Assembly: GCA_964473825.1 (NCBI GenBank) | Contig: CAYYQL010000002.1 | Location: 205,288-269,287 of the forward strand | Direction: 5' to 3' | Length of the DNA: 64,000 bases | Source: an uncultured archaeon | Lineage (GTDB): Archaea > Asgardarchaeota > Thorarchaeia > Thorarchaeales > Thorarchaeaceae | Part shown: piece by piece, positions 1-64,000 of the stretch | Numbering within the stretch: the first letter of the stretch is position 1 | How the letters are laid out: every line of letters begins with the position of its first letter | The notes under the pieces: model-generated | What the model was told of the DNA's origin: nothing | Database searches by the model: none | The model's input: the letters and a program-made list of their open reading frames with translations, nothing else | Made by a program: the position numbers and the translations under genes

Positions 1-1
1 G

Positions 2-547
2 TCTGTTCTTTCTCAAGAAGTGGAAACTCACATCAACAAATACGGTCTAAATGCAGTTGTACACCCGCCGTTTTGCAGCGTCTTGTTACGAAACGGAAGA
101 ATCAAAGAATATCCGCTCTATCATTATACGAAATCTATGGAGTCCGGCCTCACTGTTCTAACTCATGGCGACGTCTGTTTCGATATGCAAGAGGGTGCTT
201 CTATCCTTAGTGGGGACACGATAGTGACTCATTTGACAAGAAACCTGAAACCCAAGAGCGTACTTATCGGAACGGACGTCGATGGAGTGTACAAAGGAGA
301 TCCCAAGACCAATCCAGATGCACTCTTTGTTCCGGAGCTCGACAGCTCGAATTTAGATGAAATTGTTCGGTTTGCTGGCCCATCAGGAAGTACTGATGTC
401 ACTGGTGGTATGAAGAGAAAACTAGAAGGGCTGGTTGATGTTGCGAAGTACACTGAGAAGATTGCAATATTTAATTTGACAATATCGGGCCGTCTTCAGG
501 CTCTACTTCAACACAAACAGACACGATGCACCACAGTTATCGAATGA
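2..547 (+). CDS. ipk: Isopentenyl phosphate kinase (amino-acid kinase family), 5'-truncated by the window edge
   Basis: Motifs THGDVCFD..ILSGDTIV, GTDVDGVY and DVTGGMKRKL; frame is open back to the window start. Confidence 0.85.
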   Translation, partial: SVLSQEVETHINKYGLNAVVHPPFCSVLLRNGRIKEYPLYHYTKSMESGLTVLTHGDVCFDMQEGASILSGDTIVTHLTRNLKPKSVLIGTDVDGVYKGDPKTNPDALFVPELDSSNLDEIVRFAGPSGSTDVTGGMKRKLEGLVDVAKYTEKIAIFNLTISGRLQALLQHKQTRCTTVIE

Positions 548-549
548 AA

Positions 550-3500
550 CTAGTTTCGAATCGTGTTCAAACTCTTATCCAGTGTGACCAATTCCAAGTT
601 CTTAGGATTGACAATGCTCTCATCCATGTACTCTGCAGCCGAGAGAATACATACTATCTTCGTGGATTTGCATTTCCTACACGCAATGTCACCATGCATT
701 CGTTGAAGGGTTGTCAACTGCTGCTGAGTTGGAAACAATACATAGGACGTATCTCCAGAACAAAGGTCATAAAACTCATGACCAACATGTATAGGATTAG
801 ACTTCGCTAGATGATTTCTCAGAAACTCCAACGTTTCTTTTCGGAATCTCTCAAGTACCCGAGTATTGACAATCCAAAGCCCTTCTTCCATCTCAATCCA
901 TGTATCATTGGTTTCATTTCTTATTGCAGTCAGCATCTCATCAGCAAGTAATTCTGTCAAGGCCTGTTTTCCAATTTCTTTGCGAAGGGGAACCGACCTA
1001 GATTGAGAGCTTTGGAGAGAGGTAGTTTCAATGAAGTTGATAATATCATCCCACGAAACTAGACCACTCTTAAGTTCAACAAAGTCTTGCAGCAGTCCCA
1101 ACCATATTCGTTTTTGCACACGATCTGTGGATCTTCGATGCAAACCATCGTACTTCTCTGCTGCACCTTTCTCAAAAACAGATTCCGATTTCTCTACGAC
1201 GTCAAGATTCTCTCCTAATTCGGCAGGATTTCCTATTGGGCGTTCCAGAGTTTCTAGGAGTCCATCAAGAGAGCTTGGAAAGGCTGAAACGACACTGACA
1301 TTCTCAAATCCATTAATATCACTTATGAATTCTCTCAGTCTTGCCGCAGCAAGACTGCCCCTTACGACCACATGCATTGTCTGTACATTGTTGCCAAGAC
1401 TAGTCATCTGCTGACGGATAGTTTGCAGTATGCTATCAATAGACGACGACTTGAGATGCTGTGCAAAAATCAACACTGCTGTTTCATCCAACAGAATCCT
1501 GCACCCGGCTAGACCAACATCTTCGACACTTAGGTTACTACTGGAATCCACTCTACTAATGATGTAGTCTTTAATCACCCTCTTAATCGACTCTAATCCT
1601 TTTCCCGGCAATGCAAAGATAAAACCACCGGGCATTAATGATATCGACTCTCGCTCTATTATGGACCTAGAGATTAGTGTTTGAACTAGACTTTCGGCTT
1701 CATCCTCGGTGAAATCGGGTTTGACTTTGGCAATTAGCCTAGTCAAATCCTCCAGTATCACGGTTTTCTCTGACGCAAGGAAAGCCACGATATGACTAGT
1801 CACTTCTGAGATGCTTGACTCTAAGGTTTCTTCCTTTGACGGGAAATCTTCAGACTCGTTTATGCTTTCGTCTACAGCAATCACCTTAGAGTCAAAGATC
1901 CTGTCTTCATTATCGAAAGATGTTGATGGCTGCAAAGTTGCTATTTCAAAGGTGCGACACTTGGGGATAGATATTAGAGCTCTACCCACTTCGAGACCGC
2001 GGAGATATTTTTCCTGTTCTTCATCAAGAGAAAGAAACCTAGCTCCTACTTCGCTGTCATAGGGCAGACGGAAAACCACTTTTGTTGCAGTATTGGCAAG
2101 AATGTTTGATGAAATCGTCGGCCTCGTTGAAACAACAACTACACCTTGCCCCGTTGCTCTCTGAAGCAATACCATTGATTCCCCGGTTGTAACATCGGCA
2201 GCCGTATTCCTTGTGTAGCTCTCAGGTACAAGATTACTCGCTTCTTCCAAGACAACTACATGTTCTAGGTCCGAACTAAGCCCACGTTTCATTGCATTTT
2301 CAAAAATGCGTTTAGCTACCAGATTGTACAGTAATCTCGCTGCATCCATACCACCCACCCTTGCAACATACCTTAGGTCAAATATCACCCTGCTCTTCAG
2401 CAAATCCGAAATCCGAATCTTCTTTCCTTTATTGCCAAATACAGACTTCAGTGGCTCTCTCGTAAGGATTTCTAATCTATTGAGTAGCGCATCTCTAGTC
2501 ATCTGACCCGAACGATCGTTTCCGGCCAACTCCTCAATCTTCTCTACAAGGATGGAAACAGAATCCAGCTCACTCTTTATGCTCACTGTTTCAATGACTG
2601 CATCCCTGAGAAGCTTTTCCATCGCTGGAGACAAATCAGATGAGGTTCCTCTTTCTCTTAGAAGCTCACGCAGAATCACAAAGGTTGTATGAGCAGTTTC
2701 CTTCGAATCTGTTTCACTATCGATTAGCTCAATCACGAAGTTGGGATCAAGGCCAGGTCGCAACATCAATACCGGGGTATTCCCACAATTCGTAAGATCA
2801 CTATATTCAGAGCCTTTTACATCAAATATCCACCAAGGCATTTCTGTCTTCTGACTCAATTGGGCTATCAACTGCCTCACAAGAGTTGTCTTGCCGGTTC
2901 CGGTTGCTCCTAGAACCGCCATGTGTTCCACCAACCAGTTCCTTCTGAGACCCACCGGGCTGAGGTTTCTTTCCTCATAGATGGCCCAGCCAAGCTTCAA
3001 TTCATGATCTATCTTCTCTCGTGAAGGAATCTCAAATACGGGTGTATATGACTTAGAAATGACAGGCAATCTTTGAACAGGGAGATTGACGTAAGCAACT
3101 AAGTCATTTGTATGTATGCGCTGTTTCTTGATGTGCCCTCTAGTTATCATTCGATAGAGTGTAGGGCGATCAATCTTGTGGCTCCCCATCTCAAAGCTTT
3201 CATCATTCCCCCACAGCGATGCAACTATTCCATCCAAGCTATTCATTGTCGAACGAGATTCATCATCGGTCTCATATTGCACTTGAATGTAGACGGTGGA
3301 ATCATACCAGCCTCCGTCACTCTGTATGTTTCTATACTGGCCTAACAGTTCTTGTTTTTCGGCTTGTTCTGCAAGCGAATCATCCTTTCTCTTCTCCTTT
3401 GTTCTAATCTTCCGCCATCTTGACTCCAACTTCTTTCTCTCTCTTCCAGGTCTTGCAGCAGAAAGGGTACAAACCAACAAAGCATTGGCCTTCTGTTTCA

Positions 3501-4263
3501 GAAGAGTTGACATAAACCTACCAATCTGAGTTGCATTGGATTTTGGTGAACATCTTGGCCTGCCCTTTAATAGAAGAAGCACTTTTCCCACATTAGAAGA
3601 CCAGCTCGCATCTCCACTCAAGTTACTCCTTGTTACAGCCTGTTCCAACTCGATGCCCTTTAATTGTCGAAGCTCGATCTTCTGCAACGAGGACATGATG
3701 ATCGCTTCGCACCTTGTGGCTTCTCTTTGTAGAATTCTCTTCAGTGCATTCACAGAGTTAGCCGTTGTTGTAACGAACAGTCGAACAATCGGTTGGTTGT
3801 TTTCGATACCTGCCTCAAATGTGACTCTAACTTCGTCTTCCAAACCAGCTCGTATAGCTAATAACATCGATGTATCATATACTGCCTCCCCCTCTTCATC
3901 TCTTAGCGCCGATATCGAAGTGGAATCTATCTGAAGACAGCATGTTCCTACATGATGATCTCCCATTGATACAATAACCAAATCATCATCAGTTCCAACG
4001 ACAACATCCTCTAAGGCTACTCGTATGGCCGTCCCCATAAGTACGGCCAATACTGGAATCGAACACAGCATCAACTCAACTGCAAGCTTGAAGGGATAAC
4101 TAGGTGCATTGACCATCCCAAGAATAGGAAGAAAGTAAAAGGCAATCGCATATACACTTGTCAATATGGCCCCTGCTGGCCAAACATATCTGACTAGCTT
4201 GTCGGCCGTTTGTCGAAGATGCTGATCTGCTTTCCCACTCGCGAACTCCACTATCCGATTCAC
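550..4263 (-). CDS. Membrane-anchored VirB4/HerA-like (DUF87, CedB-like) P-loop ATPase with a long C-terminal extension
   Basis: Two N-terminal hydrophobic helices; Walker A HMAVLGATGTGKTT; IFDVKGSEY; Walker B VVVLEEA; VVVSTRP..ILANTATKVVFRL, typical of FtsK-HerA/VirB4 ATPases. Confidence 0.8.
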   Translation of the reverse strand: MNRIVEFASGKADQHLRQTADKLVRYVWPAGAILTSVYAIAFYFLPILGMVNAPSYPFKLAVELMLCSIPVLAVLMGTAIRVALEDVVVGTDDDLVIVSMGDHHVGTCCLQIDSTSISALRDEEGEAVYDTSMLLAIRAGLEDEVRVTFEAGIENNQPIVRLFVTTTANSVNALKRILQREATRCEAIIMSSLQKIELRQLKGIELEQAVTRSNLSGDASWSSNVGKVLLLLKGRPRCSPKSNATQIGRFMSTLLKQKANALLVCTLSAARPGRERKKLESRWRKIRTKEKRKDDSLAEQAEKQELLGQYRNIQSDGGWYDSTVYIQVQYETDDESRSTMNSLDGIVASLWGNDESFEMGSHKIDRPTLYRMITRGHIKKQRIHTNDLVAYVNLPVQRLPVISKSYTPVFEIPSREKIDHELKLGWAIYEERNLSPVGLRRNWLVEHMAVLGATGTGKTTLVRQLIAQLSQKTEMPWWIFDVKGSEYSDLTNCGNTPVLMLRPGLDPNFVIELIDSETDSKETAHTTFVILRELLRERGTSSDLSPAMEKLLRDAVIETVSIKSELDSVSILVEKIEELAGNDRSGQMTRDALLNRLEILTREPLKSVFGNKGKKIRISDLLKSRVIFDLRYVARVGGMDAARLLYNLVAKRIFENAMKRGLSSDLEHVVVLEEASNLVPESYTRNTAADVTTGESMVLLQRATGQGVVVVSTRPTISSNILANTATKVVFRLPYDSEVGARFLSLDEEQEKYLRGLEVGRALISIPKCRTFEIATLQPSTSFDNEDRIFDSKVIAVDESINESEDFPSKEETLESSISEVTSHIVAFLASEKTVILEDLTRLIAKVKPDFTEDEAESLVQTLISRSIIERESISLMPGGFIFALPGKGLESIKRVIKDYIISRVDSSSNLSVEDVGLAGCRILLDETAVLIFAQHLKSSSIDSILQTIRQQMTSLGNNVQTMHVVVRGSLAAARLREFISDINGFENVSVVSAFPSSLDGLLETLERPIGNPAELGENLDVVEKSESVFEKGAAEKYDGLHRRSTDRVQKRIWLGLLQDFVELKSGLVSWDDIINFIETTSLQSSQSRSVPLRKEIGKQALTELLADEMLTAIRNETNDTWIEMEEGLWIVNTRVLERFRKETLEFLRNHLAKSNPIHVGHEFYDLCSGDTSYVLFPTQQQLTTLQRMHGDIACRKCKSTKIVCILSAAEYMDESIVNPKNLELVTLDKSLNTIRN

Positions 4264-4450
4264 ATCCTTCTTAATTCAAGCCTATAGAAGCATACTCTCA
4301 ACTCAGAGACTGATTCAGTACGATTCAATATGAACACCCCCGAGAATTCCAGGAACCGGTTCATTGGAACTTCAGATTGCCAACCAACAGCAACCATCTG
4401 GAATGGAGAGACACAGACCGCGCCTCTATTGAAGAGAAATTACCATATTA

Positions 4451-4475
4451 TCCCAGAGGAACGAAAAGAGGGGGT
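4451..4475 (+). promoter_or_regulatory. ORB-like motif (candidate Orc1/Cdc6 binding site)
   Basis: TCCCAGAGGAACGAAAAGAGGGGGT resembles the archaeal ORB core (TCCAnnnGAAA/C) followed by a G-string, in a divergent intergenic region. Confidence 0.3.
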
Positions 4476-4594
4476 TAAATTCTCTGCTCGTGAGAGATTT
4501 GTGAGAAAGCCGGCCAGTTCCCAGAAACAAGTCGGGATCATTTCCAGTTTCTGAAGGGGCACTCTATAGTCTGCTTACTCAAGACCAGCTGCAG

Positions 4595-6565
4595 GTGAAT
4601 ACAAGTATGGGAAACCTAAGAATCCTTACCATATCGATGATCTTGATTGTAGTCGGGATGATATATTCGTCGCCCATGGAAGAGGCAGATGGGGGCATCC
4701 AAGTTGCCTATCGGGGAGAGTACACGAATCTAACAGCGCAACTGCTACAGAACGGTACATACGGCGACCCGGTGATAGGGGAGCCAATCGAATTCTATGA
4801 GGAAACAACAGACACTTTGTTGGGAATCAGTCTGACAGATTTCCAAGGCTACGCAACTCTTGAATGGCACGTTCCATTGAATCACACATTAGGGACAACA
4901 CTTGTAAACGCAACATACCGAGGTAATGAAACCATCTTTCTTGCTCCCTCCTGTCAATGGTTAGAAGTCACTATCTATATGCGCACTAAGTTGAAAGCCA
5001 GCGTATCTGATACGCATCTAGCACCAGGTGACCTACTGTTCATCTCTGCAGAGTTACGAAATCAACAAAACGAAACATTAGGAAACGAAATACTGGAGTT
5101 ACGTTATGGAAACAACACAATGGCCACGACTTACACCAATTCCTCTGGTCTGGCTAGATTCCTAATTCATGTTAACAATTCTTGGGCGTATCTTGGCGAG
5201 AACACACTCACAATCAATCATCCCCAGAATCCTGATACCTATACCTCACAATCCTGGGATCTCATAACAGTTACTGTCAATAAAGTGACATCTTGGATAG
5301 ATTGTACCCATAATCACCTAGAAACGCTATCTCTTGGGGATTCCTTGAATCTTCACATTAGACTCAATTCCACAGAAGGACATCTGATTCACAAGAATCT
5401 ACGATTTTACTTGAATGGGGGTCTCTATACCAGTCTGCAAACAAACTCAACAGGTAACGCCGAACTACTCCTAATAATGGATGAATCATTCACCATTGGA
5501 CCCCAACACTTGGAGGTACGTTTCGAGGGCACTGACAGATATACCTCATGCCAAGAAGTCATCAGCTTCGATATACTCACATCAGTACTTGTTTCAGTAC
5601 AACAGCCCAATTTGCCAATTATTGCGATGAATACTACCTTGAAGATCCACGCGCATGACCTTTTCAGACGGCCGATTTCCAATGTTGTTGTCCAATTCTA
5701 TGACAGAACAAGTAATTTGCAAATATCTATGAATTATGAGCCGCCATTTATCACCATCGAGTTTCCTGTTCTTCCACCCAAAGGTCCTCACGATATCCAC
5801 ATTAACTTCGCAGGAAATCCATACCTTTCCAATGGGTCCTTGAATTATACCATCTATTGCTGGTCTTGTCCTGACTTCAGTAGGTTAAACTATAGCATAG
5901 AGGGCTATGCTTTTCCTGGTCAGGAAATTATAGTGGAAGCTCAACTACGGGATTTTAACAGTTCTCTCTCTCGGCACCCCGTAGATTTGCTAGTAGATGG
6001 AGTGCACACACTAACCACAAGAACAGACAGTGGTGGGGATTTCAAAGCCAGTCTTGCGGTTCCATTGCATCAAGGCGCCCACAATATGACTCTTATCTCC
6101 CATAGGATGGAGCCAAACTACATAGCAGAATCATTGGTTTCATACAGCTTCATAGTCACAAACAGAATCCCTGTAAGGGTTGTTCTGATTGAGCAGCATA
6201 TCATCCCCCCTCTGAAGAGCATTGACGTTACATTAGAAGCCAAGGCGCTCAACGGCAGTTACCCCAATGGTCTGATTATTCAATATAGATGGTTAGATAT
6301 CGTCCAGACGAGCCAGTCCGACCACTGGGGAATATTCCAATTACAGCTGCCGCTGCCTAGCCTCCCCGGGCTATATCATCTGACAATAGGCCTTCTACCG
6401 ACATCCTATACTAGAGCTCTTAATGACTCGATTCTGATTAGTATTTCTGAAGACCAAATCCTTGCTGCCCAAGGAGTCGGAATTCCTATCTTAACTCTTA
6501 GTCTAACTAGCTCGTCGGTATTGGCCATGATACCCTTTCTAAGAAGAAAATACCTTATCGGATAA
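4595..6565 (+). CDS. Secreted, C-terminally membrane-anchored Ig-like repeat surface glycoprotein
   Basis: N-terminal signal/TM; beta-rich repeats (TDFQGYATL, TNSSGLARF, TNSTGNAEL, TDSGGDFKA); many NxS/T sequons; C-terminal hydrophobic helix followed by RRK. Confidence 0.7.
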   Translation: MNTSMGNLRILTISMILIVVGMIYSSPMEEADGGIQVAYRGEYTNLTAQLLQNGTYGDPVIGEPIEFYEETTDTLLGISLTDFQGYATLEWHVPLNHTLGTTLVNATYRGNETIFLAPSCQWLEVTIYMRTKLKASVSDTHLAPGDLLFISAELRNQQNETLGNEILELRYGNNTMATTYTNSSGLARFLIHVNNSWAYLGENTLTINHPQNPDTYTSQSWDLITVTVNKVTSWIDCTHNHLETLSLGDSLNLHIRLNSTEGHLIHKNLRFYLNGGLYTSLQTNSTGNAELLLIMDESFTIGPQHLEVRFEGTDRYTSCQEVISFDILTSVLVSVQQPNLPIIAMNTTLKIHAHDLFRRPISNVVVQFYDRTSNLQISMNYEPPFITIEFPVLPPKGPHDIHINFAGNPYLSNGSLNYTIYCWSCPDFSRLNYSIEGYAFPGQEIIVEAQLRDFNSSLSRHPVDLLVDGVHTLTTRTDSGGDFKASLAVPLHQGAHNMTLISHRMEPNYIAESLVSYSFIVTNRIPVRVVLIEQHIIPPLKSIDVTLEAKALNGSYPNGLIIQYRWLDIVQTSQSDHWGIFQLQLPLPSLPGLYHLTIGLLPTSYTRALNDSILISISEDQILAAQGVGIPILTLSLTSSSVLAMIPFLRRKYLIG

Positions 6566-6569
6566 GAAT

Positions 6570-6678
6570 TGGTGCTCCGGCCGGGATTCGAACCCGGGTC
6601 GAGGGATCGAGAGTCCCTCATGCTGGGCCGGACTACACTCGGTTGATTCATGCACATTCATGAAACATCTACCGGAGC
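6570..6678 (-). tRNA. tRNA-Glu(CUC) with a 31-nt BHB intron at position 10/11 (intron 6638..6668); CCA encoded
   Basis: Spliced GCTCCGGTAG|TGTAGTCCGGCCCAGCATGAGGGACTCTCGATCCCTCGACCCGGGTTCGAATCCCGGCCGGAGCACCA folds as a full cloverleaf; central helix CGGT/ACCG with bulges AGA and AGT. Confidence 0.9.
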
Positions 6679-6753
6679 TTTGGCAAGCCAGTTCGGAGCG
6701 ATGTTTCACCACATAGTATCCAAAATAAGGCTTTCCGTCCGAAAACAATCGGA

Positions 6754-6957
6754 TTACGGAAGAAGGTCTGTAAGTCCACTCCAACTGTCTTCCAATAGAT
6801 GAAGTAATCCATTCACGACTTCTTGTGCCCACCCAGTGGCCTGCAATATCACCGCAATCACAATGGAAACAGTGACAACGGCGATACCAAGAAGCAGACT
6901 CTCTTCTACAAGAGGCCCGCCATTCTCATCAGAGAGCAATTTTCCCTTATCGCACAC
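6754..6957 (-). CDS. Flp/Tad-like small pilin (class III signal peptide)
   Basis: LLSDENG|GPLVEESLLLGIAVVTVSIVIAVI: DExG cleavage site, Glu at +5, long hydrophobic helix; 67 aa; directly downstream of a pilus ATPase gene. Confidence 0.65.
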   Translation of the reverse strand: MCDKGKLLSDENGGPLVEESLLLGIAVVTVSIVIAVILQATGWAQEVVNGLLHLLEDSWSGLTDLLP

Positions 6958-7028
6958 GGTCTTTTCACCCTGAACTCTCTTCTTCCCAGGGATATTTTAA
7001 CTCCCCTAGAATCAAGACTCACTAGGTA

Positions 7029-8741
7029 TCAACAGGCACGACTTGATGATTCAAGGCAAGAAACTGTCTGTTCCTGCAGGTGCTCTGTGGCTTCATGTGG
7101 TTCCATGAATCTCATTGTCCCTATCCTTGCAACTAGATTCTCGTACATGAAATTGAAATCCTCTAACCCATCTTCCTCGCATCGCAACCAAACCGCCCCA
7201 TCCTTAATCATTCTGTTCGGAAGATCCGCATTGGAATCGTTAGAGTATAGTATGTTGAGTCCTCGAAATTCAATGCAACCATCCTTTCTTCCTCTCCTGA
7301 CCTCAACAATCTCGCTCACGTATCTGCGAGAATCTCCCGGGTTCGGTCTTCTCATTGTTACAATAAGGTCGAGCATCGCAAGGCTAGTATTGACAATATG
7401 GTGATTCACCCGGAATCTCGAAATCAAAGATGATGCAGAATCACTATGACAGGTATTAGCACATCTCAGTCCGGCAGACAGAGCATGAAATAGCGCATGA
7501 CTATGTTCTTTCGTTTGAATCTCTCCGAGGATGACATAATCTGGGGAGCGGTGTAGGGATTTGATTATCTCCCGAGTCTTATCGGAAACCCCTTCCATCT
7601 CATCAAGAGGATCCACTTGAATCCTAGTTTGATGCTGATTCGGATGAACCCGACTTTCGATAGCATCTTCAATATAGATCTTCCTCCATACTGAAGGTGT
7701 TATCTGGTCTAGAGCGTTTAGTAGGGTAGACTTACCTGTTCCTGGTCCTCCTGTAATAACAATATTCTGGCGTAGACGCAATGCAAGGATAAGGAGAGCT
7801 GCCCCCTCAGCCGAGATTGTTTCATTATGAATCAGATGAAACAACGTCATTATCTCCCTTCTTGCTCTTCTTATCTGCATCTGAAAACCATCGGGACACA
7901 GGGGCATAACAGCCATCGAAACCCGGAGGTTTGCATCTAAGAAGCCCACTCTACTCTTGAAAGAAGGGTTTCTCCTGTCGAGGTGGTGATTACTCTCCAG
8001 CCTAGCAAGTGTCACCATCGGCTTGATTGCGCTTCTTGGAAAAACCCAATCTGATTTGCACCGTCCCAGACGAGCATGATCGAAATAGACTTGAGAACCC
8101 GGGCTGTCAATGAATATCTCCTCAATTTCGTCGTCTAGTAATAATGGAATTATTGGAAATAGTACAGTTGAGCTATGACTTGCAATTTGGGAAATAGTAT
8201 CTCTCGTCGGTATGCTTATCTCTGGCAGTGATTCTTCCAGTTCTTCACACACTTTGTGTTGCAGATATCTAACTCTCTGCGTCAAAGATTCTGTACAACG
8301 CAACAGGCCTCTAGAGAACTCTGGGATCCTACTTGTCATCTTATCTAAGAGAACACTTTCAAGGTTAGACCTGAGTTTGGGAAGTGCAAAATAACACATC
8401 TCATTCTCACAACCCGCCTGTGTGAATATTGATACGTAAGGTCCTATAATATAGGCATCAATGACCCCATCTGTTTCCAAATTCTTTCCCATAGTATTGT
8501 CTATCCAGACCTGCTCCCAATCTCCAGAACACCAAGGCGGATTTGGTGGGACCGCGTTGTAGTCGGTAGGAATATACATGAAACCCCTCTCTCTCTCCAC
8601 AATGATGGGCGTCAGCTGTTCAGCGCTTTCCCTAGCAAAAGCTAGTACAGAACACTTACCATTTCGACTATTATGACAGTTATCGCATCTTTCCGGCGAA
8701 CACATCACCAGATTCACATATTGTTTCGTCATGCTAATCAA
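7029..8741 (-). CDS. Type II/IV secretion-pilus assembly ATPase (TadA/CpaF/VirB11 family)
   Basis: LLLDDEIEEIFIDS; Walker A ITGGPGTGKST; Asp box YIEDAIE; SLHRSPDYVILGEI; NTCHSDS; Cys-rich N-terminus. Confidence 0.85.
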   Translation of the reverse strand: MISMTKQYVNLVMCSPERCDNCHNSRNGKCSVLAFARESAEQLTPIIVERERGFMYIPTDYNAVPPNPPWCSGDWEQVWIDNTMGKNLETDGVIDAYIIGPYVSIFTQAGCENEMCYFALPKLRSNLESVLLDKMTSRIPEFSRGLLRCTESLTQRVRYLQHKVCEELEESLPEISIPTRDTISQIASHSSTVLFPIIPLLLDDEIEEIFIDSPGSQVYFDHARLGRCKSDWVFPRSAIKPMVTLARLESNHHLDRRNPSFKSRVGFLDANLRVSMAVMPLCPDGFQMQIRRARREIMTLFHLIHNETISAEGAALLILALRLRQNIVITGGPGTGKSTLLNALDQITPSVWRKIYIEDAIESRVHPNQHQTRIQVDPLDEMEGVSDKTREIIKSLHRSPDYVILGEIQTKEHSHALFHALSAGLRCANTCHSDSASSLISRFRVNHHIVNTSLAMLDLIVTMRRPNPGDSRRYVSEIVEVRRGRKDGCIEFRGLNILYSNDSNADLPNRMIKDGAVWLRCEEDGLEDFNFMYENLVARIGTMRFMEPHEATEHLQEQTVSCLESSSRAC

Positions 8742-8873
8742 TCCGGATGAGATATCCTCTCACTTTGTACAATACTCATATCGTGTCCAAGCTCGAAATC
8801 AGGACACAATAATGATAATGGGGTAGTTTCACATTGGTGTTGAATATATGCAATATAATCTCCAACCAATCAG

Positions 8874-9902
8874 CTAACTTCTTCCGATTATGGTCTTCAT
8901 CATTCCATAATGGTCTCTAATACTGTATTCAGCGACTTCAGTCGCTCTAGATGCCAACTTCTGCGTTAACACTGAACGTTTGCCAAAATCACTGGCTACT
9001 AAACGGTCTCCTGCGTATGCAGCTGAAACTGTGAAAATGAATGGATTACGTCCTCCTCGTGCTGTGGCCGGAATTCTATCAATTACTTCTAACATCTTAA
9101 GTCGGAGTCTGCTTTCATAATCTCTCAAATCCCATCCTCTTGCTTCTATCTTTTTCACAATCTTGGTGTTATTCATCAACATGGAGATGACCCGCGGAAC
9201 ATAGTCTTCCGGTTGGCGAATTTTGGGTGCATACCCTGTCACCGACCGAAGCCTAAGTGCTTCTCTGACCATTGCCCGTACACTGACTCTATGACCACAC
9301 TTGTCAAAAACATCGGCAATTTCATCCAACGTAATTGGTGCCTCCTCTTTGAACTCTCGAACTGCCATCAGAAGACAGACTGCTATCAGAAGGATATTAT
9401 TGGTTACTTCCACTTCTTCTTCTGTTAGGACTTTTTTGTAGAGATAGGCAGTACGATCTCGAACTTGCTCACTTAGCATAAGAAGTTTGGATGCCCGATT
9501 CAATGTTCTTAATGCTCGATATTTTGCCTCATCTTTGCCAATCCTGATTCTGGTACTATAGACTGTTTTCAGTCGCTTGAACTTTCTCTGATTTCGACCC
9601 GACAATGGATGGCCGGCAACATCACGAAAGTATCTATCTCTATGAAAGCCAATGTAGCTCCCTAAACCATCTACAATATGCATCCTGTTCCCTAAGGAAA
9701 CATACATTGTAGCATCTGGTGTTTCTGCTCCACTTTCCTCTCCCATTTGGTAAGTTGGATACACATATTCTCGAGAAATCACCAATCCACAACTCGTACA
9801 AACAACATGCCCACGATTTACCAGTAGAGGTCCATTACAGTCAGGACACGAATTCATCGTATTTCTGTGTTCATTGTTTGATCTATTCGCCAAAGACCAC
9901 AC
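8874..9902 (-). CDS. tfb: Transcription initiation factor IIB (TFB) family protein, divergent (start may be ATG 9857)
   Basis: Zn ribbon CPDC..VCTSCGLV; two cyclin-like repeats (PEDYVPRV, GRNP, TQKLASRATEVAEYSIR). Confidence 0.8.
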   Translation of the reverse strand: MWSLANRSNNEHRNTMNSCPDCNGPLLVNRGHVVCTSCGLVISREYVYPTYQMGEESGAETPDATMYVSLGNRMHIVDGLGSYIGFHRDRYFRDVAGHPLSGRNQRKFKRLKTVYSTRIRIGKDEAKYRALRTLNRASKLLMLSEQVRDRTAYLYKKVLTEEEVEVTNNILLIAVCLLMAVREFKEEAPITLDEIADVFDKCGHRVSVRAMVREALRLRSVTGYAPKIRQPEDYVPRVISMLMNNTKIVKKIEARGWDLRDYESRLRLKMLEVIDRIPATARGGRNPFIFTVSAAYAGDRLVASDFGKRSVLTQKLASRATEVAEYSIRDHYGMMKTIIGRS

Positions 9903-10080
9903 CCAGTGTTCCTAGTAGCCCTATTACCTAACATTCTTTCAGAAGGCGAGTTTCCTACTATCAGGCTGAACTGTCTACTGGATAGGACTAGCTAGTTGAT
10001 TGAAGGGGCATGATAATACCACCCTGAATGAGGGTTAACCGAAAGTAATGTGTGTTTCTTCCACCTGACTGACGAATCTG

Positions 10081-10446
10081 CTAGAAGATTGCTATGTAAA
10101 TCCGATTCCCAGTGAAGATTCGTTTCTTTGCTGCAGTGACCTTTTCCATTTCTAGTACTAATCTGAGTCCACCAAAAGTTCCTACAGCCTGTATCCCTTC
10201 TTCTAGTCTTGCCTTAAACACATTACCTTCAGCATAGAATTTCGCTTCATCTCCATTGGAGATTGGGCTATCATCAATAACAATATCAAGATTCTCTTTT
10301 GCATCAAACTGATTTGCCAAGGCTTCTGGGACTTCTAAGGTCATCTCTAATCCCTCACTCTTCTCGGTAATACTTAGCATCATCAGGCCTTTGGTCTCGG
10401 TTTCTTCAATCGAGTCCAATTTGCTCCCTTTAATTCGAATAGCCAT
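10081..10446 (-). CDS. rpoG: RNA polymerase subunit RpoG/Rpo8 (Rpb8 homologue)
   Basis: OB-fold-like; C-terminal KFYAEGNVFK...GTFGGLRLVL matches the Rpb8 YxMxGxVYK...SFGGLL signature. Confidence 0.75.
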   Translation of the reverse strand: MAIRIKGSKLDSIEETETKGLMMLSITEKSEGLEMTLEVPEALANQFDAKENLDIVIDDSPISNGDEAKFYAEGNVFKARLEEGIQAVGTFGGLRLVLEMEKVTAAKKRIFTGNRIYIAIF

Positions 10447-10566
10447 GGGTCTTTCAATTCTCCTCTAAGAGGTCTATCATTCTCGACTTGGAAGGATGAA
10501 TTAAACCTGTCGTTGTCCTGGTGTGACTTTTTTAGGCATAGGTTTCACAGATTCTTGGTGAACTAG

Positions 10567-13182
10567 GTGAATCATCACACCAAAGCAAGCACGATAATCC
10601 CTGTGGCCCTCATTCTATGTCTAATCGTGCCCGTCGACGCCTACTACTTCCAGTTCCAGTATTTTGAAACCGACCGAGCCGTCTATGAGGTCGGACAAAC
10701 AATCAACATGGTTGCAAAACTCATAGCAGAATTCAGTGACGAAGGATGGTGTTTTGTTTCATTTGGAGTCGTAACAGACGTAGGCCCAATTTTTCAAGAT
10801 GGGTACTACATTGAGTCTTCGTTAGACCCACAGTTCACAACAAGCTATTACACTATCCTCCCCAACGAAACGTACCCTGGTCTAAGCGGTACTATAGCCC
10901 ACGTGATTTTCAATGCAGAGATCTACGATGGATACTCTCAGAGCATTACCGAAACAATAGAAGTAAACATAACACGCGGCCATCTCTCTGTCCTCCCTCT
11001 AAGCGAACTGGAACTCCCACATGGAATAGACTCAAACATCTCGCTGAAGATAGCAAGTACTCACAATGAGGACGTGGTTCTCCAAGAGCAAGTTCTCTCC
11101 TACCAAGTCAATGGCATAGACTCTTCATATACGGTCGAGGGTAATGAGAGCATCAATTCTCAAGGAATCGCTACTATACCTTTGAATTCTTCCAGCATCA
11201 ATCCCGGGCACTATGATCTGACTGTAAGCACAGAGGGAACAGACTCGTTTCTTCCTCTGGTGGACACACTTCCTATATACATCACCCCTCCCAACTCATC
11301 TTTATTGGTAAGGTCTAGTCCTGATGAAATTCATTGCCCAGACCATGAAGGAGTCGACATAGGAAGTGTTAACCTCCTTGTCGATCACCTCGGAGAAGAT
11401 GGCGAAAGAATCAAGAACAGCACCATATCGTGGGAAACGGTCTTTTCACAGTCTAACTTCACGAATCACTTCAATGGAACTTATAGTGCTTCAGTGCAGT
11501 TTCCAGTTTCTCCCGGAAACTACACCATTCTCATCATTGCCAAGAATGAAATATATGCTTCAGTCAACATAACCAAGACAATATTGGTAACCAAACGTAC
11601 GCCAGCAATTACTGTATCCTTTCCCAGTGGCTTGATAGCAGGCAACGAAACTTCATTACAACTGACTCTTACGGATTCACTCTTAGAAAGCCCTATACCA
11701 AGTCTTGAATTCAATGTCACCATTTCCCTTAGTGACCAAGTCCTTTACAACAATGCTACCTCAGTTAATACAGATGGTTCCTTCAAAGCAGAATTCGAGA
11801 TCTCTTCCGATTTATGGGGTTTGGCAGACATTCGCGTTGAAACTTACGAAAATGAGAATTATACTGGTATGATTCTAATAGATACTCAAAGTGTCGAATT
11901 CGTACCAGAAGTTTGCTGGGTTCAAAACACGCCTTCTAACATTGGTCAGAACACAAGCATGTCAGTTACACTACTCAAGCCCGATGGCCAGAGTCTAGTA
12001 GGAATCACTGTTTCGCTATTTGATTCCTATGCGCAATTGATAGGCTCTACGCACACCGATGCAAATGGCACCGGTGAGTTTGTCTGGACCGTTCCAAGTG
12101 ATCTTCCTTCTGGTTCTTATGAATACACAATTGTTACCACAGAAATGCCTTCTCAATTCGCTTTGGCAACCTTTCTGGCATTTCAGCTGTCACATTATGA
12201 TCTATTGTCGGTGAGCCTTCAAGGAGAGGACTTTGACTGTCTGCGAGGAGAAAACTTCACACTGAATTTCCGGGTTGACTCCAATTGGAACGAAACTCAA
12301 AACCTACTATTGCAGCTTTCGTTTTCCACACTAATAACAATCAATCAGACTATCAAATCTGATACAGTATACTCTATTCAGATTCCGGTTCCAGCCGACT
12401 CTTCCCTTGGAACGCATTCACTTACTATTGGCACACTAAATAATACATGCGTCCTCTCAGGGTCAGTCTTAGTTGACATCAACATCTTGGGGCGCATCAT
12501 AGTGGCCATTGAATCGGCTGAGGCCTTTTACGCCGAGAATCTTTCCATGACTCTCTCACTAATGGACGAATTCGGTCTTTCGGTTGACGAGTTCTCCATC
12601 ACTGTATTCCTAGACGGGCGGTTCGTAGATGTGATTCACAGATCGAATCAAACAATAGAAGCCATTGCAATATCTAATGCATTTTCCCCGGGAATTCACA
12701 ATCTGACCGTAACGATAAATGGAACATACTACAAATCAGCTGAGGATGAGGCTTTTCTGACAATCTGGATGAGAACGTCACTTTCTCTAGCCCTCAACCG
12801 AAACCAATTCAACTTCTCCTGCAGTCAGGGCGATGAAATGACCTCAATCATTTCTTCTGGTTCTATCATCAGCCCCCCGCCAATCTTGTTTAATGGGACC
12901 ACTTCTACACAATCTCCAACCACTCGTTCTATCTCCCGGGATAATTGCCCCAAACTGAGTTCTGGAACCAATAATCGCTCAACTGATTCAGAGAAGGCTT
13001 TTACTTCTCTATCGGGGAACGGCCAGACGGTTCTAAGCCTCAGCGACTTCATTGACAGCATGGATGAGGCCGTAAACATGACTTCTTCGACTGTTCGAGA
13101 GGTGCAACCATACGATACAATTCCCCATTCTGCCTTTTCAGGTCCTTTGATGATTGTATCAGTAAGAAGGCTTCGCCTCTGA
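10567..13182 (+). CDS. Large secreted Ig-like repeat glycoprotein; the last ~119 codons overlap the oxidoreductase gene in antisense
   Basis: Signal peptide; ETDRAVYEVGQTI (MG2-like start); beta-sandwich repeats; many NxS/T sequons. Confidence 0.65.
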   Translation: MNHHTKASTIIPVALILCLIVPVDAYYFQFQYFETDRAVYEVGQTINMVAKLIAEFSDEGWCFVSFGVVTDVGPIFQDGYYIESSLDPQFTTSYYTILPNETYPGLSGTIAHVIFNAEIYDGYSQSITETIEVNITRGHLSVLPLSELELPHGIDSNISLKIASTHNEDVVLQEQVLSYQVNGIDSSYTVEGNESINSQGIATIPLNSSSINPGHYDLTVSTEGTDSFLPLVDTLPIYITPPNSSLLVRSSPDEIHCPDHEGVDIGSVNLLVDHLGEDGERIKNSTISWETVFSQSNFTNHFNGTYSASVQFPVSPGNYTILIIAKNEIYASVNITKTILVTKRTPAITVSFPSGLIAGNETSLQLTLTDSLLESPIPSLEFNVTISLSDQVLYNNATSVNTDGSFKAEFEISSDLWGLADIRVETYENENYTGMILIDTQSVEFVPEVCWVQNTPSNIGQNTSMSVTLLKPDGQSLVGITVSLFDSYAQLIGSTHTDANGTGEFVWTVPSDLPSGSYEYTIVTTEMPSQFALATFLAFQLSHYDLLSVSLQGEDFDCLRGENFTLNFRVDSNWNETQNLLLQLSFSTLITINQTIKSDTVYSIQIPVPADSSLGTHSLTIGTLNNTCVLSGSVLVDINILGRIIVAIESAEAFYAENLSMTLSLMDEFGLSVDEFSITVFLDGRFVDVIHRSNQTIEAIAISNAFSPGIHNLTVTINGTYYKSAEDEAFLTIWMRTSLSLALNRNQFNFSCSQGDEMTSIISSGSIISPPPILFNGTTSTQSPTTRSISRDNCPKLSSGTNNRSTDSEKAFTSLSGNGQTVLSLSDFIDSMDEAVNMTSSTVREVQPYDTIPHSAFSGPLMIVSVRRLRL

Positions 13183-13958
13183 AGGATTTTATCGCGAAGT
13201 CTTTCAACTAATCTACGATGGACCTCGGAATCCGAAGTCTTTCTGTAGCCTCTCTCATCGTGCGTGGAACCTGTTACCAAGAGATTATGCCCATCACCAA
13301 AACGCGGCATTATCGCATGTCCGTTGCCATCAATCTCTCCATACGGCTTCTTGCCCTTTCTGGCGAATCTTCTCTTTATAGAATAGTCTGTGCCCGAGTC
13401 TATGACTACTCTCTCACGGGAGTGACCTACTACTTCATCAGAAAGCAGTATGACCGGATGCCGAAAACACTCTGACAAAACAAAGGCCCTTCTAGTGAGT
13501 TCGAACGCTTCTTGTGCCGAATTAGGCGACAGTACTATGCTCTCATGATCTCCGTGAGTTCCCCATCTCGACTGCAGAAAATCTCCCTGTGCACATTTGG
13601 TAGCCTGACCGGTACTCGGACCCACTCTCTGCACATCAACTACCACACAGGGTGTTTCGGTCATGACTGCATATCCTATGTTTTCTTGCATAAGGCTAAA
13701 ACCAGGCCCCGACGTGGCAGTCATGGCGAGATGTCCGCCCCACGAAGCGCCCACTACAGCTGATATCGCTCCGATTTCATCTTCCATCTGAAGATATCTC
13801 CCATTCATCTCCGGCAGTTTCTCTGCCATGATTTCGGCTATCTCAGATGCAGGGGTAATTGGATATCCTGCAAAGAACCTACACCCGGCCGCCAGTGCAC
13901 CTTCTGCGCATGCCTGATTCCCTTGCCAGAAATGGACATGCGTTGTTCTATTAGACAA
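12825..13958 (-). CDS. korA: 2-oxoacid:ferredoxin oxidoreductase alpha subunit (KorA-like)
   Basis: GNQACAEGA, FFAGYPITPASE, QMEDEI, TATSGPGFSL, QRVGPSTG. Confidence 0.92.
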   Translation of the reverse strand: MSNRTTHVHFWQGNQACAEGALAAGCRFFAGYPITPASEIAEIMAEKLPEMNGRYLQMEDEIGAISAVVGASWGGHLAMTATSGPGFSLMQENIGYAVMTETPCVVVDVQRVGPSTGQATKCAQGDFLQSRWGTHGDHESIVLSPNSAQEAFELTRRAFVLSECFRHPVILLSDEVVGHSRERVVIDSGTDYSIKRRFARKGKKPYGEIDGNGHAIMPRFGDGHNLLVTGSTHDERGYRKTSDSEVHRRLVERLRDKILQRRSLLTDTIIKGPEKAEWGIVSYGCTSRTVEEVMFTASSMLSMKSLRLRTVWPFPDREVKAFSESVERLLVPELSLGQLSREIERVVGDCVEVVPLNKIGGGLMIEPEEMIEVISSP

Positions 13959-14067
13959 TCTTAAGACACTCAGTACTCTCGCCAGCTTGCCGAATAAAAT
14001 AAGCCTTCAGTTTGGGCAACAGCTTCTCCGATAGTCTTTTATCGAAATCACCTGATTTTCCCTTCAG

Positions 14068-14165
14068 GCGGCCGTGGTCTAGTTTGGTTAGGACGGAAGC
14101 TTCCCAAGCTTCCAACCCGTGACGGTCGTATGACCGCGGGACTTCAAATCCCGGCGGCCGCACCA
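14068..14165 (+). tRNA. tRNA-Gly(CCC) with a 21-nt BHB intron at 53/54 (14122..14142); CCA encoded
   Basis: Acceptor GCGGCCG/CGGCCGC; anticodon arm GAAGC-TTCCCAA-GCTTC; central helix CCCG/CGGG, bulges TGA and ACT, intron stem CGGTC/GACCG. Confidence 0.88.
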
Positions 14166-14209
14166 TATCTTTGGTCATGTTTAAGAACCCATTTCCAGAA
14201 TAGGCCATT

Positions 14210-14283
14210 TGGCGAGTGATGAGTACAATGACCCCGATGAGTCAAGAAGACGATGATTTAGATCTTGAGTGACGAGCTCGCCA
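14210..14283 (+). ncRNA. Candidate box C/D-like sRNA
   Basis: Terminal stem TGGCGAG/CTCGCCA; box C GTGATGA; D'-like CCGA after an 11-nt guide; C'-like ATGAT; TTTAAG TATA-like element ~28 nt upstream; canonical CTGA box D absent. Confidence 0.4.
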
Positions 14284-14380
14284 CCATTACTTTCGCTTAC
14301 CTGTGCTCCTGGTGTACGATTAAGTGAACAGAGCGCAGAACGCTTTTAAGCATCTGCGTGACCTTCCATACTGGTCTGCA

Positions 14381-15580
14381 ATGTCACATGACTTCGTTGA
14401 AGACGAGCTGAGTCGACATAGTGTTTTCAAATCTGAACATTTCTTGTCAATCGATTATGTGCCAGAAGGCCTTCCTCATCGCGAAAAGGAGCTCCGAATG
14501 CTCGCTCAGACATTCAAGACTCTCATCACTTCGCCTGGCCGAACAAGCATCAGACTCCTGATTGAGGGGCCCGTGGGCACGGGTAAGACAGCAGTGGCCA
14601 AGCGCTTCTCTGAGCAACTTGTACAAGCAGCCGATAGAAGAGACATAAGATTACACAAAGTTCACATCAATTGTCGTGTCAGTAAGAGTGTATATTTGGT
14701 GTACCTACGAATGCTTCGTGAGTTTAAACCTCGATTTCCAAAACGGGGCCACTCACCGCAGGAAATCCTTCAGATGCTTGTCGAGGTACTAGATAGGGAA
14801 GACAGGTATGTCCTCGTCATATTGGACGAACTAGACTATTTCATGAAGCAGCAGGGTGCGGACATTCTCTACGATCTGACTCGGTTAATGGATGACCGCT
14901 TGAACGCTCCTCAACGAATTTCCATTATTGGCGTTGGTCGTCGAATTCCATTAGATAGTGATCTTCTTGATCAGAGTACCCGAAGCACTCTACAACGAAA
15001 TATGCTACGATTTGACAAATACGACTTTTCCGCTCTTCTTGACATTCTAAGAGAACGAGTTTCCATGGCGTTTAAACCAGGTGCAATTATGAATGACACA
15101 CTAGAATTGATATGCAATATTGCATCTGAACGAGGCGATGCCCGATATGCAATCGAACTCCTGTGGCGTGCCGGCAAACAAGCAGACCGCGTTGAATCGG
15201 ATGTGGTCATCCCTGACTATGCTCGCCAAGCAAAGGCCGATACTCACCCAGAACTCAGGAAAGAAGTCCTCACTACACTACCACTTCACAACAAACTGCT
15301 TCTTCTTGCTGCCACTCGAAAACTGAAAGAGAATCGAGGGGCTTATGCAACTATAGGTGAAGTGGAAGAAATGTATGGTTCTATATGCGAGGAGTACGGG
15401 AAAGAACCCCGAGCACACACACAGGTGTGGGAGTGGGTTCAGGACCTGACTGCCCATGGTGTCATAGACACTCAACGTTCGGGTGCGGGTCAAAGGGGGC
15501 AGACCACAATGGTCGGCCTCTCAGATGTTCCAGCGCAAATGCTAGAACGCTTTCTAATTGAATTACTCGATAAGCGATAG
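14381..15580 (+). CDS. cdc6: Orc1/Cdc6 replication initiator (start taken at ATG 14381)
   Basis: DYVPEGLPHRE; GPVGTGKT; HINC; VILDELD; GDARYAIELL; C-terminal winged helix. Confidence 0.93.
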   Translation: MSHDFVEDELSRHSVFKSEHFLSIDYVPEGLPHREKELRMLAQTFKTLITSPGRTSIRLLIEGPVGTGKTAVAKRFSEQLVQAADRRDIRLHKVHINCRVSKSVYLVYLRMLREFKPRFPKRGHSPQEILQMLVEVLDREDRYVLVILDELDYFMKQQGADILYDLTRLMDDRLNAPQRISIIGVGRRIPLDSDLLDQSTRSTLQRNMLRFDKYDFSALLDILRERVSMAFKPGAIMNDTLELICNIASERGDARYAIELLWRAGKQADRVESDVVIPDYARQAKADTHPELRKEVLTTLPLHNKLLLLAATRKLKENRGAYATIGEVEEMYGSICEEYGKEPRAHTQVWEWVQDLTAHGVIDTQRSGAGQRGQTTMVGLSDVPAQMLERFLIELLDKR

Positions 15581-15881
15581 GTTGCGATACTTGATGACTG
15601 ATGAAACCACCACTTACATCCCCATTGAGGAGATTTTTTCGTCGAAAGGACGAATCAAGATACTGAAAGAATTGGCCCTTTCCCGCGAACTCAATATATC
15701 AGAACTATGCCGAAGAGTCAGCCTCAACCATACCACAACCAAGAAGCATCTCAATGCCCTCATGGATTCAGGACTCGTCGAAGAAAAGACATTCGGGCGG
15801 ATTAAGATCTATAGATATAGAATCGAAGATTTGCGTGCTAGGTCTCTCAAGAACATGCTTGACCTTTGGCGTTCGACCTGA
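15558..15881 (+). CDS. Winged-helix (ArsR-like) DNA-binding protein next to cdc6 (true start likely ~15594)
   Basis: IFSSKGRIKILKEL..ELNISELCRRVSLNHTTTKKHL..L..SGLVEE. Confidence 0.8.
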   Translation: MNYSISDRLRYLMTDETTTYIPIEEIFSSKGRIKILKELALSRELNISELCRRVSLNHTTTKKHLNALMDSGLVEEKTFGRIKIYRYRIEDLRARSLKNMLDLWRST

Positions 15882-15899
15882 GGGGGTTGTCAGTATACC

Positions 15900-16730
15900 G
15901 TGCCAATCTATGCAGTTCGATTGTTCTATCTTGGAACCCATTATCACGGATCTCAATATCAGCCTGGGCTTGACACGGTTCAAGGTCGATTGATAGAGGC
16001 CGTGGCCCAGTGGGAAGGGTTACCACATGATACCAAGACTGTTAGATTCTCAGGAAGAACCGATAGGGGCGTCCATAGTTTGGGGCAGCTGGTCACAATC
16101 GAAACAAATACTCCCTTGAATCTAAATGAAGTGAACAGACACCTACCTCAAGACATCGTCCTTTGGGCTCATACGCAGGTCGATGACTTGTTTAATCCTC
16201 GTCACAATGCACTTCTACGCCACTACCGATACTACCTACCGGCAGAAGACGCATCGCTATCATTATCCTTGATGAAAAAAGCTGCGCAGGAACTTGTCGG
16301 CACAAATAACTATATCCAACTCTCAAAGCCTAACGGTGATAGGACAACCTATGCAACACTTCTTGATATATCAATTTCCAGAAAAAGAAATGTGGTCTGT
16401 TTCGATGTATATGGAACCAACTTCCTTTGGAAACAAGTCCGCAAGATGGTTACACTGCTGTCTAACATTGGAAACGGACAGATTGAACCTGAGTTATCCC
16501 GAGAACTGGTAGAATGCACTTGGAAACCACCCGGCGGGATACGTCCAGCTCCAGAGGAGGGTCTAGTGTTAATAGAAGTCATGGTCAACTTCAACATCAA
16601 ACCCAATAGATACGCACTGAATAGGGTCAGAAAGTGCCTGAATCATAGACTAGGTTTCTTTAGCAGAACACTGATAGCACTGAATGGCTTGACTAATGAC
16701 GTCCAATCTTATCGATATCCCTTTTACTAG
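15900..16730 (+). CDS. truA: tRNA pseudouridine(38-40) synthase
   Basis: YLGTHYHGSQYQP; SGRTDRGVHS; FLWKQVRKMV. Confidence 0.92.
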   Translation: MPIYAVRLFYLGTHYHGSQYQPGLDTVQGRLIEAVAQWEGLPHDTKTVRFSGRTDRGVHSLGQLVTIETNTPLNLNEVNRHLPQDIVLWAHTQVDDLFNPRHNALLRHYRYYLPAEDASLSLSLMKKAAQELVGTNNYIQLSKPNGDRTTYATLLDISISRKRNVVCFDVYGTNFLWKQVRKMVTLLSNIGNGQIEPELSRELVECTWKPPGGIRPAPEEGLVLIEVMVNFNIKPNRYALNRVRKCLNHRLGFFSRTLIALNGLTNDVQSYRYPFY

Positions 16731-17922
16731 CTTTCAACCAGTCCGCAAACTCAGACTTCATGGCAGGCTCTCTTTGAACTATTGTCCCAATGACCTCTTG
16801 GTGTGTCTTAGCAACGCGTTGTTGTGAGATCCCAGATACTTGTGACAGCTTGGCCATTGTCTTCGCTCTCTTATCTGTGGTTCTCCTTCCTCGCCAGACA
16901 AGAAGCGGCCAAGTTGGCCTGTCATAATGAACGGAACGAAATGCTGTCCGGGTGCGACTCGTGCTCGTACCTACAGAGAGAAAGTCGTAGACATATGACA
17001 GAAGCTTCCAATTCTGTTGCTTCATTATTCTACCCAAGTTCAAATCGGCAATTGAGAGAGCATCCATCCCAGAAGAGAGTTCCTTCATTGTCTTCAAATG
17101 ATGATGCATATTCTCATCAAGCCATAGTAGAATCTCGTCATGATTCGAATCTGTTTCTGATATTACTCTTCTTGCGACCGAGGGATCTGTAGTAGCAAAG
17201 AGCTTCCTGATTGCAGTATCAATCCTTCGGCGTTCATTACGGGCAGCAAGTCCCATCTTCTTCCCCGTGACGCCGCCTCTGATTGCCTTCTCCAGATCCG
17301 AGATTGCTGCCCTCATATCGCCCCCTGATTGTTCGACTATCGTCATCAAATCTTCTAGTTCGACGCGATGGCCAGAGTCATTCAAGATTCCTCTTAGCAC
17401 ATCAACCATGTTCTCTGATGCAATAGCACGAAACTCCAAGACTACAGACCGTTTCTTGATGTCTTTCAGTCTTGGACTATCGGGGTCATTCGCCGTCATC
17501 ACGATCGGATGGACTGTCTTCTCTACAACTTGTAAGATAGCTCGTACTCCACCTCTGTCGCTAGTCCCAGAGAGCCCATCAACCTCATCAAGTAGGATGA
17601 TTCTCATTCTCCCATCTATTGTCTGTTGAGTGGCTGCCCTCCAGACCTGTCTTTCTATCGCACCCTTATTGCGCTTGTCACTAGCATTGAACTCCACTAG
17701 TTCGGCGTCTAAGTCATTGACCAACGCACCCACAGATGCAGTCTTTCCCACACCAGGGGGGCCAATAAGAAGAACCGCCCTACTATCAGGCGCTCCATCT
17801 TTCCAAGACTCTAACCATAGCTTCAATTTGTTTACAGAAACGGTGTTCCCAACTACCTGTGAGATAGAAGTTGGTCTGTATTTCTCCGGCCAAGGAAGTG
17901 ACTCGTGAGAACGCAAATTCAA
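16693..17922 (-). CDS. rfcL: Replication factor C large subunit
   Basis: WPEKYRP; GPPGVGKT; EFNASDKR; ILLDEVD; GDMRAAI. Confidence 0.92.
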   Translation of the reverse strand: MNLRSHESLPWPEKYRPTSISQVVGNTVSVNKLKLWLESWKDGAPDSRAVLLIGPPGVGKTASVGALVNDLDAELVEFNASDKRNKGAIERQVWRAATQQTIDGRMRIILLDEVDGLSGTSDRGGVRAILQVVEKTVHPIVMTANDPDSPRLKDIKKRSVVLEFRAIASENMVDVLRGILNDSGHRVELEDLMTIVEQSGGDMRAAISDLEKAIRGGVTGKKMGLAARNERRRIDTAIRKLFATTDPSVARRVISETDSNHDEILLWLDENMHHHLKTMKELSSGMDALSIADLNLGRIMKQQNWKLLSYVYDFLSVGTSTSRTRTAFRSVHYDRPTWPLLVWRGRRTTDKRAKTMAKLSQVSGISQQRVAKTHQEVIGTIVQREPAMKSEFADWLKASKRDIDKIGRH

Positions 17923-18869
17923 TCCTCCATTCCAAGGTACGCTAGTAATGCAGTAATCTGTACTTCTCCATTTGCCCCCTCGGACACTCTGAATTCTGCC
18001 TCTGCATTTCTCTCAAGAATTCGCACCAGCCTATGGGATGCAAGTTCGAAACTCTTCAACTCTCGGTGAATCTGTCTTACCAAATCCACTGGTGAAACTC
18101 CCGAGCTATAAATCAGCTCTTCAAGTATTTCTATGGCCCCCATCTGGTTTCCCAACAGAGCCTTGTCAAGCATATCTCTGACTAGATCTGGATTCGCTCG
18201 TCCAGAGATACTATACACTATTTCTTCAGAGATTGTCTGACCGGTTGAGGATGCTGCCTGAAGCAAGTTGACTGCCGCTCGCATGTCACCATCAGCAAGG
18301 TACAGTATTGCGTCTATCCCTGTGCTGTCAATGGACACAGTTTCATGTTTTGCTATGTATCTCAGTCGATCAGCTATATCATCATTAGGAAGTCTGGAGA
18401 ACCTGAACACTGCACATCTTGACTGAATAGGGGGGATAATCCGACTCGAGTAATTGCATATCAGAATCATCCTGCAAGACTTGGCATAGGCTTCCATTGT
18501 TCGTCTTAGAGCGTGTTGTGCATCTGCTGTGAGATGGTCTGCTTCGTCTAGAACAAGAATCTTGAATGGCGCGGTTCCTGACGGAACAGTACGCGCAAAG
18601 TTCTTCACTTGATTTCTAACAACATCGATACCCCTTTCATCGCTGGCATTCAATTCCATGAAATTGCGGTCGAATGAGTCGCCAAACAGATCTCGAGCCA
18701 TAGCCATGGCTGCCGTAGTCTTGCTGGTACCGGGTGGGCCACTGAATAGACAATGTGGAACCGCCCTTTTCTGTACGAATTTCTTCAGGCTCTCAATAAC
18801 AGATTCTTGGCCGATTATTTCATCTAGCGTGGGCGGTCTGTACTTCTCGGTCCAGAGGTCTATCTCCAT
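17919..18869 (-). CDS. rfcS: Replication factor C small subunit
   Basis: WTEKYRP; ELNASDERGIDVVR; LDEAD; ALRRTME; IQSRC. Confidence 0.95.
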   Translation of the reverse strand: MEIDLWTEKYRPPTLDEIIGQESVIESLKKFVQKRAVPHCLFSGPPGTSKTTAAMAMARDLFGDSFDRNFMELNASDERGIDVVRNQVKNFARTVPSGTAPFKILVLDEADHLTADAQHALRRTMEAYAKSCRMILICNYSSRIIPPIQSRCAVFRFSRLPNDDIADRLRYIAKHETVSIDSTGIDAILYLADGDMRAAVNLLQAASSTGQTISEEIVYSISGRANPDLVRDMLDKALLGNQMGAIEILEELIYSSGVSPVDLVRQIHRELKSFELASHRLVRILERNAEAEFRVSEGANGEVQITALLAYLGMED

Positions 18870-19056
18870 TCTAGATTTCCATCCATCATTTCACTGGTCA
18901 CATGAAACTGGTGTTTCTATGTCATGCTATTCGCAACCACAAACTGGAACCTTAATAGGTTCTCCTACAAAACACGATTAGTCATGAACCGAGTTCTTCA
19001 TTCAGTTCATTTATGATACCACTAATAGACGACAAAGTGTACCAAGGTGAGGCGAA

Positions 19057-19614
19057 ATGGCACTGGCTACCGAAACAGCTACAATAATCCAGCGATTCCA
19101 AATACAGTTCCTTAATGACATAAGAACCTGCATCTGCCTGCGAGACATTCCAGAGGTTGTTGTGGGTGGTCGGAAGTATGGCCCCTTCCAATCCGATACT
19201 CGCATCGGTCTCCCAAACTGGGCCATTGATGTCCTATCTAAACATGGGCTGGTTGAGGTAGTGCCAGAGGAAACTTTCGAGTCCTTAAGGAGGCTTCAAA
19301 ACATATACAATGCAGAGAAGACAAGTCCCTACAGTCTCCAGACACTTCATCCCATGCTATATGCCGCATTACGACAGAAACTAAACCGCCTCCAGAGCGA
19401 CAAAACATCACTCGATTCTAGAAGCTATGAAACAATCGAACGAATTCAGACCATGATACCATTGCTTGTAGAAACTCGCCTATCTAGTATAATCAGGGCT
19501 GCAAAATCCGGGATGTACAAAGACATGAGAAAGCATATGACGAATGAGGAACGATGGCTATGTGAGAAACTCAGCCATATACTCTCAGTTTGGCGCGAAA
19601 CCGTATCGGAATGA
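19057..19614 (+). CDS. gins23: GINS complex subunit (Gins23-type, B-domain first)
   Basis: LRDIPEVVVGGRKYGPF...LPNWAIDVL B-domain, helical A-domain, MTNEER near the C-terminus; directly upstream of mcm. Confidence 0.75.
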   Translation: MALATETATIIQRFQIQFLNDIRTCICLRDIPEVVVGGRKYGPFQSDTRIGLPNWAIDVLSKHGLVEVVPEETFESLRRLQNIYNAEKTSPYSLQTLHPMLYAALRQKLNRLQSDKTSLDSRSYETIERIQTMIPLLVETRLSSIIRAAKSGMYKDMRKHMTNEERWLCEKLSHILSVWRETVSE

Positions 19615-19720
19615 ATATCGGTCAATACACGAGCTTAAATATGTACGAACCGAACACCGGTTTGGGCTCTGAGCAGAAAGCCGACCAGCTGACATACAAG
19701 TAACTTAGGGGCGTGATCTA

Positions 19721-21793
19721 GTGACTTTTGATGAAGATCCACAAGAAAGATTCGAGGAATTTCTGCGTACCTACAAGAATGAGCAGGGCAACTTGGTCTA
19801 CTGGACCCGAATCCAAAGCATGGGGCTCAACGATGAGACCTCCCTTTCAGTGGATTTCCAAGACCTTGTGAGTTTCAGCAATGTATTCATGGCCGAAGCT
19901 GCAGACGACCCTGAGGAGTTTCTCAATACGGCGAGCAACGCGTTGATATCGCTCTTGAGAACAGAAGATCCCGACTATGTTTCTCATTTCAATCCGCCAC
20001 TCCCATTTAAGGTCAGAATCACGAACTATACAAATCACGTTCCTCTTCGTGCTCTTCGATCAATACACATCGGCAAAATCATCCATATAAGCGGGATTAT
20101 GATGCGTGCGAGCGAAGTAAAACCGCTTCTTGTCACTGCGATATTTCAATGTAGAGAATGCGAAACTGAGATACCTCAGACGCAAATTGACGGGCGCTAT
20201 ACAGAACCCCTCATATGCTCCCAATGTGGTAAGAAGACCTCTATGCGGCTCATTCCAGAAAAATCATCATTCATTGACTGGCAGAAAGTTCGAATACAAG
20301 AAAGCCCCGAGGAGCTACCACCAGGTCAGATGCCACGTTCAGTCGATGTGATTCTGGAAGGGGACATTGTCGACACTTCTCGTCCAGGAGACATGGTGAA
20401 AATAACAGGCATCTTAAAGACCTCTCCTGACTTTTCCAGACGGGGTGGGAGGCTAGCGACTTTTAGAATATTCATCCAAGCCAATGGTGTTGAGATAACA
20501 GAAAAAGAGTACGAACAGATAGAAATATCCGAGGAAGACGAAAAGGAGATTCACAAGCTTGCAGAAGATCCATATGTTCATGAGAGAATATACTCTTCAA
20601 TTGCACCCTCGATTAAAGGGCATGATTTAATCAAAGAATCTATCGCTCTACTGCTCTTTGGAGGCGTTGGCAAGACCCTTCCCGATGGAACAAGGTTAAG
20701 GGGCCGATCAAACATACTCATGATTGGCGATCCTGGAACAGGGAAAAGCCAGATTCTGAAGTTTGTGGCAGGTCTTGCATCCCGTGCTCTCTATACATCT
20801 GGCAAGGGAACCACCGCAGCTGGTCTTACAGCTGCTGTTATGCACGACACCGATACGGGGACAATGACATTGGAGGCTGGAGCTCTTGTTCTTGCAGATC
20901 AGGGCATTGCATGCATTGACGAGTTTGATAAGATGGATCCAAACGACCGAACGGCGATTCATGAAGCGATGGAGCAACACACGGTGAGCATTGCAAAGGC
21001 AGGAATCGTTGCTACGCTGAATGCAAGAACATCAATACTTGCAGCAGCTAATCCCACACTTGGCAGATACGAACCATCCAACTCTGTGCAGGACAACATC
21101 AAACTACCTTTTACAATTCTTTCCCGATTCGATCTCATTTGGATACTAGTTGATACAGTCGAGGAAACAAAGGATCGGGAACTAGCCCGATTCATTCTTG
21201 GAATGCATCAGAGAATGAAAACACCCGTTGAGGGCGATATGTCGCCTATTAGAGCAGCTTTTCTGAAGAAGTACATTGGTTTTGCTAATAGGTACGTCAT
21301 TCCACGACTTACTACTGAAGCTGCCGAAGTTATTGAGCGTTTCTATGTGGGTCTTCGAAAGGGTGCTGAGGGCGGAGCAGCACCTGTTCCCATAACGGCA
21401 AGGCAGCTTGAGGCTCTTGTCCGTCTTGCCGAAGCCCGCGCGAAAATGGCACTGAAATCAAGGGTGACAGAAGAAGATGCTAAAGCGGCCGTTTCCCTCA
21501 TGGAGGAGTCCCTCAGAATGGTTGCCCTCGACAGGACAACAGGAAAAATAGACATCGACAGCGTTGTTTCCACAATGAGCGCCTCGCAGAGAAGCTCATC
21601 AGACATCATTATCAAGGCCATGAAGGACCTTGAAGCAGAGGGGTCCTCTACTGTGAGTGAAGATGCACTGTTTGAAAGAGTGGCCAACATGGGTCTTGCA
21701 AAAGAAAGGGCACAAGAGGTTATACGGAAGCTTCTTGCTCAAGGTATCCTCTTCAATCCACGTGAAGGCAAAATAAGACGTGCACAGAGCTAA
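19721..21793 (+). CDS. mcm: MCM replicative helicase
   Basis: Zn finger CREC..CSQC; GDPGTGKSQ; IDEFDKM; ILSRFDL; TARQLE. Confidence 0.97.
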   Translation: MTFDEDPQERFEEFLRTYKNEQGNLVYWTRIQSMGLNDETSLSVDFQDLVSFSNVFMAEAADDPEEFLNTASNALISLLRTEDPDYVSHFNPPLPFKVRITNYTNHVPLRALRSIHIGKIIHISGIMMRASEVKPLLVTAIFQCRECETEIPQTQIDGRYTEPLICSQCGKKTSMRLIPEKSSFIDWQKVRIQESPEELPPGQMPRSVDVILEGDIVDTSRPGDMVKITGILKTSPDFSRRGGRLATFRIFIQANGVEITEKEYEQIEISEEDEKEIHKLAEDPYVHERIYSSIAPSIKGHDLIKESIALLLFGGVGKTLPDGTRLRGRSNILMIGDPGTGKSQILKFVAGLASRALYTSGKGTTAAGLTAAVMHDTDTGTMTLEAGALVLADQGIACIDEFDKMDPNDRTAIHEAMEQHTVSIAKAGIVATLNARTSILAAANPTLGRYEPSNSVQDNIKLPFTILSRFDLIWILVDTVEETKDRELARFILGMHQRMKTPVEGDMSPIRAAFLKKYIGFANRYVIPRLTTEAAEVIERFYVGLRKGAEGGAAPVPITARQLEALVRLAEARAKMALKSRVTEEDAKAAVSLMEESLRMVALDRTTGKIDIDSVVSTMSASQRSSSDIIIKAMKDLEAEGSSTVSEDALFERVANMGLAKERAQEVIRKLLAQGILFNPREGKIRRAQS

Positions 21794-21831
21794 TCTGCAA
21801 TCGGGAGTGGAAGCTAACGCAAGTCAGAGAT

Positions 21832-24039
21832 TTGCCATTGAATGAAAAGATTCTGGAGATTCTGGAGAAGGACGGCATCTCCAAGCTTTTTCCACCACAA
21901 GCTGAGGCTTTCAAGACTGATGTCTTAGACGGATGCAACTTGGTACTAGCTATCCCAACCAGCTCCGGAAAGACACTCGTTGCTGAGGTGGCGATTCTAA
22001 AGGCGATATCTGAGGGCCTAGGCAAAGCTCTCTATCTCGTTCCTCTAAAGTCACTTGCCAGAGAGAAGTACTTGGAATTCCAAAAATATAATTCGTTGGG
22101 CATCAGAACAGCTATGTCAGTTGGAGACTATGATTCTCCCGGCACTCGTCTGGACGACGCAGATATCCTGATTCTCACAACAGAACGTGCTGATTCATTG
22201 ATCAGACATCAGGCTTCATGGCTTTCAGAGATCTGTATTGTGATTGCAGACGAAATACATCTTGTCAATGACTCTTCAAGAGGCCCTACACTCGAAATGG
22301 TTATGGCCAAAATAATGCAGATGTCGTCGCATACTCAGATTATCGCTCTAAGTGCAACGATATCCAACTCGGGTGAAATAGCCGGGTGGCTCAGAGCACA
22401 ACTTGTGAAGAGCAACTGGAGACCTGTACCCCTTCGTGAAGGAGTGTTTCTTGATGACTCCATCCGATTTGATGATGGTAATATCAAGGAAATTGAGCGA
22501 AAGCGGGAATATCCCATAAATGACCTCATAGCTGACACTCTTGAAGAGGGAGGACAGGTACTGATTTTCGTGTCAAGTCGCCGTTCTACTATTGCGGTAG
22601 CCAAGAGGGCGGCCCCGTCTGTTCGCCCCTTTCTGAATAGAAATGAAACATCAAAGCTGGCTGACATTCGCAAGACCATATTGCAGAAGCCCTCCCTACC
22701 AGAAACAATCCGAACACTTGCCCGAGTCATGGGGAATGGCGTTGCATTTCATCATGCAGGCCTAACGAATAATGAGCGTACTAGAATTGAGGATGCTTTC
22801 AGAAACAACTTGCTGAAGGCAATTGTTGCAACTCCGACACTAGCAGCAGGCGTCAATCTCCCTGCGAGACGTGCCATCATACGGGACTATCGTAGATTTG
22901 AATATGGACGAGGCAGTTATCCTATCCCCATCCTTGAGTACAAACAGATGGCTGGACGCGCCGGCCGCCCCAAATACGATGATTACGGGGAGGCCCTTCT
23001 AGTAGCCAAGACATTCGAGGAATATGAGCAGCTCTATGACAACTATGTCCTTTCGGAGCCAGAAGACGTTTCCTCCAAACTTGCATCAGAACGAGCTCTA
23101 CGGTTTCATCTTCTTTCTTCAATATCTGCGGGTATGACCCACAGCAGAAACGATATTGACACTCTCATTGAGGGCACTTTCTTCTCTGTTCAATTCAAAA
23201 GGAGCCATATTGACGCCTACGTTGATTCCGCGTTGATGTTTCTAGAGGAGGGGCTTCTAGTAGACCGCGAGGATAATAACAGATACAACGCAACAGCGCT
23301 TGGCCATAGAACCTCACAACTCTACATAGATCCAGAAACCGCTGTCGTACTAAAAGACACGTTGCCAGAAATCGAGGACCCTACTACATTCGCCCTCTTA
23401 CACCTCCTATGCCATACACCGAACCAATCTTTGACCTATGTAAATCAATCTGAGGCTGAGAACTATGAATTCTTTCTCCAAGAAATCTCAGAGAACCTTC
23501 TCTTTGGCTCCCCTGACCCTTGGGAAGACCCCCAAGCATACTCCCAGTTTCTGGCCGAAATAAAGACTGCACGGTTGTTAGATGATTGGATATCTGAGCG
23601 GACGGAACGAGACATTACGGATGAATATCGGGTTGGCATGGGTGATGTACACAGATACGTGCGTACGGCCGAATGGTTGATGTACTCAACAAGTGAAATA
23701 TCTCGTGTAATTGGTGTAGGCAATCTGGTGCCCGTTCTACGCCGCTTACGTTCCAGATTAAAATACGGGGTGGAGGAACCCCTTCTCGAACTTGTAAAAC
23801 TAAGAGGAATAGGACGTGTTAGAGGTCGCATGCTTTTCAATCATGGTTACAAAGACCTCAAGGAACTTTATAGTGCACCCGTTGAGGCTATAGCTCGAGT
23901 CCCCTCTATTGGCACAACAATTGCGCAATCCATAAAGAAACAGTTGGGTATCGAGGTTAACGAGATTCCGCCTTTGACAGAGGGCCAAGAAGAAACCCAA
24001 GGCAAACCCGGTGTTCAGACCCTACTCGACGACTTCTAA
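21832..24039 (+). CDS. hel308: Ski2-like SF2 DNA helicase Hel308/Hjm
   Basis: PTSSGKT; DEIH; LSAT; AFHHAGL; TPTLAAGVNLP; QMAGRAGRP; C-terminal HhH. Confidence 0.93.
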   Translation: MPLNEKILEILEKDGISKLFPPQAEAFKTDVLDGCNLVLAIPTSSGKTLVAEVAILKAISEGLGKALYLVPLKSLAREKYLEFQKYNSLGIRTAMSVGDYDSPGTRLDDADILILTTERADSLIRHQASWLSEICIVIADEIHLVNDSSRGPTLEMVMAKIMQMSSHTQIIALSATISNSGEIAGWLRAQLVKSNWRPVPLREGVFLDDSIRFDDGNIKEIERKREYPINDLIADTLEEGGQVLIFVSSRRSTIAVAKRAAPSVRPFLNRNETSKLADIRKTILQKPSLPETIRTLARVMGNGVAFHHAGLTNNERTRIEDAFRNNLLKAIVATPTLAAGVNLPARRAIIRDYRRFEYGRGSYPIPILEYKQMAGRAGRPKYDDYGEALLVAKTFEEYEQLYDNYVLSEPEDVSSKLASERALRFHLLSSISAGMTHSRNDIDTLIEGTFFSVQFKRSHIDAYVDSALMFLEEGLLVDREDNNRYNATALGHRTSQLYIDPETAVVLKDTLPEIEDPTTFALLHLLCHTPNQSLTYVNQSEAENYEFFLQEISENLLFGSPDPWEDPQAYSQFLAEIKTARLLDDWISERTERDITDEYRVGMGDVHRYVRTAEWLMYSTSEISRVIGVGNLVPVLRRLRSRLKYGVEEPLLELVKLRGIGRVRGRMLFNHGYKDLKELYSAPVEAIARVPSIGTTIAQSIKKQLGIEVNEIPPLTEGQEETQGKPGVQTLLDDF

Positions 24040-24040
24040 T

Positions 24041-25096
24041 CTACAGTAGCTTACCTCTCAGACGTTCCTTGATTGTCCTCACGAGATTAAGTGTTCCCTC
24101 TGTGCAGCGTCTTGGCTCCTGTCCAAGGTCTTCGTATACTGTGACTTCCAATCCTAGTAGTTCCTGAAGCACATTGAGAACGCCATTGCCTAGAACCTCA
24201 AGTTCGTAACCGCCCTCCAGGAAATACAGACATCGCCCTTGACTGAATCTCTTAGCTATGGCCTGAATTCGTCGATTCAATAGCGCAAGTCCTGCAAGAG
24301 TGATGCCCAGATTCGTCAGAGGATCCCGATGATGAGCATCGAAACCTGCAGAAACAAGAACAAACTCGGGTTCATAAATCCCCGCCAAAGGCTCGATGAT
24401 TTCATCAACTAACACGCTATACGATGGATCTCCCGAACCAGGAACTAAGGGCAGATTCACTGTATAACCCTCTCCCTCGCCAACTCCTAACTCATCACTG
24501 AATCCCGAACCGGGAAAGAGAGTACGACCATGTTGATGAAGCCCAACATAAAGAACTCTGTCTGTGGAGTAGAATGCATTCTGTGTACCATTTCCGTGAT
24601 GTGCATCATAATCGATTATCATCACTCGACTCAGATTCCATTTTCGAATGAGACGTATTGCTGCCACAGCTATGTTATTGACGAAACAGAAGCCGAAAGC
24701 CTTTTCGAATTCTGCATGGTGCCCTGGGGGTCTACAGAGAACAAGACCATTCTGACTGGTTTCTTGCATTATGCGGTCAATACCTAACGTTGAAGCACCA
24801 GCAGCAAGCATTGCTGCAACATAGGTATGCTCGTTTGCCATCGTATCTAACGTGAAGTATCCCCCACCAAGTTCGGACTTTTCCCTAAGCATTGAAAGAT
24901 ACTCACGACTATGAATAGGGTAGATGTCTTCGTGCTCAGCCTGTTCTGGACTGACGATTTGGAGGCCGCATTGGTCAAGCAGTCCTTTGCATCGAAGTAG
25001 ATTTAGTGTATAGCGTAGCCGTTCAGGGCGTTCTGGATGACCCGGCGACATGGCGTGTTTCAGAAAGTTCTCATGATAGAGAAGATCTGTCTGCAT
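24041..25096 (-). CDS. Zn-dependent histone deacetylase family protein
   Basis: HPERPERL; RPPGHHA; GFCFVNN; DYDAHHGNGTQ; SAGFDAH; LEGGY. Confidence 0.92.
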   Translation of the reverse strand: MQTDLLYHENFLKHAMSPGHPERPERLRYTLNLLRCKGLLDQCGLQIVSPEQAEHEDIYPIHSREYLSMLREKSELGGGYFTLDTMANEHTYVAAMLAAGASTLGIDRIMQETSQNGLVLCRPPGHHAEFEKAFGFCFVNNIAVAAIRLIRKWNLSRVMIIDYDAHHGNGTQNAFYSTDRVLYVGLHQHGRTLFPGSGFSDELGVGEGEGYTVNLPLVPGSGDPSYSVLVDEIIEPLAGIYEPEFVLVSAGFDAHHRDPLTNLGITLAGLALLNRRIQAIAKRFSQGRCLYFLEGGYELEVLGNGVLNVLQELLGLEVTVYEDLGQEPRRCTEGTLNLVRTIKERLRGKLL

Positions 25097-25266
25097 GGCA
25101 ACTCTATTCCTTGATTGCTTTGTCCTCAAGAAGTAACTGTATTGATACTCATAAGTCTAGATGCTGGACAGCCATACTCAAACTAGAGATTTAGAACACG
25201 TGTTCTAAACACTATGGTTCAGTGATAACCTTTATCTTATGTATGAGATAGGCTGACCACACTCAT

Positions 25267-25405
25267 GGGTCGGTAGTCTAGCTTGGTATGATTCTTGCTT
25301 GGGGTGATTCTGGTCGTGAGGCCAGGCGTCACAGAATGCAAGAGATCGGGCGTTCAAGTACATGTTGGATTTTCCAGTATGTTGAAAATCGCCCCCGGCC
25401 CACCA
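25267..25405 (+). tRNA. tRNA-Pro(GGG) with two introns: 37/38 (25305..25336) and 59/60 (25359..25388); CCA encoded
   Basis: Acceptor GGGTCGG/CCGGCCC; anticodon stem CTTGC/GCAAG; T-loop intron is a strict BHB (TTCA/TGAA, bulges AGT and AAT). Confidence 0.88.
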
Positions 25406-25414
25406 TTCTATTTT

Positions 25415-25990
25415 TCATCCACCATTTTCAATCAACGGCAGTTTCCACACGGTTTCATACACTGCCCCTCTAGGGGTAAGTGTACTCTTCGTCATGCAAT
25501 ACGACTCAACAGTAATTAGACCTATCTCTTCATCTGACAGATTCTCAATGGTCTCTATCAATGGCCGCCGATTCTGTACACTCTTGACACGGGCAATTGT
25601 TGCATGAGGAGTGAATTTTCTATCCTGACTGTATCCCACTTCTCTTAGTCCTTCATCAACTCTCTTCTTCAGTTCTATCATTTTCTCTCCGTTTTTGGTG
25701 ACGCCCACCCAGATAACACTGGGGCGTGTTATTCTTGGAAAGGCCCCCACCCCGGAAACCTCAATTTCGAAAGGAGGCAGATTAATGGACGAAAGCTTGT
25801 CCCTGATCTCCTCAATCTTCTTCAAGCTAGTATCACCTAGAAACCGTAAGGTGAAATGGATGTTTTCTCTCTCCACCATCTTCACACGAGCAGATCTGAC
25901 ATCTAGGTGCGATTGAATTCGAGTAATCCGGTCGAGGAGTGAATCATCATCAATATCAACGCTCAGAAATGCCCTTACTTTTTCTGTCAA
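25415..25990 (-). CDS. thpR: RNA 2',3'-cyclic phosphodiesterase (2H family, 2'-5' RNA ligase)
   Basis: RAFLSVD; HFTLRFLG; FTPHATIARVK; STLTPRG. Confidence 0.92.
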   Translation of the reverse strand: MTEKVRAFLSVDIDDDSLLDRITRIQSHLDVRSARVKMVERENIHFTLRFLGDTSLKKIEEIRDKLSSINLPPFEIEVSGVGAFPRITRPSVIWVGVTKNGEKMIELKKRVDEGLREVGYSQDRKFTPHATIARVKSVQNRRPLIETIENLSDEEIGLITVESYCMTKSTLTPRGAVYETVWKLPLIENGG

Positions 25991-26113
25991 TTTCGCTCAT
26001 CCATAGGTGCTATCTGAAACCCAACTATTCAATCTTTGTTAACAAAACGGAGCTGGACAGAAAGGAACTCTTAAAGCATCAGTTCTAATGAAAGACTTGG
26101 TGATAGGAATCAA

Positions 26114-27241
26114 TTGACAAGGCGAAAAGACTCACCAGTTGACCTCCCTACTTCATCTCGCGAATCTTCCAAGAAGCCAAGTCGCCGCCGTGGAAGGGAT
26201 GTTCCAAACACTCAACTACTTGTTTTACAGCCAATCGGTTATCCTTTCAGATTAAAGGGAGATCCAAAGGCCATTGGTGTAGAAACCGAAAACACTGAGC
26301 TTTTCTCAGACTATGCAAGAGAGCAATGGTTAGGCCTTTTCGTACACGAAGGAATGTTTCTCTTTGATAGATATGTAATGCCCGATTTCGCTTTCCAAGC
26401 TAAGAGGGTGATTCCCAATGACTCGATAGTCGCAAAGAGCACAAAAGTACGTCTAGAAAAAGAAGAAACTAGCCCGCCTTCACTATACTCTAAACCTCGG
26501 CTGGACGACATTATTGGCCATGAAGACGCAAAGCGCAAATGCAGACTTCTCCTCAAGTATTTAGAAGCACCACACAAGTTCGGCGAATGGGCGCCGCGTG
26601 CTGTCTTATTTCAAGGTCCACCGGGTACTGGAAAGACCTTGACTGCGAGGGCCGTTGCAAATGAGGCCGAGGCCGAGATATTCATCGCGAAAGCATCTGA
26701 CCTAATTGGGGTACATGTTGGTGATGGTGGCAGAAGAATCGCCACCTTGTTTGAGAGTGCAAGAGAATCTGCTCCTAGCATAATCTTCATCGACGAATTA
26801 GATGCGATAGGTCTTTCACGGTCTTTTCAGTCCATAAGGGGAGATGTTTCCGAGGTGGTGACTGCACTACTCGGCGAGATGGATCAGACAGTTGAAGAGT
26901 CCGGTGTCATTATCATCGGAGCGACGAACGCAGTCAATATGATTGATTCTGCACTCAGAAGTAGGTTTGATACTGTATTTGAGTTTGGCCTTCCAGACGA
27001 ATCAGATAGACTAGATATTCTTCAACTCTATTCATCGCGCCTCCCCATCAAGATGGAATTCAACATTCGCCAACTTGCAGCTCTAACAGATGGTTTCTCA
27101 GGACGAGACCTCCGTGATCGACTTCTCAAGGAATCATTGCACGTGGCGATCTCTGAGGATTTGGATAAAATTCCCAAGGAAGTAGTTATGGACATACTAA
27201 GCAAGCTGAAGAAGAAGACATCCATTGACTATGCGATTTAG
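26114..27241 (+). CDS. AAA+ ATPase (archaeal single-domain, COG1223-like)
   Basis: YAREQWLG; FGEWAPRAVLFQGPPGTGKT; FIDELD; IGATN; SRF. Confidence 0.85.
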   Translation: MTRRKDSPVDLPTSSRESSKKPSRRRGRDVPNTQLLVLQPIGYPFRLKGDPKAIGVETENTELFSDYAREQWLGLFVHEGMFLFDRYVMPDFAFQAKRVIPNDSIVAKSTKVRLEKEETSPPSLYSKPRLDDIIGHEDAKRKCRLLLKYLEAPHKFGEWAPRAVLFQGPPGTGKTLTARAVANEAEAEIFIAKASDLIGVHVGDGGRRIATLFESARESAPSIIFIDELDAIGLSRSFQSIRGDVSEVVTALLGEMDQTVEESGVIIIGATNAVNMIDSALRSRFDTVFEFGLPDESDRLDILQLYSSRLPIKMEFNIRQLAALTDGFSGRDLRDRLLKESLHVAISEDLDKIPKEVVMDILSKLKKKTSIDYAI

Positions 27242-27409
27242 TTGCCATCGGGCAAGAGGCGATTACATAACAATGTCGGAGTTTGCCACCGAACGCCCGA
27301 GGGAAGCGATATGCTTCTTGAGGTAAGTCCGTAAATTTGTCAATGATGGTTTATTCAGAGACAAGAGTGATATGCAGTCTATTTCCACACGGAATCTTGG
27401 GGCCTTACA

Positions 27410-27955
27410 ATGCATATAGTGTTAATTACTGGCATGCCCGGTGCAGGAAAAAGCGAGATAGCCGATAGATTTCGATTCCACAATCAACCAGTAGTTGTCA
27501 TGGGGGATATCGTACGTGAGGTGGCCAAAAAGAGAGGCCTAGAGCCAGATCCCAAGAATACAAGAAGCATCATGCTCGAACTCAGGGCGAATCGTGGACC
27601 CGGTGCAGTTGCAGAGTATTGCTTAGACGAGTTGGAGACTCTCAACTATAGTCTGCTTGTAATTGAGGGATGTCGGAGTATTGCCGAAATGGAGGTCTTT
27701 CGAAAAAGAGCAACTGAAGTCACCACTATATGCGTCCACGCTTCTCCCAGAACTCGATTTCTCCGTCTAGGAGCTCGAAATCGAAAGGATGCACCAACAG
27801 ATTGGGAATCCTTTAGGGAACGTGATATGCGAGAGATAGATGTAGGTCTTGGTGGAGTCATTGCCTTGAGTGACATAATGCTCGTCAATGAAGGAACTAA
27901 GGAGGAACTATTTCAGAAGGTTCAATTCGTAGTAGATAGGTTCGTGAATCCATGA
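27410..27955 (+). CDS. P-loop nucleotide kinase-like protein (UPF0200 / dephospho-CoA kinase-like)
   Basis: ITGMPGAGKS; VMGDIVRE; IEGCRS; RDMREIDVGLG. Confidence 0.8.
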   Translation: MHIVLITGMPGAGKSEIADRFRFHNQPVVVMGDIVREVAKKRGLEPDPKNTRSIMLELRANRGPGAVAEYCLDELETLNYSLLVIEGCRSIAEMEVFRKRATEVTTICVHASPRTRFLRLGARNRKDAPTDWESFRERDMREIDVGLGGVIALSDIMLVNEGTKEELFQKVQFVVDRFVNP

Positions 27956-28377
27956 TTATTAGTGTACAAGCCCCAGTTTATTCCACCGAGTCAGCAGAAA
28001 AGGTGCATGACTGTCTTTTGCGCCTATTTCCCGACGCGAAATTCACAAGAGAGGAGTTCAATGGTATTTTGATGATTCGAGCCGAATCTGACAAGCGGAA
28101 GTCAATCGAGTGGATGAGAACGAGAATTCGTGAAATCAGAATAATAGATGCGGTTCGTCGAAGATTAGTGTCTAACTGGAATGGAACTGAAACTTCCATC
28201 CTGCTAGACAAACAGGCAGCATGTTCTAGCCGCTTTCGAATCCTAGACGATGCAGAAGAGCGTCCCCCACTTGGATGCATTCAAGTGGTATTGAAATTTG
28301 AAAACGAGATTGAGTTTCAGAACACTATGAACTGGCTAGTTCCTCCCACGGAAAACGGGCGGATAGTGCATCCTTAG
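27952..28377 (+). CDS. UPF0201/DUF54 putative RNA-binding protein
   Basis: PVYSTESAEKV..LFP; IIDAVRRRL; LDKQAA; usual partner of UPF0200. Confidence 0.75.
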   Translation: MIISVQAPVYSTESAEKVHDCLLRLFPDAKFTREEFNGILMIRAESDKRKSIEWMRTRIREIRIIDAVRRRLVSNWNGTETSILLDKQAACSSRFRILDDAEERPPLGCIQVVLKFENEIEFQNTMNWLVPPTENGRIVHP

Positions 28378-29390
28378 ACAACCAGAGAAAATACTTGTCT
28401 AGTCAATCCACTATGCACTCTCAAATCAATCACGGTTTCAATCATAATGTCTAAGTCACTAATGACATCACGCAACTTCATATCACTACTTGCACACAGA
28501 CACATTCTTCCTCCCTTGTCCAGTATTCGGTGCACATCATTTAAGAAGACCTCAACAAGTTTTTCAGCTTGACTTCCTCTGGTTGAGCTTGCTCTTCCAT
28601 AAGGCGGATCGGTGACAATACAGTCACAAGAATCCACAGGACAATACCTTGCATCTCCTTGTACAAGGCTAGCTCTTATGCCTGCTTCATCTGCTAGGTT
28701 GATTTGTGCACCCCTCAAGAGCCTCCAGTTTACATCTAATCCTATGCCTCTTGCACCAATGAATACTGCCTCACAGAGAATCCCACCTGCACCACAGAAC
28801 GGGTCTAATACTAGGCTATCTGGCATTACTTGAGCAAGGTTGACCATAGCTCTCGCAAGCTTGGCATTCATCATCGAGGGATGGAAAAACTTCTTCCTAC
28901 CGGGTTCACGAAGTTCTAACAGTTTTCTCACCTTTGAATTCTGTGAAACCGTGAGCAGTTTTTTCTCCTCAGAGCATATGACTAAGAATAGAATATCAGG
29001 GCCTTCTAGTGAAACTTCTGCTTGGTTGTGTTTCAGAAGCAGATGGCCAACTTGGGCGGATAGATTGCTAGTTTCTCTTCTCTCTGCCCACTCTCCAAGA
29101 TGCAGGGCTCTGACAGCAAAAGTTTCTGATTCAGGAATCAAGCCTACCAGTTTCTCTTGTGGAATGTCCCCAATCTGATGAAACTCGGCAATCACTCTTC
29201 CACTCTTCTTGACAAAAGCTGCCCTGTGAAGCAGGAAATCTGTCAGATCAGATTCGAAACGGAACCTTCCTAGTTGTCCTGTCCATTCTACATGTATTCC
29301 CTTGCAGTGTATTTCCAAGAGTGATTCTGTTTCTGCTTTGCCAAGCGGAATGACCTCCCCGGAAACATATACAAAATAGTCCTGAATCAA
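28374..29390 (-). CDS. trm11: THUMP + SAM methyltransferase, tRNA m2G10 (Trm11-like); start taken at TTG 29390
   Basis: FFHPSMMNAKLARAMVNL; LDPFCGAGG; IVTDPPYGR; RVHSGLTR. Confidence 0.85.
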   Translation of the reverse strand: MIQDYFVYVSGEVIPLGKAETESLLEIHCKGIHVEWTGQLGRFRFESDLTDFLLHRAAFVKKSGRVIAEFHQIGDIPQEKLVGLIPESETFAVRALHLGEWAERRETSNLSAQVGHLLLKHNQAEVSLEGPDILFLVICSEEKKLLTVSQNSKVRKLLELREPGRKKFFHPSMMNAKLARAMVNLAQVMPDSLVLDPFCGAGGILCEAVFIGARGIGLDVNWRLLRGAQINLADEAGIRASLVQGDARYCPVDSCDCIVTDPPYGRASSTRGSQAEKLVEVFLNDVHRILDKGGRMCLCASSDMKLRDVISDLDIMIETVIDLRVHSGLTRQVFSLVV

Positions 29391-29400
29391 TCCAGTAACC

Positions 29401-30165
29401 TCAATCGTATACGTTATCTCCACCCATGAATAACCGCTGCATGTGACCATAGAGCATATCAAGTCCCATACGCGTTTTTGCGGAAACCGGTGTCAGGCTA
29501 GTGGCTCCACCCAAATCCTCTAGCATGCGAATAATTGACTGGGAATACTCTCTTGTGAGCCCCGAGGCTGAATTGTACAGCGCATCCTCCAACATGAAGG
29601 TATCCTCCGACCATGTTACGATTTTCTCAATGGTTGCTTCTTCTAGTATGTCACATTTGCTTAGGATGTTTAGCTGAGGGAGATTAAACCGGATTGAAAT
29701 GGAGAGACCTAAGAGAGTCGAAGAAAGATAACCCTCTGGTGTTTGTGCAATATTCGAGTCGAGAAGGTATACGGAGAGGGCGGGCTCAGTCCCAGTGAGA
29801 CCAGTCACAAAAAGTGGCCCAGAGTTTCGATATGCAAAAAGCTCCATCTGCCCTGGGCAATCAACGATAACATAATCTGTTTCGCGTTCTAGTATATCAT
29901 CACGGATATCTGGGAGATACCCGATTGCCATATCCATGGACGCAACCAGCGCTCCATTCGGCCCTAGACCGAACTTAGTAATCACTTCTCCATAGTCAAC
30001 ATATTCTCTAATGTCAACATCGCTTGTATAGGGTGGAGCATCAACACCAGGATCAAGATTCACAACGGTTGTGCTGATTTCTGTATCCACAAGCCACTTC
30101 TCAAGGGCCGCAGCAAGAAGCGACTTACCGGAGCCAGCAGTTCCAACTAGAAACACCAAGAACAT
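29401..30165 (-). CDS. GPN-loop GTPase
   Basis: GTAGSGKS; NLDPG; GLGPNGAL; DCPGQME. Confidence 0.92.
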   Translation of the reverse strand: MFLVFLVGTAGSGKSLLAAALEKWLVDTEISTTVVNLDPGVDAPPYTSDVDIREYVDYGEVITKFGLGPNGALVASMDMAIGYLPDIRDDILERETDYVIVDCPGQMELFAYRNSGPLFVTGLTGTEPALSVYLLDSNIAQTPEGYLSSTLLGLSISIRFNLPQLNILSKCDILEEATIEKIVTWSEDTFMLEDALYNSASGLTREYSQSIIRMLEDLGGATSLTPVSAKTRMGLDMLYGHMQRLFMGGDNVYD

Positions 30166-30291
30166 ATCGCTAATCTAGAACACAGAAACACGAGCACTCT
30201 TTGAGTCCTTCGGTCCGGTGAGTAACAAGGGGATATCATTCAAAATTGGGAAAAGACAAGTCTTATCTGTAATACATTCGGGGGTTGAATC

Positions 30292-31035
30292 ATGGAACAG
30301 AATGAGGCGCGAAGACGGCTTGCAGAGGCAATGGCAGGAGAAATCTGTCTTGCTGAAAATAATCCCGGTTCGCTGATGCGACGGTGGCGTGACCATTTCC
30401 AAATCTCCCAGAAGGACTTGGCAGAGCATCTTGACGTTTCTCCTTCAGTAATCAGTGACTATGAGAGCGGTCGAAGGAAGTCGCCTCGTGTGGATACCAT
30501 AAGACGTTTTGTTGAGGGTCTGATTGAGATGGATGCAGCAAACGGGGGAAGGATTGCCATGGCTCTTGAGAAGCTCGTAGCTCCAGAAATTGCTTCAGAT
30601 GCTATTCTTGATAGCCGAGAATTCGGATTTCCCGTTCCCGCCAGATTACTTGTAGAGAGGCTAGATTGCAAAGTGCTTACTCACAACAGTCTTCTCGATC
30701 GGGATATCTGCGGTTACACTGCACTGGATAGCGTAAAGGCAATAGTATCCCTCACTCCTCAGCAGCTATTGAAACTCTACGGCGGCACAACTCAGCGCGC
30801 CGCCATATTGACACATGTTTCCACTGGCAGATCTCCAATGGTTGCAATAAAGGCCAGCCAAATCGGAACCTCCATTGCCGTCAAGCCTGCTGTGGTAATC
30901 ATCCACGGTGTCAAAGAGCTGGATCCTCTGGCCATAAGAATCGCTGACAGCATCCATATTCCTCTATGCGTATCAGGGATAGAGTCCGCTGATGACTTGG
31001 TGCGCGAAATCAGATCGTTTAATCCCGTGATGTAA
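30292..31035 (+). CDS. XRE-family HTH transcriptional regulator (COG1709-like)
   Basis: AGEI..PG..MRRWRDHFQISQKDLAEHLDVSPSVISDYESGRRKSP; VSTGRSPMVAIK. Confidence 0.85.
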   Translation: MEQNEARRRLAEAMAGEICLAENNPGSLMRRWRDHFQISQKDLAEHLDVSPSVISDYESGRRKSPRVDTIRRFVEGLIEMDAANGGRIAMALEKLVAPEIASDAILDSREFGFPVPARLLVERLDCKVLTHNSLLDRDICGYTALDSVKAIVSLTPQQLLKLYGGTTQRAAILTHVSTGRSPMVAIKASQIGTSIAVKPAVVIIHGVKELDPLAIRIADSIHIPLCVSGIESADDLVREIRSFNPVM

Positions 31036-31040
31036 AGAAT

Positions 31041-32351
31041 ATGAAGGCGTTTCAGATGGAATATTCAATCGAAGTCAACGATCCCATACATGGTTTCGTT
31101 GGTTTGACGGAACTAGAATCAAAGATAATCGATTCCAGACCATACCAACGACTTAGGAGAATAAAGCAACTCTCCGGTGGCCATTTTGTCTATCCAACCG
31201 CCGAGCACACTCGGTTCGGCCACTGTATCGGCGCGATGTTTCTTGCAGGACTAATGGGAAATCAACTACTCCCCATGATTGACCTAGGAGAAGAAGCATT
31301 GCAGGAAATCCGCGTTGCCGCTCTCTTGCATGACATAGGACATGGCCCTTTCAGCCATGTTTTTGAGGAGGTTCTCGTAGAAAGTCGTAATCTCAATCAC
31401 GAAGATGTTACCGAGTGGATTATTCGAGAAAGCGAGATTGGTGACCTACTAGAAGACGCAACTATCTCAAAGGCCCGTGTTGCAGACTTAGTGCGAGGTC
31501 GCCGTCTTACAAAGACTGATGCAATAGTGAGTGGAATTGTGGCGGGCCAAGTCGACGTAGACAAGATGGACTATCTGATTCGTGATTCTTTCTATTGCGG
31601 TGTCAGCTATGGTTTGGTTGATATTCATCGCCTCATCAAGAGTGTAGAGGTTTCAGATGACTATACAATCCAGTTCGATATCGCTGCACGAGGTGCACTA
31701 GAGTCTTTCTTGGTCGCTCGCTATGAGATGTTTCTCAATGTCTACTATCACAAGACAGTACGAAGTGTTGAGGTTATGCTTGTCAAGCTCATGACATCAG
31801 CAGACGCTGTTCTATCATTAACCGCCTTTGAAGAACCGGAGGACTTCTTGGTTCTCGATGACATCTCTTTAATATCCCGTGTTAGACAATTGGACCCTTC
31901 TATATCTCCTGAGGCTGGAGAAGCAGTCCGGATGGTGAATATGCTCGACTCTCGTACACTTTACAAATCTGCATTCGAGAAGGTGCTTCACACACAAGAC
32001 AGATTCGTTTCAAAAATTCTTACGAAGAAAAAAGTTCGAGCCAGTATCGAGGAAGAAATTGCAGAGAGTGCGGATGTTCCAGTAGAAGACGTCATTGTAG
32101 ATGTTCCTACGTTACCATCAGTGCCTTATAATCCACATCAACTAGATCCGATGGAAATTGGCATATTCGAGATAATAGATGGAAAGAAAGTACCGCAGAA
32201 TCTATCAGATTATTCGAATATAGCTGAAATGATGAAGGGCTACTTGGACGTAATCAGAGTATACACTTCGGATGCAAATCGACACAAGGTTGGACGGGCA
32301 TCTCGCGAAATCTTCCAAGAGGTGCCTACAGCAGCTTTGATTCATATGTAA
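31041..32351 (+). CDS. HD-domain phosphohydrolase (SAMHD1/dNTPase-like)
   Basis: DPIHG; QRLRRIKQL; HTRFGH; LLHDIGHGPFSH; DVDKMDYL.RD; VYYHK. Confidence 0.9.
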   Translation: MKAFQMEYSIEVNDPIHGFVGLTELESKIIDSRPYQRLRRIKQLSGGHFVYPTAEHTRFGHCIGAMFLAGLMGNQLLPMIDLGEEALQEIRVAALLHDIGHGPFSHVFEEVLVESRNLNHEDVTEWIIRESEIGDLLEDATISKARVADLVRGRRLTKTDAIVSGIVAGQVDVDKMDYLIRDSFYCGVSYGLVDIHRLIKSVEVSDDYTIQFDIAARGALESFLVARYEMFLNVYYHKTVRSVEVMLVKLMTSADAVLSLTAFEEPEDFLVLDDISLISRVRQLDPSISPEAGEAVRMVNMLDSRTLYKSAFEKVLHTQDRFVSKILTKKKVRASIEEEIAESADVPVEDVIVDVPTLPSVPYNPHQLDPMEIGIFEIIDGKKVPQNLSDYSNIAEMMKGYLDVIRVYTSDANRHKVGRASREIFQEVPTAALIHM

Positions 32352-32499
32352 GTAATTAGGCTGCTGCCCACTTCCTCCACTTATTCGTCTGTATTCAAGT
32401 TAATGCGATACAGCATATTCTCTCACGTCCTGTGTGGAGATTAAATAGTATCAGCAAGGATTCTAGGATAGCATACAAATCTCCCCAAGAGGCCATCCG

Positions 32500-33447
32500 A
32501 TGAATGATGAACTGAATGAAACTCTCCAAGACATCAAGATGATAAGTGGAGTTGAGAATGTCGTCCTCGTACAACGTGATGGGCTGCCCGTTGCCAGTGC
32601 TGGGGTCTGGTTCAGCAAGGACGAAGTATTTGCAGTTGCATCATCAACCTGTGCTATCTTTGGGGTGGCACGTCTAGTACATGGGAATTTCAAGTATCTT
32701 CTTATGGAATCTGATACATCCAAAGTCTTTCTTGCTTCTTTGCCTAACGACGAAAATTACTTCCTCACAATTACAACAGCGCCTAGGGTCAACCTCGCCG
32801 CGCTTTTCATTGAGATGAGGGCTAATCTATCCCAAATCTCGTACTTACTGAGACAGAGTGTGAACGGTCATCTTCCACCACTGAGATCTTACAGCAACAA
32901 CGAAACACAACAGATTCTCCAAGGATTTGCTGTATCTGATGATGTAGCTACATCCTATTCCACCTCTCGATCAATAATATCTCTGGACAGGTCACAAGCA
33001 TTGACTCTACGAAGTGTCCTTAGACAGGTACATGATAGTATTCCTGGAGTTGATTCCGTCTTCTTGGCACTAAATGGAGGCGTTAGGGTTTCTTTGAACG
33101 GTTTTACGAATGATCGGTTAGCTGCCATGTCATTTGCACTACATGACGCATCAGAGAGAGTCGTGAGAACCCTGAGAAATAGCTCACTTCAGACTGTGCT
33201 CTGTGAAACTGATAAGACACGCCACTTCATCTATTCAGTTCCAAATGGTGTCTTCTCTCTCTGGGTAGACCGAGATAGTCAAAAACTGGGCCTCATGCGT
33301 CTGTTACTTAAACACTATATCTCCGAAGCCAGAAGAATCCTAGAAACTGCAACCATACGCCAGCCTTCTATTCCTGATGACCTGAAAGAGCTTCTTCTCT
33401 CTGCTGGTCCTGAGAGAAGTCTTCTGTTTGCGGGGCGAGAACCGTGA
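32500..33447 (+). CDS. Tandem roadblock/LC7 (MglB/LAMTOR-like) domain protein
   Basis: Domain 1: LQDIKMISGVENVVLVQRDGLPVAS...FAVASS; domain 2: LRQVHDSIPGVDSVFLALNGG...RLAAMS...LGLMRLLL. Confidence 0.8.
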   Translation: MNDELNETLQDIKMISGVENVVLVQRDGLPVASAGVWFSKDEVFAVASSTCAIFGVARLVHGNFKYLLMESDTSKVFLASLPNDENYFLTITTAPRVNLAALFIEMRANLSQISYLLRQSVNGHLPPLRSYSNNETQQILQGFAVSDDVATSYSTSRSIISLDRSQALTLRSVLRQVHDSIPGVDSVFLALNGGVRVSLNGFTNDRLAAMSFALHDASERVVRTLRNSSLQTVLCETDKTRHFIYSVPNGVFSLWVDRDSQKLGLMRLLLKHYISEARRILETATIRQPSIPDDLKELLLSAGPERSLLFAGREP

Positions 33448-34364
33448 CCTATTCAATCCTCAAAATGATTGAAATCATGGGGAATGAGTTTTCGCTTCTA
33501 TTGAACTCTATTCTCATCCGTATTCCTGTAGTTGTCGTTGGACAAGACATAGAGTTGATTGATGATGTTTCTAATAGCCTTACAAGTCTCTGTCCACATA
33601 GACACAAAATCATGTTTTGGCGGGACTTCACATCAGAAGACGCGATATCTGCTGTTTGGGAAGAGGAAAGACATAACCACGAAGTTAGTAGAACTGTTGT
33701 ATGCTCCTTGGCTTCAAACTTACGGCTTGCTCTAGACAGAATCGGAAAATTTAGTGGTTGGATTTTATCGCTGCCTTTGGGTTCCAAGATATTCGGGGCC
33801 ACAATCAACGAACGCGAAATTGGAAATATAATAGAGCAAATTCGTTCAGACTCTAAGAACTGTGGTATTCTGAGAGTCCATTCACCTTCAGCTCTAAGCT
33901 TTCATACTTCAGAATCTCCCGCCAGCAGTCTTGCTCTCGAGAAGGGGATTGTAGACAAGATACTGGCACGAAAGCGACAATCTCTGGAGCGAATCAAGAG
34001 GCTTCTCCGAAAATCACTACGTGCAGTGGATGGTGCTGCAGGACTGGTGTCCACAGTACTTGCTCTCGATGACGAGTCCGATAAGATAACTCAAGATGTG
34101 TTCAGGGAGGAGATAAGCAGTTATGTGCATGCCGCTCGAAGGGCAGTTACAATCCTGTCCAGAATTCGATTAGCAAGAGAACTAGGTGCTCCTACAACCC
34201 TTACAGAACGCAATCTCTTGGAGGCTGTGGGCTGGGAATCGGGAAACCTAGGCGATATGATTCAGCTCATTCGGGCAGAATGGCATGAAGATTTCTCAGA
34301 TTGTGTCAAGACCGGCACGCTCTCTGGACTTGGAGCTTGGGTGGACAGCATGTGGGGAACATAA
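33444..34364 (+). CDS. Hypothetical protein with a DENN/folliculin C-terminal-like alpha/beta domain
   Basis: LLLNSILIRIPVVVVGQDIELIDDVSNSLTSLCP resembles the cDENN start motif by eye; helical C-terminus; translationally coupled (GTGA overlap) to the roadblock gene. Confidence 0.5.
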   Translation: MTYSILKMIEIMGNEFSLLLNSILIRIPVVVVGQDIELIDDVSNSLTSLCPHRHKIMFWRDFTSEDAISAVWEEERHNHEVSRTVVCSLASNLRLALDRIGKFSGWILSLPLGSKIFGATINEREIGNIIEQIRSDSKNCGILRVHSPSALSFHTSESPASSLALEKGIVDKILARKRQSLERIKRLLRKSLRAVDGAAGLVSTVLALDDESDKITQDVFREEISSYVHAARRAVTILSRIRLARELGAPTTLTERNLLEAVGWESGNLGDMIQLIRAEWHEDFSDCVKTGTLSGLGAWVDSMWGT

Positions 34365-34380
34365 TTTTGAGGTGAAACGA

Positions 34381-34962
34381 GTGATAATCGACTATGGCAA
34401 CAAGACGATTGGCTTAAAAATAGTCTTCTTTGGGCCAGCAATGAGTGGGAAAACTACATCTGTTCGGTGGCTCTTTTCAGCTCTAGAATGTGCAGACCGA
34501 TTGACTTCAATCGAGAACACTGTTGGACGGACCATGTTCTGTGATTTTGGAACTATTCCCATACCACTAGATGATGTCTGGAATCTGAATGCACATGTTT
34601 GGTCTGCCACCGGGCAAGATTTTTACCGATCCACTAGGGAGGTTGTTTTAGTGGGCGCAGACGGAGTGATTTTTGTTGCTGATGCTCAACGTCATCTCCT
34701 CGATGATAATCTTGCAAGCTGGAACGAGCTTATGACTCTAGTTGATGAAGGAACCGACCCCCTTCCGGTGGTCGTCTGCCTCAACAAACAGGATTTGTCT
34801 AATGTTGTTGGTGAGGAAGAAATCAGACACTACTTGAGGATACCTAGTTCTATCACAGTATTTGAGAGCATCGCAAAAGAGGGATATAACATAATTGAGG
34901 CTTTTCGCTTACTATTCCAGAATGCCATGCGAGCAAGTGTCGTAGCACAACAGATGCAATGA
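34381..34962 (+). CDS. Small Ras-like GTPase (MglA-like); start at GTG 34381 after an SD (GAGGTGA)
   Basis: IDYGNKTIGLKIVFFGPAMSGKTT; RTMFCDF; WSATGQ; ADGVIFVADA; NKQD; SIA. Confidence 0.88.
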   Translation: MIIDYGNKTIGLKIVFFGPAMSGKTTSVRWLFSALECADRLTSIENTVGRTMFCDFGTIPIPLDDVWNLNAHVWSATGQDFYRSTREVVLVGADGVIFVADAQRHLLDDNLASWNELMTLVDEGTDPLPVVVCLNKQDLSNVVGEEEIRHYLRIPSSITVFESIAKEGYNIIEAFRLLFQNAMRASVVAQQMQ

Positions 34963-35090
34963 CACTATGCAACCCATGTTACAGCTGCCAATAGTTCCGA
35001 CACTGTAGACAAGAGCACTGACATAGCAAATTTGGCACTGTTTCAGTACATTGTTCACTTTGATATTCAGCAGGCGCAGCAAGGGGGATC

Positions 35091-35152
35091 ACACATTTCT
35101 TACATATGGAAACTTGGTTCCTTTAGAGATATGTAAGATTCTGGTCTTCTGG
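35091..35152. repeat. 62-bp dispersed repeat, copy 1, with inverted arms TCTTACATAT/ATATGTAAGA
   Basis: 57/62 identical to 40310..40371 by manual alignment. Confidence 0.9.
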
Positions 35153-35362
35153 AGTTTGATTCACCCCCTCGTACCGGTTCGCTGATGAAGGGTTGCAGAG
35201 AGCAGTCTGTGCCCTTTCCAGAAGCAGTGATTAGAACATGATTTGTTCTAGGAAACCCCGGCACGTTTCCATGAGAGCCTTAGTTGAAAATAAAGGCACG
35301 CATCTATAAGGCGATTCAATGTTAGAGATATAATCTTACCTAGTAGTCCATCTGCAGAAATG

Positions 35363-36766
35363 CTACGACTTTTCGTTTTCGATCTCATTCAGCACGTTGG
35401 TCATTGTCTTCTTAGCGGTCGCCGCCAGTGTATCAACTGACTGCTTGGTTCTGGCCCCCACATAGAACCTTGCCTTCGGTTCTGTTCCTGATACTCGGAC
35501 CAAGAGATAAGAGCCATCGTTTCTTTCAATCCGTACACCATCCACCTCGAGAATCTGGTCGATATTGGAAACCTTCTCGGGTAGAGCCTTACGGACTCCT
35601 TGCATGAAGTTCTGCTTCAGAGAATCAGGGCATGTGATGAAGTCCCGTACCATAGGATACTCTGGTATCTGTTTCATTAGTTCAATGCAGCTTCCATCCC
35701 CCTCATTGACAACAAGCTGAGCAAGACGAGCCGCTCCTGCGATACCGTCCATCCACCCTCCAAGCTCCGTGAATATTGGCTTCCAGGGCTCGGAGGCGAA
35801 TACAATCTCGTCATAGCGGAGTGCAAGTTCCTCCTGAAGCGAACCTAAGGAGCGGCGCACCAACTCGCCACCATGAGATTTCACAATCTCATCTATGACA
35901 TTGGAGGTATCAATGGATACAACGACCAGACCACCATCTTGTTCCTCTAGCTCGTACTTTGCAAACAGAGCGATGACTCGATTCTGATCTATGAAGCGTC
36001 CCTCTTCGTCAATGACTGCCAAACGGTCGCCGTCGCCGTCATGACATACTGTGACTGCAAAGTCCGACTGTGCAGCCATATTCATTGTGAACTCCAGATT
36101 ACGAGGTGACGGTTCAGCTGGCCTACCCGGGAAATAGCCGTCTTGGTGGGAGTTGATTGTCAGAACTGAGAAACCCAAATCACGAAGAAGGTGTGGTGTA
36201 TAATTAGATGCAGCGCCGTTTGCCGCATCGACAAGAATCTTACAGCTTCCCTTGACATCACCTCTGTTGAGTATCATGTTCCTGATTCGCTGCATGTATG
36301 ATATGCGCGTATCGTGAGAAGACTTCGTCCCCAGCAGATTCCAATCTGCGACAAGAAAGCCCTCATCGAAATAATGCGTTTCTATTTCTACCTCTTCTGA
36401 CCTCAGGAACTCGCGCCCTTGCTTGAAGAACTTGAACCCATTATCTGAAGCAGGATTGTGACTCGCCGTAATTACGACGCCTATGTCAATACCGTCAATA
36501 GAACTCTGGAAACCAACTGCAGGCATTGGGACTATGCCGAGGTCGACTACATCAACACCCGTGGACAGCAGGCCTGATACGAAGGCGTGATGGAGCATCA
36601 CACGTGAGGTTCGTGCATCAGTGCCCACCGCAACGACCCCACTTCCTTTGAGGGTACTGCCAAGTGCGCGGCCTAGATTCATCGAGCTGACCGGATTCAC
36701 TTTTTCGAATCCCCCTCTGATTCCTGATGTTCCAAAGAGCTTCTGTTTATCGTCTGTGTGGACCAT
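35363..36766 (-). CDS. Phosphoglucomutase/phosphomannomutase/phosphoglucosamine mutase family protein
   Basis: LFGTSGIRG; ITASHNP; HDGDGDR; RVSGTEP. Confidence 0.92.
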   Translation of the reverse strand: MVHTDDKQKLFGTSGIRGGFEKVNPVSSMNLGRALGSTLKGSGVVAVGTDARTSRVMLHHAFVSGLLSTGVDVVDLGIVPMPAVGFQSSIDGIDIGVVITASHNPASDNGFKFFKQGREFLRSEEVEIETHYFDEGFLVADWNLLGTKSSHDTRISYMQRIRNMILNRGDVKGSCKILVDAANGAASNYTPHLLRDLGFSVLTINSHQDGYFPGRPAEPSPRNLEFTMNMAAQSDFAVTVCHDGDGDRLAVIDEEGRFIDQNRVIALFAKYELEEQDGGLVVVSIDTSNVIDEIVKSHGGELVRRSLGSLQEELALRYDEIVFASEPWKPIFTELGGWMDGIAGAARLAQLVVNEGDGSCIELMKQIPEYPMVRDFITCPDSLKQNFMQGVRKALPEKVSNIDQILEVDGVRIERNDGSYLLVRVSGTEPKARFYVGARTKQSVDTLAATAKKTMTNVLNEIENEKS

Positions 36767-36878
36767 ATCCTAGCCTCCGCATCTTCTGTATCTCGTTTCT
36801 TGTTCGTGACCGTTGTCAATCAACCTTGTCCTAGCATAGACTGTTGAAGGAGAATAGATTCTACGACCTTAATAACTG

Positions 36879-37469
36879 GTGTCCACACTGAACTACATGC
36901 ACTGCCAACATCTATGTTTGATCTCAAGGGCGATTCCAGACACAACCTCGTATAAGCAAGGAGAGCATCATCTTGAAAGCCGGCGGTTGTGGTCAATAGC
37001 CAAGAACGAACAAGCCCATTCTCTTCTTCGGGAACCGGCAATAATTGAGCTGAGTAGAAGAAGAGAAACCGGGGCAATAGAACTGTGTGATGCCTTGCTC
37101 AATTCCCAGAATGTAGAAGATTGGTTTGTTGCAGTCCACGCTTTGGTTGCAATGGACACACCCGATGCGATTGAACGGCTGATCCTCCTTTATGCCAATT
37201 CAAAAAACTGGAAGCGACGATATGTCTTCATGTCGATTGGGAGGGTTCTCACATTGGAGTTTATCCGACCTTTCCGGCAAATGGCAAAAGACTTTTTGAT
37301 GGCTGAGATGCTGGATGTGACAGGGTGGACTAGAACCGCCATCTTTGCAATGAAATCGATATGTGATTGCTATGGCATTAGAATATTAGAGAGAATGCAA
37401 CCGAGCTGTCAAGCAGCACATCGTCAACTCCCGGAAACCGAAAATACTGTTGTTATTCAGAAAGCATAG
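36879..37469 (+). CDS. Hypothetical protein, HEAT-like helical repeat (start uncertain)
   Basis: 190+ aa ORF filling the intergenic gap; AIELCDALL...AVHALVAMDTPDAIERL is HEAT-like. Confidence 0.5.
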   Translation: MSTLNYMHCQHLCLISRAIPDTTSYKQGEHHLESRRLWSIAKNEQAHSLLREPAIIELSRRRETGAIELCDALLNSQNVEDWFVAVHALVAMDTPDAIERLILLYANSKNWKRRYVFMSIGRVLTLEFIRPFRQMAKDFLMAEMLDVTGWTRTAIFAMKSICDCYGIRILERMQPSCQAAHRQLPETENTVVIQKA

Positions 37470-37470
37470 A

Positions 37471-38445
37471 TTAGTTTCTAGGTAGAGCGAGATCCGCTAT
37501 GTCTTTTGCAGATTCTCCAATTCGTGCCAATATATCCAAGATTTGAGTATGACGCTGAGATAGCTGCTCTTCCTTAGATACGAGATGGTGACGAACTGTA
37601 TCTATAAGCACCAACATCTCTTTCTCGGCATCCATGACCCACGCAACCTTATCAGAATCAAACCTGAATAGATTGGAGAGAGATCTTGCCAGCATTTCCT
37701 TGATAATCTCGCTGATAGATTCAATATCCTTCACCAGTTGCTTGGGAACAGGTTGGCTCGTTAGACCGGCTATATCCACTGCAAGATCCGCAATTCGTTC
37801 AATGTACTGGACCACAAGACGATAATCCAATGCCTCGACAGGAGCAATCCCCATCTTGTCCGCCATGCTAGGATACTGAATTGCAGATCGTAGCTCTCGA
37901 ACTATCAAGAAGAATAGGCGATCAACTTCCTCATCCCGATTTGCAACATCTTTGGCAAGCTTACTATCCCCTTCGAAATATGCCTGTAGAGCATCACGAA
38001 GCATTCTGGTCGCTATCAGATTTGTTCGCTTCATTGCTTTTTGAACAGGGATTGTAGACGGATCCACAAGGCACTGAATGAGCAGCATCTGATCTTCTTC
38101 ATCAGTGACTTCCAGAGCAACGAAGCGCTTGATGATACGTTTCAGTTCTTCTCTTTGTTCGTTTGTAATGGGTTTATCGCTTACAACACGAATCTCATCA
38201 AATCCGAGTAAATATTTGCTCGTAATGCCCCACCTCAAATTTGATTGGATTCGAATCTCCGTCTTTCTGCTTTCATCCGACTCACGCATTCTTGGATCGA
38301 TAATCAGACAACCATCTTCCTTCTCAGACACAATAACAGTGTCGCCTTTTTCGAGTTTCTGCCGCAAGACCCAGTCTTTTGGTAGCACTACAAGGTAGGA
38401 ACTACCTGTTCTCCCGCCAGTTTGCTGAAGTTTCCTAGTTTCCAT
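37471..38445 (-). CDS. phoU: Phosphate uptake regulator (AbrB-like N-domain + PhoU domains)
   Basis: METRKLQQTGG..SYLVVLPKDWV; RDEEVDRLFF; IERIADLA. Confidence 0.88.
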   Translation of the reverse strand: METRKLQQTGGRTGSSYLVVLPKDWVLRQKLEKGDTVIVSEKEDGCLIIDPRMRESDESRKTEIRIQSNLRWGITSKYLLGFDEIRVVSDKPITNEQREELKRIIKRFVALEVTDEEDQMLLIQCLVDPSTIPVQKAMKRTNLIATRMLRDALQAYFEGDSKLAKDVANRDEEVDRLFFLIVRELRSAIQYPSMADKMGIAPVEALDYRLVVQYIERIADLAVDIAGLTSQPVPKQLVKDIESISEIIKEMLARSLSNLFRFDSDKVAWVMDAEKEMLVLIDTVRHHLVSKEEQLSQRHTQILDILARIGESAKDIADLALPRN

Positions 38446-38577
38446 GTAATTTTCACCGCAGAATGATGGCTCCAAAGAATAGTCATGATGTAGTCTTATT
38501 ATGATTTTCAGCCGAGCACATAATCTGTTCGGTTCAATTTTAAAGGAGATAGAGATGACTACGAAAGCGATGAAACA

Positions 38578-40176
38578 TTGACGCCCCCGGATAGACGCAA
38601 GGTACTACGCAGACTTCTTGATGCCGGCCTACAGGTGACACCAGATGCGTTGGACTATGTCGTCACTTGTGCATCATCATATGGGATGGTTGATGAAATA
38701 ATACGAAGAAGAGAGGTATTCGAAGACGTTCCAGTTGTTCGTACCGAGGATTTCGTCCGCTTCTTCTCCAAGATGGATGATAATTCCGACAGAGGAGTAG
38801 ATGCTGGTCAATCAGATCAATTGATGCAGGAGATTTCACCACAATCAAATAATCGGGATTTGAAATGGGATTATGAGATCACCAAGAACCCGACAAGCGA
38901 CTCGTATGGGTCCTCTGGTGATATTGAAGACTTTCTGATGCTCTTCTTGGACAGATATCGAGCAATTGAAAGGATTTACAGAAAGAGGTTAGATACTCGT
39001 GGGGCAGTATCACCCAGCAAAGCAAAACAAGCGAAGCACATCGCCAGTCGGAACCGAGCTCTCAGAAGGGGGGGAGAGCGAACTCAGAAAGCACCCACTC
39101 AAATAGTAATGGGAATCGTTAAGACCAAGACCATATCGAAATCCCGGAATGTTGTGATTGAGCTGGAGGACAAGGAGGGCTCAATAATTTGCGTCATTCC
39201 TGCTGCTATGAGAAGGAGTAATGGAGAGGCTCTAGTAGAAAGGGGGAATGCATTACTACTCGATGAAATCGTTTGTGTGTCAGGAAGAGTCGACTCAGAA
39301 GGCAGGCTCATTGCAGAAGACGTTTTGTTCCCCGACATCCCAACAGCTCGCATCATTCGGAGATCTAGAAGAGATGTCAATGCAGTATTCATATCTGACC
39401 TTCATTGTGGCAGTACAGAATTTCTAGATGATGATTTTGATAGATTCATCAACTGGCTGAGAGGAAAAGATGTGGACAGTTCGGAGAAGGGCGTAGTTGA
39501 GAATGTAAGGTATCTCTTCATAGCGGGCGATCTTTGTGACGGAATAGGAGTGTATCCAGGTCAAAGAAACAACCTTCTAATTGATGACATAGTAGAGCAG
39601 TACTCCTATCTAGCTGAGAAGTTGAAGAAGCTTCCTGATAGGATTAAGATATTTTGCATCCCAGGAAATCACGATGCTTGCAGGCAGGCCCTTCCAAGAC
39701 CTCCAATCCCCAAGGAGTTTTCACCAGCATTGTACGCCCTTGAAGACAGACTAACAATGTTAGGAGATCCAAGCCAGCTTATCGTTGAGGGAGTCAATAT
39801 CCTTGTCACACATGGCGATTCCTTAGATGACCTTGTCACTCAGATTCCCGGAGCCTCTTACAAGAATCCAGAGATTTCTATGATAGAACTGCTGAGAAAG
39901 CGTCATTTGGCGCCGCTCTATGGAGGTAAGACAGAATTGGCGCCGCTTCACAAAGATTGGATGGTCATTGATGAGCCACCAGACATAGTTCATTTCGGGC
40001 ATGCCCATCATAATGCTGTTGATAGCTATCGGGGAGTCCGAATCATCAACTCGGGAACCTTTCAAGATCAGACTGATTTCATGAAAAAGCAAGGTGTGGA
40101 ACCTACGCCAGGAATTGTTACCATTGTGAATCTTAAGACGCTTGCACCAGAAATCAAAATCTTTCATCGGTATTGA
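38578..40176 (+). CDS. polB: DNA polymerase D small (exonuclease) subunit DP1
   Basis: OB fold; ISDLHCGS; AGDLCDGIGVYPGQ; PGNHD; RHLAPLYG; GHAH; NSGTFQDQT. Confidence 0.93.
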   Translation: MTPPDRRKVLRRLLDAGLQVTPDALDYVVTCASSYGMVDEIIRRREVFEDVPVVRTEDFVRFFSKMDDNSDRGVDAGQSDQLMQEISPQSNNRDLKWDYEITKNPTSDSYGSSGDIEDFLMLFLDRYRAIERIYRKRLDTRGAVSPSKAKQAKHIASRNRALRRGGERTQKAPTQIVMGIVKTKTISKSRNVVIELEDKEGSIICVIPAAMRRSNGEALVERGNALLLDEIVCVSGRVDSEGRLIAEDVLFPDIPTARIIRRSRRDVNAVFISDLHCGSTEFLDDDFDRFINWLRGKDVDSSEKGVVENVRYLFIAGDLCDGIGVYPGQRNNLLIDDIVEQYSYLAEKLKKLPDRIKIFCIPGNHDACRQALPRPPIPKEFSPALYALEDRLTMLGDPSQLIVEGVNILVTHGDSLDDLVTQIPGASYKNPEISMIELLRKRHLAPLYGGKTELAPLHKDWMVIDEPPDIVHFGHAHHNAVDSYRGVRIINSGTFQDQTDFMKKQGVEPTPGIVTIVNLKTLAPEIKIFHRY

Positions 40177-40309
40177 GACTGCTTCATAGTGGGCATCTGG
40201 ATAATCTGTTTCTTACAATTTGGTAAGTCAACTTCACCTCTAGGAAACTTCTGCGTTCTACCTCTCCACTATCATGACCGACATAACTTATCAAAAGGGA
40301 GGAAATCTT

Positions 40310-40371
40310 ACACATTTCTTACATATGAGGACTTGATTCCTTTAGATATATGTAAGATTCTGGTCTTCTGG
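40310..40371. repeat. 62-bp dispersed repeat, copy 2
   Basis: Direct repeat of 35091..35152; all five differences lie in the 21-nt spacer between the inverted arms. Confidence 0.9.
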
Positions 40372-40510
40372 TTTCATGTTCACATATGTCCAATTAAAAC
40401 CCCCGGCTTCCTAGCGGCTCGGAAAACGATTCAAGTCAGGAGCTGTAATCTAGTGGAGAATCAAGACGATGCTTCTCAAGTACAGCCTGTCAAATTTTGC
40501 ATTTAAGAAT

Positions 40511-40654
40511 TGGCGCCGGGGATGGGATTTTCGAATTGAGCCGAAGAGGTTCAATCGTTCGAACCCATGAGCCTCAAGGGCAATGGCTTTCGAGACCATC
40601 TCCGTGTGTGTTGCAACAAGAGGCCTTATCACAAAACCACTTAGATACCCCGGC
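40511..40654 (-). tRNA. tRNA-Ser(CGA) with two introns: D-loop ~20a/21 (40606..40634) and 59/60 (40528..40557); CCA encoded
   Basis: Acceptor GCCGGGG/CCCCGGC; ATGGT-CTCGAAA-GCCAT; long variable arm; T-loop BHB TTCG/CGAA with bulges AAC and AAT; D-loop junction less certain. Confidence 0.85.
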
Positions 40655-40830
40655 TGTGAGAGGTCTTAGTTGCTTCCGATATAACGTTAATGTATTGTCT
40701 TCTTGTTATTCGCCCAGTTGTTCCGCAGAGTTGATGGTAGATCATTCGTGAAACCGAATGGTCGGAGGTCAACCAGATACAAGGAAATATGCTTGCACCT
40801 AGTTCATGCAGGCGCCAAATCCCCTCAAAT

Positions 40831-41175
40831 CTAGAAAGTGATTATATCAAACCCTTTTGTACTGAACCCTAGAAGGTCGGAATGTCCGGCTAGTTCTCCC
40901 TTCAGCGGAACACGAAGTTTCTCTGCAGCTTCTGTAGCAGAGAAATTGGCAGTACACGCTCTACAGGCGTGATCGATGATTCCCTTCTCCATCGCCTTTT
41001 CGAATGCAGGCAGTCTAATCGACTTGTCAGCAATCCCAATCAACAGTCTCGGCGACCCGCACTCAAGAACTACGGCCACTTCATGTCCGTGCTCATGGTA
41101 GTTATTGGCATTCAACAGGATATGCATTAGGTGCATATTGTTGTCTTCGGTAGCAAGAAACATGACCTTCATCAT
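40831..41175 (-). CDS. DsrE/F-like small protein
   Basis: GHEVAVVLE; ACRACT; GFDIITF ending typical of the DsrE family. Confidence 0.7.
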   Translation of the reverse strand: MMKVMFLATEDNNMHLMHILLNANNYHEHGHEVAVVLECGSPRLLIGIADKSIRLPAFEKAMEKGIIDHACRACTANFSATEAAEKLRVPLKGELAGHSDLLGFSTKGFDIITF

Positions 41176-41244
41176 TATCGTTGGAGCCTACAAAGAACGA
41201 TGTATTGAGGATTTTGCCTCTGACCAAATACAGTTTCAAGAAGA

Positions 41245-41332
41245 TGGTGCGGAGGACGAGATTTGAACTCGTGAACTCCTACGAGACAAGGACCTAAACC
41301 TTGCGCCTTTAACCTAGCTTGGCAACCTCCGC
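41245..41332 (-). tRNA. tRNA-Leu(UAG), intron-less; CCA encoded
   Basis: GCGGAGG/CCTCCGC acceptor; CAAGG-TTTAGGT-CCTTG anticodon arm; long variable arm. Confidence 0.95.
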
Positions 41333-41558
41333 GTAATTCGAATTGGCAGTGAGTTTCGATATAACGATTTTGGCGTCACAACATCGACAGAATGACCCGC
41401 TCATTATTCTCAAGATTTGCACACATACGTAACCCATGTCACAATGTTTTTATTCACCTCAGAAGTCGTTCGCGAAGTTACCCTGCTGAGAGTGGGATAA
41501 ATCACAAGTCTTAATGGCATCCCATTTTTGAAATCAGGTAAGAGCGTGATGAATAGAT

Positions 41559-42209
41559 ATGTCATCTAGAAGTCGACAGGCAGCCGCAAGAACCAGAGAC
41601 AAATGGCGTGAGAAAACATGGTATCAGATTCTTGCACCCGACTATTTCGACAACAAAGAGATTGGCCGAACTCCAGCTGGAAACCCTGACCTTCTAATTG
41701 GTCGAACACTACAACCCACGCTCTATGATCTGACTGGAGACTTCGACCAGATCCATGTAAAGCTCAGATTCAAGATATTTGAGGTCAAGGGCCAGCAGGC
41801 GAACACAGTCTTCCATGGTCACGAATGGAGTTCAGATTACCTTCGTGGGCTTGTCAGAAGAGGCACAACAAGAATAGATTGGATTGGGCCCATACTCACA
41901 AAAGACGATTATCTCATGCGAATTTCCGTGATAGTGTTCACCACAACCCGTGCTAAGACCAGTCAAGAGCATTCAGTCCGAAAGGCAATAGAAAAGGTCA
42001 TCCGCACTCATGCGAAGAAGCATACCTTTGAAGAGCTAGTGCAGAAGGTTGTTCTAGGCGAACTTGCAGGGGAGGTAAATGACGTTGTTAGGGTCATTAT
42101 ACCCATTCGCCAGTGCGAGATTCGGAAGAGTAAGGTGCTAAAAGGTCCTGAGGAAGTCAAAGCAAGAAGGACAAGGCTACGAAGGAACTCGTCAGACAAG
42201 GGCAAGTGA
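41559..42209 (+). CDS. rps3ae: 30S ribosomal protein S3Ae (eS1)
   Basis: RDKWREKTWYQILAP; LYDLTGD; DYLRGLVRR; IRKSKVL. Confidence 0.95.
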   Translation: MSSRSRQAAARTRDKWREKTWYQILAPDYFDNKEIGRTPAGNPDLLIGRTLQPTLYDLTGDFDQIHVKLRFKIFEVKGQQANTVFHGHEWSSDYLRGLVRRGTTRIDWIGPILTKDDYLMRISVIVFTTTRAKTSQEHSVRKAIEKVIRTHAKKHTFEELVQKVVLGELAGEVNDVVRVIIPIRQCEIRKSKVLKGPEEVKARRTRLRRNSSDKGK

Positions 42210-42246
42210 CCACCGATTAGATACTTTCGCAGTCTCATGCCATCAA

Positions 42247-42606
42247 TCAGTATCTCTCAAGCTTTTCGAGGGATTTTAGTAGCATAAGAAGAAGATTAGC
42301 AAGGCGGGTCAGTGTATCAACATCATTCTCCCCCTCAAGGGCCTCATTCAGGGCGCTCAGCTTCCTAATTATGCTGACCTGTAAGGCTGAGAACACAGAG
42401 CCATTGATCTTCTTCTCCAGAGAAACATTATCTGTTCTCTCCTTGCCCACACGGCGATTACATGTGGTGCAGAATACTTCGTTGCCTGCTTTCATGAGTG
42501 GAGAACCGCAGTTAGGACATGGTTGTGCGAGCATGGTGGCTCCCCTACGCAATAAATCTGCCATTCTCTTGACTGAGAGATTGTCCTTGTCGTTCATTTG
42601 ATACAC
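42247..42606 (-). CDS. UPF0148 / SSSCA1-like Zn-ribbon protein
   Basis: MADLLRRGATMLAQPCPNCGSPL...VFCTTC. Confidence 0.85.
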   Translation of the reverse strand: MYQMNDKDNLSVKRMADLLRRGATMLAQPCPNCGSPLMKAGNEVFCTTCNRRVGKERTDNVSLEKKINGSVFSALQVSIIRKLSALNEALEGENDVDTLTRLANLLLMLLKSLEKLERY

Positions 42607-42778
42607 AAAGATACATTATGCAGGAACTGAGATATAAGGAGTAATGCCGGGCCAATCTCAAACTCCCTCCCAATACTGAAGGGGCCATGCCAAAATGCCT
42701 ATATGCCAATGAGAGTTGAGGGTCCTTCGTTATTCGCACTCCATCAGTGCGCAGAGACAATTCCGAGGTGAGTCCAAA

Positions 42779-43042
42779 ATGGACCCCGAAATACAGAAGA
42801 ACATTGACCAGTCTAAGCACCTACTAAAGCAAATATCCGAGGATTCTTCGGTTCCCAGAAACATACGGCGCGCGGCGAATGAAGCAATAGCCATTCTCGA
42901 AAACGAAGGTGATTCGCCAGCTGCAAGGGCGCAGAATGCAATATCCATGCTTGACGAGCCCAGCCAAGACCCTAACTGTCCAAATCACGCTCGGACAAAG
43001 ATATGGCATGTTTCCAGTCTTCTGGAACCCATACGGGACTAG
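42779..43042 (+). CDS. UPF0147 family protein
   Basis: DSSVPRNIRRAA; DPNCPNHARTKIW; SD GAGGTGA upstream of ATG 42779. Confidence 0.9.
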   Translation: MDPEIQKNIDQSKHLLKQISEDSSVPRNIRRAANEAIAILENEGDSPAARAQNAISMLDEPSQDPNCPNHARTKIWHVSSLLEPIRD

Positions 43043-43123
43043 AGAGGGTATCTCTCTTTGACAGGGGCTGTTGGTTTCTGTTAGAGGAAAAAAAGGAGCC
43101 GTTCATTTGAGGATCAGTGTTCA

Positions 43124-44593
43124 TTGATGATAAAGGCGAGAATCAGAGGTATCTATTCGCACTCATTGACCCAGATAATGCTACAAAATCATTTTGAAAT
43201 GGCCCAACCTACACCTGAAGTTGCAAGACGGTTTGGCCTACCTTTTAGAAAAGAAATCCCAGATATCGACATCTGGGACCGAAGCGATCTGCAGGGTATT
43301 GTTGCAATCGCGTACGAATCGATACTTGAACGTCTGACGGAAGTACTGAGGAGAAGACTAGGATGGGTTGTCATTCGAACCCCCAGAGTTGCAAAGAGCT
43401 CGATCTATCGAGGCATTATTCTGGGTAGAGACGAGAAGACCGGCCAAACGCGGGTAGATCTGGGTTCAGTTTCTGGTCTTCTTCCTGAGAGAGGGCTACG
43501 GCGCGGTGCTATAATCATGGTTCAAGTAAAGGCTCATGACTATGGACGAAAGTCTCCCGTACTCTCTTCGAGTATCACTATTCCTGGTCGCGCAGCAGTT
43601 CTTCTTCCGGAGCCTGTTGTCAGACTCAGCACAAAAATCAAGGATTCTGAGATGCGCAGAGAACTCACTGCTCTGGGCAAGAACCTGAAACGATACACAG
43701 ATGGATGGGGAATTCTTTGGCGTACTGCAGCTAGGAATCTCACTCAGGAGGAACTCCGTCTAGAGGTTGAAGACCTTCTTGACGTAACTCGCCAGATATA
43801 TAGCAACTATAATGATGGAGAGCGCCCAGGACTGCTTTTCGAGGGTACAAGTAATGCAGACATAGAATTTCCTGCAGAAGTGAAGCAAGCTTTGGACGAA
43901 ACAAGGTCCAAAATAAGACCAACAATCGATAGACATCATTATTACAAAAGTGCCGGTTATGCATCCTTGGTTGATTTTGCAGAATCAATAATTGAGGAGC
44001 GGCCGGAGGAACGGAGATACATAACATCCAAACTGGAACGAGTTGTCGAACTTGACTTGCCTAGAAAAGGTGATCCAGTAAACATAGAACACGTGAAACT
44101 CGATGGACGCAACATTATTCTATCTCGTGGACGAGTTGTTAGTTCAGATTCATCAGGATTCTCTATCAAACGGCAGTTCCGTTATACTAATCGGAAGCTA
44201 AAACTCAATGAGGATGTTCCCGACGGGGTAGATGTGCCACGAGATGAAGGTGACTATGCCATAGCCAAAGTAGTGCCTGGTTCTCTCACACTTGTAACTG
44301 AATATTACTCACGCAAAGGCACACTGAAAGGTACGTATATCAATATGAACACGGGTGTTGAGGTCTATCCAAACAACGGAACAAACCCAAGTCGTGTAAG
44401 ATATCTGGATCTTGAGATTGACGTAATCAGTCTTCCCGGGGATGGCAACGTACGGATAATAGATCAACACCTGCTCAAGCGAGCAGTTCAGAGAGGGTTT
44501 ATCACTAAAGATATGGCTCAAATGGCTAGAGAAAAGGCCCAATCAATCTACAAAGAAGTTGGTGGCCTACCAGAAGAGCAGCATGAGCCGTAA
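43124..44593 (+). CDS. fau-1: RNase FAU-1 (RNase E/G-like + DUF402)
   Basis: RIRGIYSHSLT; WGILWRTAA; HHYYKS; YINMNTGVE; RYLDLEIDV. Confidence 0.88.
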   Translation: MMIKARIRGIYSHSLTQIMLQNHFEMAQPTPEVARRFGLPFRKEIPDIDIWDRSDLQGIVAIAYESILERLTEVLRRRLGWVVIRTPRVAKSSIYRGIILGRDEKTGQTRVDLGSVSGLLPERGLRRGAIIMVQVKAHDYGRKSPVLSSSITIPGRAAVLLPEPVVRLSTKIKDSEMRRELTALGKNLKRYTDGWGILWRTAARNLTQEELRLEVEDLLDVTRQIYSNYNDGERPGLLFEGTSNADIEFPAEVKQALDETRSKIRPTIDRHHYYKSAGYASLVDFAESIIEERPEERRYITSKLERVVELDLPRKGDPVNIEHVKLDGRNIILSRGRVVSSDSSGFSIKRQFRYTNRKLKLNEDVPDGVDVPRDEGDYAIAKVVPGSLTLVTEYYSRKGTLKGTYINMNTGVEVYPNNGTNPSRVRYLDLEIDVISLPGDGNVRIIDQHLLKRAVQRGFITKDMAQMAREKAQSIYKEVGGLPEEQHEP

Positions 44594-44594
44594 T

Positions 44595-44846
44595 CTACCG
44601 TTCATTTTCAGCAAGAGTCTCAATCATTCTTACAGACAAGTCCACAGCGCCCATCAAGTCTTCAATGGTAGCCATGAAGGACTCGATATTTCTATGACAA
44701 CTGACCCCCAGTATCAATTGTTTACCTTTCCTTTGTGATTTCACCATCAAACCGTCTGGAAGTGGTACATTGTCCGGTTCAACTGAAGAAAGGACCGTTT
44801 CTGCATCCTCCTTGGACTTTAGATTTAGTCTGATTTCTGCTCTCAA
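44595..44846 (-). CDS. pcc1: KEOPS complex subunit Pcc1
   Basis: AETVLSSVEPDN...SFMATIEDL; conserved rps15-DHH-pcc1 context. Confidence 0.8.
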   Translation of the reverse strand: MRAEIRLNLKSKEDAETVLSSVEPDNVPLPDGLMVKSQRKGKQLILGVSCHRNIESFMATIEDLMGAVDLSVRMIETLAENER

Positions 44847-46159
44847 TCCGTTTCCTCACTCCCGGACGCCGAGTTCAACAACACCTCTCCTACAGCACGT
44901 CCAATAATGGAGATTTTTTCATCTATCCGTAAGGACCGGTAGGATGTAGATACAGACTCTATAGCCGCCTCATGCAGCATTTTCATAATCATCTGGAGAC
45001 TATGCTCTTCTCTCTTCCATACCAAGTGGGTTTCATTACTGTTTCCCAACAATAAGAAATCATCGTGAAGCATTCCATTCTGAGATGCAATAATGCCAAG
45101 CGTCGGAAGCAGATCAGATCCAACATTCACCTCCAGCTCTACCACGCGACTATCAGCAATATTGGATTCTTTGTCGATGGCTGCGAACATCTGTGGTAGT
45201 GCATCCAATGATCGCTTGCTTAGTGATAGGGATTCATCAATCAGCGTTCTCAATTGCTGAGCTCTGTCCCCAAAGCACATCGCTGCGCTCAGGCCGTACT
45301 TGTTCCGTATCCATGCTACCTTGAAAAGAACCATCATGTTCGAGAAGAATCTCATGGGACCATTGCCTTTCTCATCGGGGAACACCAAATCCTGCCCGAA
45401 CACCTCGGAAATCAGTCGCGAATCAAGCAGAGGGATCAGATTCTCACTAAGGCTCTGCTGTTCCTTTGTGTCTAGGTCAAGAATCGGATTTCCTCTCTTG
45501 CTGAAAGGAATGTCCGCCTCGTCTAGCAGTTCTTCACATGCCACTCTATCACCACTAAGATTGGAAAGATATGGAAACATGCTATACTCGAGCGATTCAA
45601 TGAGGGGCAGAAAATTACTCCCGAACAACAAGAAACCCTTTCGAATATCAGCAACTCCGTGTTCTCTACAATAGCCAAGAATATCCTCGGCAGTTTCCTC
45701 TTTCCGACTACCCGCCAAGGTCCCAGCCAGTGCCAGTTTCAATTCGTTGCTACCAACGCGCAGTTTTTCTGATGCCAGAGCATAGGCTGCTAGTGTTTCT
45801 TCTCCCTGCCGGCCAAGTGTAATTGATGAAGAATCTGCGTCTGAAACCCCCATGACAAAAACCTGATTGCCTAGGTCCAGATTCTCGTCAGGATTTACCC
45901 CCACAATTGCCAATCTGCAGCGAGGATGCGCCTCAAGAATCTCTTCAATCCTCTTTGCGGAATAGACGGGTTCGCCATACTTAATATGAAAAGTGCCCTT
46001 CACTCTCAGCATTGCCATAGAAAGCAGCACGCTCGCCATAATACACTCGGGCATAGGTGCTGTCAGAATTACTAAATACGAGTCTCCACTCAAGTCTACT
46101 TCATCACAAGCCTGCCTAATGGCTTTCAATCTTGGAACGTCAAATGCAGCCTCTTTCAT
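44843..46159 (-). CDS. Degenerate DHH/RecJ-like protein (GAN/Cdc45 family, apparently inactive)
   Basis: Lies between rps15 and pcc1; LIESLEYSMFPYLSNLSG region typical of archaeal RecJ/GAN; DxDG and DHH motifs absent. Confidence 0.7.
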   Translation of the reverse strand: MKEAAFDVPRLKAIRQACDEVDLSGDSYLVILTAPMPECIMASVLLSMAMLRVKGTFHIKYGEPVYSAKRIEEILEAHPRCRLAIVGVNPDENLDLGNQVFVMGVSDADSSSITLGRQGEETLAAYALASEKLRVGSNELKLALAGTLAGSRKEETAEDILGYCREHGVADIRKGFLLFGSNFLPLIESLEYSMFPYLSNLSGDRVACEELLDEADIPFSKRGNPILDLDTKEQQSLSENLIPLLDSRLISEVFGQDLVFPDEKGNGPMRFFSNMMVLFKVAWIRNKYGLSAAMCFGDRAQQLRTLIDESLSLSKRSLDALPQMFAAIDKESNIADSRVVELEVNVGSDLLPTLGIIASQNGMLHDDFLLLGNSNETHLVWKREEHSLQMIMKMLHEAAIESVSTSYRSLRIDEKISIIGRAVGEVLLNSASGSEETD

Positions 46160-46193
46160 CTTGAGGCCGGAAAGCTCGGCGGTTATGATAAAA

Positions 46194-46649
46194 CTATCTC
46201 AGCAAGACTGCGGCTTGTTCTGGAGAGTACTTCCAGTCAGCTGGAAGAATCTTTCTTCTCCTGTAGTACTTGGAGAGTCTATGGATCTTGCTTTCAGTCA
46301 ACTTCAGACCGCGTTTGGAGACGTAATCTTTCCTATTCTCCTCCAAGTGTCTTCGAATAACTGCAGCCTTCGCAATCAGATTCCTAAGGTCTTCAGGTAC
46401 TCTTCTTTCGAGCTCATTTTCCCTGATTATCTGAAGAATTCTCTTGCCAGTGACAACCTTGACAAGAGGAACACCATACTGATCACGAAGGATCATCCCA
46501 ATCATACTTGGCGTATTGCCTTCTTTGGCAAGTTCGAGAACCTTCTCCTCAACCCAATCTGCATCCTTGTCCATCCACTCTGGGACACGAAGTGTTGAAG
46601 GTCGCTTGCTTCCGGATTGGCCTTTGCGTCTTGTGTGCATTCTTGCCAT
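46194..46649 (-). CDS. rps15: 30S ribosomal protein S15 (uS15/S13e)
   Basis: MARMHTRRKGQSGSKRP; GMILRDQYG; PEDL; ESKIHRL..YY. Confidence 0.96.
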   Translation of the reverse strand: MARMHTRRKGQSGSKRPSTLRVPEWMDKDADWVEEKVLELAKEGNTPSMIGMILRDQYGVPLVKVVTGKRILQIIRENELERRVPEDLRNLIAKAAVIRRHLEENRKDYVSKRGLKLTESKIHRLSKYYRRRKILPADWKYSPEQAAVLLR

Positions 46650-46920
46650 AAGAACGGCTCCTGTTTCTTGAGATTCCATGTACTGCTCGTTGGGCGAAAG
46701 TGAGCACGGGATTCTTAGTTCACCGTCAATAGTTTCAGGAACGAACTAAGTGAAACGTGATTCACATTATGATGCTTCAAGATAGTTGCTGAATTCTGTG
46801 GTCTTCAAGCATTCACAGCTTGCCGTCCAGACTCTTCCACTTCTATAGCATCAGTAGGTCGCCCTAAACATCGGCTCCTTTCCTCCGCTCTTGACAGCGG
46901 ATATAAACATTCCCTTGTGT

Positions 46921-47565
46921 CTAGTGATACCTTCCTCTCTCGCGAATCTCTTCCATTCTGGATATTGCTTCTTCAGCATCTTCTCGTGCAGTGACTGCAT
47001 ATCCCTTCAGAATCCTTTCCAGCAATTCATCTTGATGAGCCCAATGTGTAGTTTCAAGGGCTCGTCTGATTAGATGGAGATCAACTCCTTTCATTTCCAC
47101 ATCCGCATTCCATTCTGCCAATCCAAAGTCAACGAGCCAGATCTTGTCCGAATCATCAACTATCACGTTACTTGTGGTAGGATCACCATGTACCACTCCC
47201 CCCTTATGCATCAAGGCTATGAGCTTCCCGAATTTCTCGAATAGCTTTTCTGAGTAGTTCAGGGGTTTCTCATCAACTATCGACTTCAACTGGCTTCCCT
47301 TGATGTAATCCATAGTTATCGAATAGTTCAGCAAGTCTATGGAATAGACGGCCGGCGTTGGCACACCCAGTCCACGAACAAATGACAGCATTCTACATTC
47401 TCGAATCGTCCTTGATCTTCTGAGTGCAATGTCAATCTCTTCGAAAAGATACGGCTTCGCAGGTCTGGTCTTCACAATCAAGGAGCGACCCCACTTCTTC
47501 ACAAGAAAGATGCACGACTCTGCCCCCAGAGCCCATATCTCCTGCTTCACCTCGTCCCTCTCCAC
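46921..47565 (-). CDS. bud32: KEOPS kinase Bud32
   Basis: GAES; RTIREC; HGDPTTSN; VDFGL; KGVDLHL; RERGRY. Confidence 0.92.
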   Translation of the reverse strand: MERDEVKQEIWALGAESCIFLVKKWGRSLIVKTRPAKPYLFEEIDIALRRSRTIRECRMLSFVRGLGVPTPAVYSIDLLNYSITMDYIKGSQLKSIVDEKPLNYSEKLFEKFGKLIALMHKGGVVHGDPTTSNVIVDDSDKIWLVDFGLAEWNADVEMKGVDLHLIRRALETTHWAHQDELLERILKGYAVTAREDAEEAISRMEEIRERGRYH

Positions 47566-48548
47566 AGAATGTCTTGCTCATCGGTTCTCCACTTGGGCAG
47601 CACAGAAGATTCTGCTATTGGAAGTCCTCCTCCGGCTTGATACTGGAGAATACCCGTCCAAGCTATCATTGCACCTTGGTCACCAGCAAGAGCAGGGGAC
47701 ACTCTGTGGAATTCTACTTCATGTCGATTGGCAACACCAGAGAGAATCTCTGCAAGCCTCTTGTTTCTGGCAACGCCACCTGTTAGAAGAAGCTCATTCT
47801 TCTTGGTATGCGCAAGTGCCCGTTCTGCTATCTCCGCTAGCATTCCAAAAGATGTTTCTTGGATGCTATAGCAAATGTCATCGATGTTCTCACCATCTTG
47901 GTAGAGTCTTCTAGCAGCTGTCAACATACCAGAGTAACTCAGATCCATACCCTTCACAGAATATGGTAACAAGTGATACTTATGGCCCAATTGGGCTTTC
48001 TTTTCGATATCCGGTCCTGCAGGAAACCCCATACCCGCCAATCGCCCAAAAGTGTCCAGCATATTTCCAATGGCTATATCCAGGGTTTCTCCAAAAGTAC
48101 GAAAGCGTGCTCCTGCATATGCAATTATCTGAGTGTTACCGCCCGATACATACACGGTGACAGGATCTTGAAATCCAGATTCCATGCAGCCAATCTCTAT
48201 GTGGGCAACACAATGGTTCACTCCTACCATTGGAACCGCGAGTTTTGCAGATAATGTTCGGGCTATTGTCGCTGTGGTTCTAAGGCATGGACCCAATCCC
48301 GGCCCTCTGGAAAAAGCGACAATGTCAATCTCTTCGTAACCAACCCCTGCTTGACTCATCGCTTTAGATACTATCTGGGGGCCGAACTCCGAATGGTGTC
48401 TACTTGCCTCTCGTGGGTGAATTCCTCCCTCTTTCGGAGAAAGCATGTCCCATATATTAGCAAGGACCCTGCCTGTGTCATCAACTACACCAGCTCCAAA
48501 CGAATGAGCAGTACCTTCCAGACCTAAGCATATCATTGAGCAGTTCAA
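47547..48548 (-). CDS. kae1: tRNA N6-threonylcarbamoyladenosine synthase Kae1
   Basis: LGLEGTAH; GPGLGPCL; VNHCVAHIE; VSGGNTQ; GETLDIAIGN. Confidence 0.95.
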   Translation of the reverse strand: MNCSMICLGLEGTAHSFGAGVVDDTGRVLANIWDMLSPKEGGIHPREASRHHSEFGPQIVSKAMSQAGVGYEEIDIVAFSRGPGLGPCLRTTATIARTLSAKLAVPMVGVNHCVAHIEIGCMESGFQDPVTVYVSGGNTQIIAYAGARFRTFGETLDIAIGNMLDTFGRLAGMGFPAGPDIEKKAQLGHKYHLLPYSVKGMDLSYSGMLTAARRLYQDGENIDDICYSIQETSFGMLAEIAERALAHTKKNELLLTGGVARNKRLAEILSGVANRHEVEFHRVSPALAGDQGAMIAWTGILQYQAGGGLPIAESSVLPKWRTDEQDILWRGTR

Positions 48549-48677
48549 CCCTGTCTGTTTCTCTCAGCTTCATCCAGAATCTGATTTTCAAGCTCAATTA
48601 CTCTTGTGTTTTGTACATTCTTAACAACAAAGGGTTTATAATCGCCTCACAGAGCCTCCACAACGAGGAAACCTAAC

Positions 48678-48908
48678 GTGTCCAGCGAGAAGATGCCAAT
48701 TAAAGCCCTGGAAGGCAATCTAAATGAAACCGTGTCTATCAAGCTTAAAGACCAGAGGATCTTCCGAGGAAAATTAACACGTTGTGACATGTACATGAAT
48801 CTAACACTTGCTGATGCAGAAGAAGTTGAAGAAGACACGACCGTTGCTAAGTACGGACAGATTCTAATCAGGGGAAACAATATTCTCTGGATTCAAGTTC
48901 CCGCGTGA
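48678..48908 (+). CDS. Sm-like archaeal protein (Lsm/SmAP)
   Basis: Sm1 GKLTRCDMYMNLTLADA; Sm2 ILIRGNNI. Confidence 0.92.
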   Translation: MSSEKMPIKALEGNLNETVSIKLKDQRIFRGKLTRCDMYMNLTLADAEEVEEDTTVAKYGQILIRGNNILWIQVPA

Positions 48909-48929
48909 ATATCCTCTCAAGACGCCATC

Positions 48930-50951
48930 TTACCTGTCTATCTCTCTTTGATATCGTTCGACTAGGCGAACTAGTTCTTCCTCTCCCATTTTTCGGGCCT
49001 TCTCACGAACTCTTTTGACAAATTCGTTGAATTTCTGTTCAAACCTCTTTCTGCTTATGAATGCAAATTCATCCACTCTCTGCAATTCGACTGAATTGCC
49101 ATCAATAACTGGAATCATTGCTTTGACGAGTTCTTCTTCAGCCAAATGTGAAAGGGGCGTATCTACTATCACAGCTCTTATTTCTTGCTCTATCAATATT
49201 CTAGCAGTTTGTGGTCCCCCGCCACTGGCATCCTCAAATAAGACGATATCTCCCCGTTTCAGTCCCACCTTTCGTGAGTAGCCCATGATACTCTCACGTG
49301 TGAAATGCGGCAAGGTCTTTATTGCAATCATATCTCCCCGCATTTCAAGCTTCTTGACGCCTTTTAGTCGCCGAAGTCGCTCCTCCAATTTCTTGTATTC
49401 GCTACGAAGATGCCGTACCTCACTCTGTGCCTTTCTGAGTTGAGTTTGTTTCTTTGCAACTTCTCTATCTCTCTTCACTTTCCAATAATTCTGTTTGTTC
49501 ACAATCTCGAGACTGTACGAGAGTTCATCTTCTTTGAATTGAAGATATTCTACAAGCCTTTCCAAGTCTTCTATTCTATCAGTCAGCAATTCGTTCTCTT
49601 CTTCCAAGCCCTCCACTTTCTCTCTAAGAGAATCATATCTCTCTTGAGTAAGAGGCTCTTCTTTCTTTTCCAGAGGAGCTGTAGGCATCTCAACAACTTC
49701 TGCTTGCTCTCTCACAAGGCCAGCTATTGCCTCATTCATCGGCATTCCCTTCAGAACCAGTGCTTTCAAGTGGTCGCGCTCAACCGAAATCTGCTCTTCC
49801 CGTATCTTGTGATCTATCTGTTCAAGCTTAGACAGGACACTCCTGTACGCATAGACTGCAGCTGTTAGAGCATCGCGTTCATGAGCATTTCCAATTTTCA
49901 CATTGTCCGAGTACTCTCTTGCTAGCTCTTGCTTATCAGCAACTGCAATGGGCTTGTTTGGCTCATAGATCTCTGCGTTGAGGGTACTTGCAATCTTCTT
50001 TACTTGATGCGGAACAGGCGTTGTGTCTGTGGCCACAACTATGGGTACCCCATGCTCATACACTTTCCTGATAATGTCTGCCCTAGTCAATGCTCTTTTG
50101 CTTTCAAGCAAATGCACCTTTCCTCTAAGGTTTAGAAGACATATGGCTGCAGTGGTGCCAGGGTCAACGCCGAGAATGAAGTAACGTGGAGATATCTTAC
50201 TAGGGACAGGTTTTGGTTCAAGTGGAACAAACTCGGTACGTTTTCTGATGGGTGAAACTATTACATTGAAGTCCCCGCCACGTTTTGGATCTATCATCCC
50301 TCTGATTATTGGCAAGGGAGCATAGGCAACAATCCTGGCACTGGAGTAGCCGAAATCTGAGTGACGCAGATGAATATCATACTCGATATCGGCCCTCTTT
50401 AGTTCAGACTCAACATGGCGAGTCATCTGCTGAATTTCTGAATGTATCTTTCGGCGATATCTGTTGGCGCTCTGCCCGCCTTTTCCCATCTTCCTGCCAC
50501 GGGTGACTTTGATCTCAGTCTGTTCGCTAAAACACTCTAGCGCGTAACCTACTCCCATACCAACCAACTTGGCAGCGATGCGAGCTGCTTCCAATGGTCG
50601 AAGCTTACCTCTAATGGGGATATTATGCTGTCTAGCCAGAGTCTTCAGTTTGACTTGCTTTGGGGGAACTCCTGTTACTTGTACAATCCTTGTCTCGTGA
50701 GGAATCCTCTTCACAAAGCGGAATACTGACTTCGCATCTGGAACTATCTCGAAGATGTTATCAGTGGCTATGTAGGTTGGTTCCAACTCACGTATCAGTC
50801 TAATCAGATTTCTACGAGATAGGCTGGAGTATTCATTTAGAACCACTCCATCTCGCATAACAACACATGCGTATTTCGAGCGTTTTCTGGAGCGAGAGCT
50901 ATGTAAGGGGAGAATATCAAATCCGATAACCAAATCGCTATCATCGCCCAT
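48930..50951 (-). CDS. DUF460 domain protein (RNase H-like + coiled coil)
   Basis: IATDNIFE; GGQSANRYRR; ILGVDPGTT; HERDALTAA; long coiled coil. Confidence 0.85.
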   Translation of the reverse strand: MGDDSDLVIGFDILPLHSSRSRKRSKYACVVMRDGVVLNEYSSLSRRNLIRLIRELEPTYIATDNIFEIVPDAKSVFRFVKRIPHETRIVQVTGVPPKQVKLKTLARQHNIPIRGKLRPLEAARIAAKLVGMGVGYALECFSEQTEIKVTRGRKMGKGGQSANRYRRKIHSEIQQMTRHVESELKRADIEYDIHLRHSDFGYSSARIVAYAPLPIIRGMIDPKRGGDFNVIVSPIRKRTEFVPLEPKPVPSKISPRYFILGVDPGTTAAICLLNLRGKVHLLESKRALTRADIIRKVYEHGVPIVVATDTTPVPHQVKKIASTLNAEIYEPNKPIAVADKQELAREYSDNVKIGNAHERDALTAAVYAYRSVLSKLEQIDHKIREEQISVERDHLKALVLKGMPMNEAIAGLVREQAEVVEMPTAPLEKKEEPLTQERYDSLREKVEGLEEENELLTDRIEDLERLVEYLQFKEDELSYSLEIVNKQNYWKVKRDREVAKKQTQLRKAQSEVRHLRSEYKKLEERLRRLKGVKKLEMRGDMIAIKTLPHFTRESIMGYSRKVGLKRGDIVLFEDASGGGPQTARILIEQEIRAVIVDTPLSHLAEEELVKAMIPVIDGNSVELQRVDEFAFISRKRFEQKFNEFVKRVREKARKMGEEELVRLVERYQREIDR

Positions 50952-51092
50952 GTGGCTCCGAACTCACCCAAAAAACACCAAGTTCACCTATAAGCATTAA
51001 CATGAGGCCATCGAAAAACACTAGACTGGTTCATACATAAACAGCAAGTATATTAAACCCTTAATTGAGCAACACAAGGCAACCCATACGAG

Positions 51093-51383
51093 GTGTTACA
51101 ACTGTCAGAAACGCTACAACTCAACGAAGATGAAAAGATTTTACGCATCGGCCGCGCACTCTCGTCAGGCACAAGGCTGAAGATTCTTAAACTCCTCCTC
51201 AAGGGAGAGAAAGATGTGACAAGAGTTGCACGACATCTTGGCGGAACAGAAGCAAATGCCAGTGCTCAGATTAAGATTCTTCAGGAAGCTAATCTTCTGG
51301 AATGCAGATATGAACCAGGTCAACATGGGCTGAAGAAGATCTCGCGGACCAAGGTAAAGCGAATAATCATTGACTTAGAATAG
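51093..51383 (+). CDS. ArsR-family HTH regulator
   Basis: RALSSGTRLKILKLL...ANASAQIKILQEANLL. Confidence 0.8.
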   Translation: MLQLSETLQLNEDEKILRIGRALSSGTRLKILKLLLKGEKDVTRVARHLGGTEANASAQIKILQEANLLECRYEPGQHGLKKISRTKVKRIIIDLE

Positions 51384-51415
51384 CATGAATCTTTCACACC
51401 ATAAAGGGGACTTGC

Positions 51416-52012
51416 TCACCTTCGAGATAGATAGAGATTCCATCTATCTATCCTTCGAAGAATATTCTCGCTCTCTTCAGGGCGAATTCCGCGGTTTCCA
51501 CGGGCCTTCAGGAATTTCAGAACAATATCCATATCGTTCTCCACCTTGGGGCTATCAGGTGTTACCAGAGATTTCTTGGTCGCTTCTAGCATGATAGCTA
51601 TCTGCTCTGCAGAAGAACCCCCTTCTCGAATTGCATGTGCAATCGAGTCCAGTTTGGTCACAGCACTTGCTGAAACAGACGGTTCAGTGCTATTTTCCTC
51701 TACATTGCTTTCTGATTTCTCGACATCACTGATACCAGAGTCCCCTTCAGAACGAATAGGTGAGGCTCCCAGTCCAGATTCAGTCTTCGTTTCTTCTGAT
51801 GAATCTACTCTCTTCATCTTTTCACTTGAAACTCTTGAGAAGAGGCCTCTGGTAACGGGTGCCGAGTCAGAAGGTAAATCCACCGAGGCCAAATCAAGAA
51901 GTCTACGTAGTTGAGACAACTGGTCAAACAGCTCCACCAGACCGACTTGTAAGTGGTCTATGACCTTCCTGATTTCCTCATTTCTCCTAGTCGACATACT
52001 TACGACCTCCAC
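51416..52012 (-). CDS. Hypothetical protein (coiled coil, acidic/Ser-rich linker, helical C-domain)
   Basis: ORF fills the gap, co-oriented with herA; no recognised motif. Confidence 0.55.
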   Translation of the reverse strand: MEVVSMSTRRNEEIRKVIDHLQVGLVELFDQLSQLRRLLDLASVDLPSDSAPVTRGLFSRVSSEKMKRVDSSEETKTESGLGASPIRSEGDSGISDVEKSESNVEENSTEPSVSASAVTKLDSIAHAIREGGSSAEQIAIMLEATKKSLVTPDSPKVENDMDIVLKFLKARGNRGIRPEESENILRRIDRWNLYLSRR

Positions 52013-52078
52013 GTCAGTGATGGTTCGACAAATGGAAGAAACATCTTGGGTTTTTGACTCTTATTCATGACTCCCCCT

Positions 52079-53590
52079 TTACCTATCTGATTTCCTAATC
52101 GCTTCGCTTAGACTCGAAGGACCATCTCTTGGTTCATATAGACGCTTTCGAATCTTCACAAAGGTTGGGACTGAAACGACCTCTCCGACAAAAAGAGCCT
52201 CGCCCACCTCAAGCGAAGTTATAGCATCGAGAGATGCACGGTCTATTCCTTCACTACTTCTACCAATGTGTTCAAGATCATACGGATTCGTAGTGCGGAA
52301 AATTGCCTGATTGCTACATTGACTCAATACCGTGGTAGATAGTTTGACAGGTCTCTGAGACACCAAGCAGAGAAGAGCGAAGAATTTCCGTCCCTCTCTT
52401 GCAATCGTTTCTATCTGATACTTCGGAAGTGCTAGCTCATGTCTACTCTCTGGACAGAATTGATGGGCCTCTTCAAGCACCAAGAGAAAGGGTGGAATTC
52501 TTTCATTACGTCGCAAATAGAGCAACTGATTTGTCAGGTACGATACTATGATTTGTTTCTTCTTCAAAGAAACGAAGTCGCTCAGGTCTATCAGAGTGAT
52601 TTTTCCTGGTCGGACTATACTTCGAACATCGGGAACCGGCTCCTTACCAAAGATTTTCGTTTCATCTAAGTCAATAAGCCAGCCAATGAGCGCCTCCTTG
52701 GTATTCTTATGAATATTCTCGTCTTTCCTTACATATTCTATTACGTCATCCAATGTGTAGTTCCAGTCTGAATCTCGTTTCATCTCAGAAATCACTCTTC
52801 GAAGGTCACGAACCTGCGCAGAACTCATATTCGAAACCATGGACCGTAGCCCCTCTGCACCGATTGTCTTTGCAGGTATCTGGAACTGTACTCCTCTGAT
52901 GTAATCGACCTCAAAACCAGTCTCGCCCACACCCAAGTCCTTCCCTTCCATAGATTTGAAGTATGAGTATTCTCCATGAACGTCTATCACAACTACACCT
53001 AATCTTCCGTGTTTCTTGCTTCTCCTCAATATCTCTTCTAGTAGAACAGAAACAAAGTAGGATTTTCCGGCCCCACTCATGGCCAATATTGCAAGATGCT
53101 TTGATAGGAGTCTGTCAATATTAGGCATGAAATCAGCCTGATGGTGACCCAACCGTCCAAGATACAAACCGTTCTCCTGATCCAGCTTGAGAAATGCTGA
53201 TAGAATGTCTTCATCTGCCTGTCTCACCACAGATCCGGGGGAAACCGCAAAGTACGGTCTTAAGGTCCTGTTCTTGCTCCAAAGGCCTGTGACACGTGCA
53301 TGAGCGATGGTATACTGCCATCTATCAGTGGGAAATATAGACCTGAGAGGCTCTCCTCTAGACTGATACTCTCTCACTGCTTCAGCATGCCGATAATATC
53401 GATTAGTTCTGACTAGACCTTGCACCTTTGCAATGATCAAGCCTGCCTGTGTGGCTATGTTTACAAATTCGCCCCTGCGCACAACTATCTTTTCCGAATC
53501 CCCTTCAACCACGAAACTGAACTCCATAACATTTGGCGAAGAGTCTATGCACACAACTGTTCCTAACCTGCTAAGTGTGGTTTCTGTCAT
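52079..53590 (-). CDS. herA: HerA helicase/ATPase
   Basis: N-terminal HAS barrel; HLAILAMSGAGKS; IDVHGEY; LEEAH; IAREGRKF; SQRP. Confidence 0.9.
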   Translation of the reverse strand: MTETTLSRLGTVVCIDSSPNVMEFSFVVEGDSEKIVVRRGEFVNIATQAGLIIAKVQGLVRTNRYYRHAEAVREYQSRGEPLRSIFPTDRWQYTIAHARVTGLWSKNRTLRPYFAVSPGSVVRQADEDILSAFLKLDQENGLYLGRLGHHQADFMPNIDRLLSKHLAILAMSGAGKSYFVSVLLEEILRRSKKHGRLGVVVIDVHGEYSYFKSMEGKDLGVGETGFEVDYIRGVQFQIPAKTIGAEGLRSMVSNMSSAQVRDLRRVISEMKRDSDWNYTLDDVIEYVRKDENIHKNTKEALIGWLIDLDETKIFGKEPVPDVRSIVRPGKITLIDLSDFVSLKKKQIIVSYLTNQLLYLRRNERIPPFLLVLEEAHQFCPESRHELALPKYQIETIAREGRKFFALLCLVSQRPVKLSTTVLSQCSNQAIFRTTNPYDLEHIGRSSEGIDRASLDAITSLEVGEALFVGEVVSVPTFVKIRKRLYEPRDGPSSLSEAIRKSDR

Positions 53591-53597
53591 CTATTTT

Positions 53598-54752
53598 CTA
53601 ACCCCCAAAGGGATTCCGTGATCTCCGCTTCTCGAGCGAGCTATAAGTTAGTCCAGATAGTGCCATCAGTCTATCCACAATAAGACTGGTTTCATTGTGG
53701 GTTATCCTAGCTCTTGCATCAGCTTCCAAGATGGGGGTTGGAATACCGTATTCGGGATGCTGCCATGAAAGAGGCAATATTGCTGAGAGGGCCTTATCAA
53801 GCTGTTTTGTATCGAACGTTCTATCCCCCAGTAGTTCGACCCTGATGGGAAAATCTTCCTTGGCCGTCTTCAGATAGGTGACCCAAATCGATGAGGCCCA
53901 AGAGTAGAGTTCCTCCAAGGCATCTGTATTCTGTGCAAGCTCTGCTGAATATCTGAATGCAAAGGTTCTCTCTCCCTCTTCTAAAAATGTGTCAAGCAAA
54001 TCACAATCGCGAGAAATCTTCAACAACCAACGATAATCAATTCCCTGCATCATCTCAAACAGGTCTGGTTCCCGCAAGACATGTGGAAGAATATCACCCA
54101 ACATACTCACGACTCTTGATGAGCGACTGTCCTTTATTATGCCCACCACCAGAGTCTTCTTCTTGCTGGCCTTGTTATACAACTGCTTGTACAACGCAAC
54201 GACTTCTTCGAACTTCTCATACACTATGGAAGCATTCTGTGGGCGGTCCCGTGGATGAAAGAACAGACTGCCATCAATCAATATCAATTCTGCTTCATGT
54301 TTATCAATAACATTCAGTGCAACTCGCAGCTCTGTTGCCAGTCTCTCCAAAGATGCAAACTGGTCTAGCTCAGGTCCTGAGAACCGTTGAGTGAGGGGAA
54401 TTATCTGGGGTTCAGGAAATGCATCCGGAAAGAAATCCACTTCAAGAGCACCCCTTGTCCCAAATCGAAAGACTACTGCAACCCCTCGGGTGAGCAGAAG
54501 ATCCATCGATCGGAAGCCCCTCCTGACCAAACCCCCATCAATGCCCACAATCTTCAGACCGTCAAGTCTTACAGGTTCGATCTTCTTGACTAGCGCAGGC
54601 TCTAATGCATTCCTGGAAACGGCCGGAAATCTGCCCAAATCAATCGAATTTTTCAACTTGGCCATGACTGCCCCGAATCGTCTTCTAGTCCCCTCAACTC
54701 GTTCAATCTCTTCTACTAGTTGAGATAACATTCGGTCAAGGTCCCGATTCAA
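53598..54752 (-). CDS. nurA: NurA 5'-3' nuclease
   Basis: IVGIDGG; ILIDGSL; VGIIKDS; YGIPTPILEADARA; adjacent to herA. Confidence 0.88.
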   Translation of the reverse strand: MNRDLDRMLSQLVEEIERVEGTRRRFGAVMAKLKNSIDLGRFPAVSRNALEPALVKKIEPVRLDGLKIVGIDGGLVRRGFRSMDLLLTRGVAVVFRFGTRGALEVDFFPDAFPEPQIIPLTQRFSGPELDQFASLERLATELRVALNVIDKHEAELILIDGSLFFHPRDRPQNASIVYEKFEEVVALYKQLYNKASKKKTLVVGIIKDSRSSRVVSMLGDILPHVLREPDLFEMMQGIDYRWLLKISRDCDLLDTFLEEGERTFAFRYSAELAQNTDALEELYSWASSIWVTYLKTAKEDFPIRVELLGDRTFDTKQLDKALSAILPLSWQHPEYGIPTPILEADARARITHNETSLIVDRLMALSGLTYSSLEKRRSRNPFGG

Positions 54753-56430
54753 GCGGATTCCCTCTTCTTGTCTTGTATTCCAATGCAGCCCTAATTAGCC
54801 CCAAGTATAGGGGGTGCGCTCTATCGGGCCTCGACTTGAACTCTGGATGAAACTGTACTCCAATCCAGAAGGGATGGTCCTCGATCTCAATTGCATTGAT
54901 TATTGTCCCGGTCATATCAAAAGCCGAGATGACCATGGACTTGCGTTCCATCTTGCTGATATAACGTTCAATCAGATGGTATCTATGCCTGAATCTCTCT
55001 CTCACAACAGCTTCATCGTATAATCTGCTTAGGTGGGTTCCCTTCACAATTTGGACTTCGTGGCCTCCAAGACGCATTGTCCCGCCCTTATCTTCGGTGA
55101 CTTTCTGTTCGTCCATCAAGTCAACAACAGGATAGAGACTGTCTTCATCGACTTCGGTTGTATTTGCCCCTTTCCATCCCATGATATTCCTCGCAAATGC
55201 CACCGCTCCTAATTGTGCACCATAACATATTCCGAGGAACGGGATCTTTCTCTTTATGGCAACCGCCGCTGCGCTTATCATTCCCTCTACGCCTCGATCT
55301 CCAAATCCAGGCGTAAGCAATACCCCATCGACATCGCTTAAATCTTCAGTGAGGCACTCCTCGTCGCATCTAGATTCAGTTTCAATCCATTTGATGTTGA
55401 CCCTACATCCACATACTGCACCGGCATGGGCCAAAGCCTCATTGATACTCTTGTAAGAGTCACCGAGCATTGTATATTTGCCTGGCATAGCAATCCTGAC
55501 ATCTTCTGACATCTTTTGGAATGAATCAACGATTTTCTCCCACTCTTCTGTCTGTGGTGCCCTCGTTTCCAATCCCAGATGTCTTACGAGAATGCCTCCT
55601 AGGTCTTGTTTCTCAAAAGACAGTGGCAATTGATAGATCACTTGGATGTCTGGATTTGAAATGACACACTCCTCGGGAACATTACAGAACAATGCTATCT
55701 TTGCTTCTGCAGCCTCTGGCAACTCTTCTTCAGCCCTACAAATAACGACATCTGGCTGGAGTCCTAAACTTTGCAGTTCTCGAACACTGTGTTGGGTCGG
55801 TTTTGTTTTGAATTCGCCCACAGAACTCAGGAACGGTACAAGTGTTACATGGACCAGTGCAACTCTTTCGCGTCCGATTTCTCTTATCAGCTGACGCACC
55901 GCTTCCAGAAATGGCATAGCTTCCATGTCACCCACCGTTCCTCCGATCTCGACAAGCAGCACGTCCGGGACCGAGTCTTTCGCTATGTTTTCCCATATCC
56001 GTTTCTTGATTTGGTCAGTCACATGCGGTATTATCTGGACAGTTCTCCCCAGAAAGTCTCCCTTTCTCTCTCCAAGAATCACTGAGGTATAAATCTGTCC
56101 TGAGGTGATATTCTGAGAGGGATGTGCATTCATTCCCGTAAATCGCTCATATGTTCCGAAATCCAGATCTATTTCTGAGATATTGAACTGAAAATCATCA
56201 ACTGGCTTAAATGTCCATGTCTGATCAGTAACAAAGACCTCTCCATGTTCTATAGGGTTGAGAGTCCCGGGGTCGATATTGAGGTAGGGGTCAACCTTGA
56301 CAATTCTTACAGAATAGCCTCTGAACTGGAATAATTTGGCAATAGAGGCCGTGGTGACGCCCTTACCAATGCCAGACAGAACCCCTCCAGTCACAAACAC
56401 AAGCTTGGTTTTGTTTAGACTTGAACTCAC
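54736..56430 (-). CDS. pyrG: CTP synthase (start taken at GTG 56430)
   Basis: FVTGGVLSGIGKG; DPYLNIDPGT; KTKPTQHSV; GICYG; RFRHRY; QFHPE. Confidence 0.96.
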   Translation of the reverse strand: MSSSLNKTKLVFVTGGVLSGIGKGVTTASIAKLFQFRGYSVRIVKVDPYLNIDPGTLNPIEHGEVFVTDQTWTFKPVDDFQFNISEIDLDFGTYERFTGMNAHPSQNITSGQIYTSVILGERKGDFLGRTVQIIPHVTDQIKKRIWENIAKDSVPDVLLVEIGGTVGDMEAMPFLEAVRQLIREIGRERVALVHVTLVPFLSSVGEFKTKPTQHSVRELQSLGLQPDVVICRAEEELPEAAEAKIALFCNVPEECVISNPDIQVIYQLPLSFEKQDLGGILVRHLGLETRAPQTEEWEKIVDSFQKMSEDVRIAMPGKYTMLGDSYKSINEALAHAGAVCGCRVNIKWIETESRCDEECLTEDLSDVDGVLLTPGFGDRGVEGMISAAAVAIKRKIPFLGICYGAQLGAVAFARNIMGWKGANTTEVDEDSLYPVVDLMDEQKVTEDKGGTMRLGGHEVQIVKGTHLSRLYDEAVVRERFRHRYHLIERYISKMERKSMVISAFDMTGTIINAIEIEDHPFWIGVQFHPEFKSRPDRAHPLYLGLIRAALEYKTRRGNPLESGP

Positions 56431-56720
56431 ATAATCTACCTCGCTGATTTCGCCTAACGGGACAAGAAGCACAATCCTTGGCGTGAACCTGTGACCGAGT
56501 CGTATAAGTCATTCGCTATTTCTGTTGGTCCGAGTGCTGGTTTCGAATGAAATTATAGTCGCCTCGACTTCTTGGAACGGTCGTCGATGTCCTCTATGCT
56601 CTGGCTTCCACACTTCTAATTACACCACAAGAGCCCGAAGATGCGTCCCTGTCTAATCGACCCACATGAATCGAGTACTCTGTAGTGAAGATTGACCACA
56701 GCCTGTAATCTATCCAGGAG

Positions 56721-56759
56721 AAAAAAGGAGAGAATGAGAGGATCCGGCAAGGCCCTCTC
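56721..56759 (-). terminator. Hairpin + T-tract terminator after acs
   Basis: GAGAGG/CCTCTC stem followed by a T6 tract on the minus strand just after the acs stop. Confidence 0.5.
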
Positions 56760-56768
56760 GAATAGGAT

Positions 56769-58760
56769 TTACTCTATCCTTCCCTTGACTAGCGTTTCTA
56801 CAACTGTTGGATCGGCCAATGTTGTAGTATCGCCAAGGTCATCGACTTCGCCTGCGGCAATCTTCTTCAGAATCCTGCGCATGATTTTCCCAGAGCGAGT
56901 CTTTGGCAGTGCGTCGGCAAACTGAATCTTCGCAGGAGTTGCAATGGGACCAATTTCCTTTCGCACGTGCTGTTTGAGTTCCTTCTTCAGGTCTTCGCTC
57001 TTATCAACACCCGCCTTGAGTGTGATGTATGCGTATATGTCCTCACCCTTAATCTCGTGGGGAAATCCAACAACTGCTGTTTCTGCAACAGATGGGTGCG
57101 AAACAAGCGCGGATTCAATCTCTGCAGTTCCAAGTCTGTGACCTGACACCTTGAGTACATCATCGATGCGTCCCATCACAAAGTAGTACCCGTCATCATT
57201 GAAGCGTGAACCGTCGCCGGTCATGTACATAGGCTGTCCTGTTTCGGGGTCCTTGTACTGTGACCAGTATGTGTCAATGAATCGCTGATGGTCGCCATAT
57301 ACAGTTCGCATGAGACCCGGCCAGGGCTTCTTGATGCACAGATAGCCCCCTTCGTTCGGGCCCACAGGCTTGCCCGTTTCATCAACGATTATTGGGTCGA
57401 TGCCGAAGTATGGGAATGTGGCACTACCTGGTATGAGGTCGTCAGCACCAGGCAATGGCGTGATTATCACACCACCAGTCTCGGTCTGCCAGTATGTGTC
57501 AACTATTGGGCACTTCTCCTTCCCAACCACTTTGTAATACCAGAGCCATGCTTCAGGGTTAATCGGCTCGCCAACGGTACCTAGGAGATCCAGCGTTGAG
57601 AGGTCATGTTTCTCGACCGGTTCGTCACCATAACGCATGAGCGCACGAATAGCTGTTGGGGCGGTGTAGAACTGATTGACTTTCCATCGTTCCACTTCAT
57701 GCCAGAATCTATCAGGCTCAGGCCAAATGGCGCCCTCATACATCATGGACGTCGAACCTGCACTCAGTGGACCATAGACGATATATGAGTGTCCTGTAAT
57801 CCAGCCGATATCGGCAGTACACCAATAGATGTCGCCTTCGTGCCAGTCGAAGATGTTCAGAAATGTATGAGTTGTATAGACCATATAGCCGCCAAGTGTG
57901 TGAAGGACGCCTTTTGGTTTGCCAGTAGATCCGGAAGTGTATAGAATGAATAGAGGATCTTCAGCATTCAACCATTCTGCATCACACTTGTCATCGACCT
58001 TCTCGTATTCATCATGATACCAGACGTCACGTCCCTCAGTCCATGGCGTATCTTTGCGGTCAATTCTGTTAACCACAAGGACCTTCTCCACTATTGGGGC
58101 CTCTTCTACTGCTCTATCTGCATTCTCTTTCTGATTGATTGTCTTGCCACTACGGTAGTATCCGTCAGATGTGACAAGCACCTTGCCCTCGCAGTCGAGA
58201 ATCCGGTCTTTCAATGAATCAGAGCTGAAACCGCCAAAGACAATGCTATGAACGGCACCAATTCTAACACATGCAAGCATGATGATGGTCAGCTCAGGAA
58301 TCATGGGCAGATATATTGTTACCCTGTCGCCCTTTTTCACGCCCAGATTTTTCAAGATGTTAGCAGCCTTATTGACCTCGCTAAGCAGCTCTTTGTAGGT
58401 ATATGTCTTTGAATCATCGAGAGGTTCACCCTGCCAAATGAGGGCCACCTGATCCCCTTTTCCCGCTTCTACATGTTTGTCAAGGCAATTGTAGGCGAGA
58501 TTAGTTACTCCATCCTCGAACCAGGTGAATCGAGCCTTCTCGGGATCCTTCCAGTCGAACCCCTTTGTAGGTTCTTTCTTCCAATAGCACAAGTCTTTTG
58601 CAATTTCCAGCCAGAAATCGTCGGTATTCTCTATAGATTCCTTCCACAGCTTCATCCTTTCTTCATGGCTCTTTATGTAAGCCTTGTCAACGAAGCTCTT
58701 GGGGGGAGAGAACCTTCTCTCTTCGTGGCTTGTTACTGTGATTTTCTTTTCGTCACTCAA
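56769..58760 (-). CDS. acs: Acetyl-CoA synthetase (AMP-forming)
   Basis: [11 protein letters not shown]; VGEPINP; [10 protein letters not shown]; [11 protein letters not shown]; [12 protein letters not shown]. Confidence 0.96.
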
Positions 58761-59484
58761 TAGTGGTCACCCAGAACTATCTTTATCGATACTTTGAGCC
58801 CGTCGTCAAACCGCCAATTATAAAGATTATCGTCTTGCAGTTGAATCATGCTTGCTGCTGCATTCACATCAACATGAAGGCCCTTATCATAGTGTGAGCA
58901 ATAGTATTGTTATCCACTTCGCCTTTCAGTAGTGAAAGTTTCACCGTCCAGTTTCGTATAGTGGAGCTGACCATTGACAAGCCATGCAGAAATGAGCAGA
59001 CCTATGAGTGACTTGGTTCAAACAATGGCCCATCATCATTTTCGTAGTTTGCGGCGTCCAAAACGAGTACTGATAGCCGTATGGGACCGTAATCAGAGAA
59101 GATGGCGAATAATATCACTAATTGTTACCTCGGAATTCTCGAAGGGATCTAGTCTTTAGAATGCTTGTTGTATACAGATTGAAGACTCAAGAAAGCACTA
59201 ATCATACTGAAAGCATTGAGCAATCCAAATCGCAATCGGGCGGCTGAATCATCTACTATTCATCCCTTGCATCTCCCCATTTGAGAAGTGTTTGATAGGC
59301 TTGCCACGAGCACGAGGTTTCTAATCGCCGTTTTTGGTTTCGAAGGCAGAGATACAAGCGTCTACAGTTCTAGTTAGCGAACTGTCATCGAGTCGAGGAA
59401 CGTACGAAAACTCTCTGAGATGTAGAACCATCGGCCAGTAGTATGAGCCGCGTCAGCAATCATTCAGCGAAACAGGTTCGGTTG

Positions 59485-59527
59485 AAAAAGGAGAAGGGCG
59501 AGTCACAGGAGTTGCACCCAGACCCGC
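59485..59527 (-). terminator. Hairpin + T-tract terminator after the MFS gene
   Basis: GCGGGTC/GACTCGC stem followed by TCCTTTTT on the minus strand. Confidence 0.45.
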
Positions 59528-59543
59528 ACCGAGTGGACAGAAA

Positions 59544-60827
59544 CTAATCCGTACCCCTCATTTTCATGACGACTGTCAGTATAATAGCAAGAATGGCAAG
59601 GATTCCTGTTGCAATGAAGGCTAGGAAGTAGCTACTTGTGATATCAACAAACGATCCTGCGACAAGAGCACCCACCACTCCAGCTATTCCATAGGCAGTG
59701 AAGACAACACCGTAATTCTTACCTACATTAGGCGAGCCGAAATAGTCAGCTGTTGCTGACGGGAATAAGGCGAAGTTACCACCAAAACAGAAACCAACAA
59801 CCGATGCGACAACTGTGACCGTCATCCACATTCCTTCGGTTTGCGGAAGTGTGACGATATATGCGAAGCTAAACATCGAAACTGCCAGTAGGAGGAACAT
59901 AAGAGTCATGGTCTTAACACGGCCAAGTTTGTCCGATGTGGCACCCCATACTATTCTTCCAGCTGCATTGAAGATTGACATTATCCCTCCAATCGCAGCT
60001 CCCAATCCTAGCAGTTCGACCAGTGGATCCACCTCCGCAGCAGCACTCTTCACGTTGCCAAGTGTCATGAGGCCTGCTGTTGCAGCGAATATGAATGCAA
60101 GCCAAAGCAACCAGAATGTACCAGTTCTAATCATCTCGTTAGGCATCATACCCTTGCCCGAACCGTCAGCTGTGGTTTCTGGTGGACTCCACCCTTCAGG
60201 GGTCCATCCTTGAGGAGGTATTGTGAGTACTTGTGCACCAACAATGACTCCAACCAGGTAAATTATGCCCAGAATGAAGAATGGCGGACCTATTAGTCCT
60301 CCAGCGGACTCGATAAGGTATTGCTCCACATAGAGGAAGATTAGTGCACCTCCACCAAATCCTGCAACCGCAATTCCAGACACACTCCCCTTCTTATCGG
60401 GGAACCATTTCACAAGAGCTGCAATTGGACATACATAGGCAAAACCAATACCCGCACCACCAATCACACCGTAAGTCAGTACCAGATAGAGCGTCCCCAT
60501 CATCTCGTCGAGAGCCAGTGTATCAACAAGTGAAGCGAGCATATAGCCTAGGCCCAGTAGGACGCCTCCAACGGTGGCAACCTTACGAGGACCAATCTTG
60601 TCTTGCCAACGGCCTGCAAATACCATAAACACTGCAAAAGACGCCAGACCTGCCGCAAAGGGCCACTGGGTATTCAACACCAGCCACCCATAGAGCCCTC
60701 CTTGCGACATTGCAAGTTTGAGAGCATTCTGAAACTCAGACCAGGCGTATATGGTACCAAGGCATAGTTGGACAATGATTGCACCAAACATTACCAAGTA
60801 GCGATTTCCAACATTCTCGGACATCAT
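59544..60827 (-). CDS. OFA-family MFS transporter (oxalate/formate antiporter-like)
   Basis: LGTIYAWS; GRWQDKIGPR; KWFPDKKG; FNAAGRIVWG; FGGNFALFP; ~12 TM. Confidence 0.9.
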   Translation of the reverse strand: MMSENVGNRYLVMFGAIIVQLCLGTIYAWSEFQNALKLAMSQGGLYGWLVLNTQWPFAAGLASFAVFMVFAGRWQDKIGPRKVATVGGVLLGLGYMLASLVDTLALDEMMGTLYLVLTYGVIGGAGIGFAYVCPIAALVKWFPDKKGSVSGIAVAGFGGGALIFLYVEQYLIESAGGLIGPPFFILGIIYLVGVIVGAQVLTIPPQGWTPEGWSPPETTADGSGKGMMPNEMIRTGTFWLLWLAFIFAATAGLMTLGNVKSAAAEVDPLVELLGLGAAIGGIMSIFNAAGRIVWGATSDKLGRVKTMTLMFLLLAVSMFSFAYIVTLPQTEGMWMTVTVVASVVGFCFGGNFALFPSATADYFGSPNVGKNYGVVFTAYGIAGVVGALVAGSFVDITSSYFLAFIATGILAILAIILTVVMKMRGTD

Positions 60828-60992
60828 GTGTTCACCTTTTCAATGGCGAATGTCTACTCTCGCCGAGAAAAACGGGACTAAAAGCCTTCCGACCGTCCTC
60901 ACGGAAATGGCATTCTCAGTTCTTTCGAGCCACTTGCAAAGCTCTATATGGGCTAGGCGTTGGACGAGTCATGGCTTACTAGGGTGTTTCTA

Positions 60993-62879
60993 ATGGCGAA
61001 GCAGGACTGGACTGAGAAGTACAAGAACAAAGTGCTAACTGCTCCGAAGGCGATCAAGAAGATTAGACGCGGAACGAGGATCTTCCTCGGTACAGGGTGT
61101 GGCGTTCCTTATCATCTGGTTCAAGAGCTTGCCAACCATGCAGATCAAATGGCCGATAATGAAATCGTGCATCTGCTCACACTTGGTGACACGCCCTCTG
61201 CTGACCCCAAGTTCCAGGCTCAATTCCGACACAATTCATTCTTCATTAGCGAGAACATGCGTGAAGCTGTTACAGAGGGAAGAGCCGACTACACACCAAT
61301 TATGCTCTCTGACATTCCACGTCTCTTTCGGTCACGAAAGATGCCCATTGACGTTGCCATGATCCAGGTAAGTCCCCCAGATGAACATGGTTACTGCTCC
61401 CTTGGAATATCTGTGGACATCACGAAATCTGGTGCAGAGAGTGCAGACATAATCATCGCTCAAGTGAATGAACGCATGCCTGTCACCCTTGGGGATTCGT
61501 TTCTCAATGTGCGCGATATAGACTATCTAGTTCCATTCACAGAGCCATTACGGCAATTTGAGTCAGTCGAAGTTGATGAAACAATTGACTTAATTGGTTC
61601 GTACGTTGCAAGACTAATAGAGAATGAATCAACGCTCGAGCTCGGTATCGGAGCACTACCACAGGCAGTCTGCAATAACTTGATGGACTCGGGTGTGAGC
61701 GATTTAGGGATACATACAGAGATGTTCAGTGATAGCCTCATTCCTCTTATCGAACAGGGCGTGATAACATGCAAGAAGAAGACCCTTCATAGAGGCAAAA
61801 TCATTGCAAGTTTCGCCATGGGGTCTGAGAAGCTATACGAATATGTTCACGAGAACCCTCTGTTTGAGTTTAGACCCTCCGAGTACGTCAATGACCCATA
61901 CATCATCGGCGAAAACAACAAAATGGTAGCAATCAACTCCGCACTCGAAGTTGACCTCACCGGTCAAGTGTGTGCCGACTCAATCGGCCACAAGTTCTAC
62001 AGCGGTATCGGTGGTCAGGTTGATTTCATCAGAGGTGCTTCACGTTCTCCTGATGGTAAGGCAATCATATGTATGCAATCGACCGCCATGAACGGGAAAA
62101 CATCTCGGATAGTACCTCGGCTCAGTGAAGGTGCCGGTGTTGTAACAACTCGTGGTGACGTTGACATTGTAATAACAGAATATGGGCTTGCATCATTGCA
62201 TGGAAAGACCATAAGAGAACGAGTCCTCTCGTTGATTGCCATTGCTCATCCCAAGTTCCGAAACGAGCTCCTCGAAGCTGCAAAGACCATGAAGTACGTC
62301 CACGAGGATCAAGTACCATTTCTTTCCCAAGGAACATACTTTGCATCGGAGTACGAAACACAAGAGACTTTCAAGGATCCGAATGGACCTGTCACAGTCC
62401 ATTTCCGACTCATCCGACCCGATGACACCGATCGTATCAAGGAACTGTTCTATGATTTATCCGAGGAGAGCATCTTCTTCAGATTCTTGACGCCCCTCAG
62501 AAGCCTGCGCCGACAGACTTTGCAGGAGTTCTACAACGTTGATCAAGACCGTGACATATCTATTGTTGCAGTTATCAAACCTGATGAGGATGAAGAGGCT
62601 GAGCGGATTATAGGCGCAGGAAGGTATCTGTTGAATCGCAGCACAAACGAGGCCGAATTTGCATTGCTAGTTCAGGATGAGTACCAGGGTAAAGGCATAG
62701 GGACCTTTCTTCTAAACCAGCTCATGCGTATTGCTAAGAGTAAAGGTGTTGAAGCCTTCATAGCCTATGTTCACCCGCGGAATCAACCCATGATTCGCTT
62801 TCTCCATAAGACCGGTAAGATTATAGAGAGTCGGATGAGCATGGCAGACGAGGAATACGTCTTCAAACTAAACCTGTAG
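60993..62879 (+). CDS. Acetyl-CoA hydrolase/CoA-transferase fused to a C-terminal GNAT acetyltransferase
   Basis: SPPDEHGYCSLG; LGIHTEMFSD; GIGGQVDF; C-terminal RLIRPDD...AEFALLVQDEYQGKGIGT. Confidence 0.9.
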   Translation: MAKQDWTEKYKNKVLTAPKAIKKIRRGTRIFLGTGCGVPYHLVQELANHADQMADNEIVHLLTLGDTPSADPKFQAQFRHNSFFISENMREAVTEGRADYTPIMLSDIPRLFRSRKMPIDVAMIQVSPPDEHGYCSLGISVDITKSGAESADIIIAQVNERMPVTLGDSFLNVRDIDYLVPFTEPLRQFESVEVDETIDLIGSYVARLIENESTLELGIGALPQAVCNNLMDSGVSDLGIHTEMFSDSLIPLIEQGVITCKKKTLHRGKIIASFAMGSEKLYEYVHENPLFEFRPSEYVNDPYIIGENNKMVAINSALEVDLTGQVCADSIGHKFYSGIGGQVDFIRGASRSPDGKAIICMQSTAMNGKTSRIVPRLSEGAGVVTTRGDVDIVITEYGLASLHGKTIRERVLSLIAIAHPKFRNELLEAAKTMKYVHEDQVPFLSQGTYFASEYETQETFKDPNGPVTVHFRLIRPDDTDRIKELFYDLSEESIFFRFLTPLRSLRRQTLQEFYNVDQDRDISIVAVIKPDEDEEAERIIGAGRYLLNRSTNEAEFALLVQDEYQGKGIGTFLLNQLMRIAKSKGVEAFIAYVHPRNQPMIRFLHKTGKIIESRMSMADEEYVFKLNL

Positions 62880-62961
62880 CAGCACCCATGTCCAAGTCAT
62901 TCAAGTCTGGACATTGGACCGCTCTTCAGGCCCATCGGCAACAAGCCCCAGGCAATGCGGT

Positions 62962-63375
62962 CTATCCATCTAACTCATCTCTAGGTCGAAAGCCCTCTAT
63001 ATGCGCCACTCGGTGCCTCTTCTTGAAGGCAACTAGTAACGGTACAGCAGTGATGTTCATTGCATCTCTGACCCCCTTCGTCTTCTCGATGTCGACCATT
63101 GCGAAGTAGACCCTTCGGTTGAACTCCTCAGCAAGATCCTCAAGTATGGGCATCATTCTTCGGCAATGAGGGCACTGACTTTGATGAAAGAATACAATAG
63201 CAGTCCGTGCCTGTCTGATGCAATCTATGTAATCCTCTCCAAGCTGGTTTACTCTTCCTTTCGCAACCGAATTTCCCTTTGTCTTGTCCAACTGGGATTC
63301 CAATCTTCGAGCAATGGAATCAAACGATTCTTCTTCTCTACGAGGATTCACACTCGTCGCCTGATTCAGACACAC
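62962..63375 (-). CDS. Thioredoxin family protein
   Basis: CPHC active site; VDIE; NITAVPLLVAFK. Confidence 0.8.
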   Translation of the reverse strand: MCLNQATSVNPRREEESFDSIARRLESQLDKTKGNSVAKGRVNQLGEDYIDCIRQARTAIVFFHQSQCPHCRRMMPILEDLAEEFNRRVYFAMVDIEKTKGVRDAMNITAVPLLVAFKKRHRVAHIEGFRPRDELDG

Positions 63376-63425
63376 ATGATGTGTGTTAGTATACAGCTTT
63401 CACGGAGAGGAGTCGGAAGGGGAGA

Positions 63426-63533
63426 TGGTGGGCCCGCGGAGATTAGTTCCAGCAGAGGGGAGTCCTCTGCGGATTGAACTCCGGGCCTCCGCCTTATCAG
63501 AGCGGCGCAATGACCAGGCTATGCTACGGGCCC
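63426..63533 (-). tRNA. tRNA-Ile(GAU) with a 30-nt intron at 58/59 (63444..63473); CCA encoded
   Basis: GGGCCCG/CGGGCCC acceptor; CCGCT-CTGATAA-GGCGG; BHB GTTC/GAAC with bulges AAT and TAA, intron stem GCAGAGG/CCTCTGC. Confidence 0.9.
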
Positions 63534-64000
63534 GTTGGTGATTCGAAATCGATGTCACTCGGAATTCGATAAAAAGGTTGTGACTAATCGATCTGCTTCA
63601 GCATGGCTATCGTCTTGATTGTCAGGTTCTTCATATGCACTGCTATCAGAGCCGTCTTCTGGTCAGTCTGGAATCGATATAATAGAGTGCTATGTGAAGA
63701 AAGGATTCTGATCATTGGTCACGGATTAGAAGTGGAAACTGTTTTTTGCATTGGACTCATTCCAGAAACTGGAACTATGGTGTCTGCTCCGAAGTAAAGA
63801 AGAAAGCCTGTGTCCTATCAGGGCCGAAAGATGAAACGCTGATTAGTGGAGGCTTGGCTACATGTATTTCCTTTCAGCCACGGCCTCTTTCCAGCTATGC
63901 AACGGGCCGCTGATTGTTAGTTGGACCTCAGATAGTCCTCCCAGCAACGGCACTGGGTTGTTCTGTGTGACTGTCAAGGATATTCCTCGCCGCATTCACA

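Follow-up and report, generated by a model that had tools for sequence, protein, structure and literature searches.

The locus described here, contained in a 64,000-nucleotide stretch of DNA from an uncultured Thorarchaeaceae archaeon (hereafter, the window; its genome is designated G000), represents, in rearranged form, a cluster of pilus genes common to Asgard archaea and TACK. Its combination of a pilin, a motor ATPase, a TFB-type factor and a CedD-related ATPase makes it, by analogy, a promising candidate for a machine that takes up or exchanges DNA in connection with a pilus. The interpretation that we favor, with a probability of roughly 0.55, is that the two linked modules of the locus belong to a single surface machine of ancient archaeal origin, for which analogy suggests a role in DNA transfer. 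A preliminary description of the same DNA had suggested a possible chimaera of a pilus and a translocase; of that proposal, the gene identities and their recurring linkage hold, the function is put forward here by analogy, and in place of the chimaera we find an ancestral operon that has been rearranged and that includes a TFB paralog and RpoG.

Genes and encoded proteins

The features of the locus, along with a reference HerA gene from the same window, are as follows.

A, 550-4263, minus strand, 1237 aa: predicted membrane-anchored CedD-like ATPase (HerA clade, VirB4 fold)
B, 4595-6565, plus strand, 656 aa: Ig-like-repeat surface glycoprotein, divergent from A
Non-canonical tRNA, about 6581-6639, minus strand, between B and C: Rfam 33.4 bits
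C, 6754-6957, minus strand, 67 aa: predicted Flp-like prepilin
D, 7029-8741, minus strand, 570 aa: TadA/VirB11-class secretion ATPase
E, 8874-9902, minus strand, 342 aa: divergent TFB/TFIIB paralog
F, 10081-10446, minus strand: RpoG/Rpo8-like RNA polymerase subunit, first in the co-directional string
G, 10567-13182, plus strand, 871 aa: second Ig-like-repeat secreted protein, divergent from RpoG
Canonical HerA, 52079-53590: 132-140 bits with HerA models

Genes F (RpoG/Rpo8), E (TFB paralog), D and C form one co-directional string on the minus strand. The open reading frames A, B, C and D, delineated at these positions in the preliminary description, are genuine, conserved genes; its gene list lacked E and F.

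The D protein is recognized by the Pfam model T2SSE (PF00437) at 75.7 bits (cut-off 24.9) and, among NCBIfam models, best by that for TadA (TIGR03819; 83.6 bits). The residues of its Walker A, Asp box, Walker B and His box motifs are invariant among 15 Asgard homologs, and all of this agrees with the original TadA/VirB11 assignment. This is the sole strong T2SSE gene of the genome, and a four-cysteine motif near the N-terminus (C-x4-C-x2-C-x8-9-C) is conserved in the Thorarchaeal D proteins. The product of C is a predicted class III-type prepilin with a hydrophobic N-terminal helix. Differences among 15 orthologs number 274, 118 and 595 at codon positions 1, 2 and 3, respectively, indicating a real coding gene. 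The protein consists of a variable leader, an invariant GGPLVEESLLLG and a hydrophobic helix; the predicted cleavage site is G|GPLVEE, with Glu at +5, and the hydrophobic stretch of about 22 residues is accompanied by a short amphipathic tail. There are 374 homologs, one of which is named 'Flp pilus assemb...' by JGI; in the operons of Asgard and TACK archaea, homologs with the pattern [KR]xG|SP[LI][VM]EE come after TadB/TadC. No Pfam family, Flp_Fap included, matches C, so the prepilin prediction rests on the sequence pattern together with the gene context. The pairing of a Flp-like pilin with a TadA-type ATPase is that of a Tad/Flp-like type IV filament, as originally surmised.

No platform gene (TadB/TadC, PilC or ArlJ) accompanies D within the window, as the preliminary description had pointed out for TadB/C and for a prepilin peptidase; a genome-wide search finds both at other loci, so they are not absent from the genome. 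The platform protein is a 506 aa member of the T2SSF family encoded on contig 29 (G000:C29:5249-6769; PF00482, 36-41 bits), and a single T2SSF gene of about 510 aa, at a locus unlinked to D, is conserved in 21 of the 24 genomes of the family; in other Asgard and TACK lineages, the platform gene adjoins the D ortholog. The A24 prepilin peptidase (167 aa; G000:C2:23620-24123; PF01478, 40-42 bits) is encoded 180 kb from C.

E contains a Zn ribbon and one detectable cyclin repeat (TFIIB, 26.3 bits); the six further TFB genes of the genome score 53-85 bits per repeat, compared to 26.6 for E. The majority of Asgard and TACK loci have an E homolog next to D or a short distance from it, and E is a dedicated partner of D across two phyla. 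The match of F to RpoG (PF16992) is 24 bits, under the cut-off of 27; the position of this gene is retained in the Thorarchaeal family, in the Odin-like locus L064 and in several TACK loci, and the order F-E-D is conserved.

B encodes a signal peptide, many N-x-S/T sequons and a C-terminal TM helix, and matches Big_3_5 right at the threshold (35.7 vs 35.5 bits), which bears out its characterization as a divergently transcribed, membrane-anchored Ig-repeat glycoprotein. G shows weak similarity to B (24% identity, E 0.001) and a conserved position across the Thorarchaeal family; we include it in the system tentatively. The 3' end of G overlaps an oxidoreductase gene on the opposite strand.

Sequence and model comparisons identify A as a divergent CedD-like ATPase, apparently membrane-anchored, with a predicted hexameric-type motor of the VirB4/HerA fold. 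Its regions are as follows.

Residues about 1-85: TM hairpin
Residues about 87-400: N-domain
Residues about 410-782: P-loop motor
C-terminal extension: two winged-helix (WH) plus alpha/beta modules, WH at about 812-888 and 1044-1135

The two hydrophobic helices at the N-terminus correspond to helices 2-47 and 59-84 of the AF2 model (pLDDT 81.7); in the C-terminal extension (pLDDT 76.8), the two WH domains are recognized at Z 7-9.5. The central domain belongs to Pfam DUF87/HerA (52 bits, cut-off 23.2), and the Walker A residues G452, G455, G457 and K458 are invariant among 46 homologs. The structural matches of the modeled ATPase domain are the VirB4 C-terminal domain (4ag5, Z 30.0), TrwB (Z 27) and HerA (Z 26), with a weaker match to FtsK/SpoIIIE (Z about 18; Pfam FtsK_SpoIIIE is under its cut-off), and for full-length A, the top Foldseek match, spanning both domains, is TrwK/VirB4 (E 2.7e-21). 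The initial characterization of A as a membrane-anchored VirB4/HerA-like ATPase is thus retained for the TM hairpin and the fold, and abandoned for CedB/VirB4 identity, the sequence scores being 15-20 bits.

Against the CedD model (NCBIfam NF053655), A scores 67 bits compared to an equivalog cut-off of 600, and the canonical HerA of the same genome scores higher, at 72 bits. In hhalign comparisons, the N-domain of A matches that of the Flp-linked CedD-like proteins of TACK (93.7%, E 1.9e-7), which in turn matches the N-domain of Sulfolobales CedD (94.5%); the direct comparison of A with the Sulfolobales CedD N-domains gives 6%, which is not significant, and that of the HerA HAS-barrel with the N-domain of A or of the TACK CedD-like proteins gives 0.2%. 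The homology of the N-domain to the TACK proteins speaks for a CedD-like affiliation of A and against HerA. Three features of the broad CedD-like group are present in A, namely, the N-terminal TM segment, the CedD-type N-domain (by transitive profile homology) and the HerA-clade motor. The specific assignments that were considered and rejected are VirB4 proper (TIGR00929, 19.6 bits vs a cut-off of 643, with a strong likeness in fold), CedB (15-20 bits on CedB/VirB4 sequence models) and repair HerA (32-35 bits on HerA models with cut-offs of 800, and no HAS-barrel homology).

Conservation and gene order

Orthologs of A are present in 23 of the 24 genomes of the family, and in 22 of these 23, the A and D genes share a contig and are no more than 7 kb apart; the genes are kept together across related genomes, the opposite of the separation that the preliminary description had named as evidence against its proposal. 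The order up181-A-B-C-D-E-F-G-H is collinear in about 15 genera of the family. The synteny at the family level is largely general collinearity that also covers metabolic genes, and the collinear block includes Orc1/Cdc6. In the rearranged genomes G006, G012 and G017, A-B moves as one block and D-E as another, and the divergent A-B pair is intact in every rearrangement seen. This pair is also retained in G025, from a different family within the same order, in which no D or T2SSF was found. B was not detected beside the A homologs of other Asgard classes or in the TACK operons examined; its linkage to A is limited to the Thorarchaeal order. The A homologs of the other Asgard classes are unlinked to the pilus operon, their neighbors being genes for PEP synthase, PGK, DRG GTPase or ATP synthase. 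The Odin-like genomes G026 and G037 (97-98% complete) encode the full operon, and a search with this query recovered no A homolog in them. Some Asgard genomes have A without the pilus module, and others have the module without A.

The D clade is distributed over Asgard and Thermoproteota. The Asgard-wide operon has the form [RpoG]-TFB-like-D-TadB-TadC-Flp-like and, in the Odin-like locus L064, additionally carries a ParA/MinD-like gene and T2SSF. Most Asgard and TACK operons encode TadB, TadC, a Flp-like protein with a class III-type signal and Glu+5, and minor-pilin-like proteins with an N-terminal TM segment, sometimes along with an A24 peptidase or a ParA/MinD gene. In the D-clade loci of named Thermoproteota, the order is RpoG-TFB-like-D-TadB/C-Flp-like-CedD-like, and the product of the last gene scores 177-248 bits with the NCBIfam CedD model, 45-70 with HerA and 20-46 with CedB; the CedD cut-off of 600 bits is passed by Sulfolobales proteins only. 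A CedD-like gene is present in 62 of the 201 Thermoproteota genomes sampled. Directly upstream of it, at 37 of the 55 non-Sulfolobales loci (12/23 and 25/32 in two sets), is a Flp-like gene, and the two reading frames often overlap or abut; among the 32 loci with wide flanks, which were used to count D and TFB, D is found in 26 and a TFB paralog in 23. The linkage of a pilus module with such an ATPase recurs in a second phylum. When written on a single strand, the Thorarchaeal gene order is RpoG-TFB-D-Flp-[B inverted]-A, which places A in the same slot as the CedD-like ATPase of TACK. Short, TM-less CedD-like genes also occur in RpoG-x-CedD-like operons devoid of pilus genes. No named Pyrobaculum or Thermoproteus locus is among the 80 D-clade matches listed.

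Proposed machine and alternative interpretations

Given the observed gene identities, folds, conservation and linkage, we infer the processing of the pilin, the formation of a filament, a DNA substrate and the cooperation of two modules. Module 1 (F-E-D-C) is the Thorarchaeal form of the operon for a predicted Tad/Flp-like type IV filament that is conserved across Asgard and Thermoproteota. Its transcription is presumably governed by E; the 167-aa A24 peptidase would cleave C at G|GPLVEE ahead of assembly, and D would assemble C into the filament together with the platform, a TadB/C fusion whose gene is on contig 29. Module 2 would consist of A, held in the membrane by its TM hairpin and, in Thorarchaeia, paired with B. 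The pilus and glycoprotein B may make contact with a cell or a substrate, and A would drive the ATP-dependent passage of DNA across the membrane. Contact and DNA passage appear to be the most likely role by analogy with Sulfolobales, where the TFB paralog TFB3 co-activates the Ups pili and the Ced system.

Alternatively, the locus might bring together two independent neighboring systems, with C-D-E forming a Flp-type pilus for adhesion or surface sensing, and A with B forming a separate membrane translocase; the latter could be an FtsK-like chromosome or DNA pump, considering the TM anchor, the motor, the winged helices and the nearby Orc1/Cdc6, or an exporter serving B. This is possible, albeit rather unlikely in our assessment. 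It accommodates the presence of A-B without D or T2SSF in G025, the operons without A in Odin-like genomes, the housekeeping surroundings of the non-Thorarchaeal Asgard A homologs, the separate shifts of A-B and D-E in the three rearranged genomes, and the inclusion of unrelated metabolic genes and Orc1/Cdc6 in the collinear block. However, 37/55 Thermoproteota loci have a gene for an ATPase of this kind immediately after the Flp-like one, and the Thorarchaeal A occupies that slot on that strand and has an N-domain homologous to that of these ATPases.

It seems improbable that D-E-F is a repurposed remnant functioning in a transcription-related pathway, with C as a small membrane partner and no filament, although subsystem 4D has been interpreted in this manner (Makarova 2016, PMC4858521; T4F survey, PLoS Genet 2026, PMC13705601), no neighbors of D are more constant than the TFB paralog and RpoG, and the pilus-free operons with short CedD-like genes fit such a pathway: most Asgard and TACK versions carry TadB, TadC, a Flp-like gene and minor-pilin-like genes, and all catalytic boxes of D are intact. 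Still less credible is the possibility that A is a repair-type HerA helicase that acquired a membrane anchor and acts in DNA end resection, which we consider very unlikely. A does belong to the DUF87 matches and, in the maximum likelihood tree of the ATPase domains, the Asgard A clade is weakly joined to repair HerA as its sister group (69/77), a grouping of the kind that the preliminary description had named as evidence against its proposal; but constraining A and the CedD-like proteins to one clade costs 9.3 lnL, a difference at which the AU test does not reject that topology (p 0.24), and the N-domain favors the CedD-like placement. Furthermore, A scores 32-35 bits with the HerA models compared to 132-140 bits for the canonical HerA from the same window, the HAS-barrel comparison stands at 0.2%, no NurA, Mre11 or Rad50 gene adjoins A, and A has a TM hairpin.

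Extending the two-module reading, we tentatively suggest, with confidence well short of even, an ancestral TACK/Asgard DNA-uptake or DNA-exchange pilus equipped with a filament of the Flp type, a CedD-like DNA pump in the membrane and a TFB paralog of its own; the Ups/Ced/TFB3 ensemble of Sulfolobales would be a dispersed derivative of this system, and Thorarchaeia would have elaborated it with a giant pump containing two winged helices and an Ig-repeat contact protein. If the machine moves DNA, it would represent a widespread route of gene exchange in the closest archaeal relatives of eukaryotes, and the Ups/Ced/TFB3 circuit of DNA repair would gain an explicit origin that can be put to the test.

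Comparison with known systems

The pilus module resembles subsystem 4D of Pyrobaculum and Thermoproteus. There, the VirB11-class ATPase bears a small Cys-rich domain at its N-terminus and is encoded in one string with a homolog of TFIIB and with RPB8/RpoG, adjoined by a small membrane protein. This gene combination is present here, with F below the RpoG cut-off. In the literature, 4D is a pilin-less, probable remnant limited to Thermoproteales, and the Asgard type IV filament components are scattered (PMC4858521; PMC13705601) and perhaps do not cooperate. In contrast, the present module includes a Flp-like prepilin, in most cases TadB/TadC and, in Thermoproteota, a CedD-like ATPase, and it spans Asgard and many Thermoproteota classes; the assignment of a pilin to a 4D-like module is new.

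CedD (Saci_0667 / SiRe_1715) is an ATPase of the Sulfolobales Ced DNA-import system that is essential for import and belongs to the TFB3 regulon (PMC11868833, PMC11823120). Previous work describes it only as an isolated gene in Sulfolobales or, under the name TedD, as part of Ted loci. What the present comparison adds is that in many Thermoproteota this pilus operon regularly ends with a gene for a CedD-like ATPase, and that the giant ATPase of Thorarchaeia occupies the corresponding slot. A shares with CedD and TedD the organization of a membrane-anchored HerA-clade ATPase (TM segment, N-domain and motor) and, with CedD, the tie to a type IV pilus and a TFB paralog, via the regulon in Sulfolobus and via the operon here. 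It differs in its larger size (1237 aa), longer N-domain, 450-aa extension with two winged helices, pairing with an Ig-repeat glycoprotein and CedD score far below the cut-off (67 vs 600 bits); furthermore, no CedB partner was found in G000 (best matches 18-19 bits, cut-off 700), neither CedA, CedA1, another VirB6-like channel nor a relaxase was encountered, and cedA was not in the cedB neighborhood retrieved for comparison.

VirB4/TrwK proteins are the best structural matches of A (4ag5, Z 30; TrwK as the top full-length Foldseek match), whereas by sequence A reaches 19.6 bits vs 643, and it has its own TM anchor and no VirB2/3/6/8 context. The likeness to FtsK/SpoIIIE lies in the overall logic, with membrane anchoring at the N-terminus, an ATPase that pumps and a winged helix at the C-terminus; the motor match is weaker, the N-domain is different, and A has two WH plus alpha/beta modules.

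With the bacterial Tad/Flp (type IVc) systems, the locus shares TadA as the best model for D, a very short pilin with a single hydrophobic helix and the G|xxxxE pattern, and a prepilin peptidase that is likewise short (167 aa); related operons elsewhere add a pair of platform proteins of the TadB/C type and, in the Odin case, a ParA/MinD-like gene. Unlike those systems, the present one is archaeal, includes no secretin or TadZ/RcpA set and no Pfam Flp_Fap match, possesses a dedicated TFB paralog and, in Thorarchaeia, has an unlinked platform. The combination of a short Flp-like pilin carrying Glu+5 with a TadA-like ATPase is relevant to the proposed archaeal origin of bacterial Tad pili.

Organization and conservation of the locus

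The open reading frames (ORFs) listed in the preliminary description were all confirmed at their coordinates; that list omitted two further minus-strand genes, E and F, which are included below.

Features of the locus
550-4263, minus strand: A, a 1237-aa ATPase with a HerA central domain (DUF87) above the Pfam cut-off
4595-6565, plus strand: B, a 656-aa protein with a signal peptide, many sequons, Ig-like repeats and a C-terminal anchor
6754-6957, minus strand: C, a 67-aa Flp-like prepilin without a family match but with a coding signature
7029-8741, minus strand: D, a 570-aa secretion ATPase of the T2SSE/VirB11 class
8874-9902, minus strand: E, a divergent TFB paralog
10081-10446, minus strand: F, an RpoG/Rpo8-like gene

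The minus-strand order in Thorarchaeia is RpoG, TFB paralog, D, Flp-like gene and A, with a tRNA and the opposite-strand B before A. The tRNA, a partial Rfam match (33.4 bits, model positions 9-63) at 6581-6639 on the minus strand, within 6570-6678, lies between B and C, directly 3' of the pilin gene and on the same strand; unlike Rfam, ARAGORN detected no tRNA in positions 1-16000. A small ORF between A and B (4330-4554), with neither a homolog in relatives nor a family match, was treated as non-coding. The second Ig-repeat protein, G, is weakly similar to B; the 3' end of its gene overlaps the convergent gene for the 2-oxoacid oxidoreductase alpha subunit by 358 nt (12825-13182), so that its real stop or C-terminus is doubtful.

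Orthologs of A and D were sought in 40 relatives. Each of the two genes is represented in 23 of the 24 genomes of the Thorarchaeal family, and in 22 genomes they are located on one contig, no more than 7 kb apart. Comparison of 15 family loci by tblastn delineates a collinear block that consists of isopentenyl-phosphate kinase, A, B, C, D, E, F, G, an oxoacid oxidoreductase and Orc1/Cdc6; because this block includes unrelated genes, the synteny is in part plain collinearity. The informative cases for linkage are three rearranged family genomes, in which A and B move as a divergent pair, D and E stay joined, and C is separable from D. The Orc1/Cdc6 replication initiator is encoded at 14324-15580 on the plus strand (366 bits); numerous Asgard loci (L064, L073, L074, L076, L129, L135 and others) encode a homolog a few kb or less from the D operon, placing the pilus module in an origin-proximal conserved neighbourhood.

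The pilus module in Asgard archaea and Thermoproteota

Differences among 15 orthologs of C are distributed 274/118/595 over codon positions 1/2/3, a pattern that identifies C as a real gene. All these orthologs have a variable leader followed by the invariant GGPLVEESLLLG and a hydrophobic helix; C has no match in Pfam or NCBIfam, even at an E-value of 10. The top NCBIfam model for D is the TadA family, with TrbB and FlaI lower, and D is the sole strong T2SSE gene of the genome. A second, weak T2SSE match (34.9 bits) was noticed at C2:167039-167443 on the plus strand, in a 424-aa frame; the corresponding protein of about 425 aa is kept in all family genomes. The TFIIB-repeat scores of the six other TFB genes of this genome are far above that of E. 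The preliminary description noted the lack of TadB/C and a prepilin peptidase in the window and supposed that these were encoded elsewhere or that the system was atypical; the former is the case. The family has one fused platform protein of about 510 aa, encoded away from D in 21 of the 24 genomes (here on contig 29, 5249-6769, among unrelated neighbours), and an A24 prepilin peptidase of 167 aa is encoded at C2:23620-24123.

In other Asgard classes, D orthologs belong to an operon of the form [RpoG]-TFB paralog-D-TadB-TadC-small ORF, in which the terminal small ORF is a C homolog with the motif [KR]xG|SP[LI][VM]EE[GAS]LL; an Odin-like locus (L064) carries the full string, in which a ParA/MinD-like and a T2SSF protein are also encoded. 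At four loci (L120, L130, L134 and L139), the TFB paralog and D are separated by 3-4 divergently transcribed ORFs of 120-340 aa. Each has a single hydrophobic segment at the N-terminus, and they are likely minor pilins; L134 also has a weak match to A24 peptidases (19.9 bits). The Hodarchaeota pilus operon L071 contains, between the TadB-like and TadC-like genes, a 406-aa ORF (8107-9327, plus strand) whose N-terminus resembles IS200/IS605-type TnpB.

A scan of species-representative genomes with the D alignment matched named loci of Asgard, Thermoprotei, Bathyarchaeia, Nitrososphaerota, Methanomethylicia, Culexarchaeia and Nezhaarchaeales. At seven Thermoproteota loci, the Flp-like gene is immediately followed by a gene for a TM-anchored ATPase homologous to A; the CedD model gives these proteins 177-248 bits, well over the HerA, CedB and VirB4 models. 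Among 201 Thermoproteota genomes sampled with the CedD model, for which the Sulfolobus acidocaldarius control passes the equivalog cut-off, 62 encode a CedD-like protein, 7 of these above that cut-off. A Flp-like gene lies directly upstream of the CedD-like gene, on the same strand, at 37 of 55 non-Sulfolobales loci (12/23 and 25/32), and the 32 wide-flank loci include D in 26 cases and a TFB paralog in 23. Five short CedD-like forms that lack a TM segment are encoded in RpoG-x-CedD-like operons without pilus genes. In three such operons from small Thermoproteota genomes (L198, L199 and L200), RpoG, a 107-124-aa ORF and a 340-351-aa TM-less CedD-like protein are encoded next to a thermosome gene; the RpoG link therefore outlasts the loss of the pilus genes. 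From the Thorarchaeal gene order, it follows that A fills the slot of the CedD-like gene in TACK archaea.

Affinities of the large ATPase A

Source names place the organism in Thorarchaeota; the A family is annotated there simply as an 'ATP-binding' or 'DUF87' protein. Matches of A to the TrwB, FtsK and VirB4 sequence models are weak and at the P-loop level, and A falls below the cut-offs of the CedD, CedB, VirB4 and HerA models. Its best-hit status with the CedD model was rejected as evidence of membership because the canonical HerA of the same genome scores as high (72 bits versus 67 for A). This HerA (52079-53590, minus strand) reaches 132-140 bits on HerA models and is adjacent to genes for CTP synthase and acetyl-CoA synthetase rather than Mre11/Rad50; a 384-aa ORF after it (53598-54752, minus strand), without a family match, may encode NurA. 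Two further large HerA-superfamily ATPases of the genome, of 1180 aa (C10:8571-12113, plus strand) and 643 aa (C29:26406-28337, plus strand), are long-branched and unplaced in the tree.

An AF2 model of residues 1-800 (pLDDT 81.7) comprises a TM hairpin, an N-domain and a P-loop motor. Foldseek retrieves full-length TrwK/VirB4 first (E = 2.7e-21), with HerA behind; upon realignment, the motor is closest to the DndH C-domain (Z 30.4) and the VirB4 C-terminal domain 4ag5 (Z 30.0), followed by TrwB (~27), HerA (~26) and FtsK (~18). The last 458 residues (pLDDT 76.8) contain a pair of winged-helix domains, with an alpha/beta domain after each. The winged helices match many DNA-binding ones (Z 7-9.5); matches of the alpha/beta domains are weak and mixed (FokI, AF2093, Shedu nuclease, small GTPases), so that a restriction-endonuclease-like nature is at most possible for them.

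In the ATPase-domain tree, from which the sole VirB4 reference obtained from five TACK genomes, weak and long-branched, was left out, the Asgard A sequences form a monophyletic clade (100/100) separate from CedB, strict CedD, the Flp-linked TACK clade and HerA; this clade joins HerA weakly (69/77), and the AU test does not reject its grouping with CedD-like proteins (p 0.24). The N-terminal regions are more decisive: N-domain profiles connect Asgard A to the Flp-linked TACK proteins (93.7%, E = 1.9e-7) and the latter to Sulfolobales CedD (94.5%), and neither A nor the TACK proteins match the HerA HAS-barrel (0.2%); the direct comparison of A with CedD is not significant. From these sequence relationships, we conclude that A is probably a divergent, enlarged member of the broad CedD-like family. 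The choice posed in the preliminary description, VirB4/CedB or repair HerA, is resolved in favour of neither: given the failed models and the missing HAS-barrel match, A is not CedB, VirB4 proper or a repair HerA, its weak link to HerA in the tree notwithstanding.

A putative pilus-linked DNA uptake or exchange apparatus

CedD is a membrane-bound ATPase of the HerA/FtsK superfamily that Sulfolobus and Saccharolobus require for DNA import; the TFB paralog TFB3 induces it along with Ups pili and the Ced system (PMC11823120, PMC11868833). In many TACK lineages, the operon physically unites a type IV filament, a CedD-like pump and a TFB paralog, and the linkage persists in Thorarchaeia in a loosened form; a pilus-linked apparatus for DNA uptake or exchange is therefore the best-supported mechanism for the locus. 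From the observed identities, folds and linkage, we infer all the functional steps: D and the unlinked platform would assemble pilin C, A would be the membrane DNA motor, with its winged helices plausibly serving as a DNA handle, B would be a surface partner specific to this lineage, and E would be a dedicated regulator.

The main rival explanation treats the pilus and A/B as neighbours that work independently; A might then have an FtsK-like role. The A homologs of Asgard classes outside Thorarchaeia are TM-anchored proteins of 830-1253 aa, encoded amid housekeeping genes and away from D. Odin-like genomes that are 97-98% complete possess the whole pilus operon, and no A homolog was found in them with this query; the reverse is seen in a genome of the Thorarchaeal order but a different family (G025), where A-B is kept and no D or T2SSF was found. 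B is tied to A solely within the Thorarchaeal order, and no CedB was found in the genome analyzed here. Small TM ORFs next to the A homolog of another genome (G029, L049), candidates for CedA/CedA1-like proteins, have no family match; a cedB neighbour was rejected as the source of a CedA model, being a hexulose isomerase. The 1253-aa A homolog of an Atabeyarchaeia chromosome (G036; L046, 6056-15080, the same as L110) is encoded between the genes for an intein-containing A-type ATP synthase subunit A and for subunit B, with all three genes on a single strand.

The module resembles subclade 4D of the archaeal T4P-like systems (Makarova et al. 2016, PMC4858521) in its ATPase with a small Cys-rich N-terminal domain, small membrane protein, TFIIB homolog and RPB8. 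That subsystem was reported to be pilin-less and perhaps transcription-related (Makarova et al. 2016, PMC4858521), and a 2026 survey considers it a likely remnant and the scattered Asgard T4F genes unlikely to cooperate (PMC13705601). In contrast to 4D as published, the module described here includes a Flp-like gene, which would supply the pilin that 4D was reported to lack.

Follow-up and report, generated by a model that had tools for sequence, protein, structure and literature searches.

A tRNA-Glu(CUC) gene interrupted after its tenth base, on the minus strand of a 64,000-nt stretch of DNA (the window) from an uncultured archaeon of the Thorarchaeaceae, raises the question of how an intron in such a place could be removed. 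The placement of tRNA introns is thought to be limited by the formation of the splicing motif in the precursor and by the need for the exons to remain associated. Both limits come into play for an intron after base 10, as the splicing helix competes with the acceptor stem and the first exon is 10 nt long. The account favoured here, which we judge likely as a whole, is that the locus is the only, and functional, tRNA-Glu(CUC) gene of the genome, that its intron at 10/11 is spliced by proteins, and that a leader clamp would be an additional step in this process. The core of the account, in which a 31-nt intron of relaxed HBh' type lies between G10 and U11 and the transcript of this only, functional gene is processed by EndA, RtcB and RNase P, is put forward with high confidence. 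The gene is located at G000:C2:211857-211965 and has the following parts in window positions:

6570..6678 (-), whole tRNA-Glu(CUC) gene with exon 1, intron, exon 2 and encoded CCA, from the ARAGORN call after removal of 31 nt
6669..6678 (-), exon 1, GCUCCGGUAG, tRNA nucleotides 1-10, matching the 5' end of intronless orthologues exactly
6638..6668 (-), intron at 10/11, 31 nt, from sequence, relatives and folding
6667..6659, 6658..6653 and 6652..6644 (-), following the bulge base A, the 5' arm of the intron stem, the 6-nt loop and the 3' arm of the stem
6643..6640 and 6639..6638 (-), 3' part of the intron, central-helix strand ACCG and bulge bases AG
6570..6637 (-), exon 2, 68 nt, tRNA nucleotides 11-76 with the encoded CCA, from Rfam and ARAGORN
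6611..6609 (-), anticodon CUC
6671..6674 (-), acceptor nucleotides C5-U8 forming the 5' strand of the bulge-helix-bulge (BHB) central helix, paired with intron (A/G)(C/U)CG in 52 of 52 distinct sequences
6688..6699 (-), leader motif GCUCCGAACUGG, family consensus GCUCCGG-R-CUGG, from conservation across relatives
6679..6687 (-), variable spacer of 9 nt separating the leader motif from tRNA +1
6722..6735 (-), predicted BRE/TATA (gaaag-ccTTATTTT) identified by consensus, placed 22-26 nt before the leader motif among the 52 relatives
6541..6550 (-), likely terminator, a run rich in T that follows the CCA and is judged by its composition

The precursor reads GCUCCGG-U8-A9-G10, the 31 nt of the intron, U11-G12-U13 and the remaining tRNA with its CUC anticodon and CCA. 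The elements described in the initial annotation, namely a CGGT/ACCG central helix, bulges AG^A and AG^T and a 9-bp stem with one mismatch, were all present on the minus strand. In the RNA of the window genome the central helix is CGGU/ACCG, the bulges are A9 G10 ^ A (5') and A G ^ U11 (3'), and the intron stem UGUUUCAUG/CAUGAAUCA has 9 pairs, one U-U mismatch and a 6-nt loop. Three open reading frames on the same strand are located nearby, one of 67 aa immediately upstream of the tRNA promoter (window 6754-6957) and two of 97 and 83 aa (window 6539-6832 and 6406-6657) that overlap the tRNA gene and its leader and are most likely spurious.

ARAGORN called no tRNA on the unspliced gene and, with the 31 nt taken out, a canonical tRNA-Glu(ctc) of 78 nt, which bears out the proposal that cutting the insert after the second bulge base yields a perfect tRNA-Glu. 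The Rfam tRNA model matched the gene over model positions 9-63 only with 33.4 bits, so that the forecast that standard finders would probably miss the gene was right for ARAGORN, and Rfam retained only a partial match. A tRNA-Arg(ccg) with a 1876-nt intron called in the intron mode of ARAGORN was an artefact that reused the 3' half of tRNA-Glu(CUC). Two further tRNA loci in the window showed unusual calls. A 95-nt match at 14068-14162 (+) covered the full Rfam model (37.8 bits), was passed over by default ARAGORN and is presumably another intron-bearing tRNA gene. At 63457-63533 (-) ARAGORN called a tRNA-Ile(gat) that reached 30.3 bits only in Rfam and has a 3' end without CCA and not complementary to its 5' strand; this gene could be degenerate, or interrupted near its 3' end.

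A gene that standard finders reject may be a pseudogene, or its 31 nt a neutral insertion that is never removed, and the initial annotation had asked whether the genome holds another tRNA-Glu(CUC). No second tRNA-Glu(CUC) was found in the assembly (3.27 Mb, 49% G+C, 95.7% complete), where the only other Glu gene was a UUC gene (C2:31191-31268), and refutation of the account on the ground of a pseudogene therefore fails. The sole CUC gene would serve the commoner Glu codon, as long open frames contained 22,003 GAG and 15,763 GAA codons. Promoter, CCA end and splicing helix were all retained, and the exons were nearly invariant over 13 genera while the intron sequence turned over with compensatory pairs. 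A pseudogene or a never-removed insertion is very unlikely in the face of this evidence.

The comparison was based on 52 distinct intron-bearing precursors gathered by searching relatives at the DNA level and by two pattern searches; a looser contig pattern scan also matched unrelated bacteria by chance and served only for extra Thorarchaeota loci. Introns were 26-36 nt in length. The central-helix strand was ACCG in thirty-four precursors, GCCG in sixteen, and AUCG and GUCG in one each, and the third base of the 5' bulge was A in forty-four, U in seven and G in one. The central helix was paired in all 52 (100% of alignment cells), and its changes were one-sided and all preserved pairing, consisting of U-A to U-G in sixteen precursors and G-C to G-U in two with no others. 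The intron stem showed both-sided changes in each of its nine pairs. The structure as a whole was 91% paired compared to 32-57% when the 3' partners were slid by 1-3 columns, and the observed covariation score was reached by none of 500 shuffles. In a fixed register the intron stem was just 67% paired because many stems carry a bulge, and when introns were folded individually the central helix was recovered in 50 of the 52. The intron architecture is far beyond chance.

Taken by itself, the window genome has AG repeated on either side, so that the registers 8/9, 9/10 and 10/11 all lead to one product and are equivalent there. This equivalence is what could be said for a cut at 8/9 or 9/10, which was considered together with the retention of the insert as an extra arm of the mature tRNA. 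Among relatives, the first two bases of the 3' bulge were AG, AU, UA, AA, AC, UG, CC or UU and the next base was always U11, and with CC, AC, UG, AA, AU or UA only a cut at 10/11 restores A9 and G10. Intronless orthologues carry the joined sequence, reading GCUCCGG-UAG-UGUAG or GCUCCGG-UAG-UGUAGUCC at the junction. The variable last two intron bases, the constant U11 and these orthologues place the junction at 10/11, as the initial annotation had it, and a cut two bases after the 4-bp helix leads to 10/11 from both sides. A retained arm would part G10 from U11-U13 of the D stem, and the intronless orthologues show that the compact form is functional. Retention or a different register was accordingly given next to no credence, and removal at 10/11 is the reading followed below.

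From its sequence, the intron is classed as a relaxed bulge-helix-bulge of the HBh' type. A central 4-bp helix with each strand directly 5' of a splice-site bulge was found in 52 of 52 distinct sequences. On the 5' side there was a 3-nt bulge, cut after its second base and closed by an outer helix (A9-G10-N followed by the covarying hairpin). The strict hBHBh' form was not found, as G1-C4 and G12-G15 formed at most one pair and the 3' bulge had no adjacent outer helix; a pairing of the leader with the D loop was non-adjacent and predicted in nascent transcripts only. Joining of the exons gave a canonical tRNA identical to the intronless orthologues at the junction. Within the local 39 nt the canonical BHB conformer had an energy of -10.6 kcal/mol compared to -10.7 for the minimum free energy structure, which also retained the central helix. 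The locus is not a split or permuted tRNA gene, since its exons are collinear in one 109-nt gene with one promoter.

Because the 3' splice site is without an adjacent outer helix, cleavage would depend on an EndA of broad specificity. Two tRNA-intron endonuclease genes (PF01974) were found in the genome, at L149:1474-2040 (-) and L150:1147-1812 (+). The 188-aa protein matched the Aeropyrum pernix EndA catalytic subunit (3P1Z_B) over its full length (3e-42), was ungapped through GYFGQPVGIRKPKSPEFDKP, which aligned with the crenarchaeal-type loop region, and had conserved Tyr, His and Lys positions. The 221-aa protein looks like the structural subunit because the His is absent at its aligned position. 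Kaneta et al. described Asgard EndA as (alpha-beta)2 with an L1 loop that was linked to the cleavage of relaxed motifs (PMC5829648), and the EndA of this genome is expected from homology to belong to the (alpha-beta)2 class with a crenarchaeal-type L1 loop and to be capable of cleaving relaxed motifs. Also present were RtcB, at 605 bits, and the RNA of RNase P, at 152 bits. The genome thus encodes a splicing endonuclease and an RNA ligase, with the substrate range suggested by homology and by the same study (PMC5829648).

In the pathway proposed for the intron, C5-U8 would pair with ACCG near the intron's 3' end, which would put the 5' site in a bulge of 3 nt that the intron hairpin closes and the 3' site two bases past the central helix. 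Cleavage of both sites would then fall to the (alpha-beta)2 EndA, ligation of the exons to RtcB and removal of the leader to RNase P.

All intron-bearing genes shared a 12-nt leader motif, GCUCCGG-R-CUGG, located 19-25 nt upstream of tRNA +1, and the window copy has A at position 7. Information content was 1.1-2.0 bits at the twelve positions of the motif and below 0.8 bits at most flanking positions. The motif started 22-26 nt after the TTATYT of a conserved BRE/TATA in the 52 relatives, and in the other tRNA genes of the window genome the distance from TATA to tRNA +1 was 24-30 nt. These spacings predict that transcription starts at or just before the leader motif.

An argument from an unusually long leader was dropped, as the TATA is distal in several further tRNA genes of the window genome too. 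A TATA-like box was located approximately 50-60 nt upstream of Ser-UGA (C17:50261-50345), Leu-CAG (C11:71729-71813), Leu-GAG (C50:3796-3910) and Val-GAC (C6:66827-66931), which would imply leaders of 25-30 nt for these four genes.

Bases 1-7 of the leader motif are a copy of the acceptor 5' strand and therefore can pair with the 3' strand CCGGAGC, while the leader CUGG can form pairs with the D-arm CCAG. These two pairings held in 98.6% of alignment cells. Changes at C4' and C9' of the leader were C-to-U and retained wobble pairing, and G-to-A changes at leader positions 6-7 in five sequences, including the window genome, break pairs. No both-sided changes were seen in the helix between leader and 3' strand among the 52 relatives, and this lack of double changes is ascribed to the tRNA side, which hardly varies.

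These pairings suggest a clamp, for which we regard the case as about evenly balanced. The primary transcript would begin at or just before the 12-nt element, and the leader would act as a surrogate 5' strand, initially paired to the D-loop region and later to CCGGAGC, the 3' acceptor strand, and to CCAG. The real nucleotides 5-8 would thereby stay available to the splicing helix, and the 10-nt exon 1 would be tethered to exon 2 after cleavage. It is possible, though we think it rather less than probable, that the intron is spliced and the motif is no clamp but an initiator or promoter-proximal element, a site of protein binding or the selectively maintained relic of a partial duplication. Splicing would in that case proceed through transient opening of acceptor pairs 5-7, with pairs 1-4 holding the exons together. 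The leader helix without compensatory double changes is compatible with such an element, as is the position of the motif at the predicted start site, where promoter constraints at the DNA level are plausible. A copy of the gene's own acceptor strand at seven of seven bases is unexpected for a promoter element, and the wobble-preserving changes at C4' and C9' also speak for RNA pairing.

The motif followed the intron across the family. Mismatches to the consensus in intron-bearing genes numbered zero in forty-one, one in seven, two in three and three in one (0-1 in 48 of 52), and in intronless genes two in three, three in three, four in two and seven in two, on a scale where random 45-mers mostly had 4-6 mismatches. 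Intronless CUC genes keep a TATA and a leader of similar length, and it is the motif and not the promoter that decays after intron loss. This decay in each intronless lineage with the promoter kept weighs against a promoter element, whereas the recognisable relic of the motif at the same position in the intronless genus g4 weighs for one. A leader-type copy of the acceptor was found in no other tRNA gene of the window genome. The window genome has a weak look-alike at tRNA-Glu(UUC), but the possibility that this gene shares the leader motif was rejected, as the UUC genes of the family are without the motif. The absence of the motif from other tRNA genes and from family Glu(UUC) genes is difficult to explain by a promoter function, and intronless CUC genes keep the same TATA. 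The family Glu(UUC) genes have a different promoter (TTAATAAC) and short leaders. In three family relatives (L162, L167 and L169) the 76 nt from the 5' end of tRNA-Glu(UUC) do not finish in the acceptor 3' strand; these genes seem to be interrupted in their 3' part by inserted sequence, which may be another intron.

The clamp was modelled by partition function calculations with ViennaRNA on the 52 precursors. Without the leader, the probability of the real acceptor stem was 0.90 and that of the central helix 0.10, with two of 52 precursors above 0.5 for the central helix. With the natural leader the probabilities were 0.97 for the leader on the 3' strand, 0.003 for the real acceptor stem and 0.70 for the central helix, which exceeded 0.5 in 38 of 52 precursors. 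When the 7-nt copy was complemented the central helix had a probability of 0.36, and with shuffled leaders 0.38, so the leader effect is partly unspecific. The shuffled value and the two leaderless precursors above 0.5 are points in favour of a motif that is not an RNA clamp. Results were the same for transcription starts 0-5 nt upstream of the motif and faded for starts at least 2 nt inside it. In simulated nascent transcripts the central helix reached 0.77 once the D arm was made, with the leader then on AGUCCGG and AGC of the D region. The RNAalifold consensus also paired the leader with the 3' strand, and in intronless genes the degenerate leader was predicted to pair weakly with the 3' strand in most.

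The initial annotation had proposed that splicing requires refolding of the acceptor stem. Its observation that the central helix uses acceptor nucleotides was correct, with C5-U8 paired with ACCG in the window genome. A required refolding is probably not the full story, because the conserved leader copy is predicted on the 3' strand and nucleotides 5-8 would then be free from the start. Secondary-structure energies do not account for how the true acceptor stem would form ahead of RNase P cleavage. In the spliced RNA with the leader attached the decoy was still favoured in the two-dimensional model (0.90 vs 0.01), and a conformational switch after splicing was not predicted by that energy model. 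Several CCGG palindromes in the tRNA lead to many alternative pairings. Two other roles for the leader were discarded. To serve a strict BHB as its adjacent outer helix, it would have to pair with AGUCCGG, which had a probability of approximately 0 in full-length precursors, and the leader is 14-16 nt from C5. To be the true exon 1, followed by a second intron at 7/8, it would need a central helix of CUCC with CUCC, which by sequence reasoning cannot pair.

The intron pattern was found in 65 of 86 genomes and 13 of 16 genera of the window's family, Thorarchaeaceae, and in none of 315 genomes of other Asgard families. A reversed control pattern had no match in the genomes scanned. Intronless CUC genes were found in genus g4 (all seven genomes), g11, g16 and part of g7. 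In an RpoB tree the family was monophyletic (100/100) with an intronless f2 genome as its sister; g11 was placed beside the intron-bearing g5, and g4 and g7 within a clade holding eight intron-bearing genera, in a tree of low resolution within the family and with g16 absent from the sampling. The distribution fits one gain at the base of the family followed by at least three losses, a history far more economical than repeated gains of the same intron in the same place. The wider proposal that the surrogate leader, with its D-stem-like extension, originated together with the intron at the root of the Thorarchaeaceae and decays upon intron loss, permits a BHB intron in a zone whose splicing helix has to draw on acceptor nucleotides, and is an RNA-chaperoning leader dedicated to tRNA splicing, is one that in our estimation could fall either way. 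To our knowledge, such a leader is undescribed for any tRNA intron. In one genome of genus g6 (G360), tRNA-Glu(CUC) was present three times, each copy with a different intron (C49:4490-4539, C189:8624-8672 and C236:7453-7500), which could be true paralogues or the result of a mixed bin.

No published report of a tRNA intron at 10/11 was found in the literature covered, and an earlier listing in the older intron catalogues is possible. Non-canonical BHB tRNA introns, including one at acceptor-stem position 3/4, are well known for the Thermoproteales Pyrobaculum and Thermofilum (Sugahara 2008, as cited in PMC4090602; PMC3218864), and positions 20/21, 22/23, 25/26, 29/30, 30/31, 45/46, 53/54, 56/57, 59/60 and 3/4 are quoted in the review literature (PMC4090602). 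The Thermoproteales introns are similar in that a short protein-spliced intron has a relaxed BHB built partly from exon nucleotides of a cloverleaf stem and is paired with an (alpha-beta)2 EndA with a crenarchaeal-type loop. They differ in that the present phylum is Asgard, 10/11 is not among the positions quoted in the review, and no leader copy of the acceptor is described there.

Within Asgard archaea, the main texts of two studies report heavily interrupted tRNA genes in Atabeyarchaeia, Freyarchaeia and Jordiarchaeia (PMC11291895; bioRxiv 10.64898/2026.10.13.758758), and according to the latter main text tRNAscan-SE fails to detect introns of the D arm in other families of the phylum (bioRxiv 10.64898/2026.10.13.758758). 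As far as these main texts go, those lineages resemble the present case as Asgard archaea with many non-canonical introns, with D-arm introns that a standard annotator misses systematically and with gains and losses that can be traced on the species tree, whereas the Thorarchaeota intron is a single one kept through the whole history of one family. The two main texts make no mention of Thorarchaeota introns, of position 10/11 or of leader elements (PMC11291895; bioRxiv 10.64898/2026.10.13.758758). The red alga Cyanidioschyzon merolae also has BHB-type introns within the D stem of nuclear tRNAs, with splicing demonstrated by RT-PCR (PMC3728597), but it is a eukaryote with another endonuclease and no leader mimic is reported there.

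Split and permuted tRNA genes are known from Nanoarchaeum equitans, Caldivirga and Thermofilum pendens (PMC3218864; PMC4033280). In those genes outside sequence pairs with parts of the tRNA, builds the BHB and holds the pieces for ligation, and a clamp would work likewise. Their flanks pair mutually, across two transcripts or between the ends of one transcript, whereas the Thorarchaeota leader would be a mimic of the tRNA's own 5' strand in the same transcript, in a gene that is neither split nor permuted. By analogy, the complementary flanks of split and permuted genes may be taken as the nearest functional counterpart of the clamp. The intron itself is of the known BHB kind, and the leader copy linked to the intron is the new feature.

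Throughout the family, ARAGORN overlooks the tRNA gene that serves the commonest Glu codon and Rfam matches it in part only, and the tRNA sets of the family would for that reason look incomplete. If the clamp is true, the precursor with and without its leader, the two EndA subunits and RtcB would offer a simple in vitro system for the order of folding, splicing and RNase P cleavage in Asgard archaea. The gene-specific leader would then be a flanking sequence that co-evolves with the intron and makes a difficult intron position viable.
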